From positions 1 to 50,489 of the forward strand of contig JAOUEV010000021.1 of assembly GCA_029858565.1 (NCBI GenBank): a DNA stretch of 50,489 bases, written 5' to 3'. The translations under genes and the position numbers were made by a program. The DNA comes from Nitrospirota bacterium. GTDB taxonomy: Bacteria > Nitrospirota > UBA9217. Below, one piece after another: positions 1 to 50,489 of this stretch (within the stretch, counting starts at the first letter, position 1; every line of letters begins with the position of its first letter). The notes beneath the pieces were generated by a model, which saw only the letters and a program-made list of their open reading frames with translations, was not told where the DNA came from and made no database searches.

Positions 1-360
1 ATAAAAAACCGGCACATCACCATACTGTCCTCTGATACGGTTTTCAGCCGCCTCATTCCAGCTTATCCCGGTGATAGATGTAACGAGATCAATGCGCAAA
101 GGAGGATGGCCGAGCTGTACAACCTTGCCCGCAAGTGAAACATCCTCAAGCGTGAGACCGAGTGAGCCAAAACCGAAATCATTGAGCGCCTGGAGAATTT
201 TATTGCCGTTCTCTTCATCAGGCCGAACGAATATATCAAGATCACCGGTATATCGCGGAGAGCCATGGAATGCAAGCGCGTGCGCACCAACTATCATATA
301 GTCGACTTCACGCGCGTTGAATAACGCGAGCAATTCTTTGAAGTCTTTGTTCGCTTCCAT
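1..360 (-). CDS. Nucleotidyltransferase-family protein (minimal NTase/DUF6036-like), 3' end runs off window
   Basis: Not in ORF track. Manual translation from ATG at 360: MEANKDFKELLALFNAREVDYMIVGAHALAFHGSPRYTGDLDIFVRP..., with the G-A-x-A and R-x-T-x-D-L-D nucleotidyltransferase motifs. Open to the window edge. Confidence 0.8.
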   Translation of the reverse strand, partial: MEANKDFKELLALFNAREVDYMIVGAHALAFHGSPRYTGDLDIFVRPDEENGNKILQALNDFGFGSLGLTLEDVSLAGKVVQLGHPPLRIDLVTSITGISWNEAAENRIRGQYGDVPVFY

Positions 361-490
361 GGCGCTCCTTCCTGAGTCGTTCGACCGCACTGACGCGCTC
401 CTCTGGCGGACGGGACAGCCAGTAGGTCAGGTTTTCCTTGATCTCGGATAGGTCCTGGAGGTTCCCTTTATGTATTATCTTCTGAATCAT
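308..490 (-). CDS. Small hypothetical protein (60 aa), partner of the nucleotidyltransferase
   Basis: Starts 1 nt after the purL stop and overlaps the NTase start. Contains YWLSRPPEERVSAVERLR, the kind of motif seen in small proteins upstream of such NTases. Confidence 0.6.
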   Translation of the reverse strand: MIQKIIHKGNLQDLSEIKENLTYWLSRPPEERVSAVERLRKERHGSEQRLQRIARVIQRA

Positions 491-491
491 G

Positions 492-3400
492 TTATTTCTT
501 CTCGCACCACTCCCTGGCGTTCTGGAACATCCTGAGCCACGGCGATACGGTATGCGCCCGCCTCATCTGTTCGGGCATCCAGCCCCACTGCCAGGGAAGG
601 ATCGCCCGCTCCGGATGGGGCATCATGGCGAGATGCCTGCCGTCGGGCGAACAGAGCCCGGCGATCCCCGCGGGCGAGCCGTTCGGGTTGAACGGATAGG
701 ATTCGGTGATGTTCGAACTGTCGTCAACGTACCTGACCGGCGCCAGTTCTGCCTCGGCCTTGCTGAACATTCCCTTGTCCGGGAAATAGGCAAGACCCTC
801 GCCGTGGGCGACCCAGATCCCGAGCACCGCGTTCTCCATGTTGCTGAACATGATGGCCGGGCTCTTGACGATCTTGACGGTGGAGAAGCGCGATTCGAAC
901 CTGCCCGATCTGTTATGGATGAAGCGCGGCTGCAGCTCGTCGCTGATCCCGCGCCAGGGCACCCAGCCAAGGAGCGCCATGAGCTGACAGCCGTTGCACA
1001 CGCCGAGGCTGAAGGTGTCCGGACGGTTGTAGAACCGCTCGAACTGTTCCCATACCTGCTTGTTGAACCGGATGCTCGCTGCCCACCCTTTTGCCGAGTC
1101 GAGCACGTCCGCGTAGCTGAACCCGCCGACAAAGACCACGCCGCGGAAGCTGTCCAGGGTGATGCGGCCGGTCAGCAGATCGGTCATCATCACATCCCAG
1201 GGTTCGAACCCGGCAAGATAGAACGCCGAGGTCATCTCGCGGTCGCCGTTCGAACCTTCCTCGCGGATGATCGCGACCTTCGGCTTCCCTGTCCGCTCCA
1301 GGAGCTCGGCGTCCGTGGGCTTCGGGGTAAAGGGAACAACAAAGGTCGGTCCTTTGCGGTCGTAGCTGTTCTTCCGCTCCTCGCGGATGCAGTCGGGATT
1401 GCGCTGGAACAGATCGAGCTTGTGGCTCGTCTCCTCCCAGATATCCCGGAGCAGGAGCATGTCCTCATCAAGCACGCTTTTCCAGCCGAAGCAGAGCTTG
1501 ATCCGCTTTTCCTGCTGCGACTTGCCGATCTCGTAATAGGGTACTCCCGCTTTTTTCAGGATGTCGAATATCACTGCCTCGTTCTCAGGCTGATACTCGA
1601 TCACCAGGCCTGCTTCCTCGGAAAAGAGCGCTGACAGGGGGTCTGAGGTATGGGCGTCCTCCGCGGGGATGTTCACGTCAAGACCACAGTTGCCGGAGAA
1701 GGCCATCTCGAGCAGCGTGGTCACAAGTCCGCCGTCCGAGCGGTCATGTCCGGCAAGGACCAGCCGCTGTTTCACCAGCTCCTGCACGGCATTGAATCCC
1801 CGCTTCAGGAGATCAGCGTCATCTATGTCCGGACTCTCGTTCCCCACCTGGCCGAAGACCTGTGCAAGCGCTGACGCGCCAAGACGGTTCTTGCCGCCCG
1901 AAAGATCAATGAACAGCAGCTTGCCCCATCCCGGCATCTTGAGGTCCGGGGTCACGGTCCTGGTGATATCCGGACAGGTGACATAGGCCGAGATCACCAG
2001 CGTGCCCGGCGACTTCACGGTCTCCGACGTGCCGTCGGGATTGGTCACTTTCGCGGCCATGGAAAGGCTGTCCTTGCCGCCGTCGATCGCCATGCCCAGG
2101 GAGATCATGAGGTCCCGCATGGCAACGGCCGCGTCATAGAGTCTCGCGCCTTCACCCGGCAATTTGGGCGCCCACATCCAGTTGCCCGAGCAGCGGATGT
2201 CCGCAAGTCCGCTCGTTTCCGCCCAGACAATGTTCGTGAGCGCTTCAGCAACGCTCATGCGCGCCATGGCAGCAGGCGAGATCAGCTCCTTCACCGGCTG
2301 CTCGCCGATGGAGCAGGCAGCGCCGGTCGTGCCGAAGTGGGATTGCGCTATCACCGCAACGTCGGACACCGTAAGCTGCAAAGGACCGGCGCACTGCTGC
2401 CGGGCTATCAGGCCGGTCACGGACCGGTCCACCTTGTTCACCAGGAACCGTTTGGACCCCACGGACAGAAGCCGCAGCACGCGATCGAGCGCCGAACGGA
2501 TCGTCAGGTCTTTCGGCAATGTAAGCGGCGGGAGCTGGTCTTTCTTCCGGTCGAGCTTGAAGGTCTTCTGCGGCATGTCGCCCAGGACCTTGGCAAGATC
2601 GAGGTTCACCGGCGTGGTGCCGTCGGACTCGTCGTGCAGCACCACATATCCGTCGCCGGTGATGTGGCCGACAAAAGCGACCGGCACCTTCTCGCGCTTG
2701 CACAGGTCCTCGAAGATCTGCGCGTCATTGGACCTGAGCAGCAATGCATTCTGTTCCTGATATTCAGCGCCCCAGATCTCGAGCACCGACAGGGTCTCGT
2801 CGCCGACCGGGATCTTCCTGATCTCGAGCCGCGCGCCTGCAGGGTGGACGATCTCCTTCAGCACGTTGCAGTTCCCGCCTGCTCCCTGGTCATGGATGCT
2901 CACGATGGGATTGCGGTCCCCGAGCTCGGAGCAGGCGCGGATCACCCGGTTCAGTTTCTGCTCCATTTCCGCGTCCCCGCGCTGCACCGCGTTGAAATCC
3001 AGCTCCGCGATGTTCTCGCCCTGGATCATGGACGAGGCCGCGCCGCCGCCCATGCCGATGCGGTACGCGGGACCGCCGACCTTCACGACCAGCATGCCCT
3101 TGTCCGGCTCGGATTTGGAACGGTGCAGGTTGTCCATCTGGCCGATGCCGCCGGAGAACATGATCGGCTTGATCCACTCGCGCCGCTCGCCGGTCGGCAG
3201 CCGCAGACCAAAGGACCTGGTGAATCCCTGGATCATGGGTTCGCCGAACTTGTTGCCGTAATCCGACGCGCCGCTGCTGGCGTCGATCTCGATCTGGAGC
3301 GGAGTCGCAAGGTTGGACGGATAGAGGAACGACGCGTCTTCCCAGGGAAGTTCGTACCCCGGGATGCGGAGATTGCCCACGCAGTAGGCCGCGGTGCCGG

Positions 3401-4442
3401 CGACCACGAGGCCCGCGGTGCCCGTTGCCTGCACGTCGCGGATGCGTCCGCCCGTGCCGGTCTCGGCTCCCGGAAAAGGCGCGACACCGGACGGGAAGTT
3501 ATGGGTTTCGGCGGTGAAAATGATATCGTAGGTCCGCCTGGTCTCGCGGAATGCCGAAGGTCTGCCGATCTGCTCGGGAACGATGGTCGTTATCTGATGC
3601 CCCTTGATGGAGCTCGAGTTGTCGCTGAAGGCGATGATGCTGTTGTTCCTGTTCGCTTCCCAGGTGGCTTTCACGATCTTGAAGAGCGTGTCCGGCACTT
3701 CCCTGTTGTCAACGATCAGTTTGCCGCGGAAGAACCAGTGGCGCGAGTGTTCGCTGTTGGACTGGGAAAGGTCAAAACACTCGACGTTGGTCGGGTTCCG
3801 CTTGATGTCCTTCACGAACAGGTTGGTGTAATAGTCCAGGTCCCAGTCGTCCATGCCCAGGCCCATCTCGCGGTTGATCTTCTCCAGCGCCGTCCTTCCC
3901 TCTTCCATAAGCGGTATGGTCTTGACCGGTTCGGGCTTGATGCCGGTCTCGAAGGTCTTGAGCGCTTCGGGATAGGGGCACTCGGTCATCCGATCGTGGA
4001 CCAGGCTGAGGAACGTTTTCTGCTGTTCATTGGTGAGCGATGTTTTTTCCGCGAGTTCGAGACGATACCTGCGGGACCGCTCGATACGCATGATCTTGGC
4101 AAGACCGCAAGCCTGGCACACGGAGACCGCGTTCGCTGACCAGGCGGTCGTGAAGTTCATGCGGGGACCGACCTCAAGAATCGAGTGCGGAGCGCGGAGT
4201 GCGGAGTGCGAAATGAGGAACGATGCTTCGGAGAACTGGCTCGGTTCGAAGGTCTCGGCCAGGAGCCAGCGGAGCAGCCGGGATTCTTCGGCGGTGAGCG
4301 GCGATGTCGAAGCGATGTTGTAGCAGAACTCGGTCGTGATCGCGGCGAGGTCCCGGGAGACCCGCTCCTTCACGGTCTCGAGAAGCGCGGAAGTCTGGAA
4401 CGAGGAGAGTGCCGGTGTGCGAAAGAGATGAAATAGGACCAT
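492..4442 (-). CDS. purL: Phosphoribosylformylglycinamidine synthase, large single-chain form (~1316 aa)
   Basis: SNSEHSRH, AETHNFP, GAETGTGGRIRD, HDQGAGG, GHDRSDGG; glutaminase domain GVCNGCQ, AHGEG, MMPHPER. Start moved to ATG 4442 (MVLFHLFR). Confidence 0.96.
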   Translation of the reverse strand: MVLFHLFRTPALSSFQTSALLETVKERVSRDLAAITTEFCYNIASTSPLTAEESRLLRWLLAETFEPSQFSEASFLISHSALRAPHSILEVGPRMNFTTAWSANAVSVCQACGLAKIMRIERSRRYRLELAEKTSLTNEQQKTFLSLVHDRMTECPYPEALKTFETGIKPEPVKTIPLMEEGRTALEKINREMGLGMDDWDLDYYTNLFVKDIKRNPTNVECFDLSQSNSEHSRHWFFRGKLIVDNREVPDTLFKIVKATWEANRNNSIIAFSDNSSSIKGHQITTIVPEQIGRPSAFRETRRTYDIIFTAETHNFPSGVAPFPGAETGTGGRIRDVQATGTAGLVVAGTAAYCVGNLRIPGYELPWEDASFLYPSNLATPLQIEIDASSGASDYGNKFGEPMIQGFTRSFGLRLPTGERREWIKPIMFSGGIGQMDNLHRSKSEPDKGMLVVKVGGPAYRIGMGGGAASSMIQGENIAELDFNAVQRGDAEMEQKLNRVIRACSELGDRNPIVSIHDQGAGGNCNVLKEIVHPAGARLEIRKIPVGDETLSVLEIWGAEYQEQNALLLRSNDAQIFEDLCKREKVPVAFVGHITGDGYVVLHDESDGTTPVNLDLAKVLGDMPQKTFKLDRKKDQLPPLTLPKDLTIRSALDRVLRLLSVGSKRFLVNKVDRSVTGLIARQQCAGPLQLTVSDVAVIAQSHFGTTGAACSIGEQPVKELISPAAMARMSVAEALTNIVWAETSGLADIRCSGNWMWAPKLPGEGARLYDAAVAMRDLMISLGMAIDGGKDSLSMAAKVTNPDGTSETVKSPGTLVISAYVTCPDITRTVTPDLKMPGWGKLLFIDLSGGKNRLGASALAQVFGQVGNESPDIDDADLLKRGFNAVQELVKQRLVLAGHDRSDGGLVTTLLEMAFSGNCGLDVNIPAEDAHTSDPLSALFSEEAGLVIEYQPENEAVIFDILKKAGVPYYEIGKSQQEKRIKLCFGWKSVLDEDMLLLRDIWEETSHKLDLFQRNPDCIREERKNSYDRKGPTFVVPFTPKPTDAELLERTGKPKVAIIREEGSNGDREMTSAFYLAGFEPWDVMMTDLLTGRITLDSFRGVVFVGGFSYADVLDSAKGWAASIRFNKQVWEQFERFYNRPDTFSLGVCNGCQLMALLGWVPWRGISDELQPRFIHNRSGRFESRFSTVKIVKSPAIMFSNMENAVLGIWVAHGEGLAYFPDKGMFSKAEAELAPVRYVDDSSNITESYPFNPNGSPAGIAGLCSPDGRHLAMMPHPERAILPWQWGWMPEQMRRAHTVSPWLRMFQNAREWCEKK
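4183..4217 (+). repeat. Heptamer tandem repeat (GAGTGCG-type, ~5 units) inside purL
   Basis: gagtgcg gagcgcg gagtgcg gagtgcg aaatgag; 16 nt identical to intergenic copy at 41538. Confidence 0.7.
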
Positions 4443-4604
4443 ATTCGTCTGAAAAGATTCCTTCGGGGAAATTGTTCTCCGGCGCGACCCTGGCCCTGTC
4501 GGGCGTTCCACTGTTATCCGGCGACGCGACGGGGGCAAGGCTTCTGCCGCTCAGCAGGGACGGCACTAACGCGCTCAAGCATATCTTGATCCGGCGTCGG
4601 GTAA

Positions 4605-5006
4605 TTACTGCCGGTCGGACAGCGACACGACCTTCTGCTCCGAGGCCTTTTTCTCGCCGGCCATCTCGCATTTGCCGTCGAAGGTCACGCCTTCCTCGAT
4701 GATCAGCTTGGGGGTCTTGATGGTTCCCTCGACCACCGCCGGCGCGAGCAGGTGGACCTTCTGTGCCGCGATGATGTTGCCTGCGACCTTGCCGCTGGAG
4801 ATGAGCGTGCCCACGGAAATATCGCCGTGCAGGCTGGCCTCGTCTCCGGCGATCAGCGTGTCCTTGGAAAGGATCTCGCCCTCGATCTTGCCGTCAACGC
4901 GGATCGTTCCGCCGAAGCTCAGCACGCCCTTGAACTCGGTCCCCTTTCCGAGGAACGCCGTGATCTCGGCATGCTCCGCGGAAACACCTGTTGTCTTCTT
5001 TAACAT
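4605..5006 (-). CDS. Bactofilin (polymer-forming cytoskeletal protein)
   Basis: FLGKGTEFKGVLSFGGTIRVDGKIEG...IIEEGVTFDGKCEM beta-helix signature. Confidence 0.92.
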   Translation of the reverse strand: MLKKTTGVSAEHAEITAFLGKGTEFKGVLSFGGTIRVDGKIEGEILSKDTLIAGDEASLHGDISVGTLISSGKVAGNIIAAQKVHLLAPAVVEGTIKTPKLIIEEGVTFDGKCEMAGEKKASEQKVVSLSDRQ

Positions 5007-5023
5007 GAACTCCTCCTCAATAT

Positions 5024-5875
5024 TTATCCGATCTTCTCCAGGATCCGCTCCAGTTCGTCTGCGGAATAATACTCGATCACGATCCTCCCGCCTTTGGCCT
5101 TTGCCTCGACGCTTACCTTGGTGCCGAGCGACTTTCTGAGCCGCTCTTCGACCGCCTTGTATTCCGATCCCGGGGCAGGTTTCTTTTTCTTTTCATCAGC
5201 CGGATGCTTGAGCTTTGCGGCCAGCGCTTCGGCCTCGCGAACGGACAGTCCTTTCTTCACGATCGCGTTCGCCGCAGCGAGCTGGTCCCGGTGGCGTTCA
5301 AGCGACAGGAGCGCCTTGGCATGTCCCAGAGAGATCGCGCCCGATGCCAGGTGCTGCTTGATCTCCTTGGGCAGGCCGAGGATCCGGAGGAAGTTCGTGA
5401 TCGTGGAGCGTTCCTTGCCGACCCGCTTTGCCAGGTCCTCCTGGGTGAGCTTGAACTCGTCCTGCAGGCGCTTGAACGCCTCGGCCGCTTCCAGGGGATT
5501 CAGGTCCTCGCGCTGGATGTTCTCGATCAGCGCCTGCTCGATCAGCTCACGCTTGCTCGCTTCGCGCACCAGGGCGGGGATGGTCTTCAAACCCGCGAGC
5601 CCTGTCGCCCGCCACCGCCGCTCGCCGGCGATCAGTCCGTAGTTCGATCCGATGCGGTGCACGATGATCGGCTGGATCACGCCCTGCTCTTTTATGGACG
5701 CGGCAAGTTCCTTGAGCTTGTCGTCGTTGAAGGTCTTCCGGGGCTGGAACTCGTTCGGAACGATCTTGTCCAGCTCGATCTCCATGATCCCGAGGGATTT
5801 CTTTTCTTTTTCCCCGAGCACCGAAAGGTCCGGGATCAGGGCGCCAAGCCCTTTACCGAGCGCCTGCTTTTGCAT
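5024..5875 (-). CDS. parB: Chromosome partitioning protein ParB/Spo0J
   Basis: [11 protein letters not shown]-terminus, [32 protein letters not shown]. Confidence 0.96.
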
Positions 5876-6629
5876 GGCTCAATACCTCTTTTGCAAGATC
5901 AAGATAGCTCTGGGCGCCGCGCGACCGGATATCGTACAGCAGCACCGGCTTGCCGTGGCTCGGCGCTTCGCTCAAGGTGACGTTCCGGTTGATCACGGTC
6001 TTGTACACCTTGCTGCCGAAATACTTTCGCACTTCTTCCGCCACCTGTTCGGCAAGATTGTTCCTGCCGTCGAACATGGTGAGCAGCACACCCTCGACCT
6101 GGAGCCCGGGATTCAGGTCCTGTTTGATCAGCTTCACCGTGTTCATGAGCGCGGACAATCCTTCGAGCGCGTAGAACTCACACTGCACCGGTATCAGCAC
6201 GCCGTCAGCCGCGGTCAAGGCATTCACGGTCAGGAGCCCGAGCGACGGCGGACAGTCAATGAAGATATAGTCATACTGGTCGCGGAAGGACTCGATGGCT
6301 TTTTTCAAAACCCGCTCGCGGGCGATCATCTGGATCAGTTCGACCTCAACTCCGACCAGATCGATCTTTGCCGGGACCACGTCGAGCCAGGTGAAATGGG
6401 TGGTGTGCTTGATCTCCCCAAGGGACCGTTTGCCCGTAAAAAGGTCGTAGGTGCTGCCCGTTGCCTGGATCTTGTCGATCCCCATGCCGCTTGACGAGTT
6501 TCCCTGGGGATCGGCGTCGATCAGCAGCACCTTCTTCTCAGCAGCCGCGAGCGAGGCAGCTATGTTCACGGCAGTGGTCGTTTTCCCGACCCCGCCCTTC
6601 TGGTTTGCTATGGCAATGACCTTGCCCAT
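5853..6629 (-). CDS. parA: Chromosome partitioning ATPase ParA/Soj
   Basis: [42 protein letters not shown]. Confidence 0.96.
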
Positions 6630-6709
6630 CTATCCTCCGATGTCGTTGAAAGCCGGACTACTTTACCATAGGAAAGGTGCAAAGAAAAGAAGAAAGTCGG
6701 CGGTTGAAT

Positions 6710-6725
6710 TGTTCCACGTGGAACA
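6710..6725. promoter_or_regulatory. parS centromere-like site
   Basis: Perfect palindrome TGTTCCACGTGGAACA matching parS consensus TGTTNCACGTGNAACA, upstream of parA. Confidence 0.9.
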
Positions 6726-7796
6726 TCACCATTGCCCGATCTCCGCTCCCGCGGGATTTACCCGGAGAGAGCCGAAGGAGAGATTGCGGACCGCTGCCGG
6801 GTCCTTGAGCGGCGTGACCACGCGCAGTATCTGTTCCTTAAGATCCATGTCCCGTATGATCCCCATGTCGAGACAGTAATTGCGATCATCGTTCAGCCCG
6901 ATCAGCAGGTAGTCGAGTTCCGATTTTTTCAGCACCGTGACCTCGCGAACACCGTACTGCTCCTTTGCTGTGTACAGCTCATCCATTGCGTATTCACCTT
7001 CAGTGACCACAAAGAGCCGGTCCGCGGAAAGTTCCGCATGTACCACGATGCTCTGCAGGATCTTGGACAGCCGGTTCACATCGCGGAACCCCAGCCTCTC
7101 GCCCGTCCCCAGGCCGGGTCCATGGATGCCCACATCGGAAAGCGCGATATCCAGATAATCAGCGCCGCGGAAATACTCCTTGAACCTCTGTTCGCGAATT
7201 GCTTTTCGCGCCTCTGTTGTCGATATCTTTGCGTCCTGAGAGACCGGCAGCCTCTGAATAAGAACGCCTGCGCGCTGGGACAGCGGTGCGACCAGATGTT
7301 CTACCTCGCTCTTTTGCTGGATCGCCACAACATACCGGGGAGCGATCATATCGATCTCGTGATACTTCAGCTCCCTGCCTGCACCGCCGCTCACGAGTCC
7401 GCAGGTGTTGATGATCACAAGGTCCGGCCCCAGGGTCATGGCCCTGTTATAAAGTTTCTGGATCGAGGAGATCGCCTCAAGCAAATGACCGACCGGGCTG
7501 GTGTTGCCAATAAAACCCATGACCAGCGGCTTCTTTCTCTTTAAAAGCTCCGCTGCATCGGTGTAAAGGCCCAGAGAATAGGCTGCCGGCGGGCCAAGGA
7601 ACGGTTGACCGGGATCTGCGTCGATCCAGGCTACCCGACGGGCCCTGCGACAGAAGTATCCGGCAAGATAGACGCAAAAGGTGGTCTTGCCGGATCCGGG
7701 CGCGCCGATGACCATGACCGGCCCGCCGCCGGCCGCGATCTCCTCTGCAGCCTCCCGCCATTCAGCAGGTATATGAAAAGTTGATTCCGGCATCAT
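6726..7796 (-). CDS. Clp1/Grc3-family polynucleotide 5'-hydroxyl kinase
   Basis: Walker A GAPGSGKT, WIDADPGQ (DxGQ), INTCG, lid RKAIREQRFKEYF. Confidence 0.82.
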   Translation of the reverse strand: MMPESTFHIPAEWREAAEEIAAGGGPVMVIGAPGSGKTTFCVYLAGYFCRRARRVAWIDADPGQPFLGPPAAYSLGLYTDAAELLKRKKPLVMGFIGNTSPVGHLLEAISSIQKLYNRAMTLGPDLVIINTCGLVSGGAGRELKYHEIDMIAPRYVVAIQQKSEVEHLVAPLSQRAGVLIQRLPVSQDAKISTTEARKAIREQRFKEYFRGADYLDIALSDVGIHGPGLGTGERLGFRDVNRLSKILQSIVVHAELSADRLFVVTEGEYAMDELYTAKEQYGVREVTVLKKSELDYLLIGLNDDRNYCLDMGIIRDMDLKEQILRVVTPLKDPAAVRNLSFGSLRVNPAGAEIGQW

Positions 7797-7849
7797 AATA
7801 AGTCTATCTGTGGCACTGAGGACGCTTACGCTTAAGTCCGCAAAAGGAA

Positions 7850-7865
7850 TGTTCCACGTGGAACA
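7850..7865. promoter_or_regulatory. parS centromere-like site
   Basis: Second identical TGTTCCACGTGGAACA (extends to 20-bp palindrome AATGTTCCACGTGGAACATT), abutting the rsmG stop. Confidence 0.9.
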
Positions 7866-8510
7866 TTACGACTTCTTCCTGAAAACCCAGATGGTCCTGC
7901 GGTAATCGGAAAAAGGAAGCACCAGCTCGGTCCGAGACTCCCTGATCATTCCGAAGGAATCTACTATATCATCTGCAATCGTTTCCTCTGGTCCCCTGCT
8001 CAGCACCATCAGGCCGCCGGGCTTCAGGAATCTTCTGCCTTCATGCAAGGCCGAGGGCATATCGGAAAAAGCCCGGGCTGTCACAACATCATACTGTTCA
8101 ACATAGGACGCCGGCAGACCATCAGTTCTTTTGTCCGCGACCTCGGCGTTCTGCAGTCGCAACATGCGGACCATGTGCCTCAGAAAGGCCGCCTTTTTTT
8201 GCACTGACTCGACCATGGTAACTGCAAGACCGGGAATGGCGATCTTGAGCGGCAGGGCCGGGAATCCTGGTCCTGACCCCATGTCCAGCAGCCTTGTTCC
8301 TGCGCTGGGTTCAAATCCTTTCAAGTAGGAAAAGGAGTCTAAGAAATGCTTGATAACGATATCCTGCTCTCCCTTGATGGAGGTCAGGCTGATCTTGCGA
8401 TTCCATTTTTCCAGCTCGACCAGGTAGAAAAGGAACTGATCAACCTGTTCATCGGTCAGGTCAAGACCAAAGGTCTTAGCACCATCGGTCAGTTTGCGCC
8501 GGAGCGTCAT
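7866..8510 (-). CDS. rsmG: 16S rRNA m7G527 methyltransferase GidB
   Basis: KWNRKISLT, KHFLDS, LDMGSGPGFP, KKAAFL, VTARAF. Start moved to ATG 8510, just after the mnmG stop. Confidence 0.93.
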   Translation of the reverse strand: MTLRRKLTDGAKTFGLDLTDEQVDQFLFYLVELEKWNRKISLTSIKGEQDIVIKHFLDSFSYLKGFEPSAGTRLLDMGSGPGFPALPLKIAIPGLAVTMVESVQKKAAFLRHMVRMLRLQNAEVADKRTDGLPASYVEQYDVVTARAFSDMPSALHEGRRFLKPGGLMVLSRGPEETIADDIVDSFGMIRESRTELVLPFSDYRRTIWVFRKKS

Positions 8511-8511
8511 G

Positions 8512-10389
8512 TCAGGACCTCCCCCGCTTGCGCTTTTCCAATGCGACAAGAAGAAGCGAGATGGCCGCGGGCGTAACACCGGATATGCGCGATGCCTGTC
8601 CCAAGGATACCGGCCTGACGTGCTTGAGCTTCTGCTTTACTTCCGACCCCAGGCCGGTGATGCTGTCATAGTCCATGTCTTCCGGAAGGTCCTTCTGCTC
8701 CAGCGATGCGAACCGTTCCACCTGGCTCATCTGGCGCTGAATATATCCTTCATACTTGATCTGGATCTCCACCTGCTCAGCTGCATCGTCCTTCAGCGGG
8801 TGGTCAGTCGGGCTTATCACCGAGATATCGCCATAGGACAGCTCCGGTCTTTTCAGAAGCTGCTCCAATGCCGCGTCACTTGATAAGGCGTTCGAACCTC
8901 GCTGTTCCAGGACCGCGTTTACCTCTGCCGACGGTTTGACCCAGGTCTTCTTGATGCGCTTCAGCTCGCGCTCTACCGACTGGCGCTTCTCAACGAACTG
9001 CTGGTAATCGACTTCGGACACCAGACCGATCTCCCTGCCCCGGTCCCGCAGCCTTATATCCGCGTTATCCTCGCGCAGGATGAGGCGGTACTCTGCGCGG
9101 GAAGTGAACATGCGATAGGGTTCGTTCGTGCCCCTGGTGACGAGATCGTCGATCAACACACCAATGTAAGCGTCAGCGCGTGCGAGAATGAGCGGTTGCC
9201 GCTGCTGAACCTTGAGCGCGGCATTGATCCCCGCCATCAATCCTTGCGCAGCCGCCTCTTCATATCCTGAAGTGCCGTTGATCTGTCCGGCAAAGAACAA
9301 TCCTTCGATCTTTTTGGTCTCGAGCGTGTGCCTGATCTGCATGGGCGGCGCGTAGTCGTATTCGATCGCGTAGGCCGGACGCATGATCTCCACTTCCTCG
9401 AGACCGGTTATGGAACGGTACATTTCTGTCTGCACTTCAACCGGGAGACTTGTTGAAACGCCATTGGCATAATACTCTTCTGTATCCAATCCCTCGGGCT
9501 CCAGGAACACCTGATGACGCTCTCGCTCTGAGAAGCGCATGACCTTGTCTTCTATAGAGGGACAATATCTCGGCCCTATTCCCTTGATAACACCAGCGTA
9601 AAGTGGCGACTTGTCCAGATTATTTTTTATTATTTCATGTGTAAGTGGGTTGGTATACGTCAAATAGCAAGGAAGCTGCTGTAGCGGGTGGGTTTTTTCA
9701 CTAAAGGAAAAGAATGGTGCAGGATCATCTCCCGGCTGGATCTTCATTCTAGAAAAATCTATGGTTCTTCCGTTCAGCCTTGCTGGTGTGCCTGTCTTCA
9801 ATCTGCCGAGCTCAAAGCCCAGCTGACGAAGACTATCAGACAATCCCAGGGAAGGAAACTCGCCTGCACGCCCGGAAGGATAATGGGAAAGGCCGATATG
9901 GATGAGACCTTTCAGAAAGGTGCCTGTTGTGATGATCACGGTCGAAGAAAGATACTGAACGCCGATGTTCGTCTCAACCCCGCTGACACGCTGGCCCCCA
10001 ACCAGGAGCTTTTCGACCATACCCTGCTTCACATCGAGCCCGGTCTGTTTTTCCAGCGACTCTTTCATTGCCGCGCGATAGCGCTGCTTGTCCGCCTGGG
10101 CGCGAGTTCCCCGCACAGCAGGTCCTTTGCTCTTGTTCAGGGTCCGGAACTGGATTCCCGTGCGGTCGGTGATCTTCGCCATCTCGCCGCCGAGCGCGTC
10201 GATCTCCTTGACGAGGTGCCCTTTCGCAAGTCCGCCGATGGCCGGATTGCAGGACATCTGGCCGATCGTGTCCAGGTTCATGGTAAGCATGAGCGTGCTG
10301 CAGCCCATGCGCGCCGACGCCAGGGCGGCCTCGCACCCCGCATGTCCCGCGCCGATCACAATGACGTCGTATCTCTTTTGCGTATACAT
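8512..10389 (-). CDS. mnmG: tRNA uridine-5-carboxymethylaminomethyl modification enzyme GidA
   Basis: VIGAGHAGCEAA, MSCNPAIGG, GPRYCPSIEDK, AGQINGTSGYEEAA. Alternative GTG start at 10416. Confidence 0.97.
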   Translation of the reverse strand: MYTQKRYDVIVIGAGHAGCEAALASARMGCSTLMLTMNLDTIGQMSCNPAIGGLAKGHLVKEIDALGGEMAKITDRTGIQFRTLNKSKGPAVRGTRAQADKQRYRAAMKESLEKQTGLDVKQGMVEKLLVGGQRVSGVETNIGVQYLSSTVIITTGTFLKGLIHIGLSHYPSGRAGEFPSLGLSDSLRQLGFELGRLKTGTPARLNGRTIDFSRMKIQPGDDPAPFFSFSEKTHPLQQLPCYLTYTNPLTHEIIKNNLDKSPLYAGVIKGIGPRYCPSIEDKVMRFSERERHQVFLEPEGLDTEEYYANGVSTSLPVEVQTEMYRSITGLEEVEIMRPAYAIEYDYAPPMQIRHTLETKKIEGLFFAGQINGTSGYEEAAAQGLMAGINAALKVQQRQPLILARADAYIGVLIDDLVTRGTNEPYRMFTSRAEYRLILREDNADIRLRDRGREIGLVSEVDYQQFVEKRQSVERELKRIKKTWVKPSAEVNAVLEQRGSNALSSDAALEQLLKRPELSYGDISVISPTDHPLKDDAAEQVEIQIKYEGYIQRQMSQVERFASLEQKDLPEDMDYDSITGLGSEVKQKLKHVRPVSLGQASRISGVTPAAISLLLVALEKRKRGRS

Positions 10390-10412
10390 GTAAACCTTTT
10401 CAATTGTTCTCT

Positions 10413-11783
10413 TCACTTTCCTATGCAGAAATCCCGGAACACCCGCTCCAATATGTCCTCGGTATAGGTCGCGCCGATGATCGTGCCGATATGATCAAGT
10501 GCGTCTCGCAGGTCCAGTGCGATGAACTCCGGTGAGGCGTTGTTCCGCTCAGAGATCGCCGCCTTTTCCGCGCTGTTCAGCGCTTTTTCCAGCGCCTGCT
10601 TGTGGCGGGTGTTCACGGCCCAGGCGTGCTCGCCCGGAGCACCCTGTTCTCCCAGCGCCATGCGTGATATGGCTTTCCTGAGCTCATCAAGTCCCTGCCC
10701 GCTCTTGCAGGAAACATCTATCTGCACTTCCGGCCGCGCAAGTTTCTCGAGCTTCCTCGGAACATCCGCCTTGTTGATGACGACGACCGTGTTCTTTCGG
10801 CTTACTTCCTCAAGTATCTGACGGTCGCCGTCATGGAGCGGCTCGGAGCCGTCCAGCACGAGCAGTACCAGATCAGCGCTTGCAAGCGCGGCGACGCTTC
10901 TTTTCACGCCTTCCTGTTCCACCAGATCATGGGTGTCGCGGATCCCGGCGGTATCTATTATCCGTACCGCTATTCCGTTGATGGTGATGCTTTCCTCGAT
11001 GATGTCCCTTGTTGTTCCCGGCATGGAGGTCACGATAGCGCGATCCTCCCTAAGGAGGCTGTTCAACAACGACGATTTTCCCACATTCGGACGTCCCACG
11101 ATCGCTGTCGCGAGCCCCTCCCGCATGATCTTTCCAAATGCAAAACCGCTGATAAGCCCCTTGATGGTCAAGGCTACAGACTCGATCTCTTTTCCCAGCG
11201 GCCGTCCCTCCGGGGTCTCGATGTCCTCCTCGGGAAAATCCACACCTGCCTCTACTCCGGCCAGGAGACCGATAAGCTTCTGGCGGAGATCCTCGACCTC
11301 ACGGGAAAGACCTCCCTTGAGCTGCTCCTGCGCGGCCCGGTTGCTCGCGTCCGTCCGCGCCTTGATAACGTCCATAACAGCTTCCGCCTGCGCAAGATCT
11401 ATCCTGCCGTTCAGAAAAGCCCGCTTGGTGAACTCTCCCGGCTCCGCCTGCCGCGCACCTTCAGCGATCACCAGACCGAGCGTTCTTTCCAGGGCCACTG
11501 GCCCGCCATGGCCATTGACCTCCACCACATCCTCGCGCGTATAGGTGCCGGGTCCTCGCATGATCGTTACCAGCGCCTCGTCAACGATCGTCCGGTCTTC
11601 AGGATCGATGATCCGTCCGTAATGGATCGTATGGCTTGGGACCGTCAACAGGTCCTTTGGTCTCGATGGATGAAAAAGTTTTTTCGCGATCACGATCGAA
11701 TCGTTTCCGCTGATCCTTATGATCCCGATGCTCCCGTGGCCGGGAGCAGTTGAGACCGCACAGATCGTATCCTGGTCGCTCAT
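10413..11783 (-). CDS. mnmE: tRNA modification GTPase TrmE
   Basis: DTICAVST, GRPNVGKSS, GTTRD, DTAG, NKAD, C-terminal FCIGK. Confidence 0.97.
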   Translation of the reverse strand: MSDQDTICAVSTAPGHGSIGIIRISGNDSIVIAKKLFHPSRPKDLLTVPSHTIHYGRIIDPEDRTIVDEALVTIMRGPGTYTREDVVEVNGHGGPVALERTLGLVIAEGARQAEPGEFTKRAFLNGRIDLAQAEAVMDVIKARTDASNRAAQEQLKGGLSREVEDLRQKLIGLLAGVEAGVDFPEEDIETPEGRPLGKEIESVALTIKGLISGFAFGKIMREGLATAIVGRPNVGKSSLLNSLLREDRAIVTSMPGTTRDIIEESITINGIAVRIIDTAGIRDTHDLVEQEGVKRSVAALASADLVLLVLDGSEPLHDGDRQILEEVSRKNTVVVINKADVPRKLEKLARPEVQIDVSCKSGQGLDELRKAISRMALGEQGAPGEHAWAVNTRHKQALEKALNSAEKAAISERNNASPEFIALDLRDALDHIGTIIGATYTEDILERVFRDFCIGK

Positions 11784-12064
11784 GGGGCCATATTACCACA
11801 AAGGCTGAGGCCTAAACATCGCTTTTTGGCTGTGACAGTAACGAAAATATGCTAGAATAACAACACGATTGCCATGGGCTCCCGGGAACTGAAAAAGATC
11901 GCCGTGCAGTTCTTGCTTGAACAACTTCAACTTTGCATCGGCCAGCAGCTCGCAAAAGGCGAGAACGCGTGCAATATCATCGATGAGAGCGATAAGGTCA
12001 TCACCTTTTGACACGAACGACAGTCCACGCAACCAGTATTCCAGAACGACACAGGTGACCCAAT

Positions 12065-13651
12065 ATGGACAACAAGGCATTGTGGGAACGCTTTAAGAAA
12101 CATCTCTGCATCTGCCCCGATATCGGGCTTTCGCTCGATATCAGCAGAATGAACTTTCCCGGCGATTTCTTTGATCGTCTTGAACCGCAGATGCAAAAAG
12201 CCTATGCTGCCATGCAGGCGCTCGAGTCCGGTGCCATTGCCAATCCTGACGAGAACCGCATGGTCGGTCATTACTGGCTTCGGGCTCCCGAGCTTGCTCC
12301 TTCCCAAGAGATTTCCAACGACATCTCGAACACGCTTGTTGCGATCAATGACTTTGCGTTCGCGGTCCATGCGAGCAAGATCAAGCCCCGCAAGCATGGC
12401 CGGTTCAGCAATTTCATATCCATCGGCATCGGTGGTTCTGCGCTCGGTCCGCAGTTCCTGTCCGACGCACTCAGTACCTCCTCCAATATCCTCTCCCCGT
12501 ATTTCCTGGACAATACCGATCCTGACGGTTTCGATCGACTTCTTACCCGTATCCGGAACCAGCTTGACGATACCCTGGTCATCGTTATATCGAAAAGCGG
12601 GGGTACCATTGAGACCCGGAACGGGATGATCGAAATCTCCCAGGCATTTAGAAAAGCTGGTCTTGCTTTTGAGCGCCATGCAGTAGCAATAACAGAAGTG
12701 GGGAGCGCCCTGGATGTTTTAGCTAAAAATGAGTCCTGGATAGCGAGATTTCCTATGTGGAATTGGGTAGGTGGGAGATCATCCATAACTTCGGCTGTTG
12801 GTCTGCTTCCCATGTCCTTGCAGGGGATAGATATCAAGGAGTTTCTTATGGGTGCAGCGCTCTGTGACAAGCGTACGCGCAATACCAATACATCTCAGAA
12901 TCCTGCAGCCCTGCTTGCGCTCATGTGGTATTACGCGACCTCGGGCAAGGGCGCTAAAGACCTGGTGATCCTTCCCTATAAGGACCGGCTGCAGCTTCTT
13001 TCACGCTATCTTCAACAGCTGATCATGGAATCTCTTGGCAAGGAAAAGGACCTTGACGGCAAGATCGTCAACCAGGGACTTTCAGTGTACGGCAACAAGG
13101 GAACAACAGACCAGCATTCCTATGTTCAGCAGCTGCGTGACGGTGTGAACAATTTCTTTGCAACCTTTATTGAGGTCCTCCATGACCGCGCAGACCCCTC
13201 GCCCATGGTCGGTCCCGAGGTTACCAGCGGCGATTACCTCAGTAGCTTCCTCCTTGGCACCCGCAATGCCTTGCATGAGAACGGACGGGAATCCATCACT
13301 ATCACTCTGGACAGGATAGATGCCAGAACACTGGGAGGGCTGATCGCCTTGTTCGAGCGCGCCGTCGGATTCTATGCCTCCCTGATCAACGTGAACGCCT
13401 ACCACCAGCCCGGGGTCGAGGCCGGCAAAAAAATGGCAAGTGCGATCATTTCGCTTCAGGGAGAGGCACTCGATATTCTGAAAAAGAACCCCGGCAAGCC
13501 TTTTTCCGCCGATGATATCGCACGGGCGCTTGGTAAAGAGGATCAGACCGAAGCGATCTTCAAGATCCTTCTCCATGCGTCCATGAACGTGGACCATGGC
13601 ATCAAACGAACTTCTGCTGACCTGTCCCGGGAAACATTTTTCGAGTCCTGA
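12065..13651 (+). CDS. pgi: Glucose-6-phosphate isomerase
   Basis: [48 protein letters not shown]. Confidence 0.95.
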
Positions 13652-13660
13652 GGTGAACAC

Positions 13661-14164
13661 ATGCTGAGTATGATCGCAAAGCTCCTGAAAGTGCTGAACT
13701 CCGAGGCCGATCCCTTCCAGATCAGCGTTGCTCTGGGTCTCTCGATGATCACCGGCTTCCTTCCGCTGTTCACGCCGCTGAACCTGCTCATACTTCTACT
13801 CGTGCTTGTTCTGCGAGTGAACATCTCTTCGTATCTTCTTGGCTCCGCCTTCTTCGCGGGAATTGCATGGTTCCTGGACCCGATCTTCCACCGCATCGGG
13901 CTTGCCGTCCTGACCGCGGGCGCGCTCGAAGGATCCTGGACAGCCCTGTATAACACGGTTCTCGGCCGTCTCCAGCGTTTTAACAATTCCGTGGTCATGG
14001 GAAGTGTTATCTTCTCTGCACTGTTCTTCGTCCCGCTCGTACTGCTTTTGAACATAGCCATCCGGAAATACCGCGACCACGTTCTTCTGTGGGTGAAAAA
14101 GACCCGGTTCATGCAAATTCTTATGGCAAGCAAATTCTATGATCTCTACGAAAAACTGTCCTGA
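13661..14164 (+). CDS. TIGR03546-family membrane protein
   Basis: KLLKVLNSEADPFQIS...RFNNSVVMGS, hydrophobic, paired with the next gene as is usual for this family. Confidence 0.75.
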   Translation: MLSMIAKLLKVLNSEADPFQISVALGLSMITGFLPLFTPLNLLILLLVLVLRVNISSYLLGSAFFAGIAWFLDPIFHRIGLAVLTAGALEGSWTALYNTVLGRLQRFNNSVVMGSVIFSALFFVPLVLLLNIAIRKYRDHVLLWVKKTRFMQILMASKFYDLYEKLS

Positions 14165-14178
14165 GATGAGGGATTCTT

Positions 14179-15933
14179 ATGAATAAATGGATACGCTGGT
14201 GGGGACTTATCGCTTTTGCCGCTTTTTGCGGTCTGATCATCATCTTCTGGCTCTTTTTCGTTGACGGCTTTGTTCGCAACATGGTCGAGCGTGCAGGCTC
14301 GGCCGCGGCAGGCGCTGAAGTGAACGTATCAAGCGCCAGATTGACCATCTCGCCGCTTGGCATTGCACTTTCGGGCATCCAGGTAACGGACCCCAAGGTC
14401 CCCTCCACGAATTCCCTTGAGATCGGTCGTGTCGCTTTCTCCCTGGACGGCCTTAATCTGCTCCGTCGCAAGATCATCATCCAGGAGATGTCCGCAGATG
14501 GGCTCCTTTTTGGAACGGCCCGAAAAAAACCCGGATTCGTCATTCTCCCGGACACCCCGGCCGTTCAGGAGAAAAAAACCTCCTCCTTCGCGCTTCCCTC
14601 CTTCGCCATACCCGATGTGAAACAGATTCTTCAGACCGAGGTCTTCGAATCGGTTAAGCTTATTGACGACGCTAACGCAGATGTTCAGAAGACAGCGGCT
14701 TCCTGGCAAAAGCGGATGAGTGAACTGCCCAGCAAATCCTCCCTGGACTCCTACCGTACCCGGCTTGACAAGCTGAAGATATCATCCAGGTCCAGCCTGA
14801 AGGACCTTACATCCGCATCCCTTGATGCAAAGAAGATCAAAGAAGACCTGGACCGGGATCTTGAGCGTCTGAAAAGTTCAAAGACCGCCCTGAGCGCTGA
14901 CCTTGCCTCACTGAAGGAACTTGTTGCAAAGGCAGAACGTGCTCCGCTGGAGGACATACGCCGGATCAGGGACAAGTACAGTATTTCGCCATCAGGTCTT
15001 CAGAACATGAGCCAGGCCCTCTTTGGATCAAAGGTCGTTTCCTGGTTCGATAGCGGACTTGTTTGGTACAACCGCATCACTCCGCTGATCGCTGGATCCG
15101 GGGAGGGCAAGGGAACGGTAAAAGTTTCTAAACCGCTTCGCGGCAAGGGCGTTGATGTGCGGTTTCGCGAGCATGCTCCCTTGCCAGACTTCCTCATCCG
15201 TAACGTCAACACCTCTATGAAGCCCGAGGCCGGTTCCTTTGCCGGAACGATCAGGAACATCACTCCTGACCAGGACATCATCGGCATTCCTCTTACGTTC
15301 AAGTTCGACGGCTCCGGTATGAAAGACCTTCGCACCATAACGCTCAGCGGCGGTTTTGATCATATCCTGTCCGCATCTTACAAGGATACGATACAGGTGG
15401 AGGTGCTCGGATATCGCGCCGGAGATATGGTGCTTTCCGGGAACAAGGAACTCCCGATCACACTTCAGGATGGACTGATGGATTTAGAGTTCAAAGGCCT
15501 TCGCACATCCAAAGGACTGAGCGCCACGCTGTCAGCCACCTTCAGGTCCGTCCGGATCAACACCGGCAATCAAGGTAACAGCGGAATGATCCTCTCGTCG
15601 CTCAGGAGCGCCCTTTCCCGGGTCACGGCCTTTAAGCTCTCTGCGGACATCAGCGGCGAACCTGGCAATTATGATGTGAAGGTCTCCTCTGATCTCGACA
15701 GGGTGTTCAAGGATGCCGTCGGGAGGATGGTTCAGGAGCAGAGCGTAAAACTGGAGAAGGATCTTAAAGCAGCGGTTCAGGCAAAGACCGAAGGAAAGGT
15801 GAAAGACCTGAAAGCAAGTTTAGGCGGGCTGAACACCGCTGGCGCGAACATCGACGCTGTACAAAACGAGCTGAACACGCTTCTGCAGGAGGCAAAACAA
15901 AAGGCCGAGGGGAAGGTTAAATTGTCTTTGTAG
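14179..15933 (+). CDS. TIGR03545-family protein (AsmA-like, N-terminal membrane anchor)
   Basis: IRWWGLIAF N-terminus, RGKGVDVRF...PDFLIR, SSDLD motifs, coiled-coil segments. Confidence 0.75.
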   Translation: MNKWIRWWGLIAFAAFCGLIIIFWLFFVDGFVRNMVERAGSAAAGAEVNVSSARLTISPLGIALSGIQVTDPKVPSTNSLEIGRVAFSLDGLNLLRRKIIIQEMSADGLLFGTARKKPGFVILPDTPAVQEKKTSSFALPSFAIPDVKQILQTEVFESVKLIDDANADVQKTAASWQKRMSELPSKSSLDSYRTRLDKLKISSRSSLKDLTSASLDAKKIKEDLDRDLERLKSSKTALSADLASLKELVAKAERAPLEDIRRIRDKYSISPSGLQNMSQALFGSKVVSWFDSGLVWYNRITPLIAGSGEGKGTVKVSKPLRGKGVDVRFREHAPLPDFLIRNVNTSMKPEAGSFAGTIRNITPDQDIIGIPLTFKFDGSGMKDLRTITLSGGFDHILSASYKDTIQVEVLGYRAGDMVLSGNKELPITLQDGLMDLEFKGLRTSKGLSATLSATFRSVRINTGNQGNSGMILSSLRSALSRVTAFKLSADISGEPGNYDVKVSSDLDRVFKDAVGRMVQEQSVKLEKDLKAAVQAKTEGKVKDLKASLGGLNTAGANIDAVQNELNTLLQEAKQKAEGKVKLSL

Positions 15934-15935
15934 CA

Positions 15936-17084
15936 CTATGGTTCCCTGTCGAGTATCCTGTCCAGCTCTTTGAAACAGAAAACAATCTCTTCCTTCGTGT
16001 TATAGAAGTGCGGTGAAATCCTGACCCCACCGGCACGAACGTTCACCATGATGCCTTTCTCGCGCAGCGCATTGCGAAGCGCGTCGGGGTCAAAAGGTCC
16101 GCAAACGGTCACATTGCCTCCGCGCGCACTCCGCTCACGGGGCGTCTTGATCTCAAAACCTCTCCTCTCTGCCTCTTCGATGATGACATCTCCGAGTCCA
16201 AGGACCTGTTCCTCAATATTTTCTATCCCTACTTCGTTCAGCAGCTCTATGGCTGCTCCAAGGCCGATGATCCCCATGACATTCAATGATCCTTCTTCGA
16301 ACCTTTGCGCGTCTTTCTTCAGATCAAACTGCGGTCGCTCAAATTCGAATTGCTGCTGAACGCTTTTCCAGCCAACAAGGGCCGGTTCGATCACTTCCGT
16401 CAGCCCTCTTCTGCAAAAGAATATTCCGATCCCCTCCGGACCGAGCAGCCACTTGTGCGCATCAGCCGCCAGAAAATCGATATTGAACGCATCAACGTCC
16501 ATAGGTATCACCCCAAGACTTTGTATCGCATCTACACAGAACAACATTCCCTTTTTTCTGCACAAATCGCCTGTGCGCTTAAGATCCATCCTGAACCCGT
16601 TCGTGAACTGGACCGAGCTGATGGACAAGAGACGTGTTCTTGCGTCAACCTGTTGTTCAATATCATCCAGCATGATGCGTCCTTCTCTTGAAGGTATCGT
16701 TCTTACTTCAACTCCTTTTCTCCTGAGATGCTCCCAGGGATACCGGTTGGAAGGGAATTCCTTTTCATATATGATCACATTGTCGCCCTGGTTCCACGCC
16801 ATTCCCTCTGCAACAATAGACAAGCCATGCGATGTGCTTCTGACAAAAGCCACCTCATCGGTCTCCGCTCGCAGCAAGTCTGCACATTTTTTCCTGATAT
16901 CAACGATCTTCCGGAACCATTGTGGATAGAGAAAAGCGCCGTTCTCCGCAGATTCCGACAAGAATCCGCATATCGCCTTTTCTACCCTCCTGGATATTGG
17001 CGCCACTCCCGCATGATCAAGATAAACAAACCGTCCTGTTATGGGGAACTCATTTCGGTATTTGTCTACGTCGTCCTTTTCCAT
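15936..17084 (-). CDS. Aminotransferase class V PLP-dependent enzyme
   Basis: YLDHAG, DAIQSLG, AHKWLLGPEG (PLP lysine), RISPHFYN. No SufS/IscS catalytic Cys loop. Confidence 0.85.
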   Translation of the reverse strand: MEKDDVDKYRNEFPITGRFVYLDHAGVAPISRRVEKAICGFLSESAENGAFLYPQWFRKIVDIRKKCADLLRAETDEVAFVRSTSHGLSIVAEGMAWNQGDNVIIYEKEFPSNRYPWEHLRRKGVEVRTIPSREGRIMLDDIEQQVDARTRLLSISSVQFTNGFRMDLKRTGDLCRKKGMLFCVDAIQSLGVIPMDVDAFNIDFLAADAHKWLLGPEGIGIFFCRRGLTEVIEPALVGWKSVQQQFEFERPQFDLKKDAQRFEEGSLNVMGIIGLGAAIELLNEVGIENIEEQVLGLGDVIIEEAERRGFEIKTPRERSARGGNVTVCGPFDPDALRNALREKGIMVNVRAGGVRISPHFYNTKEEIVFCFKELDRILDREP

Positions 17085-17343
17085 GTTTTCTCAGATACCC
17101 TTCCTTTTCTTCACGCGAAAGCTGCTTGATGGCGAATTCTTTTTTTAATGCGTCCGACCGGTCTTTACATCGACGTGTATGAACAAGCGTTACCGGCCTT
17201 CTGCTTCGCGTGTACCGTGATGCCGTTCCCTTGTTATGCCGTTCTATTCTCTTTGAAACGTCATTCGTGATCCCCGTGTAGTACGTACCATCGGAGCACA
17301 AGATCATGTAAAGATGCCATTTTCCCGCGGGTTTCTTTTCCAC
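17050..17343 (-). CDS. GIY-YIG nuclease family protein (YhbQ/UPF0213-like)
   Basis: WHLYMILCSDGTYYTGITND, RHNKG, RYTRSRRP, ALKKE. Confidence 0.88.
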   Translation of the reverse strand: MEKKPAGKWHLYMILCSDGTYYTGITNDVSKRIERHNKGTASRYTRSRRPVTLVHTRRCKDRSDALKKEFAIKQLSREEKEGYLRKHGKGRRRQIPK

Positions 17344-17421
17344 GTTCCGATTCTATCCCTGCGCGGCTTTTATGGCAAGGTGATTCTGGACAGGCCCTGC
17401 TTTTCCCGGTAATATGGGTCT

Positions 17422-17859
17422 GTGCGAAAAGGCATTGACTATATCGGTGTCGGTACCGGCGCAATTATCGTGAACACGGAGGGAAAGCTGTTCCTGGCCA
17501 AGCGAGGCAGGGAGTCGCGTAATGAACGCTACAAATGGGAGTTTCCCGGCGGCAGTGTGGAGTTTGGCGAACATCTGCAAGATGCCTTGATCAGGGAGAT
17601 ACGCGAGGAATACGGCGTTGTTATTCAGATCGATCAGCTACTTGACGTGGTGGATCATATCATTCCCCAGGAACACCAGCACTGGATATCCCCTACCTTC
17701 CTCTGCCGGGTCGCGAACGGTATTCCTCATATCATGGAGCCGCATAAATGTGATGCCATCGGATGGTTCGGGCTGCACGAGATCCCCGTGAATGAGCTTA
17801 CCATTGCTTCTCGCAAGAGTCTTGAAAGCTATCAAAAATCTCTTTTGAGAAAAGAATGA
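17422..17859 (+). CDS. NUDIX hydrolase
   Basis: Nudix box WEFPGGSVEFGEHLQDALIREIREEYG. Confidence 0.9.
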   Translation: MRKGIDYIGVGTGAIIVNTEGKLFLAKRGRESRNERYKWEFPGGSVEFGEHLQDALIREIREEYGVVIQIDQLLDVVDHIIPQEHQHWISPTFLCRVANGIPHIMEPHKCDAIGWFGLHEIPVNELTIASRKSLESYQKSLLRKE

Positions 17860-18563
17860 ACGGTTCTTATTTAAACCCGCTTGACATGGATAATTATCTA
17901 TCTCTTCCTGTTGACGCGATCCTTCTCTTTGGTCCTACGGGCGCTGGAAAAAGTCCGCTTGGTGATACTATCGCTTGCCGCGGATTCTTTGGCCGTCGTG
18001 CCTATCATCTCGATTTCGGTTCTGAGCTCCGCTCCATTGCGAACGCCAACCGATCTTCTTCCCGCTATTCCGATTCTGAACTTGCTTTTGTGCGCGGTGT
18101 TCTTGATCGCGGACTCCTGCTCGAGAACGAGCACTTTGTCCTTGCCCGAAAGATCATTTCGCTCTTTCTCGAGCGCTCTTGTTTTGCCTCCGGTGACATT
18201 CTTGTTCTGAACGGCATCCCTCGCCATGTCGGCCAGGCAAAGGACCTTTCCACAATAGCCATTGTTCATGCCCTGATCGTGCTCGACTGCTCTTTGGATT
18301 CGATCTTATGCCGTTTAACGAGTAATGTGGGTGGTGACAGAACAGGAAGAATCGATGACCACAAGGATCTTGTTGGCCGTAAATTGCAGATATTTATTGA
18401 AAGAACGCAGCCGCTTATAGAACACTACGCTCAGGAAGGCAGTATGATATATCGCCTTCCGGTAACCGATGCTTCAACAACCACTGATGCCTATACCGCC
18501 CTGACCTCACTTGCCACCGCGTATCCACCAGTCACCTTTATCGCTGAACCACCACAACGATGA
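17856..18563 (+). CDS. Adenylate kinase-like nucleoside monophosphate kinase (divergent)
   Basis: P-loop GPTGAGKS, HLDFGSELR, LNGIPRHVGQA, RIDD. ATGA overlap with NUDIX; start could be 17886. Confidence 0.72.
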   Translation: MNGSYLNPLDMDNYLSLPVDAILLFGPTGAGKSPLGDTIACRGFFGRRAYHLDFGSELRSIANANRSSSRYSDSELAFVRGVLDRGLLLENEHFVLARKIISLFLERSCFASGDILVLNGIPRHVGQAKDLSTIAIVHALIVLDCSLDSILCRLTSNVGGDRTGRIDDHKDLVGRKLQIFIERTQPLIEHYAQEGSMIYRLPVTDASTTTDAYTALTSLATAYPPVTFIAEPPQR

Positions 18564-19079
18564 GTCTGTTTTCAGGATTACCGCGGCAAGTTCTTTTGCT
18601 GATTTCGTTCTCAGTCTTTTGAGCGAGAATTCAAGCCATTCTTCAGCATAGGCGTTTCCAATATCCTTCCGTTCCTTCAGTGACAGAATAAAGTCGAGCT
18701 GGTCCGCGTCTTTGGCTATTTTCGCTTCCTTGGTGCTTTCCGCTTCGAATTCCTCTATTAGTTCCTTGATCTCGCTGCCAAAGGGAAGGGGCGACGCCAT
18801 GTCATTAACCGCCTTCCCAACATCCACGGAAACATACTTCTTATTCACGTAATTCTGATCACCGGTTCGCGCCTCGGGAAGATCATGGAACATGCACATT
18901 TTCACAATCCTGTCCACATCCACATCATCGGCCATTCGTCCTAATGCATAACCTATGTAGACCGTCCGGAAAATGTGCTCCGCCACAGATTCCGCGCCGG
19001 ATCCAAGAAACTGATACCCTGTTCGCGGTGTTCGTTTCAGCATCCCTGCTTCAAAGAGAAAATTTGCAATATTCTTCAT
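18507..19079 (-). CDS. HD-domain phosphohydrolase (YfbR/HDDC2-like)
   Basis: LKRTPRTG, ESVAEH, HDLPEARTGD, KDADQLD. Confidence 0.88.
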   Translation of the reverse strand: MKNIANFLFEAGMLKRTPRTGYQFLGSGAESVAEHIFRTVYIGYALGRMADDVDVDRIVKMCMFHDLPEARTGDQNYVNKKYVSVDVGKAVNDMASPLPFGSEIKELIEEFEAESTKEAKIAKDADQLDFILSLKERKDIGNAYAEEWLEFSLKRLRTKSAKELAAVILKTDSSLWWFSDKGDWWIRGGK

Positions 19080-19104
19080 TTTGGGTCTCTTGCTGCTCCG
19101 TTCA

Positions 19105-19473
19105 TCAGAACGTCAATCCCTGCCGTTTCATAAGAAGTTCTCCAAGATACGATCCAGGTTTCACTTCCGCGTTCTTGATGAGTTCGGCGCCTTCCAACCC
19201 ATAGGGTTTTACGCATGATGCACAGACATAGAACTTGCAGTCAAAATCCTCGACCAGGCTTTTCATCAGTTCTGCTACAGGAGAGAACGCCTTCTGGAAC
19301 TGGATCGATTCAGCAAAACCTTTCTTTGCAAGATATGCTGCTTCATTCATCAAGAAGAAATCTATCTTGGCATCAAATGCAGCCATATTCGTGGCGAGTT
19401 GAAGAGCCCCTGCGGCTTTCTCGATCGCATTATAGGACGTTGTCAGTATGAACACGAACTCTTTGTTTTCCAT
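19105..19473 (-). CDS. DsrE-family protein
   Basis: FFLMNEAAYLAKKG and YVCASC pattern typical of the DsrE/F fold; SD AGGAG upstream. Confidence 0.8.
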   Translation of the reverse strand: MENKEFVFILTTSYNAIEKAAGALQLATNMAAFDAKIDFFLMNEAAYLAKKGFAESIQFQKAFSPVAELMKSLVEDFDCKFYVCASCVKPYGLEGAELIKNAEVKPGSYLGELLMKRQGLTF

Positions 19474-19544
19474 GGTGTTGCTCCTTTTCCTGCGGAGATA
19501 TAATGAGATGTCTTATGGAGTTATGAGCGCGCTTTTCTGCATAG

Positions 19545-19765
19545 CTGTTATTAGTATCCTGTAATAAAGATAATTAGTAGTAGTAACAGTAGTACCTGTG
19601 GAATCGTGGGTAGATCCTGCAACGGAATGAAAACAGAAGAAAAAAATGTCTCAATAAGTCCGTAGACGGGGGTCTAACAAACCGTTGGTCAGTGTTGAAA
19701 ACTTCACGAAGAGTTCTGTCCACAGGGTTATGAAACAATTACCAACAGAGAACTGTGGATGGGGG
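19545..19765. other. Putative oriC: AT-rich segment, DnaA-trios and degenerate DnaA boxes
   Basis: TAG TAG TAG TAA CAG TAG (19575-19592), TACC, TGTGGAAT, CGTGGGTAG (19597-19613). Further box-like 9-mers at 19693 (TGTTGAAAA), 19716 (CTGTCCACA), 19739 (TTACCAACA), 19754 (TGTGGATGG). Confidence 0.75.
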
Positions 19766-19778
19766 TCCTAACCTGTTG

Positions 19779-20132
19779 TTATCCCGGAGGCCAGGCAAAA
19801 GGACGGCCGGACAATAGATGCAGATGAATATGGAAAACCGTCTGACCAGCGTCCCGTCCGTTGTTGATCACCATTCGATAACCGCTCTTATCAAGCCCTT
19901 TCTGTGCTGCGATGGTCTTTGCTACGAAAAAGAGATGGCCAATGATCTCCCGGTCCGCAACTGTTATCCCATGAATATCAGCAATATGTTTTTTGGGAAC
20001 GATCAGCATGTGAATCGGCGCCTGGGGATTCAGATCCTCGAACGCCAAGGAATGCTCGTCCTCGTGGACGATCCTTGCGGGGATCTTTTTTTCTATGATC
20101 TTGCAAAAAATGCACTTTTGATCAAGGTCCAC
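19779..20132 (-). CDS. Histidine triad (HIT) nucleotide-binding protein, HinT-like
   Basis: CIFCKII, HMLIVPKKH, GQTVFHIHLHLL, WPPG. GTG start at 20132 with AGGAGG SD. Confidence 0.92.
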   Translation of the reverse strand: MDLDQKCIFCKIIEKKIPARIVHEDEHSLAFEDLNPQAPIHMLIVPKKHIADIHGITVADREIIGHLFFVAKTIAAQKGLDKSGYRMVINNGRDAGQTVFHIHLHLLSGRPFAWPPG

Positions 20133-20321
20133 CTTTTCCTCCTGGTAGCTATGAAAAATAATCCGAAAGCGACAGAACCCAACGTGCCGATGATTAACGG
20201 AATATTCCAAGAACCGGGGATTTGCCTGTGAGCCTAGCGGGGAAAGATATTATCATGCATATCTTCCTTGGGCCCACCGCTGTGGTATCCAAGGCAGTGC
20301 AGGCTTTCGCCAGCACGCAGA

Positions 20322-20645
20322 CTATCCCGAAAAACTTCTATAGAAACAGCTTCTCGATCCCGTATGGCATGCAGGACCGGTCTGCTCGACCTTGATAAGC
20401 AGAGTATCCTGGTCGCAATCATACAGGATCTCCTTTACCTGCTGCACATGACCAGATGTCTCTCCCTTTTTCCAGAACTTCTGGCGAGACCGGCTCCAGT
20501 ACCAGGTAAAGCCGCTGTCAACAGTCTTCTTGACCGATTCCGCGTTCATATAGGCGACCATCAGGATCTCGTTGGTCTTCCAGTCCTGGACAACGGCGGG
20601 GATCAGCCCTTTGTCGTCATATTTCAGGTCGTTCGGTATTTTCAT
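20322..20645 (-). CDS. hisI: Phosphoribosyl-AMP cyclohydrolase
   Basis: [37 protein letters not shown]. Confidence 0.95.
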
Positions 20646-20687
20646 GCCCGTTTTTTATCACAGTATCCGGAAAAAGTCCAGAGCAAT

Positions 20688-20716
20688 AAAAAACCGGTTC
20701 TTGAAAAGAACCGGTT
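20688..20716 (-). terminator. Intrinsic terminator after tusA-dsrE2
   Basis: AACCGGTTCTT-gaa-AAGAACCGGTT stem with an A-run on the left (U-tail on minus strand). Confidence 0.7.
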
Positions 20717-20745
20717 CTCGGATGTTTCGAATTGGACACGTCGTA

Positions 20746-21219
20746 TCAGATGAACAGGTTGATATCTGCATCTGCCGCAAGGTCCATCCAGCTTGCCGCA
20801 CCGCCAAACTCAACGCCTTCGATGATGTCCGATTGTTTGTACCCCATGACGTCCATAGTCATCTGGCAGGCAATGAGCTTGATCCCGCTCTCCTTGGCCA
20901 TATCCAGCAGCGTCTGGATCGTTGCAACGCCGTGTTTCTTGAACATGGATTTCATCATGGCCGTTGCCATTGCCTCCATGCCCGGCATGGAAGAGACCAG
21001 CGTGGGAATGGGAATCGGCATTGGCATGGCGGGATTGCCGAGCGGTGATACCTTGAGACTGTCAGCATTGTTCTTCTTTATGATCTCCAGACCGTAGAAC
21101 GTGAAAAAGATAGTGACATCCACATCCATGGCCGCGGCTGTTGTTGCGAGAATGAGCGGCGGATAGGCCATGTCCAGGGAACCCTTGGACGCAATGATCG
21201 TCATTTTTTTGTTTGCCAT
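20746..21219 (-). CDS. DsrE2-like (DsrE/DsrF/DrsH) sulfur-relay protein
   Basis: SKGSLDMAYPPLILATTAAA, FFTFYGL, IACQMTMDVMG. Confidence 0.88.
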   Translation of the reverse strand: MANKKMTIIASKGSLDMAYPPLILATTAAAMDVDVTIFFTFYGLEIIKKNNADSLKVSPLGNPAMPMPIPIPTLVSSMPGMEAMATAMMKSMFKKHGVATIQTLLDMAKESGIKLIACQMTMDVMGYKQSDIIEGVEFGGAASWMDLAADADINLFI

Positions 21220-21231
21220 GGTAATCGCTCC

Positions 21232-21474
21232 TTAAGCGGACTTTTTTATAAAGAAGGTGAACATTCCACCAGCCTCTTCAACCTTGAGAATCTCGTTGCC
21301 GGTTCGTTTTGCCCACGATGCCATGTCATTCTTTGAACCCGGGTCCGTGGTCTCTACCTTCAAAACCTGGTCCTTTGCCATTACTTCCACAGCCTTCTTG
21401 GTCTTCAAGATCGGCAGGGGACAGCTCATGCCTTTTGCATCCAGAACCTGATCAACTTTGATATCAGCGCACAT
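21232..21474 (-). CDS. tusA: TusA/SirA-family sulfur carrier
   Basis: LDAKGMSCPLP motif, TTDPGS; ATG 21474 with GGAGG SD. Confidence 0.85.
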   Translation of the reverse strand: MCADIKVDQVLDAKGMSCPLPILKTKKAVEVMAKDQVLKVETTDPGSKNDMASWAKRTGNEILKVEEAGGMFTFFIKKSA

Positions 21475-21536
21475 ATTCTTGACCTCCCGCAATTAACGAA
21501 ATGATAACTTACTATCATTGTTGAAACACTCGTTTT

Positions 21537-21565
21537 ATATTATAAGAGAATAGTTTCAAAGTCAA
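21537..21565 (-). promoter_or_regulatory. Sigma70-type promoter of tusA-dsrE2
   Basis: Minus strand TTGACT-17-TAATAT. Confidence 0.55.
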
Positions 21566-21624
21566 GCATTTTTATACAAGCCGCTCCATCAGGATCCCTC
21601 GTTTTCGGTTTCCGGAAAAAGACC

Positions 21625-21653
21625 TTGCCAGACCACAGAGGTTCTGGTATAGT
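21625..21653 (+). promoter_or_regulatory. Sigma70-type promoter of dnaA
   Basis: TTGCCA-17-TATAGT with extended TGn. Confidence 0.6.
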
Positions 21654-21667
21654 CTTGCTTCGTTGAT

Positions 21668-21842
21668 TGTTGATAAGTTCCCGCCAAAATGCGCTCAACA
21701 ATAAGTGTAATCAAAGAGATTTATGATGCGCTGCTAGAAGGCAGGAAATACAGGGTCAGGAAAATCGGATTATTACCCTCTCTTGTATGGTATAACACCT
21801 TAAAAAGATGAGGCTTAATGCGTTATCAACAGCTGTGGATAA
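21668..21842. promoter_or_regulatory. DnaA boxes upstream of dnaA
   Basis: TGTTGATAA (21668), TTATCAACA (21823) and consensus TGTGGATAA (21834); the last two form an inverted pair. Confidence 0.75.
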
Positions 21843-21880
21843 GTATGTTTGTAACCTGTCGTGTTTTTTCGAGGTAACCT

Positions 21881-23212
21881 ATGGATTTTGCAAAGGTCTG
21901 GGAAGAGATATTATTCCTCATTGAGAGCAAGATGTCGAAACAGGGATTCGACACCTGGTTCGCTCAATCCCACTTGCTTTCCTTCGACGGTTCGAAAATG
22001 ATCATTGAAGTTCCGAGCAAATTTCATCGCGACTGGATCCGGGAAAGGCACTGGAACATCCTGACCGATGTCATCAAAGAGGTCACGAAGAAGGAACAGA
22101 TTGAGATCGACTTCGAGGTGCCTCCCCAGGAACAGCCAAAAAAAGCACCGAAACAGACCAAGGAAGAAAAGAAAGAAGAGCGACAGGAAAAAACCAACCT
22201 TCTCGAGAAAAAGTACACTTTTAACACGTTCGTGGTCGGCCCGAGCAACCAGTTCGCCCACGCATCCGCCAAGGCCGTTGCAGAGGCGCCGGGAAGAGCC
22301 TATAATCCGCTTTTTATTTACAGCGGCGTCGGACTGGGAAAGACCCACCTGGTGAACTCGATCGGCCACTTCGTCCAGAGCAAATCGCCGAAGGCGCGGG
22401 TTGCATACCTCTCCTCGGAACAATTCACCAATGAGCTCATCACTCACATCAGCCGCCAGAAGATGGATGATTTCCGGCAGCGATTCCGTCACATGGATAT
22501 CCTGATCATCGACGATATCCAGTTCATTGCCGGCAAGGAGCGGACCCAGGAAGAGTTCTTTCATACTTTTAACTCGCTCTATGAGGCACAGAAACAGATC
22601 GTTCTTACCAGCGACCGCCAGCCCAAGGAGATACCCGATATCGAAGAGCGGCTCCGATCGCGCTTCGAGGCAGGTCTTATCGCGGACATCCAGGCGCCCG
22701 ACCTTGAAACGCGTGTGGCGATCCTGAAGAGAAAAGCGGAGGTCCAGAATATCCGCCTGCCCGATGATGTGGCAAAATACCTGGCCACCATGCTCAAGAA
22801 CAATATACGCGAGCTTGAGGGCGGCCTCATGCGCATCGGCGCAATCGCTTCACTGACCAACACGGATATCACGGTGGACCTTGCGAAGAACGAGCTTCGC
22901 CACTTGATCGATACCCGCGAGAAGATCATTACACACGAATTGATCCAGAAGGTCGTTGCTGATTCCTTTGGCGTGAAACCTTCGGACCTCAAGTCCAAGC
23001 GGCGTACCAAGAACGTGGTCCTTCCCCGGCAGGTAGCTATGTATCTTTGCAGAACCCTGGCGGGCGCATCGCTTCCCGAGATCGGAAATTTCTTCGGCGG
23101 AAAGGACCATAGCACGGTCATCCACGCCTATAAGGTGATCGAGGAAAAGAAGGAAAAAGATCCCGATCTTAAGGACCGGATAGAGCTCTTGATAAAGCAG
23201 CTAAGGTCTTGA
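21881..23212 (+). CDS. dnaA: Chromosomal replication initiator DnaA
   Basis: YTFNTFVVG, YNPLFIYSGVGLGKTHL, IDDIQF, RLRSRF, GGKDHSTV. Confidence 0.98.
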   Translation: MDFAKVWEEILFLIESKMSKQGFDTWFAQSHLLSFDGSKMIIEVPSKFHRDWIRERHWNILTDVIKEVTKKEQIEIDFEVPPQEQPKKAPKQTKEEKKEERQEKTNLLEKKYTFNTFVVGPSNQFAHASAKAVAEAPGRAYNPLFIYSGVGLGKTHLVNSIGHFVQSKSPKARVAYLSSEQFTNELITHISRQKMDDFRQRFRHMDILIIDDIQFIAGKERTQEEFFHTFNSLYEAQKQIVLTSDRQPKEIPDIEERLRSRFEAGLIADIQAPDLETRVAILKRKAEVQNIRLPDDVAKYLATMLKNNIRELEGGLMRIGAIASLTNTDITVDLAKNELRHLIDTREKIITHELIQKVVADSFGVKPSDLKSKRRTKNVVLPRQVAMYLCRTLAGASLPEIGNFFGGKDHSTVIHAYKVIEEKKEKDPDLKDRIELLIKQLRS

Positions 23213-23299
23213 TTTACTTCTGTTTTTACAGCCTGATTTGTCTTGCTATTTGGATAATGTTCTGATAGTATTGACAAACTCCCAAGGGAGGCTTGTTGC

Positions 23300-24415
23300 A
23301 TGAAACTACGCATAAAGAAAGACGAAATCCTCAGGGGATTGCAGAGGATCCAGGGTGTGGTGGACAAGAAGAACACCATGCCCATCCTGTCGAACATGCT
23401 TCTCTCCGCCGACACCAAGGGCGTGGAGATCGTGGCAACCGACCTCGAGATCGGTCTTCGCGGACGCTATGTCGCCGATGTTGAACAACCCGGCGCCGTG
23501 ACGGTCTCTGCAAAGAAGATGTACGAGATCGTTCGGGAACTGCCTTCTGAGGACATTCAGATCAGGGCGGAAGAGAACAACTCGGTCAAGATCGTCTCAG
23601 GTCAGTCGCAGTTCAAGCTTGTAGGCCTGCCCAAGGAAGAATATCCCAGCATGCCCGATGTGGCGGAAGAGGGCATGATATCCATCGCCGGGGAAACTCT
23701 GCGCGACATGATCAGAAAGACGATCTATGCGTCGGGCGAGAACGATGCCCGGTATGTTCTGAATGGCCTGTTCCTCCATCTATCGCCCGCGAAGAGCGGG
23801 CTGAACATCCGGATGGTCGGCACCGACGGACACCGGCTTTCATTGATCGACCGGACCGTCGATGCCACGCACAAGGAAGAGAGCGTCATTATTCCCAAGA
23901 AGGCCATGCTCGAGCTGAGACGGCTTCTTGAGGAGGATGCGTCGCAGGAGGGGTTCCAGATCGGCCTGAGCAAGAACCACGCGCTCTTCAAGCGTGACGG
24001 TCTCGTCATGGTATCCAAGCTCATAGACGGGAATTATCCCAACTATCAGCAGGTCATCCCCGCCAAGAACACGAAACTGGTCGCTGTTTCCCGTGACCTT
24101 TTCACGCACGCGGTAAAGCGCGTTTCGATCCTTTCCAAGGAAAAGACGAACGCCGTTAAGCTGCAGCTCGAAAAGGGCACGCTTCTTCTGTCCACGAACA
24201 ATCCCGAGGTCGGGGAGGCGAATGAGGAGATCGCCGTCGACTACCAGGGAGATGGGCTGACCATCGGTTTTAATTCCCGGTACCTGCTCGATGTGCTTAT
24301 GGCAATGGATACGCCGACCATTACCCTGGAGCTGCACGATCCCCTCAGCCCGTGCCTGGTGAAGGAAGAGGGTAGCGACTCCTATAGATGCGTTGTCATG
24401 CCGATGCGTGTCTAG
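23300..24415 (+). CDS. dnaN: DNA polymerase III beta clamp
   Basis: MPILSN, ATDLEI, TDGHRL, GNYPNY, VVMPMRV. Confidence 0.97.
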   Translation: MKLRIKKDEILRGLQRIQGVVDKKNTMPILSNMLLSADTKGVEIVATDLEIGLRGRYVADVEQPGAVTVSAKKMYEIVRELPSEDIQIRAEENNSVKIVSGQSQFKLVGLPKEEYPSMPDVAEEGMISIAGETLRDMIRKTIYASGENDARYVLNGLFLHLSPAKSGLNIRMVGTDGHRLSLIDRTVDATHKEESVIIPKKAMLELRRLLEEDASQEGFQIGLSKNHALFKRDGLVMVSKLIDGNYPNYQQVIPAKNTKLVAVSRDLFTHAVKRVSILSKEKTNAVKLQLEKGTLLLSTNNPEVGEANEEIAVDYQGDGLTIGFNSRYLLDVLMAMDTPTITLELHDPLSPCLVKEEGSDSYRCVVMPMRV

Positions 24416-24474
24416 CAGTCGCGCAGGGAGCACGACAAGCACGGCCCGGGAATGCCGGGGCATAAATTGTTCTC

Positions 24475-26929
<2,455 letters not shown>

Positions 26930-26932
26930 CCT

Positions 26933-27562
26933 ATGCTGAACACCAATGATGCAACTCGGCCCCGCGGTACGCAGTCCGTCGGCAATAGGCTCCTCCTGAC
27001 AGGTCTGCTGATATTGAGCGTGCTGTTCTGCGCTGCATGCGGCGTGAAACACGTTCCGGTCCCGCCGCCGGATGACGAATACAAGACACTGAACGACCGG
27101 AGCGCCGTCCTGATCAATCAGGGTTTGTACGAAGACGCGTTGGAGGCGGTGGAGCGGTCCCTGGCGATCAAGCCGGACTACTCTATTGCCTGGAACAACA
27201 AAGGCGTCATTCTCCTGAATCTCGGCAGAATGGAAGAAGCGCTCGAGGCTGTTGACCGGGCTATTGAGATCGATCCTTTGAACGCCATGGCATGGAGCAA
27301 CAAAGCCATGGTTTACGGTAACACCAATCGGATGGCTGAAGCGCTTCAGGCCATGGACCGCGCGTTGCTCCTTGAGCCCGCGAACGGGCTGCTCCTCTTT
27401 AACAAGGCCTGCTACCAGGCGCTTTCCGGAGACCGCGAGGGAGCGATCAATAGCCTGGAGAAAGCGATACAGCAGGATTCCCGGATCAAGCCCCTTGCCG
27501 CGCGCGAAGAGGACCTCAAGAGCCTGCGAGACGAACCCCGGTTCAAAAAAATCACTCAATAG
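26933..27562 (+). CDS. TPR-repeat protein, probable lipoprotein
   Basis: Hydrophobic stretch ending CAACG, repeated AWNNKG/AWSNKA TPR units. Start uncertain. Confidence 0.75.
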   Translation: MLNTNDATRPRGTQSVGNRLLLTGLLILSVLFCAACGVKHVPVPPPDDEYKTLNDRSAVLINQGLYEDALEAVERSLAIKPDYSIAWNNKGVILLNLGRMEEALEAVDRAIEIDPLNAMAWSNKAMVYGNTNRMAEALQAMDRALLLEPANGLLLFNKACYQALSGDREGAINSLEKAIQQDSRIKPLAAREEDLKSLRDEPRFKKITQ

Positions 27563-27576
27563 CTTCCAGGTAGAGA

Positions 27577-30063
27577 ATGATGGAACCCCTTGAAATAAAA
27601 ACACAGATCAATATCGAACAGGAGATGAAGACCGCCTACCTCGATTACTCCATGAGTGTGATCGTGGGACGGGCGCTGCCTGATGCTCGCGACGGCCTGA
27701 AGCCGGTGCACCGGCGGATCCTCTACGCCATGTTCCGCGAGGGGCTCCTGCACAACAAAAAGTATTCCAAGAGCGCTGGCGTTGTCGGTGAAGTTCTGAA
27801 GAAATACCACCCTCATGGCGACAGCGCGGTCTATGACACGATGGTGCGCATGGCCCAGGACTTCAACATGCGCTATCTGCTCGTAGACGGCCAGGGGAAT
27901 TTCGGGTCCATTGACGGCGATTCCGCGGCAGCCTATCGCTACACCGAAGCCCGGCTTACCAAGCTGGCGGAAGAACTGCTCGCGGACATCGATAAGGAGA
28001 CAGTTGATTTCGTTCCGAACTTTGATGACACCACGGTGGAGCCCTCGGTGCTTCCCACGAAGGTCCCGAATCTCCTGATCAACGGTTCTTCGGGAATTGC
28101 CGTGGGCATGGCAACGAACGTTCCTCCGCACAATCTCGGCGAGATCGTCGACGGTCTGGTGATGCTCATCGACAATCCCGACGCGACCGTGCCGGAGCTG
28201 ATGACCGTCATCAAGGGCCCCGACTTCCCGACTGCCGGGTTCATTCACGGGTTCGAGGGCATCCGCCAGGCCTACACGACCGGCCGCGGCATCATCCAGA
28301 TGCGTGCGCGGGCCACTATCGAGGAAATGAAGGGCGATCGCGAGTGCATTGTCATCACCGAGCTTCCGTATCAGGTGAATAAGCGCCGCCTGCTTGAGCG
28401 TATCGCCGAGCTGATCCATGATAAGAAGATCACCGGGATCTCCGAGATCCGCGATGAATCGGACCGCGAGGGCATGCGGGTCGTCGCAGAACTAAAAAAG
28501 GGCGAGATCTCCACGGTTATCCTGAACCAGCTTTACAAGCACACGGATCTTCAGGCGACCTTTGGCGTGATCATGCTGGCACTGGTGAACAACCAGCCGC
28601 GAATCCTGAACCTCCGCAAGCTGCTGACCCATTTTCTCCAGCATCGCCGCGAGGTCGTTATTCGCCGGACCAAGTTCGATCTTCGCAAGGCCGAGGAGCG
28701 TGCCCATGTCCTGCAGGGCCTCAAGATCGCGATCGAGAACATCGACGCGGTGATCGCGCTGATCAAGGCTGCGGCAAACACCGATGAAGCCAGGGTCGGG
28801 CTGATCAGGGAATTCAAGCTATCGGAGATCCAGGCCCAGGCGATCCTGGAGATGCGGCTGCAGCGACTTACCGGGCTCGAGCGCGACAAGATCGTCGCCG
28901 AGTACGAAGAAGTTCTGAAGGAGATCGCTCGGCTGAACGAGATCCTGGGCTCAGAAGCCCTGGTCATGCAGATCATTCGCGATGAGCTGTTGTCGCTCAA
29001 GGCCGAATACGGCGACGAACGCCGGACCGAGATCGTGGCGGCGACCACGGAGATCGGCATCGAGGACCTGATCAAGGACGAGGAGATGGTGATCACCATC
29101 TCCAACGCGGGCTATATAAAACGGAATCCCCTGACGCTCTATCGCGCCCAGCGCCGCGGCGGCAAGGGAAAGATCGGGATGGAGACGCGGCAGGAGGATT
29201 TCGTTCGGCGGCTGTTCATGGCCACGATGCACAGCTATATCCTTTTCTTTACGAGCAAAGGCCGGGTCTACTGGCTCAAGGTGCACCAGATCCCCGAAGC
29301 GGGCCGTCAGGCAAAGGGCAAGGCCATCGTGAACCTGATCCAGATCGGCCAGGACGACCGCGTGACCGCCGCGCTCCCCGTTCGGGTGTTCACTCCGGAC
29401 CACTTCATTCTCATGGCCACCAAGAAGGGCATTGTCAAGAAAACGGAGTTGGAGGCCTACAGTCATCCCCGGCCGTCGGGCATCATTGCCGTGACGCTCG
29501 AGGAGGGCGACGAGCTGATCGCCGCCGAGGTGACCGATGGCAAGCGCGACGTGTTCCTCGGCACGCGGGACGGCCTTTCGATCCGGTTCAACGAGGCCGA
29601 TGTCCGCGAGATCGGGCGTACCGGAAAAGGCGTCATCGGCGTGCGGCTGGATGAGGGGAACGAGGTCGTTGGCATGGAGATCGTTCGGGATGACTCGACC
29701 ATCCTGACGGTGACCGAGAACGGATTCGGCAAACGAAGCACGCTCGAGGACTATCGCAGCCAGTCGCGGGGCGGCAAGGGCATCATCACGATCAAAACCA
29801 CGGAAAAGAACGGCCGAGTCGTCGGCATTTCCCAGGTGTCCGAGGACGATGAGATCCTTCTTATCACCAAGGACGGAAAGATCCTGCGCACAAAAGCGAA
29901 GGATATTTCCGTGCAGGGCAGGAACACGCAGGGTGTTCGTCTCCTGGAGACCGAGGGAGGCGACCGCGTGGTCAGCCTGGCCAAAGTCGTGGAACGGGAT
30001 GATGAAAAAGAAGCAGCGGCGGACAAGGAGACTCCTGAACCGCCGGTGGTCGGGAACGCCTAG
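27577..30063 (+). CDS. gyrA: DNA gyrase subunit A
   Basis: [30 protein letters not shown], GyrA-box QRRGGKG. Confidence 0.98.
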
Positions 30064-30065
30064 GT

Positions 30066-30857
30066 ATGGTGCGAAGCCTGATCTTTCTGGTCATGATGAT
30101 CGCATCGCTGTCGGCCTGCGAATTGCTGGACAAACAAGCGACCGCTGATTATGAGACAGCGACCAAGACCTTATCCGCAGGGGAGTACCAGAAGGCATCG
30201 ACGCTTTTCCTGGTCATGGTCAAGAACCACCCCTTCAGCCCACTGGCAGATAATGCGCTCTATTGGGCAGGAGTAACCCAGTTCCTGTACCTCGGCGAAA
30301 CGGAACGGGCGCTCCAGTCGTTTCGCCTGCTGCTCAAGAAATACCCGCGCCGGGATATGGCGCCGGCAGCGCAGCTCTATATCGCTGAGATCTATGAGCT
30401 CGGTTATAATGATTATCCCCGGGCAATCGAGGAATACCGCAGGGCATCGGAATATTCCGATCGCGAGGTCCGCGAAAGAAGCCTCTACAGCCTTGCCGAC
30501 AACCTTTTTCGCGTGGGCAAGATCGATGAGGCCCGCGATACCTGGCTTCGTCAGATCAAGGAAAACCCCAAGGGAAGACGGGCGGATCTCGCGCTCTATC
30601 GGCTTGGAACAACGGCGTACTCCAAGGGACAGCTCGCTGAAGCGGAAGGGTACTACCGCAGGGCCCTGGCGATCAGCAAAGACAAGGAGCTTGCGGTCAA
30701 GGCGAAGTTCGCTCTTGCCCAGTGTCTTGAGGCGGGAGAGAACCTGAAGGATGCGCTCGCGATCTACAAGGAGCTGGAACCGGAATATGGCAACCGAGAG
30801 GCCATTCTGATCAAGATCAGAGCCCTTGAAACACGGATTCACAAGAAAAGCTATTGA
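30066..30857 (+). CDS. TPR lipoprotein (BamD/YbgF-like)
   Basis: Lipobox LSAC, TPR units (HPFSPLADNALYWAG, ALYRLG). Confidence 0.75.
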   Translation: MVRSLIFLVMMIASLSACELLDKQATADYETATKTLSAGEYQKASTLFLVMVKNHPFSPLADNALYWAGVTQFLYLGETERALQSFRLLLKKYPRRDMAPAAQLYIAEIYELGYNDYPRAIEEYRRASEYSDREVRERSLYSLADNLFRVGKIDEARDTWLRQIKENPKGRRADLALYRLGTTAYSKGQLAEAEGYYRRALAISKDKELAVKAKFALAQCLEAGENLKDALAIYKELEPEYGNREAILIKIRALETRIHKKSY

Positions 30858-30884
30858 CATATCACAGGGAGCGTGTTACTTTTT

Positions 30885-32186
30885 ATGCTCGATTTAAAGA
30901 TTGTCAGAGAACGGACAGAAGAGGTAAAACAGGGACTCCGAAGGCGCGGCATCGAGCTTGACCTGTCGGAGTTTCTCGCGCTGGACGAGAAACGGCGAGT
31001 ATCGCAGCAGGACGCCGACGAACTCCGCCGCAAGCGGAACACGGTCTCCGAGCAGATCGGGAAGCTCAAGAAGAGCGGTCAGCCGGCGGAAGACCTGATG
31101 ACCGAGATGCGGTCGGTCGGTGATTCGATCGCCAAGCTCGAAGCGATCATACGTGAAGCGGAAGAGTCGCAGCGAAATCTCCTGCTTACCATCCCGAACA
31201 TCCCTCATGGAACCGTGCCGGAGGGGAAGGATGAAACGGCCAACGTAGAGATAAAACGCTGGTCGCCCCAGGGAACCGAGCCGGCCAAGCTGTCCTTCGA
31301 ACCAAAGCCACATTGGGACCTAGCCGAGTACCTTGACATAATCGATTTTGACCGGGCTACCAAGATCACGGGTGCCCGATTCGCTCTTTATAAAGGTGCG
31401 GGGGCGCGGCTGGAGCGGGCGCTGATCAATTTCATGCTTGACCTCCACACGGAAGAGCATGGGTATCTTGAAGTGCTTCCGCCGTTCATGGTCAACCGAA
31501 CGAGCATGACCGCCACGGGACAGCTTCCGAAGTTCGAGGAAGAGCTGTTCAAGGTAGAGAACGGAACCTATTTCCTGATCCCTACGGCCGAAGTGCCGGT
31601 AACCAACATTCACCAGGAAGAGATCCTGGGTGACGAGGTTCTTCCGGTGAAGTATACTGCCTATACGCCCTGCTTCCGGCGAGAGGCCGGCTCTTATGGT
31701 AAGGACACCCGCGGACTGATCCGGCAGCATCAGTTCAACAAAGTAGAGCTGGTAAAGTTCGCCAGACCCGAGGACTCCTATCGGGAGCTCGAGACGCTTC
31801 TTCTTGACGCGGAAAATGTGCTGCAACGCCTGCAGTTGCCCTATCGCGTCATAACGCTCTGCGCCGGCGATATGGGGTTTTCCGCGGCAAAAACCTATGA
31901 TATCGAAGTATGGTTGCCGGCGCAGAACAGGTATCGGGAGATCTCCTCGTGCTCCAACTTTGAGGACTTCCAGGCGCGGCGCGGCAATATCAGGTATCGC
32001 CCCAAGGGAAGCAAGAAGACGGAATTCGTCCATACGCTGAACGGTTCAGGGTTGGCGGTCGGGCGGACGGTCGTGGCGATCCTTGAGAATTATCAGCAAT
32101 CCGACGGTACGATCATGGTTCCCGAGGCGCTCAGGCCGTACATGGGCGGAATGGAGCGAATCGTCCGGAGAGGCGGGAATCCGTAA
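30885..32186 (+). CDS. serS: Serine--tRNA ligase
   Basis: [43 protein letters not shown]. Confidence 0.97.
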
Positions 32187-32250
32187 TTGAGGATTGCGGT
32201 ACGCGGGTTTTGGATCTTGAAATCCGAAAACGTCAATCCGAAATAGAAAC

Positions 32251-32336
<86 letters not shown>

Positions 32337-32433
32337 AATATTTATGCGGATCTCGGAATGGATACGGAAAAGCACGTTGCAGATCCTGTTCATTCTTCAG
32401 TTAATGCGCAAGCTACAATCCAAGGTTAAATAC

Positions 32434-32523
32434 GGAGAGGTGGCCGAGAGGCTGAAGGCAGCTGCCTGCTAAGCAGTTGTGGGGGTAACCTCACCCCGGG
32501 TTCGAATCCCGGCCTCTCCGCCA
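32434..32523 (+). tRNA. tRNA-Ser(GCT)
   Basis: Anticodon loop CT-GCT-AA, long variable arm, CCA end. Confidence 0.95.
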
Positions 32524-32581
32524 TTTGATCGATAGCATAAGGCTTTCGAAACAGCTCAAAAATTCGAAGGAGGATGCAGAA

Positions 32582-33091
32582 ATGAAAAGGATAGTCGCGG
32601 CAGTGCTTGTTGCCGGTCTTATGGTCTCGTTTGCCGGCTGCAAGAAGAAGGAAGAGAAACCGCAGTTGCCCCCGGGTCATCCGAGCACCGAAGGTGGAAT
32701 GCCGCCGGCGGGGATGCCTGATATGCCGAAGGTCGACCGGAAGGTCGTTGTACCCAAGGAAGTGGCCGCAAAGTGGAAGGCTGTAAAGGTCACGATCGAG
32801 GACAAGGCCGCAAAATCGTCGAAGGAATATACGATCAGCGTGGGCGGCGAGCAGGCGGTTCCCAACACGAAATTCACCGTGAAGGTGCTCGCGTTCCTGC
32901 CGGATTTCCGCATGGGTGAGAAGGACATCACCTCCGCGTCGGACAAGCCGAACAACCCCGCAGCTCAGATCGCGGTGATCGAAGGAGGAAAGGAAGTATG
33001 GAAGGGCTGGCTCTATTCCATGCATCCCGGAATCCACCCCTTCCAGCATGAGAAGATCGGGCTGTCGCTGAACGGCGGCGTCTCGAAGTAA
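32582..33091 (+). CDS. Lipoprotein, DUF2155-like
   Basis: Signal peptide with FAGC lipobox, LPPGHP, NPAAQ...WKGWLY motif; ATG 32582 with GGAGG SD. Confidence 0.7.
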   Translation: MKRIVAAVLVAGLMVSFAGCKKKEEKPQLPPGHPSTEGGMPPAGMPDMPKVDRKVVVPKEVAAKWKAVKVTIEDKAAKSSKEYTISVGGEQAVPNTKFTVKVLAFLPDFRMGEKDITSASDKPNNPAAQIAVIEGGKEVWKGWLYSMHPGIHPFQHEKIGLSLNGGVSK

Positions 33092-33113
33092 GAACTGGAT
33101 CTGCCAACGACAC

Positions 33114-33148
33114 ATGCACCGATGCCAGCGGCATCGGTGCATTGTTTC
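33114..33148 (+). terminator. 13-bp hairpin, terminator or processing stem before tRNA-Arg
   Basis: ATGCACCGATGCC-agc-GGCATCGGTGCAT then TGTTTC. Confidence 0.55.
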
Positions 33149-33149
33149 T

Positions 33150-33226
33150 GCGCCCATAGCTCAGCTGGATAGAGCATCAGACTACGAATCTGGGGGTCAG
33201 AGGTTCGAATCCTCTTGGGCGCACCA
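33150..33226 (+). tRNA. tRNA-Arg(ACG)
   Basis: GCGCCCA...ACCA, anticodon loop CT-ACG-AA, 77 nt. Confidence 0.96.
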
Positions 33227-33233
33227 TTTTTCA

Positions 33234-33704
33234 ATGCAGACCGAACCGCGCAGGACAGATCAGGATTTCATGCGACTCGCCATTGCCGAGGCCGAACGGG
33301 CCGCGGCAGCGGGGGAGACGCCCATTGGCGCGGTCCTGGTCATTGATGATAAGGTCGTTGCTTCTGCGCACAATATGCGAGAGACCTGGCAGGACGCGAC
33401 TGCCCACGCTGAAGCCCTTGTGCTCAGGATGGCATCGACGAGCCTGGGTCGGTGGCGGCTGCCTGATGCAACGGTCTATGTGACCATGGAGCCCTGCCTT
33501 ATGTGCGCAGGTGCGCTGGTATTGGCAAGGATCGGCAGGCTGGTCTACGGCTGTCGTGATGAACGAGCGGGTGCGCTGGGGTCGGTATACGATGTTGTGC
33601 GCGACGGGAAACTGAATCACGTCTATCGCATTACGCCGGGCGTTCTCGAGACGGAGTGCCGCATGGTGCTTCAGGGATTCTTCGAGAAACTGAGGCAGAA
33701 ATAG
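33234..33704 (+). CDS. tadA: tRNA adenosine(34) deaminase
   Basis: GETPIGAV, AHAE, YVTMEPCLMCAGA, LNH, FFEKLR. Start moved past the tRNA to ATG 33234. Confidence 0.93.
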   Translation: MQTEPRRTDQDFMRLAIAEAERAAAAGETPIGAVLVIDDKVVASAHNMRETWQDATAHAEALVLRMASTSLGRWRLPDATVYVTMEPCLMCAGALVLARIGRLVYGCRDERAGALGSVYDVVRDGKLNHVYRITPGVLETECRMVLQGFFEKLRQK

Positions 33705-33725
33705 GGTCTCTCGGGTCAAATATTC

Positions 33726-33815
33726 GGAGAGGTGGCCGAGTGGCTGAAGGCGGCAGTCTCGAAAACTGTTGTGGGGGTAACTCCACCGGGGGTTCAAATC
33801 CCCCCCTCTCCGCCA
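33726..33815 (+). tRNA. tRNA-Ser(CGA)
   Basis: Anticodon loop CT-CGA-AA, long variable arm, CCA end. Confidence 0.95.
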
Positions 33816-33828
33816 TATAAAACATTGT

Positions 33829-33923
33829 AGAATGCGGATTTCGGAATGAGAACCGGAAAGCGGTTCAGTTCCGAATTCAGAGCTTCTTCTGATCCGCAAT
33901 CCGAAATCTTTAAACCGAAATTG
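33829..33923. repeat. Degenerate heptamer repeat cluster (GCGGATT / AATCCGA), inverted arms
   Basis: gaatgcggatttcggaatg ... tccgcaatccgaaatc...ccgaaattg between two tRNA-Ser genes. Confidence 0.55.
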
Positions 33924-33929
33924 AACAAC

Positions 33930-34017
33930 GGAGAGGTGGCCGAGCGGCTGAAGGCGCACGCTTGGAAAGCGTGTTTAGGGAAACCTAACGTGGGTTCGAA
34001 CCCCACCCTCTCCGCCA
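33930..34017 (+). tRNA. tRNA-Ser(GGA)
   Basis: Anticodon loop TT-GGA-AA, long variable arm, CCA end. Confidence 0.95.
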
Positions 34018-34088
34018 TTTTATACGCGGAATGCGGATTTCGGAATGAACATCCAAACTCCGGCATCAGCGGTCCGAATCATTACAGC

Positions 34089-34199
34089 GCTCATGGGCCC
34101 GGGTCCTGCGCAACTACGTCCTGTGAATCCCGTCAGGTCCGGAAGGAAGCAGCGGTAAGCGGGAACCGGGTGTGCCGCAGCAAACCCGGGTTCGTGAGC
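34089..34199 (+). ncRNA. ffs: Small SRP (4.5S) RNA
   Basis: Conserved helix 8 TCAGGTCCGGAAGGAAGCAGC; terminal stem GCTCATGGGCCCGGG/CCCGGGTTCGTGAGC then T-run; upstream of dnaX. Confidence 0.92.
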
Positions 34200-34302
34200 T
34201 TTTTTCTTTTCCATCCTCGATGAAATAGGCATGCACTCTTGTTGCGACGTGAAGAGATTTTAATCCGCAACCTGAAATCCGCAATCGTCAATTGAGGTTG
34301 TT

Positions 34303-35958
34303 ATGAGCTATCAGGTTCTTGCGCGAAAATGGCGACCCCAGGTGTTCGAGGATGTCGTCGGCCAGGGGCATATCACCAAGACCCTCCAGAACGCCATCAG
34401 CACCAACCGCCTCGCCCATGCCTTTCTCTTTTCCGGTCCCCGCGGCGTCGGCAAGACCACGACCGCACGGATCCTTGCGAAAGCTCTCAACTGCAAGAAC
34501 GGACCGACCCCGACGCCGTGCGGAATCTGCGACGCATGCACGGAAACGGCGGCTGGCACATCGGTGGACGTCATCGAGATCGATGGTGCTTCGAACCGCG
34601 GTATCGAGCATATCCGCGAGCTCCGCGAGACAGTCAAGTATGCGCCCGTGGGCGGGAAGTACAAGGTCTATGTCATCGATGAAGTGCATATGCTCACGAA
34701 CGAGGCCTTTAATGCGCTTCTCAAGACCCTGGAAGAGCCGCCTCCGCGGGTGATCTTCATCTTCGCCACGACCGAACCTCAAAAGGTCCCGGCGACCATC
34801 CATTCCCGCTGTCAGCGCTACGGTTTCAAGCGCATCTCCCTCCAGGAGATCGCGTCAAAGCTTCGTCAGATCGCGGAGCGGGAAGGCATCACGGTCAGCG
34901 ACCGCGGCCTTACCATGATCGCCAGGGCGGCCGAAGGGAGCATGCGGGACTCCCAGAGCCTGCTCGACCAGGCCATATCATCGAGCGGGCTGACGATCAA
35001 GGATGAGGAGCTGCAAGGGATTCTCGGCGCTGTGGCGCAGGAGTCGCTGGTCCGTCTTGCTGACGGTCTGCTGGCGCGGGACGCGGCAGGATTGCTGAAA
35101 CAGGTGGATGCGCTTCTTGAGCAGGGCCAGGACATGCGCCAACTGCTTGCCGGCGTTGTGGAGCATGTACGCAACCTGATCATTGTCAAGGTGGCGGAGC
35201 AGTCGGCCTCGATCATCGAGATCGCCGCCGGCGACCTGGAACGCATCAAACAACAGGCGGCAACGACCGAGACCGAACGGCTCATCATGCTGTTCGACAG
35301 CCTGTCCCGGACCCTCGACGAACTGCGCTGGTCACCTCATCAGCGCTTCACGCTGGAGATCGGGCTGGTAAAGGCCTGCAACATCGCTCCGCTGAAGCCG
35401 CTGGCAGAGGTGCTTGATCACCTGAAGCATCTTGAGGCAGGCGGTGTGCGGATCGCTTCCGGCGGCGCATCCGCGCGTCCGGCGCCAACGACGGCTCACG
35501 ATCGCAGCGCCGCGTACGGCCATGGCGCACCAAAGCGGCCTGAGCAGGCTGCTCAGCATGGCCTCAACGTGACAACTTCGTCCGGCAAAGGAGTGTGGCC
35601 GCAGGTGATCGCCGCGGTGAAGCAAAGGAAACCCGGACTTGCCACCTTCCTTGCAGGCAGCGGTATCATTGAACAGACCGGTGATGCAATGGTCATCGGG
35701 ATCCAGGGAGCGCCGTTCACGCTGCAGCAGGTCGAAAAACAGGAAAGCAGGGAGCTGATCGGTCAGGCGGTCGAGGAGGTGTCCGGGACCAGGACCAAAC
35801 TTTCGTTCCGCCTCCTCACTGCGGACAAGGAGCGGGCGCCGCAGTCAAAAGCTGCTCCCGCAAAAAAAGCACCTGTTGAACAGGACCCGCTTGTCAACGA
35901 TGCCCTTTCCATCTTTAATGGAGAAGTGGTCGATCCAGGAGAACAGAGCAGAGGCTAA
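34303..35958 (+). CDS. dnaX: DNA polymerase III subunit gamma/tau
   Basis: YQVLARKWRPQ, GPRGVGKTT, zinc CxxCxxC, IDEVHML, SRC. Confidence 0.97.
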   Translation: MSYQVLARKWRPQVFEDVVGQGHITKTLQNAISTNRLAHAFLFSGPRGVGKTTTARILAKALNCKNGPTPTPCGICDACTETAAGTSVDVIEIDGASNRGIEHIRELRETVKYAPVGGKYKVYVIDEVHMLTNEAFNALLKTLEEPPPRVIFIFATTEPQKVPATIHSRCQRYGFKRISLQEIASKLRQIAEREGITVSDRGLTMIARAAEGSMRDSQSLLDQAISSSGLTIKDEELQGILGAVAQESLVRLADGLLARDAAGLLKQVDALLEQGQDMRQLLAGVVEHVRNLIIVKVAEQSASIIEIAAGDLERIKQQAATTETERLIMLFDSLSRTLDELRWSPHQRFTLEIGLVKACNIAPLKPLAEVLDHLKHLEAGGVRIASGGASARPAPTTAHDRSAAYGHGAPKRPEQAAQHGLNVTTSSGKGVWPQVIAAVKQRKPGLATFLAGSGIIEQTGDAMVIGIQGAPFTLQQVEKQESRELIGQAVEEVSGTRTKLSFRLLTADKERAPQSKAAPAKKAPVEQDPLVNDALSIFNGEVVDPGEQSRG

Positions 35959-36037
35959 GCCAAGGAACTCTGGCCATCGGCACGGGTACAAACCACCATT
36001 TAATTTTCTAATATCCCCATAATTCAGGCATTTTTTC

Positions 36038-36066
36038 TTGCAAAGCACCACGTTTTATTTTACTAT
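36038..36066 (+). promoter_or_regulatory. Sigma70-type promoter of ybaB-recR
   Basis: TTGCAA-17-TACTAT. Confidence 0.55.
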
Positions 36067-36083
36067 GTTAGTCCTTAAACGCT

Positions 36084-36404
36084 ATGTCCAAGAATTTACT
36101 CAATAATCTGATGAAGCAGGCCCAGCAGATGCAGGAACGGGTCAAGAAACTCCAGGAAGAGGTCGGGAATAAGACCGTTGAGGCCTCTTCCGGTGGGGGT
36201 GTTGTCACGGTGGTTGTCAATGGGAAGCAGGAAGTTCTTTCCATTAAGCTCGATAAATCGGTTATCGACCCCAATGACATTGATATGCTCCAGGACCTGG
36301 TCACTGCTGCGGTGAATGAAGCTCTCCGGAAATCCCAGGACCTGATGAAGAACGAGATGGGCCGACTGACCTCGGGGATGGGCCTTCCTCCGGGATTGTT
36401 CTAA
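36084..36404 (+). CDS. ybaB: YbaB/EbfC nucleoid-associated protein
   Basis: MKQAQQMQ, SGGGVVTV, LQDLVTAAVNEA. Confidence 0.93.
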   Translation: MSKNLLNNLMKQAQQMQERVKKLQEEVGNKTVEASSGGGVVTVVVNGKQEVLSIKLDKSVIDPNDIDMLQDLVTAAVNEALRKSQDLMKNEMGRLTSGMGLPPGLF

Positions 36405-36432
36405 GTGCGGGTTTCGGATTGCGGATCGCAAA

Positions 36433-37128
36433 ATGACGGGCAAATCCGAACGTGATATGGAGAAGGATCAGGAAATTCCTTCGCCGGCCTCCGGCAGGAC
36501 CAAGCGGGAAAAAGCAGGCGATCAGGACGCCAGGATCTCCGGCAAAGCCCTCGGCCGGATGGTAGAATCCTTCATGAAGTTTCCGGGCATCGGCAGAAAG
36601 AGCGCCGAACGCCTCGCATTCTCCGTGCTCAGCATGCCGAAAGAAGAAGCCTCCGGCATTGCCCAGGCGATAATCGATCTTAAAAATAGCAGCCGCTATT
36701 GCGCGGTCTGCAACAATATCACCGAGGATGATGTCTGCGTCATCTGCCGCGACCCGCGAAGGGACGAGACCGCCCTGTGCGTCGTGGAAGAACCGAGCAA
36801 TATCCTCGTGCTGGAGAAGTCGGGCACTTTCCGAGGCAAGTACCACGCCCTGCTCGGCGCTCTCTCTCCCTTGGACGGCGTGGGACCGGAAGATCTCAAG
36901 ATCAACGGTTTGCTGGACCGCATCAAAGCCGGTGTAGTAAAGGAAGTGATCCTGGCCACGAATCCCACGGTAAAGGGCGAGACCACGGCCCTGTATCTTG
37001 CAAAGGTCATCAAGCCGCTGGGCGTCAGTGTTACCAGGATCGCCTATGGTTTGCCAGTAGGCGGAGATATTGAGTACGCTGACGAGAACACGGTCCAGCG
37101 GGCGCTTCAGGGAAGACGGGAAATGTAA
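36433..37128 (+). CDS. recR: Recombination mediator RecR
   Basis: PGIGRKSAERLA, C4 zinc finger, VVEEP, ATNPTVKGE, GDIEYAD. Start uncertain (36433 or 36457). Confidence 0.95.
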   Translation: MTGKSERDMEKDQEIPSPASGRTKREKAGDQDARISGKALGRMVESFMKFPGIGRKSAERLAFSVLSMPKEEASGIAQAIIDLKNSSRYCAVCNNITEDDVCVICRDPRRDETALCVVEEPSNILVLEKSGTFRGKYHALLGALSPLDGVGPEDLKINGLLDRIKAGVVKEVILATNPTVKGETTALYLAKVIKPLGVSVTRIAYGLPVGGDIEYADENTVQRALQGRREM

Positions 37129-37228
37129 CTCCAATGCGGAATGGGTCGTGCGGAATGCGGAGTGAAGCACCGGTCTACGCACGCAGTATCCCTCACGGTT
37201 TCGAACTTTAGTTTGGGAGGAAAAACGT

Positions 37229-37804
37229 ATGGCAGAAATGATAGAGATACGATGGCATGGACGGGGCGGGCAGGGTACCGTCACCGCGGCCAAGGTTCTT
37301 GCGGACGCATGTCTATCCGGCGGCCGCAATGTGCAGGCTTTTCCGGAATACGGACCGGAACGGGCGGGCGCGCCGCTTCGCGCCTATAACCGCATCAGCG
37401 AAAAAGTGCTGCGGATGCATTGCCCGGTGCTGAATCCCGGCGTCGTATGCGTTGTGGACGCGACGCTGCTGGACGCAATCAACGTCGCCGAGGGCGCAAA
37501 GGACGACGCCGTGTTCATTGTCAACACGAGCAAGGATCCCAAAGACGTCCGCGAAAAGCTTAAAGCGAAGCCGTCCCAGAAGGTCTTCTGTATCGATGCG
37601 ACAAAGATCGCCATCGAAACCATCGGCAGGCCCATGCCGAACGCGCCAATGCTCGGCGCGGTGAACAAGGCCACGGCGATCGTGACCATGGAAGTGCTGC
37701 TCGATGACGTGAAGGGCAGTTTCGGCAAGAAATTCGCGCAGAAGATCATCGACGGGAATCTTGAAGCGGTGAAGCGCGGGTACGGGGAGGTACAAGAGGG
37801 ATGA
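37229..37804 (+). CDS. porC: Pyruvate/2-oxoacid:ferredoxin oxidoreductase gamma subunit
   Basis: EIRWHGRGGQG, FPEYGPERAGAP. Confidence 0.9.
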   Translation: MAEMIEIRWHGRGGQGTVTAAKVLADACLSGGRNVQAFPEYGPERAGAPLRAYNRISEKVLRMHCPVLNPGVVCVVDATLLDAINVAEGAKDDAVFIVNTSKDPKDVREKLKAKPSQKVFCIDATKIAIETIGRPMPNAPMLGAVNKATAIVTMEVLLDDVKGSFGKKFAQKIIDGNLEAVKRGYGEVQEG

Positions 37805-38094
37805 AACAGATGAACTGGAAAGAGCTGCCCCACGCCGGCACGATCCTGAATGCCGGCAACACGAAGGACTACAAGACCGGTTCGTGGAGGACCTACAAGC
37901 CGCGCTGGATCGAGGAGAACTGCATCCAGTGCTTGTTCTGCTGGATCTACTGCCCCGACACGGCGGTGACGGTGAACGACGAGAAGATGACCGGCTTCAA
38001 CTACGACCACTGCAAAGGCTGCGGCGTATGCGCCATGGAGTGCCCGGGTAAAAAGGGCAACAAGGCCATCGTCATGGAAGAGGAGGGCAAATAA
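37801..38094 (+). CDS. porD: Pyruvate/2-oxoacid:ferredoxin oxidoreductase delta subunit
   Basis: KTGSWR, two 4Fe-4S motifs CIQCLFCWIYCP and CKGCGVCAMECP. Confidence 0.9.
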   Translation: MKQMNWKELPHAGTILNAGNTKDYKTGSWRTYKPRWIEENCIQCLFCWIYCPDTAVTVNDEKMTGFNYDHCKGCGVCAMECPGKKGNKAIVMEEEGK

Positions 38095-38095
38095 C

Positions 38096-39283
38096 ATGGC
38101 AATCACGTCGATCAAGACCGTTGCAGTGACCGGCAACCAGGCGGTTGCCGAGGCCTTCCGCCAGCTGAATCCCGATGTCATGCCGGCGTACCCCATTACC
38201 CCGTCAACGGGCATCATGGAGTCGTTCACCTCCTTTGTTTCGAACGGCAAGGTGGACACCGAAATGATCCTGGTGGAAAGCGAGCACAGTGCCATGAGCG
38301 CCGGGATCGGCGCGTCAGCCGCAGGCGGCCGCGTGGCAACGGCGACCTCCGCCCAGGGCCTGGCCCTTATGTGGGAAATGCTGCACATCGCTTCTGGCTA
38401 CCGGCTTCCGATCCTGATGGCGCTGGTGAACCGGGCGCTGTCCGCGCCGCTCAACATCCACGGCGATCACTCCGACGGCATGGGCATGCGCGACTGCGGT
38501 TGGATCCAGCTCTTCTGCGAGAACGCCCAGGAAGCCTACGACAACACCATCATGGCCTACCGGATCGCCGAGCACAAGGATGTGCGGCTCCCGATCGCGG
38601 TGAACATGGACGGATTCATCATCAGCCACTCCATCGAGAGCATGCAGTATATCACTGACGAGGACGTGAAGAAGTTCGTGGGCGAGTACATCCCCATGAA
38701 TCCGTTGCTCGACATCGACAACCCCAAGAGCATCGGCGCCCTGGTGCTGACGGACTACTACATGGAACACAAGCGCGCCCAGCACGAGGCTATGTTGAAC
38801 GTGAAGAAGGTGGTGCAGGACGTATCCGCGGAGTTCGCCAAGCTGACCGGCAGGAAATATGACCTCTTCGAGACCTATCGGCTGGAAGACGCCGATGTGG
38901 CCATCGTGGCGCTCAACTCCGCTGCGGGCACGATCAAGGACGAGATCGACCGCTACCGCGAAAAGGGCGTCAAGGTCGGGCTCCTGAAGCCCCGCATGTT
39001 CCGCCCCTTCCCCTACGAGGAAGTGGGCGCCGCGCTCAAGAACGCCAAGGCCATCTGCGTGATGGACCGGGCGGACTCCTACGGCGGGTACGGGCCGCTG
39101 TTCATGGAGATTGCCTCGGCACTGGCCCCCAGCAAGGGACCGGTGCTGTTCAACAAGATCTACGGCCTGGGCGGCAGGGACCTCATGCCTTCGCATGTTG
39201 ACGAAGTGATCGAGGAGACCGCAGAGGTCGCCAAGACCGGCAAGGTCAGGATGCTGAAAGATTACATGACGGTGAGGAGTTAA
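38096..39283 (+). CDS. porA: Pyruvate/2-oxoacid:ferredoxin oxidoreductase alpha subunit
   Basis: YPITP, ESEHSA, TATSAQGL, NRALSAP, FRPFP, GLGGRD. Confidence 0.9.
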   Translation: MAITSIKTVAVTGNQAVAEAFRQLNPDVMPAYPITPSTGIMESFTSFVSNGKVDTEMILVESEHSAMSAGIGASAAGGRVATATSAQGLALMWEMLHIASGYRLPILMALVNRALSAPLNIHGDHSDGMGMRDCGWIQLFCENAQEAYDNTIMAYRIAEHKDVRLPIAVNMDGFIISHSIESMQYITDEDVKKFVGEYIPMNPLLDIDNPKSIGALVLTDYYMEHKRAQHEAMLNVKKVVQDVSAEFAKLTGRKYDLFETYRLEDADVAIVALNSAAGTIKDEIDRYREKGVKVGLLKPRMFRPFPYEEVGAALKNAKAICVMDRADSYGGYGPLFMEIASALAPSKGPVLFNKIYGLGGRDLMPSHVDEVIEETAEVAKTGKVRMLKDYMTVRS

Positions 39284-39285
39284 TC

Positions 39286-40242
39286 ATGACCACGACCCAG
39301 GAAAAACCAATGACCCTGAAATCACTGTCCCATAAAAAGGACAACCTCTCCGGCGGACATCGCATGTGCTCCGGCTGCGGCGCGCCGACCGTTGTGCGGC
39401 AGGTGCTGCTGGCGATCGATGAGCCGGTGGTCATCGCGAACGCGACAGGCTGCCTTGAGGTCTCGACCTGCCTCTTTCCCTATACCGCCTGGCAGCTGCC
39501 CTGGATGCACAGCGCATTCGAGAACGCAGCTGCGACCGCGTCGGGCATTGAAACGATGTACCGGGCGCTTCGGAAAAAGGGCAAGATCAGCAAGGACATC
39601 AAGTTCATCGCCTTCGGCGGCGACGGCGGCACCTACGATATCGGATTCCAGGCCCTTTCCGGCGCCATGGAGCGCGGCCACCAGCTGCTCTATATCTGCT
39701 ACGACAACGGCGCGTACATGAACACGGGCATCCAGCGTTCGAGCGCAACGCCTTTCGGAGCCGATACCACGACCCAGCCGGTCGGGTCCAAGGTCCCGGG
39801 CAAGACCGTGCGTCGCAAGGACCTCACCCGCATCATGGCGGCCCATAACGTGGCATATGCTGCCCAGGCATCGCCGCACAACTGGAAGGACCTGATGACC
39901 AAGGTGAAGAAAGCCCTTGCCACGAACGGTCCCGCATACATGGGCATCATGGCGCCGTGCAACCGGGGCTGGCGCACCCAGACGAACGACTCCATCCTGC
40001 TGTCACGTCTTTCCGTGGAAACGTGCTATTGGCCGCTCTATGAGGTCGAGGGCGGCAAGTGGACCATCAACTACGACCCCAAGGACAAGAAGAAGCCGGT
40101 GACGGAGTTCCTGAAGCCCCAGGGCAGGTTCAAGCACCTCTTTGCCCCCGGAAATGAGCATTTGCTCGAACGTTTCCAGAATACCGTGGACGGTGACTGG
40201 GAGAGCCTTCAGAAGCTGGCGGCAACATTCGGAACCAAATAA
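39286..40242 (+). CDS. porB: Pyruvate/2-oxoacid:ferredoxin oxidoreductase beta subunit
   Basis: GHRMCSGCG, ATGC, GGDGG, YDNGAYMNTGIQRS (TPP binding). Confidence 0.9.
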   Translation: MTTTQEKPMTLKSLSHKKDNLSGGHRMCSGCGAPTVVRQVLLAIDEPVVIANATGCLEVSTCLFPYTAWQLPWMHSAFENAAATASGIETMYRALRKKGKISKDIKFIAFGGDGGTYDIGFQALSGAMERGHQLLYICYDNGAYMNTGIQRSSATPFGADTTTQPVGSKVPGKTVRRKDLTRIMAAHNVAYAAQASPHNWKDLMTKVKKALATNGPAYMGIMAPCNRGWRTQTNDSILLSRLSVETCYWPLYEVEGGKWTINYDPKDKKKPVTEFLKPQGRFKHLFAPGNEHLLERFQNTVDGDWESLQKLAATFGTK

Positions 40243-40273
40243 CAGGTTCCTTAGAGTACGATCTTCACAACCC

Positions 40274-40304
40274 CAGCCGGGCTTTCGCCCGGCTGTGTTC
40301 GTTT
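40274..40304 (+). terminator. Intrinsic terminator after the por operon
   Basis: CAGCCGGGC-tttc-GCCCGGCTG then TGTTCGTTT. Confidence 0.65.
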
Positions 40305-40410
40305 CAGACCGCAGTGGTCCGAAAAACCCCTTGAAATTTCAGGGACAATGTGGTTAAATGAGTAGCTATCAGGAGTGCGTCCGTTCAACGGCAGCGAGGA
40401 GAGAAATCAT

Positions 40411-40905
40411 ATGATCGGCTCCGATCTGGTGATGTATGAAGAGGAGTTCAAGCTCATAGATGCTGAGCTTCAGCGGCTGCTTGCCCAGTCCAATGCGAAG
40501 GTCGTGTTCCTTGTGGATAAGAACGGCCAGCTGATCGCTGCGACCGGCGAGACCGAGAACCTCGACACCACATCGCTCGCCTCACTCACAGCCGGCAACA
40601 TCGCGGCAACGGGCGGCATGGCGAAGCTCCTTGGTGAAAAGGAATTCTCGATCCTGTTCCACGAAGGACAGCGGGACAATATCCACATTTCCATTATAAG
40701 CCAGCGGGTCATCCTGGTAGTGATCTTTGACCAGCGTTCGTCCCTTGGCCTTGTCCGGCTACGGGTCAAGAAGAGCGCAGAGCTGCTTTCGGGCATCTTC
40801 AATCAGCTGTTGCAGAAGGTCGAAACCGGCAAGGGCGCAGCCAAGGGCGCTGATTCGCCGTTCGCGGAAATTACCGACGAAGACATTGATAAGCTCTTCG
40901 GATAA
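40411..40905 (+). CDS. mglB: Roadblock/LC7 GTPase-activating protein MglB
   Basis: LVMYEEEF, LASLTAGNIAATGG, SSLGLVRLR, PFAEITDEDIDKLF; ATG 40411 with AGGAG SD. Confidence 0.93.
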   Translation: MIGSDLVMYEEEFKLIDAELQRLLAQSNAKVVFLVDKNGQLIAATGETENLDTTSLASLTAGNIAATGGMAKLLGEKEFSILFHEGQRDNIHISIISQRVILVVIFDQRSSLGLVRLRVKKSAELLSGIFNQLLQKVETGKGAAKGADSPFAEITDEDIDKLFG

Positions 40906-40936
40906 CGCAGCCTGCTAAGGAAAGGGACTCGGATCC

Positions 40937-41533
40937 ATGTCGTTTATCAATTACTCGTCGAGAGAGATCAACTGCAAGATCGTGTACTATGGTCCCGGTC
41001 TGTGCGGCAAGACGACCAATCTCCATTACATTTACAAGAAGACGAATCCCGACAGCAAGGGAAAGATGATTTCCCTTGCCACCGAGACCGAGCGTACGCT
41101 GTTCTTCGATTTTCTTCCCCTGGCGCTCGGTGAGATACGCGGCTTCAAAACGCGCTTCCATCTGTACACCGTGCCCGGTCAGGTCTTCTACGATGCGAGC
41201 CGGAAACTCATCCTGAAGGGCGTCGACGGCGTGGTATTCGTGGCGGACTCGCAGGTCGAGCGCATGGAAGCGAACGTGGAAAGCGTTGAGAACCTTCGCA
41301 TCAACCTTTCCGAACAGGGATACGATCTCGACAAGGTGCCCTACGTGGTCCAGTACAACAAGCGGGACCTTCCGAACGTTGTTCCGGTTGCTGAGATGCG
41401 TGCTGCTCTCAATCCCAAGGGCGTGCCTGATTTCGAAGCCGTGGCATCCGAAGGCGGCGGCGTTTTCGATACCCTCAAGGCGATCGCCAAGCAGGTCATC
41501 ATGGAACTGAAGAAGGGACAGGAAGGCGGATAA
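40937..41533 (+). CDS. mglA: Small Ras-like GTPase MglA
   Basis: [45 protein letters not shown]. Confidence 0.96.
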
Positions 41534-41615
41534 AACCGAGCGCGGAGTGCGGAATTAAGATCCTAGCAGCGCAGAACAGTCCTTATAAGCCTCCTTATCC
41601 ATCGTAAATAACCCA

Positions 41616-41644
41616 TTGACAGGCAAAAGATGATATGGTATTTT
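41616..41644 (+). promoter_or_regulatory. Stable-RNA promoter of tRNA-Asn
   Basis: TTGACA-17-TATTTT followed by GC-rich discriminator GCCCGC. Confidence 0.7.
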
Positions 41645-41685
41645 GCCCGCCTGTAATAGCGTAATTCCTCAACAAAACCAATCAT

Positions 41686-41761
41686 TCCCGGATAGCTCAG
41701 TCGGTAGAGCGGGTGGCTGTTAACCACCATGTCGCAGGTTCGAGTCCTGCTCCGGGAGCCA
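41686..41761 (+). tRNA. tRNA-Asn(GTT)
   Basis: TCCCGGA...GCCA, anticodon loop CT-GTT-AA, 76 nt. Confidence 0.96.
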
Positions 41762-41769
41762 GATATAAA

Positions 41770-41808
41770 AGGCCTGATTCTATTGACTAGAATCAGGCCT
41801 ATTCTTTT
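41770..41808 (+). terminator. Intrinsic terminator after tRNA-Asn
   Basis: AGGCCTGATTCTA-ttgac-TAGAATCAGGCCT then ATTCTTTT. Confidence 0.75.
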
Positions 41809-41856
41809 CGATCTGCGACTCTCAGCAAAACTGCAAGAATCATGGATCAATCCAGT

Positions 41857-41885
41857 TTGACATGGTGTGTCATAAGTGTTACACT
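41857..41885 (+). promoter_or_regulatory. Toxin-antitoxin promoter with overlapping operator palindrome
   Basis: TTGACA-17-TACACT; palindrome AGTGT-T-ACACT overlaps the -10. Confidence 0.65.
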
Positions 41886-41906
41886 AATTGCATGGAGGTA
41901 AAGAAC

Positions 41907-42131
41907 ATGCCTGTAAAAAATCCGCGGATAAACGTTGTACTGGAAAAACCGTTATACAGCACGATCGAACGTCTTGCATCGCGAGACGGGGTTTCTCTGT
42001 CTCTCAAGGTTCGGGACCTGGTGAAAGAGGCGATCGAAATGGAAGAGGATGTTGCGCTTGGGGCGTTTGCATCCAAGAGGGAAAAGACGTTCACGAAAGC
42101 GAAATCCCTGAAGCATGACGAGGTCTGGTGA
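41907..42131 (+). CDS. Ribbon-helix-helix antitoxin
   Basis: PRINVVLE...LASRDGVSLSLKVRDLV, acidic tail HDEVW; GGAGG SD before ATG 41907. Confidence 0.8.
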   Translation: MPVKNPRINVVLEKPLYSTIERLASRDGVSLSLKVRDLVKEAIEMEEDVALGAFASKREKTFTKAKSLKHDEVW

Positions 42132-42409
42132 TTGTGTCCTTCGAGCGAAGATACCACCCAGAGATCAAGTCAGCGGATATTCCTCTGCTTGATGCGAAAA
42201 TAAAAGAGCGCATCAAGAAAGCCATTGAAACGCGACTTACTACGGAGCCGCAGCTCTATGGTGCGCCCTTGCGGAAAACACTCCATGGTTATTGGAAGCT
42301 TCGCGTCGGGGATTATCGGGTGGTCTTCAAAATAGCCGGAAACGAAGTATGGATTCTCGGGATCATTCATCGAAAGAAAGTCTACGACGCTATCGAGAAG
42401 AGATTGTAG
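42128..42409 (+). CDS. RelE/ParE-family toxin
   Basis: GAPLRKTLHGYWKLRVGDYRVVF...IIHRKKVY; GTGA overlap with antitoxin. Confidence 0.88.
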   Translation: MIVSFERRYHPEIKSADIPLLDAKIKERIKKAIETRLTTEPQLYGAPLRKTLHGYWKLRVGDYRVVFKIAGNEVWILGIIHRKKVYDAIEKRL

Positions 42410-42459
42410 CTAAGCTCTTCACATTTACCTTCCATCCGACCACCTGTATGCTGGCCGGC

Positions 42460-43821
42460 CTAATCCGCAGCCAATCCGAATTTTTTCAGCTTTCTCCAGA
42501 GCGACACACGGTCAATTCCCAGGATCTGTGAGGCCAATGTCCTGTTCCCGGCGACCTCGTTCAGCACCCATCGTATGTAGGCGAGCTCCTGCTCCTCCAG
42601 CGAGGGGATTCGTCCCTCTTTCTTGCGGAATGTCTTGATGTTCAGTTCCTTCAGGTCATCGGGAAGATGACCGAGCTCCACGGTCTTGCTGTTCGAGAGC
42701 GCGACCCCGCGCTCCACGATATTCTCCAGCTCCCGGACGTTGCCGGGGAAGTCATAGTTCATGAGCAGGCTGATCACGTCCTCGTTGATCTCGGTGACCG
42801 GCCTCTTCATGAGCGTAGCGTACTTCCTGAGGAAATAATAGGAGAGCAGGGGGATATCATCCTTGCGCTCGGCCAGCGGCGGGATGCGGAGCGATACAAC
42901 GTTCAGCCGGAAGTACAGGTCCTGGCGGAAAGCGCCGCTCTTAACGGTCTCCTGGATGTCCCGGTTCGTCGCGGCGACGAATCGCACATTGACCTTTACG
43001 GCCTCGGTGCCGCCAAGGCGCAGGATCTCCCGCTCCTGGATGACCCGGAGAAGCTTCACCTGCATGGAGGTCGGCATCTCGGTTATCTCATCAAGGAACA
43101 GCGTGCCTTCCGACGCCATCTCGATCAGGCCCTTTTTCGCGACAGCAGCGCCGGTAAATGCGCCTTTCTCATGGCCGAACAGCTCATTGGTCAGCAATTC
43201 CTCGTTAAAGGCGCCGCAGTTGATGGCGAAAAAAGGCCCTGCGGCGCGGCGGCTGTGGAGGTGGATGAACCGGGCGAACAACTCTTTGCCTGTCCCGCTC
43301 TCTCCGGAGATCAGCACATTCGTGTCTACCGGCGCAACTTGTCGCGCCACATCGAGCAGCCTTTGCATCCCCGGGTCCTGCGTGATGATCTTTACCTTGC
43401 CCTGGTAGGACTCGAGCTGTTCGCGCAGGTTGCGGTTCTCCTTCTTCAGGGCTACTTTGTGAACTGCTTCGGCGACCACCTTGCGGACATCATCAAGCTT
43501 GAAGGGCTTGGCAATATAATAGAAAGCGCCGTGCTTCATCGCCTCGACCGCCGACTCCAGCGTGGCAAAGCCCGTGATCATGATGACTTCGGTGTCCGGA
43601 TGGGCATCGCGGCATCGCTTGAGGACCTGGAATCCATCCACCTTTTCCATTTTCAGGTCGGTCAATACCACGTCGAAGGACATTTCTTCAAGCAGATTGA
43701 TCGCGTTCTGACCGCTCTGGGTCGCCGTGACCTCGTATCCTTCTTTCTTCATGACGTGTTCGAGATTCTTGAGCGCCACTCGCTCATCGTCGACAATGAG
43801 TATCTTAGCGTGAGTATTCAT
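42460..43821 (-). CDS. Sigma54-dependent response regulator (NtrC family)
   Basis: REC domain (IVDDE, LTDLKM, KP), GESGTGKE, GAFTGA, FLDE, PGNVREL, Fis-type HTH. Confidence 0.95.
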   Translation of the reverse strand: MNTHAKILIVDDERVALKNLEHVMKKEGYEVTATQSGQNAINLLEEMSFDVVLTDLKMEKVDGFQVLKRCRDAHPDTEVIMITGFATLESAVEAMKHGAFYYIAKPFKLDDVRKVVAEAVHKVALKKENRNLREQLESYQGKVKIITQDPGMQRLLDVARQVAPVDTNVLISGESGTGKELFARFIHLHSRRAAGPFFAINCGAFNEELLTNELFGHEKGAFTGAAVAKKGLIEMASEGTLFLDEITEMPTSMQVKLLRVIQEREILRLGGTEAVKVNVRFVAATNRDIQETVKSGAFRQDLYFRLNVVSLRIPPLAERKDDIPLLSYYFLRKYATLMKRPVTEINEDVISLLMNYDFPGNVRELENIVERGVALSNSKTVELGHLPDDLKELNIKTFRKKEGRIPSLEEQELAYIRWVLNEVAGNRTLASQILGIDRVSLWRKLKKFGLAAD

Positions 43822-43833
43822 TTCAATCCCTTC

Positions 43834-45339
43834 TCACTTCATCGGAAGCCTGATGAGGAACACCGTGCCCTTGCCTGCTTCGCTGTCCACGGCGATGCAC
43901 CCGTCGTGCTCATCGATGATCTCATGGACAATGAACAAACCAAGGCCCGATCCCCGACCAACGTCCTTGGTCGTGAAGAAGGGATCAAAAACCTTGGTAA
44001 GGATGTCCTCAGGGATGCCGCTGCCGGTATCGCGCACTTCGATATCCACCGTGTCATCCTCGAGCGTGCACTTGCCGTGATATTTGAGATAGTTGTAGAT
44101 ACCGCCGTCGTCTCCTACCTTGTCAATAGCGCGGTGAAAGCGGGCCGCGATTGTGATGGTCCCTTCCCCGGGGATCGCCTCGGCCGCGTTCTTCAGCAGG
44201 TTCAGGAAGACCTGCTGGATCCGCTGTTTGTCCGCGAGTATCTCTACATCTTCGGCGATATTGACCTGGATGGAGGCTTTCGCGGGTATCTGTCCCTTGA
44301 TGAAGCGGATGGTCTCGTTGATCAGTCCGCGGAGCGGGATCCGCTGTTTCTTGAACTCCCTGTCCCGGGAGAATTCGAGCAGCGAGCGGACGATGTTCCG
44401 CGCACGGTCGGTCTGCTCGTTGATCTGGTCGACCAGCTCCCGTTTGAATGCCGGATCCGCGCTGTCAAGCTCTTCCGCCAGGATCTGGCCTGACGAGGAT
44501 ATGTTGGAAAGAGGGTTGTTCAGCTCATGGGCCACTCCCGAGAGAAGCGTTCCCAGGGAAGCGAGCTTCTCCGACTGTACCAGGTGGCGCTGGCGGAGCT
44601 CAAGCTCGCGCAGCATCTTGTTGAAAGCGCGGGTCAGGGAAAGCACCTCGCGGTCCCGGGAATCGATCGGGATGTTCTCGAAGGTGCCTTCAGCGATCAC
44701 TTCCATGTTCCGCTCCATCAGCTTCAGCGGTTTCACGACCATGCGTTCAAGCACCTGGCCGATCACGATGACCAGTGCGATCAGGACCAGCAGGGAGATG
44801 AGCAGGAATCGCTGCGAGGCGGCAAGCAGCGCCTGGATGCTCGACCGTTCGTTCCGGGAGATCTCTTCGGCCACGGTCACGATATCCTTGCCGGTCTTGC
44901 GGATCTTTCCCTCCAGCCGGACCTTGAGCGCCTGATCCTCCGGCGTAGGTTTGGTTCGCTGACGGCGGATGAGCTTCTCGTACCGGTCCATCAGCTCCTG
45001 ATACTGGCGGAGGTCCTTGCGGAGCAAAACGATGACCTCGGGCGAGGCGAGGGCCGCGAAGCCGGCGCGACTGACGTCGAGGATCTCACCGGCCCGGAGG
45101 GCATAGCGCAGGTTTTCCGCGTAGTCCGACCGCTGCTCAAAGAGGAAATAATTCTTCTCGAACCGCCGGATCTCCAGGGTGGTATCGAAGAACTCGGAGA
45201 TCGTCTCGCCGACCATGATCTTCTTTTCAAGATAGCGAAGCTCCAGGAACGTGAAGGCCGAGAGACCGATGATCATGAGCACCACGGCGTAGTAACCAAG
45301 GCGGATCTTCTGGCGGATGCTGTGCTGGTATTTGATCAT
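43834..45339 (-). CDS. Membrane sensor histidine kinase (2 TM, HAMP, HisKA, HATPase)
   Basis: SEKLASLG..GVAHELNNPL, NLLKNA, DTGSGI, FFTTK, GSGLGL; ATGA overlap with the Lon stop. Confidence 0.93.
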   Translation of the reverse strand: MIKYQHSIRQKIRLGYYAVVLMIIGLSAFTFLELRYLEKKIMVGETISEFFDTTLEIRRFEKNYFLFEQRSDYAENLRYALRAGEILDVSRAGFAALASPEVIVLLRKDLRQYQELMDRYEKLIRRQRTKPTPEDQALKVRLEGKIRKTGKDIVTVAEEISRNERSSIQALLAASQRFLLISLLVLIALVIVIGQVLERMVVKPLKLMERNMEVIAEGTFENIPIDSRDREVLSLTRAFNKMLRELELRQRHLVQSEKLASLGTLLSGVAHELNNPLSNISSSGQILAEELDSADPAFKRELVDQINEQTDRARNIVRSLLEFSRDREFKKQRIPLRGLINETIRFIKGQIPAKASIQVNIAEDVEILADKQRIQQVFLNLLKNAAEAIPGEGTITIAARFHRAIDKVGDDGGIYNYLKYHGKCTLEDDTVDIEVRDTGSGIPEDILTKVFDPFFTTKDVGRGSGLGLFIVHEIIDEHDGCIAVDSEAGKGTVFLIRLPMK

Positions 45340-47339
45340 TGCTGCACCAGGACCTGCGGAACGATCTCGGCGACCGTGTCGGCCAGGATGATCGTAATGT
45401 CCGACCGGACGGCGGCGGGAAGCTCGTCCACGTCGCTCCTGTTCTTGAGCGGCAGCACGATGGTGCGGACCCCGGCCCGTCGGGCGGCAAGCACTTTTTC
45501 CCGCACACCTGCAACCGGCAGCAGTCTGCCGGTGAGCGTGATCTCGCCGGAAAGGGCGACATCCCTGCGGGCCGGACGGCTGGTCAGGAGCGACAGGATC
45601 GCGACCGCGATCGTGATGCCCGCCGAGGGTCCGTCCTTCTGGATAGCGCCGGAGGGAACATGAATATGGATGTCCTGGTTCTCGAAGAAGTCCTCGGGGA
45701 TGGCAAAGGTCCGGGCGTTGCTCCTGATATAGGAAAGGGCTGCCTGGGCCGATTCGCGCATCACGTCGCCGAGCGATCCCGTGATGATCAGCTCCTTCTT
45801 CCCTTTCATGGCAACCGCTTCGACAAAGATGATATCGCCTCCGGCTTCGGTCCGGACAAGACCGGTCGCGACGCCGATCCGGTCCGTTTCCTCGACAACG
45901 TCAACGTGATATTTCTTCCTGCCCAGGAACCGCTCAAGCTCCGCCGGCGTGACGGTCACGGATTTTCGGCCGCCGGAGCCGAGCGACTCCTTTGCGAGCT
46001 TTCTGCAGACCATGGCGATCTGGCGCTCCAGGCCGCGTATGCCGGCCTCCCGGGTGTGTTCCCGGATGACGTGCTCCAGGGCTGCCTGGGTAAAGACGAC
46101 CTGGTCCGGTGACAGGCCTTTTTCACGGACCTGTTTCGGCACCAGGAACCGCGAAGCGATCTCGAGCTTATCCTCGAGCGCGTATCCGGAGAACTCGATG
46201 ACCTCCATGCGGTCGCGCAGCGGACCGGGCATGGCCTCAACGACATTCGCCGTGACAATGAACATCACGCCGGACAGGTCAAAGGGAACATCGAGGTAAT
46301 GGTCAGTGAAGGCCCGGTTCTGCTCCGGGTCCAGGACCTCCAGCAGGGCCGACGCCGGGTCTCCCTTGAAGTCCGAACCGATCTTGTCCAGCTCATCGAG
46401 CATCAGAACGGGATTCGCAGAACCCACCCGCCGGATCTCTTCAATGATCCTGCCGGGCCGCGCGCCGGTGTATGTCCGGCGATGGCCGCGGATGTCCGCT
46501 TCGTCCTTCACCCCGCCCAGGGAGATGCGGGCGAAGTTCCTTCCCAGGGCAAGCGCTATGGACCTGCCAAGAGAGGTCTTTCCCGTGCCCGGAGGCCCGG
46601 CAAAGCAGAGCACGGTGCCTCGCGAGCCCGTTGCGAGCGATCGTTTTTCAAGGGCTTGCCGGACGGTTTCGCGCACTTCATCGAGCTTATAGGGCTTGGT
46701 GATGTAATGGAAGGCTCCCCGCTTCATCGCATCGATCGCTGACTGGACCGTGGCGAATCCGGTAACAATGATCACCCGGGTCTCGGGAAAGCGCTTCTTC
46801 ACCGATTCAAGAAGGTCCATGCCGCTTACCGGGCCCATGCGCAGGTCCGTCAGGACAACGTCGAACTCACCGGTCTCGAGAGCCTGGAGCCCTGATTCCG
46901 CGTCAGCGGCGGTTACGACCTCATAGTGCTCCCTGGTCAGGATATGAGAAAGGTTCTTTCGAGCGATCTCCTCATCGTCAATGACAAGGATGCGCGCCTG
47001 CCTGTTCATCCGCAGCACCTTGACCGCGAGGTGCTCCAGCACGCGCTCCTTGATCAGCTCGAGACCGAAATGGTGTTCATTCAGCACGCGCTCTGCGCGA
47101 ACGATGTCAAGGTTGTCCTCGGTGCGGTGGTTCCAGGGAAGGGAGAGCAGGTAGTCGATGTAGGTGAGGCCGATGGAGAACTCGGCGGACGACGGTCCGA
47201 TCTTCGACAGGACCTCGAGCTCCTGTACGGCAACAGGAGCGACCACAGGGGGCAGATGGGCATTTTCGATCCTCTGGCGCAGCTCTGCGAGGACCTGATC
47301 CTGTTCCTTGTCGGTATTTTTTTTATTAAAGAATCCCAT
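45336..47339 (-). CDS. LonA-family ATP-dependent protease lacking the N-domain, with inserted receiver (REC) domain
   Basis: LSLPW, HFGLELIKERVLEHLAV, REC (ILVIDDEE, VVLTDLRM, VTG, ITKP), GPPGTGKT, LDELDK, KDGPSAG, REKVLAA. ATG 47339. Confidence 0.9.
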   Translation of the reverse strand: MGFFNKKNTDKEQDQVLAELRQRIENAHLPPVVAPVAVQELEVLSKIGPSSAEFSIGLTYIDYLLSLPWNHRTEDNLDIVRAERVLNEHHFGLELIKERVLEHLAVKVLRMNRQARILVIDDEEIARKNLSHILTREHYEVVTAADAESGLQALETGEFDVVLTDLRMGPVSGMDLLESVKKRFPETRVIIVTGFATVQSAIDAMKRGAFHYITKPYKLDEVRETVRQALEKRSLATGSRGTVLCFAGPPGTGKTSLGRSIALALGRNFARISLGGVKDEADIRGHRRTYTGARPGRIIEEIRRVGSANPVLMLDELDKIGSDFKGDPASALLEVLDPEQNRAFTDHYLDVPFDLSGVMFIVTANVVEAMPGPLRDRMEVIEFSGYALEDKLEIASRFLVPKQVREKGLSPDQVVFTQAALEHVIREHTREAGIRGLERQIAMVCRKLAKESLGSGGRKSVTVTPAELERFLGRKKYHVDVVEETDRIGVATGLVRTEAGGDIIFVEAVAMKGKKELIITGSLGDVMRESAQAALSYIRSNARTFAIPEDFFENQDIHIHVPSGAIQKDGPSAGITIAVAILSLLTSRPARRDVALSGEITLTGRLLPVAGVREKVLAARRAGVRTIVLPLKNRSDVDELPAAVRSDITIILADTVAEIVPQVLVQQ

Positions 47340-47562
47340 GTCCAATGATCCAGGAAAACCGGTTTTCGCGCGAAGCCGCAAAGCCGCTAAAAAAGATTAA
47401 AGGAACAAGCCGTAGCAGCGGAAAAACAAGGAACATGTTCTGAGTACTGTATCCATTCATCTTAGCGAAGGGTCTGCCCAAGACATTTGTCCTGTTTTTC
47501 TTTGCGGCTTTGGGCGAGACAGAAAATGAATTTAGATAGCACTTAACAACGACCCGGCATCA

Positions 47563-47663
47563 GTTGCATTTTACAACGCCTAGCTGGTAAGTGCAACAGC
47601 GATTATTTCTCAATTTAACAATATGTTACATGATTCATTATAAAGACCATTGCATTTGTAAAC
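47563..47663. promoter_or_regulatory. Putative enhancer (UAS) sites and IHF-like site
   Basis: GTTGCATTTTACAAC (47563), GCTGGTAAGTGCAAC (47583), ATTGCATTTGTAAAC (47649); TAACAATATGTTA (47616). Confidence 0.5.
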
Positions 47664-47740
47664 AACACTGTCCGATTACTGTACCGGATACTGAACCTAT
47701 TACTTCTTAATATACAACACGTTCCGCATAAAGGGAACTT

Positions 47741-47756
47741 TGGCACGATGGTTGTA
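47741..47756 (+). promoter_or_regulatory. Sigma54 (-24/-12) promoter
   Basis: TGGCACG-ATGG-TTGTA versus consensus TGGCACG-N4-TTGCW; GT instead of GC at -12. Confidence 0.7.
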
Positions 47757-47795
47757 ATAGTAATAATAGAAAAACAATGAAAGGAGGGTTGACCT

Positions 47796-47966
47796 ATGAA
47801 GACCCTGTTAAAGAAAATGGAGACGATGTTCGCAGCATCAGCATTTGCCGAGGCCGGAGAACATGAGACCGCGCGCCAGATCCTGAAGGACGCTGAGCAG
47901 CGGAAGAACGATCGTCCGTCGCTTCAGGCGCGTCCATCCACCAGGCCGTCGCTGCGGGCGAACTAG
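47796..47966 (+). CDS. Small protein (56 aa) with FAEAGE motif
   Basis: Below ORF-track cutoff. AGGAGG SD; MKTLLKKMETMFAASAFAEAGEHETARQILKDAEQRKNDRPSLQARPSTRPSLRAN. Confidence 0.75.
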   Translation: MKTLLKKMETMFAASAFAEAGEHETARQILKDAEQRKNDRPSLQARPSTRPSLRAN

Positions 47967-47987
47967 AGCGCTGGAGCAGGTCGAACC

Positions 47988-48485
47988 ATGGACAGCCAGA
48001 AGCTCAAGAAGATCATGAAGCAGATCGAGGATTCCCTCGCAGCGGTCTCCTTTGCCGAGGAAGGCCAGCAGGAGACGGCGGCTACCCTGTTCCGGAGGGA
48101 GCGGAGACTGCTCGTCGCGGTGCGGGAAGGACATGTCGATCCAAAGACCCTGAAGTACGGCCTGAATACCGCTGTCAGGATCGGATCGCAGGTCGACATC
48201 CTCTATGTCACCGCCGAGGGCGGCGGCCACACGCGGATCGACAAGGACCTCGAGGAGTTCGATCGCGAACTTTCGGCAGCTGCCATTCCTCATCGCCTGG
48301 TCAGGAAGAGCGGCTGTCTGAAGCAGCAGATCATCGACTACACGAACAAGGAGCATGAGGTGCTCTTCGTGGTTGTCGAATCCCCCCGCAGTCTGGATGC
48401 GGACTGCTCGGGCAAGGACACCGCGCTGACAGAGTTGTGGAAAAAGCTGCGGTGTCCGCTTGTGGTGGTGTCTGAAGCGCAGTAA
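47988..48485 (+). CDS. USP-like protein with N-terminal FAEEG motif
   Basis: SLAAVSFAEEGQQETA, then RLLVAV, VDILYV and CPLVVV as in the USP fold. Confidence 0.7.
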   Translation: MDSQKLKKIMKQIEDSLAAVSFAEEGQQETAATLFRRERRLLVAVREGHVDPKTLKYGLNTAVRIGSQVDILYVTAEGGGHTRIDKDLEEFDRELSAAAIPHRLVRKSGCLKQQIIDYTNKEHEVLFVVVESPRSLDADCSGKDTALTELWKKLRCPLVVVSEAQ

Positions 48486-48572
48486 GCCAAGCAGCAAGCA
48501 CTAAGCGATAAGCATAATCCTGTAAAAAGACTTTGAGCAGGTTCATTACATTCTCTTTAAGGAGGCATTATC

Positions 48573-48824
48573 ATGGCAGCAACAAGCAGCAAGAAAAAAC
48601 CGGTCACCGCGCTGGTGATCACCGGTATCGTGTCGATCGTGATGTACGGTCTGCTCCTGACCAAGCAGGAACTGATCAACAGCACCTTCGGCAAGGGCGG
48701 ATGGTTCGCATTCCTTCCGATCGTGACGGCATTCCTGTTCTCCTTCGTGCACGGAGCGTTCACCGGCCACTTCTGGACCGTGCTCGGCATCGAAGCGGCA
48801 AAAAAGAAGAAGGAGGTAAAGTAA
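48573..48824 (+). CDS. Small two-TM membrane protein
   Basis: AGGAGG SD, two hydrophobic helices, FSFVHGAFTGHFW. Confidence 0.75.
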   Translation: MAATSSKKKPVTALVITGIVSIVMYGLLLTKQELINSTFGKGGWFAFLPIVTAFLFSFVHGAFTGHFWTVLGIEAAKKKKEVK

Positions 48825-48825
48825 G

Positions 48826-49908
48826 ATGCACGATATTGCGACGAATTTCATCAATCTTGATCTCATCACCATGCTGTACCTCTTCGGTGTCGGTTTCGTT
48901 GGCGGCCTGGTCTCCGGTTTCATCGGTTCGGGCGGCGCTTTTGTGCTTACCCCGGGCATGATGAGCCTGGGCGTTCCCGGTCTCATGGCAGTTGCGAGCA
49001 ATATGTGCCACAAGTTCCCCAAGGCGCTGGTCGGCGCGGTGAAGCGCGCCAAGTACGGCCAGGTGGACGTGAAGCTCGGGATCATTCTCGGCATCTCGGC
49101 TGAAGCGGGTGTGCTCTACGGCGCGCATATCCAGGAGAGCATCAAGAAGGCCTTTGGCGATGCCGGTTCTAACCTTTATGTCAGCGCCGCGTTCGTGGTG
49201 ATCCTTGCCACTGTGGGCGGGTTCGTTCTGCGCGACGCATGGAAGACCCATAAGTCCGGAACCGCACATGAAGAGGAAAAGGCAGGCAAGCTGGCCAAAT
49301 GGGTGCAGTCCATCAACATTCCCGGCACTATGGTCTACTTCAAGAGCCTGAACGCCAAGGTCTCGGTGCTCTTTACCATCCCCCTCGGGTTCGCAACCGG
49401 CATGCTGGCCGCGACGATCGCCGTGGGCGGATTCGTGGGCGTTCCGTCCATGATCTATGTTCTCGGCGCGCCGAGCATCATGGCGTCGGCAACAGAGCTG
49501 GTGATCGCCTTTGTGATGGGCGTGGGCGGATCGTTCAAGTACGCGCTTTCGGGCCTGGTGGACATCAGGCTGGCCATGCTGATCCTCGCGGGCTCGCTCT
49601 TCGGCGTTCAGCTTGGCGCGATCGGCACGACCTACGTGAAACCCTTCATGATCAAGATGGTGATGGGGGTGATCATGGTGATCGTGCTCTTCAGCCGTGC
49701 GCTCATGATCCCGGTCTATATGTCCCAGCTCGGCTTGATGGACAAGATGGGCGACATGACCGTGAAGGTGCTGAAGAACACCAGTTTTGCTATAATGATC
49801 GCAGCACTGGCGATCGGAGCGTTCATCATCATTAAGGCCTTTGTGGAAGGCCGCAGGGAAGAGAAGCTCCGCCTGGCGTCAGAAGCGCTGGAACATGGGA
49901 AAATATAA
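48826..49908 (+). CDS. TauE/SafE (TSUP) family membrane transporter
   Basis: GFVGGLVSGFIGSGGAFVLTP repeated as AVGGFVGVPSM; GSLFGVQLG. Confidence 0.85.
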   Translation: MHDIATNFINLDLITMLYLFGVGFVGGLVSGFIGSGGAFVLTPGMMSLGVPGLMAVASNMCHKFPKALVGAVKRAKYGQVDVKLGIILGISAEAGVLYGAHIQESIKKAFGDAGSNLYVSAAFVVILATVGGFVLRDAWKTHKSGTAHEEEKAGKLAKWVQSINIPGTMVYFKSLNAKVSVLFTIPLGFATGMLAATIAVGGFVGVPSMIYVLGAPSIMASATELVIAFVMGVGGSFKYALSGLVDIRLAMLILAGSLFGVQLGAIGTTYVKPFMIKMVMGVIMVIVLFSRALMIPVYMSQLGLMDKMGDMTVKVLKNTSFAIMIAALAIGAFIIIKAFVEGRREEKLRLASEALEHGKI

Positions 49909-50489
49909 GAAAATCCTTATAGCTGTCGATGGTTCTGAATCAAGCCGGAACGCGCTCCTGCAGGCGTTCCGGCTTGCTGTTGAAGAAAAGTGCTGGATCA
50001 CGGTCACGTCGGTCGTCCCGCCGGTCACCGGCGACCTGGACCTTACCGGCGTGTCGGACGTTCGCGCTTCCCTTGCCAAACCCTGCGAAGATGCCCTGAC
50101 CGAAGCACGCAGTCTCGCCGAGCAGGAGTGCATCCTGATCAAGACAGTGCGCGAGGAAGGCGAGACCTATGAGCGGATCGTGGACCTGGCAGATGCCGAG
50201 AACGCGGACATCATCGTCATGGGACGCAGGGGACTGCGCAGAATGGCGCGCGTTCTGGTCGGCAGTGTGACCGCGCGGGTGATCGGCCACACGCAGCGTG
50301 ATGTTCTTGTGGTCCCCGCGGGCTCGATCCTGGGCTGGAAGAAGATCGTGGTTGCCACGGACGGATCCCGGTTCAGCGCGAAGGCGACGGACAAGGCCAT
50401 CAGCTTTGCCCAGGCCTACGGCGGATCGCTCGCGGTCCTGTCGGTGGTCGATGTGCCGCCGGAGCTGTATGCCGAGGCGCCGCAGGCGG
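49895..50489 (+). CDS. Tandem-domain universal stress protein, runs off window
   Basis: Not in ORF track. MGKYKKILIAVDGSESS...IIVMGRRG...LVGSVTARV...VLVVP, second domain KIVVATDGS. Confidence 0.88.
   Translation, partial: MGKYKKILIAVDGSESSRNALLQAFRLAVEEKCWITVTSVVPPVTGDLDLTGVSDVRASLAKPCEDALTEARSLAEQECILIKTVREEGETYERIVDLADAENADIIVMGRRGLRRMARVLVGSVTARVIGHTQRDVLVVPAGSILGWKKIVVATDGSRFSAKATDKAISFAQAYGGSLAVLSVVDVPPELYAEAPQA

What the first reader, a model, noticed from the sequence alone, without database searches (positions are those of the whole stretch)
42460..50489. Branched signalling module: one kinase, two receivers, and a divergent sigma54 operon
Seen: REC-Lon, kinase and NtrC-type activator form one operon (ATGA overlap, 12-nt gap). 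It diverges from an operon with a -24/-12 promoter encoding two FAE(A/E)G-motif proteins, a small membrane protein, a TauE/TSUP transporter and a tandem USP. Inference: the single kinase controls both transcription of the transporter/USP operon and regulated proteolysis, possibly of that operon's products or of the activator. This would be a coupled induce-and-degrade circuit, perhaps for a sulfur-oxyanion or related stress.
Basis: partly seen in the sequence, partly recalled or inferred. Interest (0 to 1): 0.82.

Follow-up and report, generated by a model that had tools for sequence, protein, structure and literature searches.

The report
Receiver-fused Lon stress-signalling gene cluster
This is a Nitrospirota copy of a stress-signalling gene cluster already described in Desulfovibrio, in which one sensor kinase probably drives both a sigma-54 activator of a transporter/stress-protein operon and a Lon protease that carries its own receiver domain.

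Summary
On the minus strand lie REC-Lon, a kinase and a sigma-54 activator, with an ATGA overlap and a 12-nt gap. They diverge from an operon of two FAE(A/E)G proteins, a small membrane protein, TauE and a tandem USP, behind a -24/-12 promoter.

The idea is not new. Rajeev 2011 (PMC3333781) described the same layout in Desulfovibrio vulgaris (DVU3303-3305 and DVU3302-3298). They called it a three-component system, gave DAP-chip targets and noted orthologs in Thermodesulfovibrio. Trotter 2023 (PMC10102598) reported cofitness above 0.9 and a chlorate phenotype. This scan also found it before on other DNA (e1-4569770).

Added here:
- Linkage is conserved in 49 REC-Lon loci from two phyla and absent from 32 ordinary Lon loci.
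- The promoter is conserved, with two GTTGCA-N3-TGCAAC-like enhancer sites near -180 and -92.
- The two receivers are reciprocal best paralogs, and all catalytic residues are invariant.
- The FAEAGE unit is an unannotated TPR-like repeat.
- The 56-aa protein with a conserved basic tail is REC-Lon's most frequent neighbour.

Phosphotransfer, Lon substrates and the inducing signal remain untested. Interest is low to moderate: this is a new member of a known kind.

The parts
42460..43821 (-). NtrC-type sigma-54 enhancer-binding response regulator (REC, AAA+ with GAFTGA, HTH_8)
   Evidence: Pfam (Sigma54_activat 7.7e-70, Response_reg 1.5e-30, HTH_8 4.6e-10). GAFTGA read in the translation.
43834..45339 (-). 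Membrane histidine kinase: two hydrophobic segments flank a ~140-aa region with no family, then HAMP, HisKA and HATPase_c
   Evidence: Pfam. No family for residues 1-200 at E<=10. The transmembrane segments were read by eye.
45336..47339 (-). REC-Lon: helical N-region, then a receiver domain, then the LonA AAA+ module and S16 protease domain; no LAN domain
   Evidence: TIGR00763 717 bits, cut-off 608. (invariant D122, D165, T193, K215, Walker A/B, S572, K615 in 44 sequences). (AF2 model, pLDDT 78.7)..
47563..47577 (.). Putative enhancer site 1, GTTGCATTTTACAAC, 178 nt upstream of the -24 element
   Evidence: a site within 3 mismatches lies at -167 to -180 in 13 of 15 orthologous intergenic regions. 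Palindromic GTTGCA-N3-TGCAAC versions occur in Desulfobacterota loci.
47649..47663 (.). Putative enhancer site 2, ATTGCATTTGTAAAC (degenerate; left half-site kept), 92 nt upstream of the -24 element
   Evidence: Read. A site at -80 to -92 within 3 mismatches occurs in 9 of 15 regions. The window's own copy has 4 mismatches.
47741..47756 (+). Sigma-54 type -24/-12 promoter, TGGCACGATGGTTGTA
   Evidence: A TGGCA[CT]-N5-[TCG]TG[TCA] element lies 52-85 nt before the first gene in 15 of 15 orthologous regions. rpoN is present in the genome.
47796..47966 (+). sp1: 56-aa protein with one FAEAGE (TPR-like) hairpin and a basic tail ending in a conserved R-x-x-LRA(D/E/N)
   Evidence: A1, 31 sequences. 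Weak TPR_14 hit, E 0.032, below cut-off. No Pfam or NCBIfam family.
47988..48485 (+). sp2: 165-aa protein with an FAEEG hairpin and a divergent USP-like alpha/beta domain
   Evidence: A3. (model pLDDT 74.8). (best PDB match USP TeaD 3hgm, E 5.7e-7; 49 matches at E<=1e-3, mostly USPs)..
48573..48824 (+). 83-aa small membrane protein that travels with TauE
   Evidence: Homolog next to TauE in 27 of 49 REC-Lon loci. No family.
48826..49908 (+). TauE/TSUP family anion permease
   Evidence: Pfam PF01925, E 3.4e-34.
49898..50489 (+). Tandem universal stress protein, cut by the contig end
   Evidence: Pfam Usp, E 4e-40, two stretches. The window is the whole contig.

Best explanation
This is the Nitrospirota counterpart of the Desulfovibrio vulgaris DVU3303-3305 / DVU3302-3298 'three-component' stress module.

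The membrane kinase senses an unknown, probably extracytoplasmic, cue and phosphorylates two paralogous NtrC1-like receivers.

(1) The sigma-54 activator binds two GTTGCA-N3-TGCAAC-like sites about 180 and 92 nt upstream of a conserved -24/-12 promoter. From there it drives the operon sp1-sp2-small membrane protein-TauE-USP. I put this at about 0.85; it is inferred from conservation and from published DAP-chip data in D. vulgaris.

(2) REC-Lon is a LonA that has lost its substrate-binding N-domain and carries the receiver right in front of the AAA+ ring. Its ATP-dependent proteolysis is switched by phosphorylation of D165, by analogy with receiver control of AAA+ assembly in NtrC1-type activators. 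I put this at about 0.6; it is inferred.

The substrate is unknown. My preferred candidate is sp1, the 56-aa FAEAGE-hairpin protein with a conserved basic tail. Under this reading the circuit induces a small regulator and also controls its removal, as with CpxP/DegP. I put this at about 0.2. The USP-type proteins most likely modulate the anion permease, as TeaD does for TeaABC (inference).
For: Domains and gene order.

Linkage (tblastn, >=60% coverage for all parts except sp1, which was scored with the profile HMM), in 49 REC-Lon loci including the window:
- kinase 37 of 49
- activator 36 of 49
- TauE 28 of 49
- small membrane protein 27 of 49
- USP 23 of 49
- sp1 33 of 49
In 32 ordinary Lon loci the counts are 0-1 of 32. 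With >=5 kb on both flanks: kinase 22 of 26, activator 22 of 26, TauE 16 of 26.

Promoter: conserved in 15 of 15 regions. Enhancer site 1: 13 of 15, at fixed spacing. The same dyad pair occurs in Desulfobacterota loci L028, L036, L037, L042 and L021. rpoN is present.

Receivers: they are reciprocal best hits among 70-80 REC hits in the genome (128-129 bits; the next best are 122 and 116). REC-Lon's receiver is closest to the NtrC1 receiver among solved structures (1zy2, E 2.3e-22).

Catalytic residues: phospho-acceptor, Walker A/B and the Ser-Lys dyad are invariant in 44 of 44 sequences.

sp1: it lies within 1 kb of REC-Lon in 28 of 49 loci and is the nearest scored neighbour in 20 of 49. In L014, L016 and L017 it sits directly upstream of REC-Lon on the same strand. 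In L035, L044 and L045 it stays beside REC-Lon although TauE and USP are absent. Only the sp1 beside REC-Lon has the basic tail; the FAEAGE protein of the REC-Lon-less cassette on C86 lacks it.

Literature (passages read): PMC3333781 reports DAP-chip targets, autoregulation, expression correlation and induction by pH, heat and stationary phase. PMC4641369 lists the regulon in a table. PMC10102598 reports cofitness above 0.9.
Against: - No phosphotransfer, proteolysis or expression data exist for this organism.
- The margin of the reciprocal best hit is small (128 against 122 bits).
- In-locus REC pairs are only slightly more alike than cross-locus pairs (0.505-0.520 against 0.487-0.500), and not at all in helix alpha-1, the classic specificity region (0.513 against 0.514).
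- REC-Lon has no kinase or activator within 10 kb in L013 and L025.
- FAEAGE proteins also head two paralogous kinase-activator-TauE-USP cassettes in this genome that have no REC-Lon. The hairpin itself is therefore not a REC-Lon-specific tag.
- sp1 was not found in 16 of 49 REC-Lon loci.
- In D. vulgaris, mutants of the three signalling genes gain fitness in chlorate while the transporter mutant loses it (PMC10102598). That is not what simple activation predicts.
- Their cofitness could be a polar effect if Lon is first in the operon, as it is here.
- Sequence orthology to DVU3303-3305 could not be tested, because the tools hold no D. vulgaris sequence.
Confidence: 0.6

Rival explanations
1. 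Negative feedback or induce-and-degrade. Phosphorylated REC-Lon degrades the activator or the operon's own products (the transporter or its USP partners), limiting or resetting the response.
For: The same genomic linkage applies. It could explain the D. vulgaris sign paradox (PMC10102598, passage read). If Lon removes the DVU3299 transporter or a helper, losing Lon, the kinase or the autoregulating activator would stabilise it and raise chlorate tolerance, while losing DVU3299 lowers it.
Against: No substrate data exist. Lon normally acts on soluble proteins, while TauE is polytopic. In L035, L044 and L045 REC-Lon keeps sp1 and the kinase/activator but has no TauE or USP, so those cannot be the universal substrates.
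Confidence: 0.2
2. Stress-activated bulk protease. Phosphorylation simply turns on an extra Lon for general protein quality control during stress, which is the suggestion of Rajeev et al. 2011.
For: [quoted passage not shown]
Against: The LAN domain, which I recall LonA using to recognise damaged proteins, is missing. The genome already has two other Lon genes. Tight conserved linkage to one operon and to sp1 argues for a dedicated role.
Confidence: 0.13
It would be an orphan receiver, a phosphate sink, or a target of acetyl phosphate or another kinase, and the clustering reflects co-regulation only.
For: REC-Lon has no kinase or activator within 10 kb in L013 and L025. The kinase-activator pair lies 3-9 kb away or on the other strand in many Desulfobacterota loci. 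There is no in-locus excess of similarity in alpha-1.
Against: The kinase is within 1 kb in 20 of 49 loci and translationally coupled here. The receivers are reciprocal best hits. Cofitness above 0.9 is reported in D. vulgaris (PMC10102598).
Confidence: 0.07

Closest known systems
D. vulgaris Hildenborough DVU3303 (REC-Lon) / DVU3304 (kinase) / DVU3305 (sigma-54 regulator) with target operon DVU3302-3298 (Rajeev 2011 PMC3333781; Kazakov 2015 PMC4641369; Trotter 2023 PMC10102598)
   Same: The three signalling genes match. So does the divergent five-gene operon of hypothetical proteins, a membrane protein, an anion transporter and UspA-type proteins, and the sigma-54 promoter. The authors themselves list orthologs in Thermodesulfovibrio (Nitrospirota) with a conserved binding site. 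A Desulfovibrionaceae locus (L042) shows the same five genes beside REC-Lon.
   Different: The organism differs (an uncultured Nitrospirota genome). The activator has GAFTGA here, against GAFSGA listed for DVU3305. Direct sequence comparison and comparison of my dyad with their motif were not possible, because the motif is in a figure and in supplements that are closed.
RssB-ClpXP and CpdR-ClpXP (response regulators that steer proteolysis; recalled, plus NCBIfam names seen)
   Same: A receiver domain couples a phosphorelay to regulated ATP-dependent proteolysis.
   Different: There the receiver is a separate adaptor for ClpXP. Here it is fused in cis into a Lon polypeptide just before the AAA+ ring.
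NtrC1/DctD-type activators (solved receivers 1zy2, 1ny5)
   Same: The receiver of REC-Lon is most similar to the NtrC1 receiver and sits directly N-terminal to an AAA+ module. Phosphorylation-controlled ring assembly or gating is therefore the natural model.
   Different: The output is a protease, not sigma-54 remodelling. The linker is short (about 7 residues, low pLDDT). Nothing has been tested.
CpxP/DegP feedback on CpxAR (recalled)
   Same: A small protein is encoded divergently from the two-component genes, induced by them, and removed by a protease to tune signalling. This is the logic I propose for sp1.
   Different: CpxP is periplasmic and DegP is not under phospho-control. No homology exists. 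This is an analogy only.
USP TeaD of the TeaABC transporter operon (PDB 3hgm)
   Same: It is the best structural match of sp2's C-terminal domain. It is a USP encoded with a transporter and, as I recall, it regulates that transporter.
   Different: Identity is 19%. sp2 carries an extra N-terminal FAEAGE hairpin and, by eye, lacks the G-2x-G-9x-G(S/T) nucleotide motif that the tandem USP has.

Membership tests
DVU3303-3305 / DVU3298-3302 type three-component stress module | Adjacent genes for a receiver-fused Lon, a histidine kinase and a sigma-54 response regulator | tested here: met
DVU3303-3305 / DVU3298-3302 type three-component stress module | Neighbouring target operon with hypothetical proteins, a membrane protein, an anion transporter and UspA-type proteins behind a sigma-54 promoter | tested here: met
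   L042 (Fundidesulfovibrio) has the same five genes.
DVU3303-3305 / DVU3298-3302 type three-component stress module | The published DVU3305 binding motif lies upstream of the target operon | tested here: inconclusive
   A conserved dyad pair was found. The published motif is only in Figure 8 and Tables S7/S9 of PMC3333781, which could not be seen.
DVU3303-3305 / DVU3298-3302 type three-component stress module | Sequence orthology to the D. vulgaris proteins | not testable with these tools
   No D. vulgaris Hildenborough sequence is held. The REC-Lon of Desulfovibrionaceae loci L038-L042 is 50-52% identical.
LonA (endopeptidase La, MEROPS S16) | AAA+ module with Walker A/B, and a Ser-Lys protease domain | tested here: met
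   TIGR00763 at 717 bits, above the 608 cut-off. Lon_C 2.6e-81. G248-T255, D315/E316, S572 and K615 are invariant.
LonA (endopeptidase La, MEROPS S16) | N-terminal LAN (PUA-like) substrate-binding domain | tested here: not met
   No PF02190 hit. Only ~112 helical residues precede the REC. Ordinary Lon ORFs in two control loci are 826-847 aa.
Response regulator receiver (both REC domains) | Acidic pocket, phospho-acceptor Asp, conserved Thr and Lys | tested here: met
   D122, D165, T193 and K215 are invariant in 44 REC-Lon sequences. The same positions are seen in the activator rows of the alignment.
NtrC-type bacterial enhancer-binding protein | REC, sigma-54 interaction AAA+ domain with a GAFTGA loop, and a Fis-type HTH | tested here: met
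   GAFTGA read.
TSUP / TauE permease | Match to PF01925 above the gathering score | tested here: met
   119 bits against a 32.6 cut-off. The substrate is not inferable.
Universal stress protein, nucleotide-binding type | Usp fold, and the G-2x-G-9x-G(S/T) motif (motif recalled from memory) | tested here: met
   Usp E 4e-40. GRRGLRRMARVLVGS read in the translation. The second domain is cut by the contig end.
TPR repeat (for the FAEAGE hairpin) | Match to a TPR model above its cut-off | tested here: not met
   TPR_14 E 0.032, 15.3 bits against a 23.5 cut-off. It resembles TPR and occurs as tandem repeats, but it is not filed in that family.

The most novel reading that the evidence does not exclude
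sp1 is the dedicated partner of the receiver-gated Lon. In this reading it is a feedback regulator induced from the sigma-54 promoter and destroyed through its conserved basic tail, ending in R-x-x-LRA(D/E/N), when REC-Lon is phosphorylated. The FAEAGE unit would then be a new TPR-like repeat that docks such regulators and USP-like domains onto this family of kinase/activator/anion-transporter cassettes.
Probability: 0.17. Interest if true: 0.6.

Novelty: new member of a known kind. Interest (0 to 1): 0.3.

Why it matters
A receiver domain built into a Lon protease would be a direct wire from a two-component kinase to ATP-dependent proteolysis. That link normally needs separate adaptors such as RssB or CpdR. 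The module is common in sulfate- and sulfite-reducing lineages (Nitrospirota, Desulfobacterota) and has stress and chlorate phenotypes in D. vulgaris. Even so, no one has shown phosphotransfer, a substrate or the signal.

This work narrows the search. It gives a conserved enhancer/promoter layout, shows invariant catalytic sites, and names one candidate substrate, sp1. It also shows that the FAEAGE-hairpin/USP/anion-permease cassette recurs three times in one genome, and only one copy has the protease. The basic idea is already in print, so the finding is confirmatory rather than surprising.

Tried and rejected
1. Complex prediction of sp1 with REC-Lon: no answer (score 0.00, mark 0.32). This is neither support nor evidence against.

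2. 'The FAEAGE hairpin is a REC-Lon-specific tag': rejected. The same hairpin heads two REC-Lon-less cassettes in this genome, and the family has 1660 representatives, many with 2-5 tandem repeats.

3. 'L048-L080 are short REC-less Lons': rejected. Two loci checked of 32 hold 826-847-aa ORFs, so they are ordinary LonA. They served as control loci.

4. Co-variation of the two receivers: a small whole-domain excess, none in alpha-1. This is not convincing evidence of co-evolution.

5. Genome-wide search for further enhancer sites: 3 hits at <=2 mismatches to the Nitrospirota form. There were 6 sites against 3 control sites for the palindrome at <=1 mismatch. The motif is too unspecific to call a regulon, and I did not follow it up.

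6. The single enhancer match and the promoter match are not significant within the window alone. Their weight comes from conservation.

7. No sigma-54 element was seen by eye facing REC-Lon in the shared intergenic region. The sigma-70-like matches are weak consensus hits only.

8. Literature for the motif strings FAEAG/FAEEG: 26 papers hold a string. The 10 listed were unrelated; the other 16 were not seen.

9. A 2008 survey of serine-protease architectures (PMC2605481) has no occurrence of 'response regulator' or 'receiver'.

10. Pfam and NCBIfam give no family for sp1, sp2, the small membrane protein or the kinase's N-terminal 200 residues.
Full report
**What is there.**

The minus strand holds three genes.
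- A 667-aa Lon at 45336..47339. Its receiver domain (Pfam Response_reg, 1.1e-27) lies between a ~112-residue helical N-region and the AAA+ module.
- A 501-aa membrane kinase at 43834..45339 (HAMP, HisKA, HATPase_c).
- A 453-aa NtrC-type activator at 42460..43821 (REC, Sigma54_activat 7.7e-70, HTH_8, GAFTGA).

The Lon stop and the kinase start overlap as ATGA. Twelve bases holding a GAAGGGA ribosome-binding site separate kinase and activator.

Five genes run divergently.
- sp1: 56 aa, FAEAGE motif.
- sp2: 165 aa, FAEEG motif.
- An 83-aa membrane protein.
- A TauE/TSUP permease (E 3.4e-34).
- A tandem USP (E 4e-40), cut because the window is the whole contig C39.

TGGCACGATGGTTGT lies 55 nt before sp1.
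- The REC is inserted, not N-terminal.
- The Lon lacks the LAN domain (no PF02190 hit).
- The -12 element is TTGT.

**It is already in print.**

Rajeev et al. [quoted passage not shown]
- DVU3305 is the sigma-54 regulator and DVU3304 the kinase. [quoted passage not shown] - The two operons correlate in expression and rise at high pH, heat and stationary phase.
- The authors propose that DVU3303 needs phosphorylation to be protease-active.
- They state that orthologs with a conserved binding site exist in Thermodesulfovibrio yellowstonii.

Kazakov et al. 2015 (PMC4641369; one table passage) list the regulon. Trotter et al. 2023 (PMC10102598; one passage) report pairwise cofitness above 0.9 for DVU3303-3305. 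Those three genes are detrimental in chlorate, whereas the target 'putative anion transporter' DVU3299 is important in chlorate.

An earlier report of this scan on another genome (e1-4569770) reached the same placement. I saw it only after my own tests.

**Conserved linkage.**

A scan of one genome per species returned 80 loci. Of 599 pattern matches, 573 were relatives and the best 80 were kept.
- Forty-eight loci carry the receiver-containing Lon. They are labelled Nitrospirota/Thermodesulfovibrionia (60-76% identity) and Desulfobacterota (49-59%).
- Thirty-two carry ordinary Lon. Two of them were checked and hold 826-847-aa ORFs.

tblastn at >=60% coverage gave these counts in the 48 REC-Lon loci:

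| Component | Loci with it |
|---|---|
| kinase | 36 of 48 |
| activator | 35 of 48 |
| TauE | 27 of 48 |
| small membrane protein | 26 of 48 |
| USP | 22 of 48 |
| sp1 | 27 of 48 |
| sp2 | 21 of 48 |

In the 32 ordinary Lon loci the counts are 0-1 of 32. With at least 5 kb on both flanks: kinase 22 of 26, activator 22 of 26, TauE 16 of 26.

The layout varies between loci.
- L014, L016 and L017 have sp1, REC-Lon, sp2, membrane protein, TauE and USP on one strand, with kinase-activator divergent.
- Desulfobacteraceae loci such as L044 keep sp1, an FAEAGE/USP-like protein, kinase and activator. Instead of TauE they carry a CitMHS/Na_sulph_symp-type anion permease.
- L013 and L025 have no kinase or activator within 10 kb.

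The 120 best database relatives of the REC-AAA+ junction all carry PF00072. Of these, 117 also carry Lon_C; the other three are 424-475-aa fragments.

**Promoter and enhancer.**

In 15 orthologous intergenic regions (REC-Lon divergent from sp1, including the window):
- A TGGCA[CT]-N5-[TCG]TG[TCA] element lies 52-85 nt before sp1 in 15 of 15.
- A 15-mer within 3 mismatches of GTTGCATTTTACAAC lies 167-180 nt upstream of it in 13 of 15.
- A second site lies 80-92 nt upstream in 9 of 15.

The window's second site (47649-47663) keeps only the left half.

I then examined 15 further loci upstream of the small membrane protein gene. Eight had GTTGCA-N3-TGCAAC-type dyads, and five of those (L028, L036, L037, L042, L021) had a pair 45-92 nt apart. 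Ten had a promoter-like element. rpoN is present in the genome.

Within the window alone these matches are not significant. The case rests on conservation across two phyla. I could not compare the dyad with the published DVU3305 motif, which is in a figure and in closed supplements.

**One kinase, two receivers?**

In favour:
- The two receivers are 49% identical and are each other's best hits among 70-80 receiver hits in the 3.9-Mb genome. The scores are 128-129 bits, with the next best at 122 and 116.
- Among solved structures, REC-Lon's receiver is closest to the NtrC1 receiver.
- In 44 REC-Lon sequences the receiver's D122, D165, T193 and K215, Walker A and B, and the protease S572 and K615 are all invariant. 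Both the switch and the enzyme are therefore under selection.

Weaker or against:
- A test for in-locus co-variation gave only a small excess over the whole domain (0.505-0.520 against 0.487-0.500; 0-1 of 5000 permutations reached it). There was none in helix alpha-1.
- The AF2 model (pLDDT 78.7) puts a short, low-confidence linker between receiver helix 5 and the first AAA+ strand.

I infer phosphorylation-gated assembly or pore access by analogy with NtrC1-type activators. Nothing here tests it.

**The FAEAGE proteins.**

sp1, sp2 and the membrane protein have no Pfam or NCBIfam family. sp1 gives only a sub-threshold TPR_14 hit.
- sp2 is a hairpin plus a USP-like domain. The model has pLDDT 74.8, and its best PDB match is the transporter-linked USP TeaD (3hgm, E 5.7e-7). 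There are 49 matches at E<=1e-3, mostly USPs (Atlas).
- The FAE[AE]G string occurs 57 times in the 48 REC-Lon loci and 0 times in the 32 controls. Three of the 57 are spurious.
- A profile of sp1 finds 1660 cluster representatives at E<=1e-3, and 300 at <=1e-10. Many have 2-5 tandem hairpins or a C-terminal USP-like domain. The unit is an unannotated TPR-like repeat.

The hairpin is not specific to REC-Lon. This genome has two more kinase-activator-FAEAGE-TauE-USP cassettes, on C86 and C137, without a Lon. One of them has a near-identical promoter, TGGCACGCATGTTGTAATAGTAAT.

What does track REC-Lon is the sp1 form: one hairpin plus a basic tail ending R-x-x-LRA(D/E/N).
- It is present in 33 of 49 loci.
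- It lies within 1 kb in 28 of 49.
- It is the nearest scored neighbour in 20 of 49.
- The tail is absent from the C86 paralog.

That makes sp1 my preferred, but weakly supported, candidate for a REC-Lon substrate or partner.

**Reading the D. vulgaris genetics.**

Equal phenotypes of the Lon, kinase and regulator mutants fit a Lon that acts in the same direction as the activator. One way would be removal of an inhibitor. If Lon is first in the operon, as here, polar effects could give the same result.

The signs are also opposite. Signalling mutants gain fitness in chlorate and the transporter mutant loses it. I therefore keep that version as the main rival.

**Verdict.**

The feature is real and the genes clearly belong together. 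The cluster is a new member of a known, published kind.

What this work adds:
- The enhancer/promoter layout.
- Invariant catalytic sites.
- Loss of the LAN domain.
- Triplication of the cassette, with one copy carrying the protease.
- The TPR-like repeat.
- sp1 as the candidate partner.

These additions are incremental.

**Surroundings (not part of the module).**

Downstream of the activator lie a ParE/RHH toxin-antitoxin pair, tRNA-Asn, a Roadblock/small-GTPase pair and 2-oxoacid:ferredoxin oxidoreductase subunits.

Noticed in passing
window 41862-42409 (+): A ribbon-helix-helix antitoxin-like ORF (weak RHH_5/DUF6290 hits, below cut-off) overlaps a ParE-family toxin ORF (PF05016, 6.4e-10). 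The pair sits directly between the tRNA and the end of the activator gene.
   Followed up: no
window 41686-41761 (+): tRNA-Asn (GTT). With the toxin-antitoxin pair beside it, this marks the downstream boundary of the signalling cluster.
   Followed up: partly
window 40375-41533 (+): A Roadblock/LC7 protein followed by a small Ras/Arf-like GTPase. This is an MglB/MglA-like pair.
   Followed up: no
window 38096-40242 (+): Alpha and beta subunits of a 2-oxoacid:ferredoxin oxidoreductase (POR_N, PFOR_II, TPP_enzyme_C).
   Followed up: no
L084 (G000:C86:7500-19500) and L085 (G000:C137:13500-23088): Two paralogous cassettes in the same genome hold kinase, sigma-54 activator, FAEAGE protein, TauE and tandem USP but no REC-Lon. 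C86 also has a GntR/UTRA regulator and a second activator-like gene; C137 has an Alph_Pro_TM protein. The C86 promoter is almost identical to the window's.
   Followed up: partly
L044:2243-9531: In a Desulfobacteraceae locus the cassette beside REC-Lon carries a CitMHS/Na_sulph_symp-type permease with TrkA_C domains and a cytidylate-kinase-like protein in place of TauE and USP.
   Followed up: partly
L014:4464-9637, L016, L017: A variant order puts sp1, REC-Lon, sp2, membrane protein, TauE and USP on one strand, with kinase-activator divergent. Here the protease is embedded in the target operon rather than in the kinase operon.
   Followed up: partly
proteins P0124-P0273: The FAEAGE hairpin is a widespread unannotated repeat with 1660 representatives. 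It often occurs as 2-5 tandem copies with basic linkers, or fused to a USP-like domain. One hit (P0249, 514 aa) is a long TPR-like repeat protein.
   Followed up: partly
G000: C29:10652, C71:6680, C86:20485, C126:18476, C141:20842: Five further near-palindromic GTTGCA-N3-TGCAAC sites occur in the genome, against three for a control pattern. The neighbouring genes were not examined.
   Followed up: no

What the first reader, a model, noticed from the sequence alone, without database searches (positions are those of the whole stretch)
45336..47339. Lon protease with a phospho-receiver domain inside its AAA+ module and no N-domain
Seen: the protein starts at the helical region just before the AAA+ domain, so the ~200-aa LonA substrate-binding N-domain is absent. 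A complete REC domain (~46645-46997; acidic DDEE, phosphoacceptor in LTDLRM, conserved T and K) sits between HLAVKVLR and the strand leading to Walker A. Walker A/B and the Ser-Lys dyad are intact. Established: in ordinary LonA this position is a short linker. Inference: a protease whose ATPase or oligomerisation is switched directly by two-component phosphorylation. I recall similar REC-Lon genes in Desulfovibrio genomes, but know of no mechanistic study; that recollection is unverified.
Basis: partly seen in the sequence, partly recalled or inferred. Interest (0 to 1): 0.88.

Follow-up and report, generated by a model that had tools for sequence, protein, structure and literature searches.

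The report
Receiver-domain Lon protease, known subfamily
This gene encodes a real Lon-type protease that has lost its usual substrate-binding head and carries a two-component receiver domain instead, a design already noted in Desulfovibrio in 2011 but still not studied biochemically.

Summary
Window 45336-47339 (-) encodes a 667-aa LonA-type protease. It has no N-domain, and a complete REC domain lies between the last helix of the N-terminal helical bundle and the first strand of the AAA+ domain. All REC, ATPase and protease catalytic residues are conserved in 45 of 45 relatives, except the first acidic residue, which is D in 44 and E in 1. Both junction lengths are invariant. It is not an assembly chimera: contigs from three other studies bridge the junctions, and 48 other public genomes carry the same gene.

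It is not new as a kind. It matches the "lon-protease response regulator" DVU3303 of the D. vulgaris three-component system DVU3303-3305. Rajeev 2011 already proposed phosphorylation-dependent proteolysis for it, and Trotter 2023 found cofitness above 0.9. The window has the same context: REC-Lon, kinase, sigma-54 activator, and a divergent Usp/TauE operon. My four literature searches found no biochemical study.

New here:
- the exact insertion point, with rigid linkers;
- a truncation equal to the MtaLonA construct AAAP;
- a single REC-Lon clade;
- REC kinship with the partner activator;
- an unnamed N-terminal "FAEAGE" motif on neighbouring small proteins.

Phospho-gating remains an inference.

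The parts
45336..47339 (-). REC-Lon coding sequence (667 aa plus stop), P0001
47004..47339 (-). Residues 1-112: the C-terminal part of the LonA N-terminal helical region (helices 4-27, 34-46, 52-66, 79-89, 94-112). The globular LonA N-domain is absent.
   Evidence: Residues 18-109 align to 3m6a 11-102 and to 7p6u 251-348. Helices are from the AF2 model. The N-terminus MxFFKK is conserved in the relatives. 0 of the 120 best homologues list PF02190.
46662..46991 (-). REC (receiver) domain, residues 117-226. Acidic pair D121/D122, phospho-acceptor D165 (codon 46845-46847), T193, Y212, K215.
   Evidence: Pfam PF00072, E 1.1e-27. Residues conserved in 45 of 45, except D121 (44 D, 1 E) and Y212 (35 Y, 10 F). 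The best solved REC relatives are NtrC1 chains 1zy2 and 1ny5.
46620..46685 (-). REC helix alpha5 plus linker (residues 219-240), predicted as one helix that ends 2 residues before AAA+ strand 1 (243-247)
   Evidence: AF2 secondary structure. The span from K215 to K254 is 40 residues in 45 of 45, while linker identity averages 24%.
45978..46610 (-). AAA+ module: AAA 244-384 (Walker A K254, codon 46578-46580; Walker B D315/E316; pore-loop Y290) and Lon_lid 406-454
45345..45953 (-). Lon_C S16 protease domain, residues 463-665. Catalytic S572 (codon 45624-45626) and K615 (codon 45495-45497).
   Evidence: Pfam E 2.5e-81. S and K conserved in 45 of 45. Same place found in the genome search.
43834..45339 (-). 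Histidine kinase (HAMP-HisKA-HATPase_c, 501 aa). Its ATG overlaps the lon stop codon.
42460..43821 (-). Sigma-54 enhancer-binding response regulator (REC, Sigma54_activat, HTH_8; 453 aa)
   Evidence: Its REC is the best non-self REC match in the genome to the Lon REC (130.6 bits, 49% identity).
47563..47598 (-). Conserved intergenic block TGTTGCA-N13-CGTTGTAAAATGCAAC (read on the minus strand). It is either a sigma-70-like promoter (-35 TTGCA, 17-nt spacer, -10 TAAAAT) for the lon operon, or activator binding sites, or both.
   Evidence: Alignment of 7 upstream regions. The reading as promoter or binding site is inference.
47340..47545 (.). Segment of about 200 nt between that block and the lon ATG. 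It is absent from 6 related loci and carries inverted-repeat arms.
   Evidence: The arms recur on more than 20 other contigs of the same genome.
47741..47756 (+). Sigma-54 type -24/-12 promoter-like site TGGCACGATGGTTGTA for the divergent operon
   Evidence: TGGCAC-N5-TTG(T/A) recurs in 9 of 16 upstream regions compared.
47796..47966 (+). 56-aa ORF with the N-terminal motif MKxLLKK..AFAEAGEHETAR
   Evidence: No Pfam or NCBIfam family.
47988..48485 (+). 165-aa protein with the same N-terminal motif followed by a divergent Usp-like fold
48573..48824 (+). 83-aa hydrophobic protein, conserved next to the TauE gene
48826..49908 (+). TauE/SafE-family anion exporter (360 aa)
   Evidence: Pfam E 3.4e-34
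49895..50488 (+). Tandem universal stress protein; it runs off the end of the window
   Evidence: Pfam Usp, E 4.1e-40, 2 stretches

Best explanation
The gene is an orthologue-type member of the REC-Lon subfamily of LonA proteases (type example: D. vulgaris DVU3303). It is an accessory Lon paralogue. The globular N-terminal substrate-recognition domain and long helix are gone, and a phosphorylatable receiver domain is wedged rigidly between the remaining helical bundle and the AAA+ ring.

It is the first gene of an operon with a membrane histidine kinase and a sigma-54 activator whose receiver is its closest paralogue.

Most likely mechanism (inferred, not shown):
1. The kinase phosphorylates both receivers.
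2. The activator turns on the divergent Usp/TauE stress-transport operon.
3. Phosphorylation of D165 moves the alpha4-beta5-alpha5 face of the Lon REC.
4. Because alpha5 continues as one helix into AAA+ strand 1, just before the Walker A loop, this changes ring packing or pore access and so gates ATP-dependent proteolysis.

Without the N-domain the enzyme should not act in general quality control. It should degrade a narrow set of regulatory or disordered clients. One signal would then couple transcription and proteolysis.
For: Shown here:
- Domain order and insertion point.
- A confident AF2 model: pLDDT 88.4, pTM 0.80, helix 94-112 leading into REC strand 116-120, and REC helix 219-240 leading into AAA+ strand 243-247. 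It superposes on LonA chains with target TM up to 0.92.
- D122, D165, T193, K215, K254, E316, Y290, S572 and K615 are conserved in 45 of 45 REC-Lon proteins from two phyla. D121 is D in 44 and E in 1. D315 is invariant in the 95-row alignment.
- Both junctions have one length in 45 of 45, although the linker sequence averages 24% identity.
- The kinase start overlaps the lon stop.
- 25 of 48 REC-Lon loci have kinase and activator homologues within 6 kb, and 16 of these have the window's order.
- The Lon REC's best non-self match among 49 REC matches in its own genome is the neighbouring activator.
- 45 Lon RECs and 25 partner-activator RECs group together, apart from 15 other RECs of the genome (SH-aLRT 90).
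- The genome also has a full-length LonA (815-aa frame on C82), so this is an extra Lon.

From papers:
- Rajeev 2011 describes the same three-component system, regulation of its own operon and of the Usp/membrane operon, induction by stress, and the suggestion that phosphorylation is needed for protease activity (passages).
- Trotter 2023 reports pairwise cofitness above 0.9 for DVU3303-3305 (passage).
- Tzeng 2021: MtaLonA lacking residues 1-241 keeps wild-type ATPase and peptidase activity and degrades alpha-casein, but not damaged folded proteins (passages). REC-Lon starts at the equivalent point.
Against: - No phosphotransfer, ATPase or proteolysis measurement exists for any member, as far as my searches reach.
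- The cofitness may partly reflect polarity, because the lon gene is first in the operon, or autoregulation.
- 10 of 48 REC-Lon loci show none of the window's neighbours in their flanks, and a Desulfobacterales clade has no kinase nearby, so the kinase link is not universal.
- Comparison of the alpha1 helix, the main kinase-contact surface by general knowledge, did not single out the partner activator: 5 of 13 identical, against 2-6 of 13 for other RECs.
- I found no conserved sigma-54 promoter for the lon operon itself.
- The direction of control, activation or inhibition by phosphorylation, cannot be told from sequence.
Confidence: 0.6

Rival explanations
1. Substrate docking rather than allostery. 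The REC replaces the lost N-domain as the recognition module. It pairs through its alpha4-beta5-alpha5 face with the paralogous REC of the activator, or with another receiver, in one phosphorylation state, and feeds that protein into the pore. Proteolytic feedback would then end the signal.
For: - The Lon REC and the partner activator REC are each other's closest relatives.
- The N-domain that normally selects substrates is missing.
- Lon is known to degrade a receiver-type protein, FixT (listing and abstract only).
- REC-type adaptors for ClpXP, such as RssB, exist (abstract of PMC10755785).
Against: - In D. vulgaris, mutants of the protease, kinase and activator behave alike (cofitness above 0.9). 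If Lon destroyed the activator, opposite signs would be expected. Polarity weakens this argument.
- The invariant, helix-continuous linker suggests mechanical coupling more than a free docking module.
Confidence: 0.15
2. Dedicated protease for the neighbouring proteins that share the N-terminal FAEAGE motif. The 56-aa peptide and the Usp-like 165-aa protein would carry a common N-terminal helix that serves as tag or adaptor for REC-Lon, and kinase input would decide when they are removed.
For: - 27 of 48 REC-Lon loci hold at least one ORF with the motif 8-25 residues after a Met (47 ORFs in all), against 0 of 32 loci with ordinary LonA.
- In the own 3.9-Mb genome only 3 convincing copies exist, and 2 of them lie beside REC-Lon.
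- The motif ORF is the immediate neighbour in 'orphan' loci that lack kinase, activator and TauE: L024, L027 and L044 divergent, L032 convergent.
Against: - The third copy in this genome sits in a paralogous Usp/TauE/kinase/activator cluster without any Lon. The motif may therefore belong to the transport/stress regulon, not to the protease.
- The control loci come mostly from other phyla, so the 27-versus-0 contrast is confounded by taxonomy.
- The motif was not found by this rule in the Desulfovibrio-type loci.
- No binding test was possible.
Confidence: 0.12
3. Phosphate sink. The REC mainly drains phosphoryl groups from the kinase and so tunes activator phosphorylation, while the protease part works constitutively.
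For: - Two paralogous receivers sit beside one kinase.
- Branched pathways with sink receivers are established in chemotaxis systems (recalled, not checked here).
Against: A sink would need neither a fixed-length helical connection nor strict conservation of the ATPase and protease sites in the same polypeptide across two phyla.
Confidence: 0.08
4. Assembly chimera or annotation artefact: the REC was joined to a truncated lon gene by mis-assembly.
For: None found.
Against: - A contig of run X1, which may be the source sample, spans the whole stretch with 0 differences.
- Contigs of three other studies bridge the junctions: X2 record 12 covers 46322-46704, X3 record 24 covers 46927-47263 and X5 record 32 covers 46896-47118.
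- 48 loci from other genomes, including the complete Desulfosarcina variabilis chromosome, have the same architecture.
- All 120 best database homologues carry PF00072 with PF00004.
Confidence: 0.01

Closest known systems
DVU3303 'lon-protease response regulator' of the D. vulgaris Hildenborough three-component system DVU3303-3305 (Rajeev et al. 2011, PMC3333781; Trotter et al. 2023, PMC10102598)
   Same: - A REC plus Lon protein encoded with a histidine kinase and a sigma-54 response regulator.
- A divergent operon of membrane and Usp-type proteins that includes an anion transporter.
- The 2011 paper reports orthologues in Thermodesulfovibrio, the same phylum as the best relatives of this window.
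   Different: - I did not hold the DVU3303 sequence, so orthology rests on architecture and context and on Desulfovibrio-group loci L038-L042 (50-52% identity).
- In those loci the kinase and activator are convergent downstream, not co-directional.
- The FAEAGE-motif ORFs were not found there by my rule.
Canonical LonA (endopeptidase La; B. subtilis 3m6a, M. taiwanensis 7fd4, E. coli 6u5z) and the engineered N-domain deletion AAAP of MtaLonA
   Same: - The helical bundle, AAA+ module, lid and S16 protease align over the full length at 50-56% identity outside the REC.
- Walker motifs, pore tyrosine and the Ser-Lys dyad are present.
- The natural N-terminus falls where AAAP was cut.
   Different: - About 240 N-terminal residues (globular domain and long helix) are absent.
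- A 125-aa REC is inserted before AAA+ strand 1.
- On a tree of the AAA+/protease part, REC-Lon forms its own branch: 61 rows against 34, SH-aLRT 98.
NtrC1/DctD-type sigma-54 activators (REC, helical linker, AAA+)
   Same: - A REC lies directly N-terminal to an AAA+ ring domain through a helical alpha5 linker.
- The REC's best solved relatives are NtrC1 chains 1zy2, 1ny5 and 4l4u (E about 1e-22).
- This is a precedent for phosphorylation controlling AAA+ ring assembly (established knowledge, recalled).
   Different: - The AAA+ domain is of the Lon clade and has no GAFTGA loop.
- The linker is much shorter.
- A helical bundle precedes the REC.
- The output is proteolysis, not transcription.
- Dimer-based control could not be assessed here.
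Receiver-domain protease adaptors RssB and CpdR for ClpXP
   Same: A two-component receiver decides what an AAA+ protease degrades (abstract of PMC10755785). NCBIfam gives weak REC-level matches to the RssB and CpdR models, far below their cut-offs.
   Different: Those receivers are separate proteins that act in trans on ClpXP. Here the receiver is part of the protease chain.

Membership tests
LonA / endopeptidase La (TIGR00763, MEROPS S16) | Whole-protein score over the curated cut-off | tested here: met
   717.3 bits against a cut-off of 608.05, in 2 stretches
LonA / endopeptidase La (TIGR00763, MEROPS S16) | N-terminal LON substrate-binding domain (PF02190) and long coiled-coil helix | tested here: not met
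   No PF02190 hit. The alignment to LonA starts at about residue 250 of a full-length chain. 0 of the 120 best homologues list PF02190.
LonA / endopeptidase La (TIGR00763, MEROPS S16) | AAA+ module with Walker A and B, pore-1 tyrosine and the Lon-type lid | tested here: met
   PF00004 and PF22667. K254, D315/E316 and Y290 are conserved.
LonA / endopeptidase La (TIGR00763, MEROPS S16) | S16 protease domain with the Ser-Lys dyad | tested here: met
   PF05362, E 2.5e-81. S572 and K615 lie 43 residues apart and are conserved in 45 of 45.
LonA / endopeptidase La (TIGR00763, MEROPS S16) | ATP-dependent proteolysis by a hexamer | not testable with these tools
   A hexamer of 6 x 667 residues exceeds the limits of the folding tools.
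Two-component receiver (REC, PF00072) | Fold plus the acidic pair, phospho-acceptor Asp, Thr/Ser and Lys | tested here: met
   E 1.1e-27 over 110 of 111 profile positions. D121, D122, D165, T193 and K215 are conserved. The AF2 model shows alternating strands and helices.
Two-component receiver (REC, PF00072) | Phosphorylation by a cognate kinase | not testable with these tools
   Only adjacency and REC kinship with the partner activator. The alpha1 comparison was inconclusive.
DVU3303-type three-component system | REC-Lon gene next to a histidine kinase and a sigma-54 REC activator | tested here: met
   25 of 48 related loci also have both.
DVU3303-type three-component system | Divergent target operon with Usp-type and membrane/anion-transport proteins behind a sigma-54 promoter | tested here: met
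   TauE and Usp domains. The 165-aa protein is Usp-like. A -24/-12-like site lies at 47741-47756 and is conserved in 9 of 16 upstream regions.
DVU3303-type three-component system | Sequence orthology to DVU3303 itself | not tested
   The D. vulgaris Hildenborough sequence was not among the records I held. Desulfovibrio-group loci L038-L042 are 50-52% identical.
NtrC1/DctD-like REC-controlled AAA+ assembly (works-like comparison only) | Off-state REC dimer that holds the AAA+ domains apart | tested here: inconclusive
   Only a helical alpha5-to-AAA+ connection is predicted. No usable result on dimerisation.

The most novel reading that the evidence does not exclude
REC-Lon is a kinase-gated AAA+ protease whose lost substrate-binding head has been replaced by a signalling domain. 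Its dedicated clients or adaptors are the neighbouring proteins that share the unnamed N-terminal helix motif (..KKxExxMxAAAFAE[AE]GE[FH]ETAR). One membrane sensor would then switch on a stress/anion-transport operon and, through the same phosphoryl signal, license removal of tagged regulators of that operon.
Probability: 0.15. Interest if true: 0.75.

Novelty: new member of a known kind. Interest (0 to 1): 0.4.

Why it matters
Regulated proteolysis by Lon is usually explained by degrons, adaptors or substrate-driven allostery. A Lon with a receiver domain built into the chain would be a direct wire from a two-component sensor to an AAA+ protease.

The family is common: 50 of 301 sampled genomes of this phylum, and many Desulfobacterota. 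In D. vulgaris it is genetically tied to chlorate and stress phenotypes. It is small enough for biochemistry and cryo-EM, yet my searches found no mechanistic work.

For this scan the value is mainly in correcting the novelty claim. It also supplies concrete, testable anatomy: the exact insertion point, the rigid linkers, the AAAP-like truncation and the candidate partner motif.

Tried and rejected
**REC self-association.** Complex prediction on residues 94-250 in two copies gave no verdict. It counts neither for nor against.

**Kinase-specificity residues.** I compared the alpha1 and beta5-alpha5 columns of Lon REC and partner REC in 25 genomes and against 15 other RECs of the own genome. Only a few columns matched within genomes more often than shuffles did. 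The alpha1 identity of 5 of 13 did not exceed that of unrelated RECs (2-6 of 13). Inconclusive.

**Sigma-54 promoter for the lon operon.** No site within 2 mismatches lies in the intergenic region on the minus strand. The scored scan found only GGGCAGACCCTTCGCT in the window. That site lies inside the window-specific inserted segment and is not conserved.

**Rfam on 47250-48050.** 0 matches at E up to 1.

**Long multi-stretch hits.** I suspected that the long hits in the 50%-cluster library were multi-REC Lon proteins. The 7 long multi-stretch hits scanned (889-1379 aa) have two or three Lon-type AAA+ modules and no REC. The 710-aa P0126 has one AAA+ module and two Lon_C stretches.

**RNA evidence.** No RNA holder is listed for the stretch.

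**Chimera hypothesis.** Rejected.

**Search for mechanistic papers.** None turned up in four searches:
- Lon protease, receiver domain, response regulator, Desulfovibrio;
- DVU3303-3305;
- Lon protease, receiver domain, fused, phosphorylation, AAA+;
- REC-Lon, Lon-like protease domain, output domain.

The library lacks most subscription journals.

**Supplements are closed.** I did not see Tables S5 and S9 of Rajeev 2011, which hold the target list and the DVU3305 binding motif. They bear on my reading of the conserved intergenic block.

**Model coordinates.** They are not available to scripts, so I could not measure REC-to-ring contacts.

Full report
**What is there**

The minus-strand ORF 45336-47339 translates to a 667-aa protein, P0001.
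- Pfam finds a receiver domain at 117-226 (E 1.1e-27), AAA at 244-384, the Lon lid at 406-454 and the Lon S16 protease domain at 463-665 (E 2.5e-81).
- The NCBIfam equivalog for endopeptidase La (TIGR00763) scores 717 bits, above its cut-off of 608, in two stretches separated by the receiver.
- Against solved structures, residues 18-109 align to residues 11-102 of the B. subtilis Lon chain 3m6a, and residues 235-665 continue at 102-531. In the 795-aa chain 7p6u the first stretch lies at 251-348.

Two facts follow. The first 240-250 residues or so of a normal LonA (the globular N-domain and long helix) are not encoded. A receiver of about 125 residues is inserted at a single point, between the last helix of the N-terminal helical bundle and the strand that leads to Walker A.

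No gene fragment for an N-domain lies upstream. The next 650 nt are intergenic and AT-rich.

The frame stays open to a TTG at 47381. The ATG at 47339 is nevertheless the conserved start, because the relatives all begin M-x-F-F-K-K.

**Is it intact and real?**

I aligned 45 full-length REC-Lon proteins: the window plus 44 loci. Four of the 48 loci were dropped because contig ends cut them below 600 aa.
- The receiver residues D122, D165, T193 and K215 are invariant. D121 is D in 44 and E in 1. The switch aromatic Y212 is Y in 35 and F in 10.
- Walker A K254, Walker B E316, pore-loop Y290, S572 and K615 are conserved in 45 of 45. D315 is invariant in the wider 95-row alignment.
- The segment from H103 to D121 is 19 residues in 45 of 45, and the segment from K215 to K254 is 40 residues in 45 of 45. 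The linker 233-243 is nevertheless only 24% identical on average.

An AlphaFold2 model built on 95 sequences is confident (mean pLDDT 88.4, pTM 0.80). Helix 94-112 runs into REC strand 116-120. REC helix alpha5 (219-240) continues to within two residues of AAA+ strand 243-247. The model superposes on LonA chains with target-normalised TM up to 0.92, for example 6on2_D at rmsd 2.7.

Independent assemblies settle the chimera question.
- A contig of run X1, possibly the source sample, spans the stretch without a difference.
- Contigs from three other studies bridge the two junctions: X2 record 12 covers 46322-46704, X3 record 24 covers 46927-47263 and X5 record 32 covers 46896-47118.

**How common is it?**
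- All 120 best hits of a search with residues 1-300 carry PF00072 together with PF00004. Of these, 117 also carry Lon_C; the other three are 424-475-aa fragments. None lists the LON N-domain. Full-length members are 638-692 aa.
- In the species-representative genome collection, 48 of the 80 loci kept are REC-Lon. They come from Nitrospirota/Thermodesulfovibrionia and many Desulfobacterota, including the complete chromosome of Desulfosarcina variabilis. The other 32 are Lon genes without a REC segment.
- In a sample of 301 genomes of the window's phylum, 57 matched the junction-spanning query. By my reading of the table, 50 have a full-span match without stops (G000 included), 2 have internal stops, 1 is cut by a contig end, and 4 matched only the REC of activator-sized frames. 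In the window's own family, 33 of 63 matched.
- On a tree of the AAA+/protease part alone (REC columns excluded), 61 REC-Lon rows sit on one side of a single branch against 34 ordinary LonA rows (SH-aLRT 98). The simplest reading is one origin followed by spread between phyla. The ordinary rows were a sample of top search hits.
- The window's genome also has a full-length LonA (815-aa frame on C82) and another Lon split over two contig ends, so REC-Lon is an extra paralogue.

**Context**
- The stop codon of REC-Lon overlaps the ATG of a HAMP-HisKA-HATPase kinase (43834-45339). Twelve bases after the kinase comes a REC-sigma54-HTH_8 activator (42460-43821).
- Divergently lie a 56-aa ORF, a 165-aa protein with no family hit but a Usp-like predicted fold, an 83-aa hydrophobic protein, a TauE/SafE exporter and a tandem Usp.
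- A -24/-12-like site, TGGCACGATGGTTGTA, precedes this operon. The same element recurs in 9 of 16 upstream regions compared.
- A strongly conserved block, TGTTGCA-N13-CGTTGTAAAATGCAAC, lies about 30 nt upstream of the lon ATG in relatives. It can be read as a sigma-70-like promoter (-35 TTGCA, 17-nt spacer, -10 TAAAAT), as activator sites, or as both. That reading is inference.
- Of the 48 REC-Lon loci, 25 have kinase and activator homologues within the flanks (16 in the window's order), 26 have the TauE gene, 32 have one or the other, and 10 have none of the window's neighbours.
- In Desulfosarcina the neighbours are a CitMHS/Na-sulfate-type transporter and TrkH/TrkA, which again points to ion transport.

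**Relation of the two receivers**
- Among 49 REC matches in the own genome, the best non-self match to the Lon REC is the neighbouring activator (130.6 bits, 49% identity). An activator on C73 follows closely (121.6 bits).
- In a tree of 86 RECs, the 45 Lon RECs and 25 partner-activator RECs form one group (SH-aLRT 90). It excludes 15 other RECs of this genome and one non-orthologous neighbour. Inside the group the order is unresolved.
- This fits a shared origin and a shared kinase but does not prove either. The alpha1 comparison was inconclusive.

**What is already in print**
- Rajeev et al. [quoted passage not shown] They report binding of DVU3305 to its own operon and to DVU3302-3298 (membrane and Usp-type proteins), induction under high pH, heat and stationary phase, and orthologues in Thermodesulfovibrio yellowstonii and some proteobacteria. 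[quoted passage not shown]
- Kazakov et al. 2015 (PMC4641369; one table passage) list the same regulon.
- Trotter et al. 2023 (PMC10102598; one passage) show that the three genes are detrimental in chlorate and have pairwise cofitness above 0.9, and that the target DVU3299, a putative anion transporter, is important under chlorate.
- Tzeng et al. 2021 (PMC8087443; passages) show that MtaLonA without residues 1-241 keeps wild-type ATPase and peptidase activity and degrades alpha-casein, but not heat-damaged Ig2 or scrambled lysozyme. REC-Lon begins at the equivalent position.
- Four searches found no biochemical or structural work on a REC-Lon.

**Most likely mechanism**

Shown: a catalytically complete LonA core, a complete receiver, rigid fixed-length connections on both sides, an adjacent kinase, and a sister receiver on the partner activator.

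Inferred:
1. The kinase phosphorylates both receivers.
2. The activator induces the Usp/TauE operon.
3. Phosphorylation of D165 is transmitted through alpha5 into the AAA+ large subdomain. It changes ring assembly or pore access and so gates proteolysis.
4. The lack of the N-domain restricts the enzyme to specific or disordered clients.

I put this at about 0.6 overall. Identity and family placement are close to certain; the gating step is about even odds. The sign of control is open. In D. vulgaris the like phenotypes of the three mutants are compatible with activation, but polarity and autoregulation could produce them as well.

**Rivals**
- The REC as a docking site for the activator's REC, giving proteolytic feedback.
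- A protease dedicated to the motif-bearing neighbours.
- A phosphate sink.
- An assembly artefact, which is refuted.

**A lead found on the way**

The 56-aa ORF and the 165-aa Usp-like protein share an N-terminal motif (M-K-x-L-x-K-K-x-E-x-x-M-x-A-A-A-F-A-E-[AE]-G-E-[FH]-E-T-A-R) that has no Pfam or NCBIfam family.
- A simple rule finds it in 27 of 48 REC-Lon loci (47 ORFs) and in 0 of 32 loci with ordinary Lon.
- In the 3.9-Mb genome the rule hits six places. Three are convincing, and two of those lie beside REC-Lon.
- The third heads a paralogous cluster (Usp, activator, GntR, TauE, kinase, REC activator) that has no Lon.
- The motif ORF is also the immediate neighbour of REC-Lon in loci that lack kinase, activator and TauE: L024, L027, L032 and L044.
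- Whether it marks substrates, adaptors or simply the regulon is open. The control loci come mostly from other phyla, so the contrast is confounded by taxonomy.

**Verdict**

The object is a new member of a known, published but biochemically unexplored kind. Interest is moderate (0.4).

Noticed in passing
window 47796-47966 (+) and 47988-48485 (+); own genome C86:15006 (-); loci L001-L046: An unnamed N-terminal motif (..KKxExxMxAAAFAE[AE]GE[FH]ETAR) is shared by a 56-aa ORF and a Usp-like 165-aa protein. It occurs in 27 of 48 REC-Lon loci and in 0 of 32 ordinary-Lon loci. A third copy in the genome heads a paralogous Usp/TauE/kinase/activator cluster without Lon.
   Followed up: partly
window 47340-47545: A segment of about 200 nt in the lon leader is absent from 6 related loci. 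Its inverted-repeat arms (47366-47394 and 47497-47517) recur on more than 20 other contigs of the same genome. It looks like a small dispersed repeat or MITE-like element inserted between the promoter region and the start codon.
   Followed up: partly
window 47563-47598 (-): The block TGTTGCA-N13-CGTTGTAAAATGCAAC is almost invariant in 7 aligned upstream regions. It is a candidate sigma-70-like promoter of the lon operon, a binding site of the sigma-54 activator, or both. The published DVU3305 motif is in a supplement I could not open.
   Followed up: partly
proteins P0121, P0123, P0124, P0125, P0127, P0129, P0136 (50%-cluster library): These Lon-like proteins of 889-1379 aa have two or three Lon-type AAA+ modules (AAA plus Lon_lid repeated) before one Lon_C domain. 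P0126 (710 aa) has two Lon_C stretches.
   Followed up: no
own genome C73:8640-9002 (+): The REC of a second activator (456-aa frame) is almost as close to the Lon REC as the neighbour's (121.6 against 130.6 bits). It falls outside the Lon/partner group in the tree. Its context was not examined.
   Followed up: no
L034 (Desulfosarcina variabilis chromosome) 2156-10572: Here REC-Lon has no kinase or activator nearby. It sits between a CitMHS/Na-sulfate-type transporter with TrkA_C domains and a TrkH/TrkA potassium uptake pair.
   Followed up: no
own genome C43:2891-3313 and C23:1-327: A third Lon gene appears to be split across two contig ends. A weak Lon_C match also lies in an 835-aa frame on C62.
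   Followed up: no
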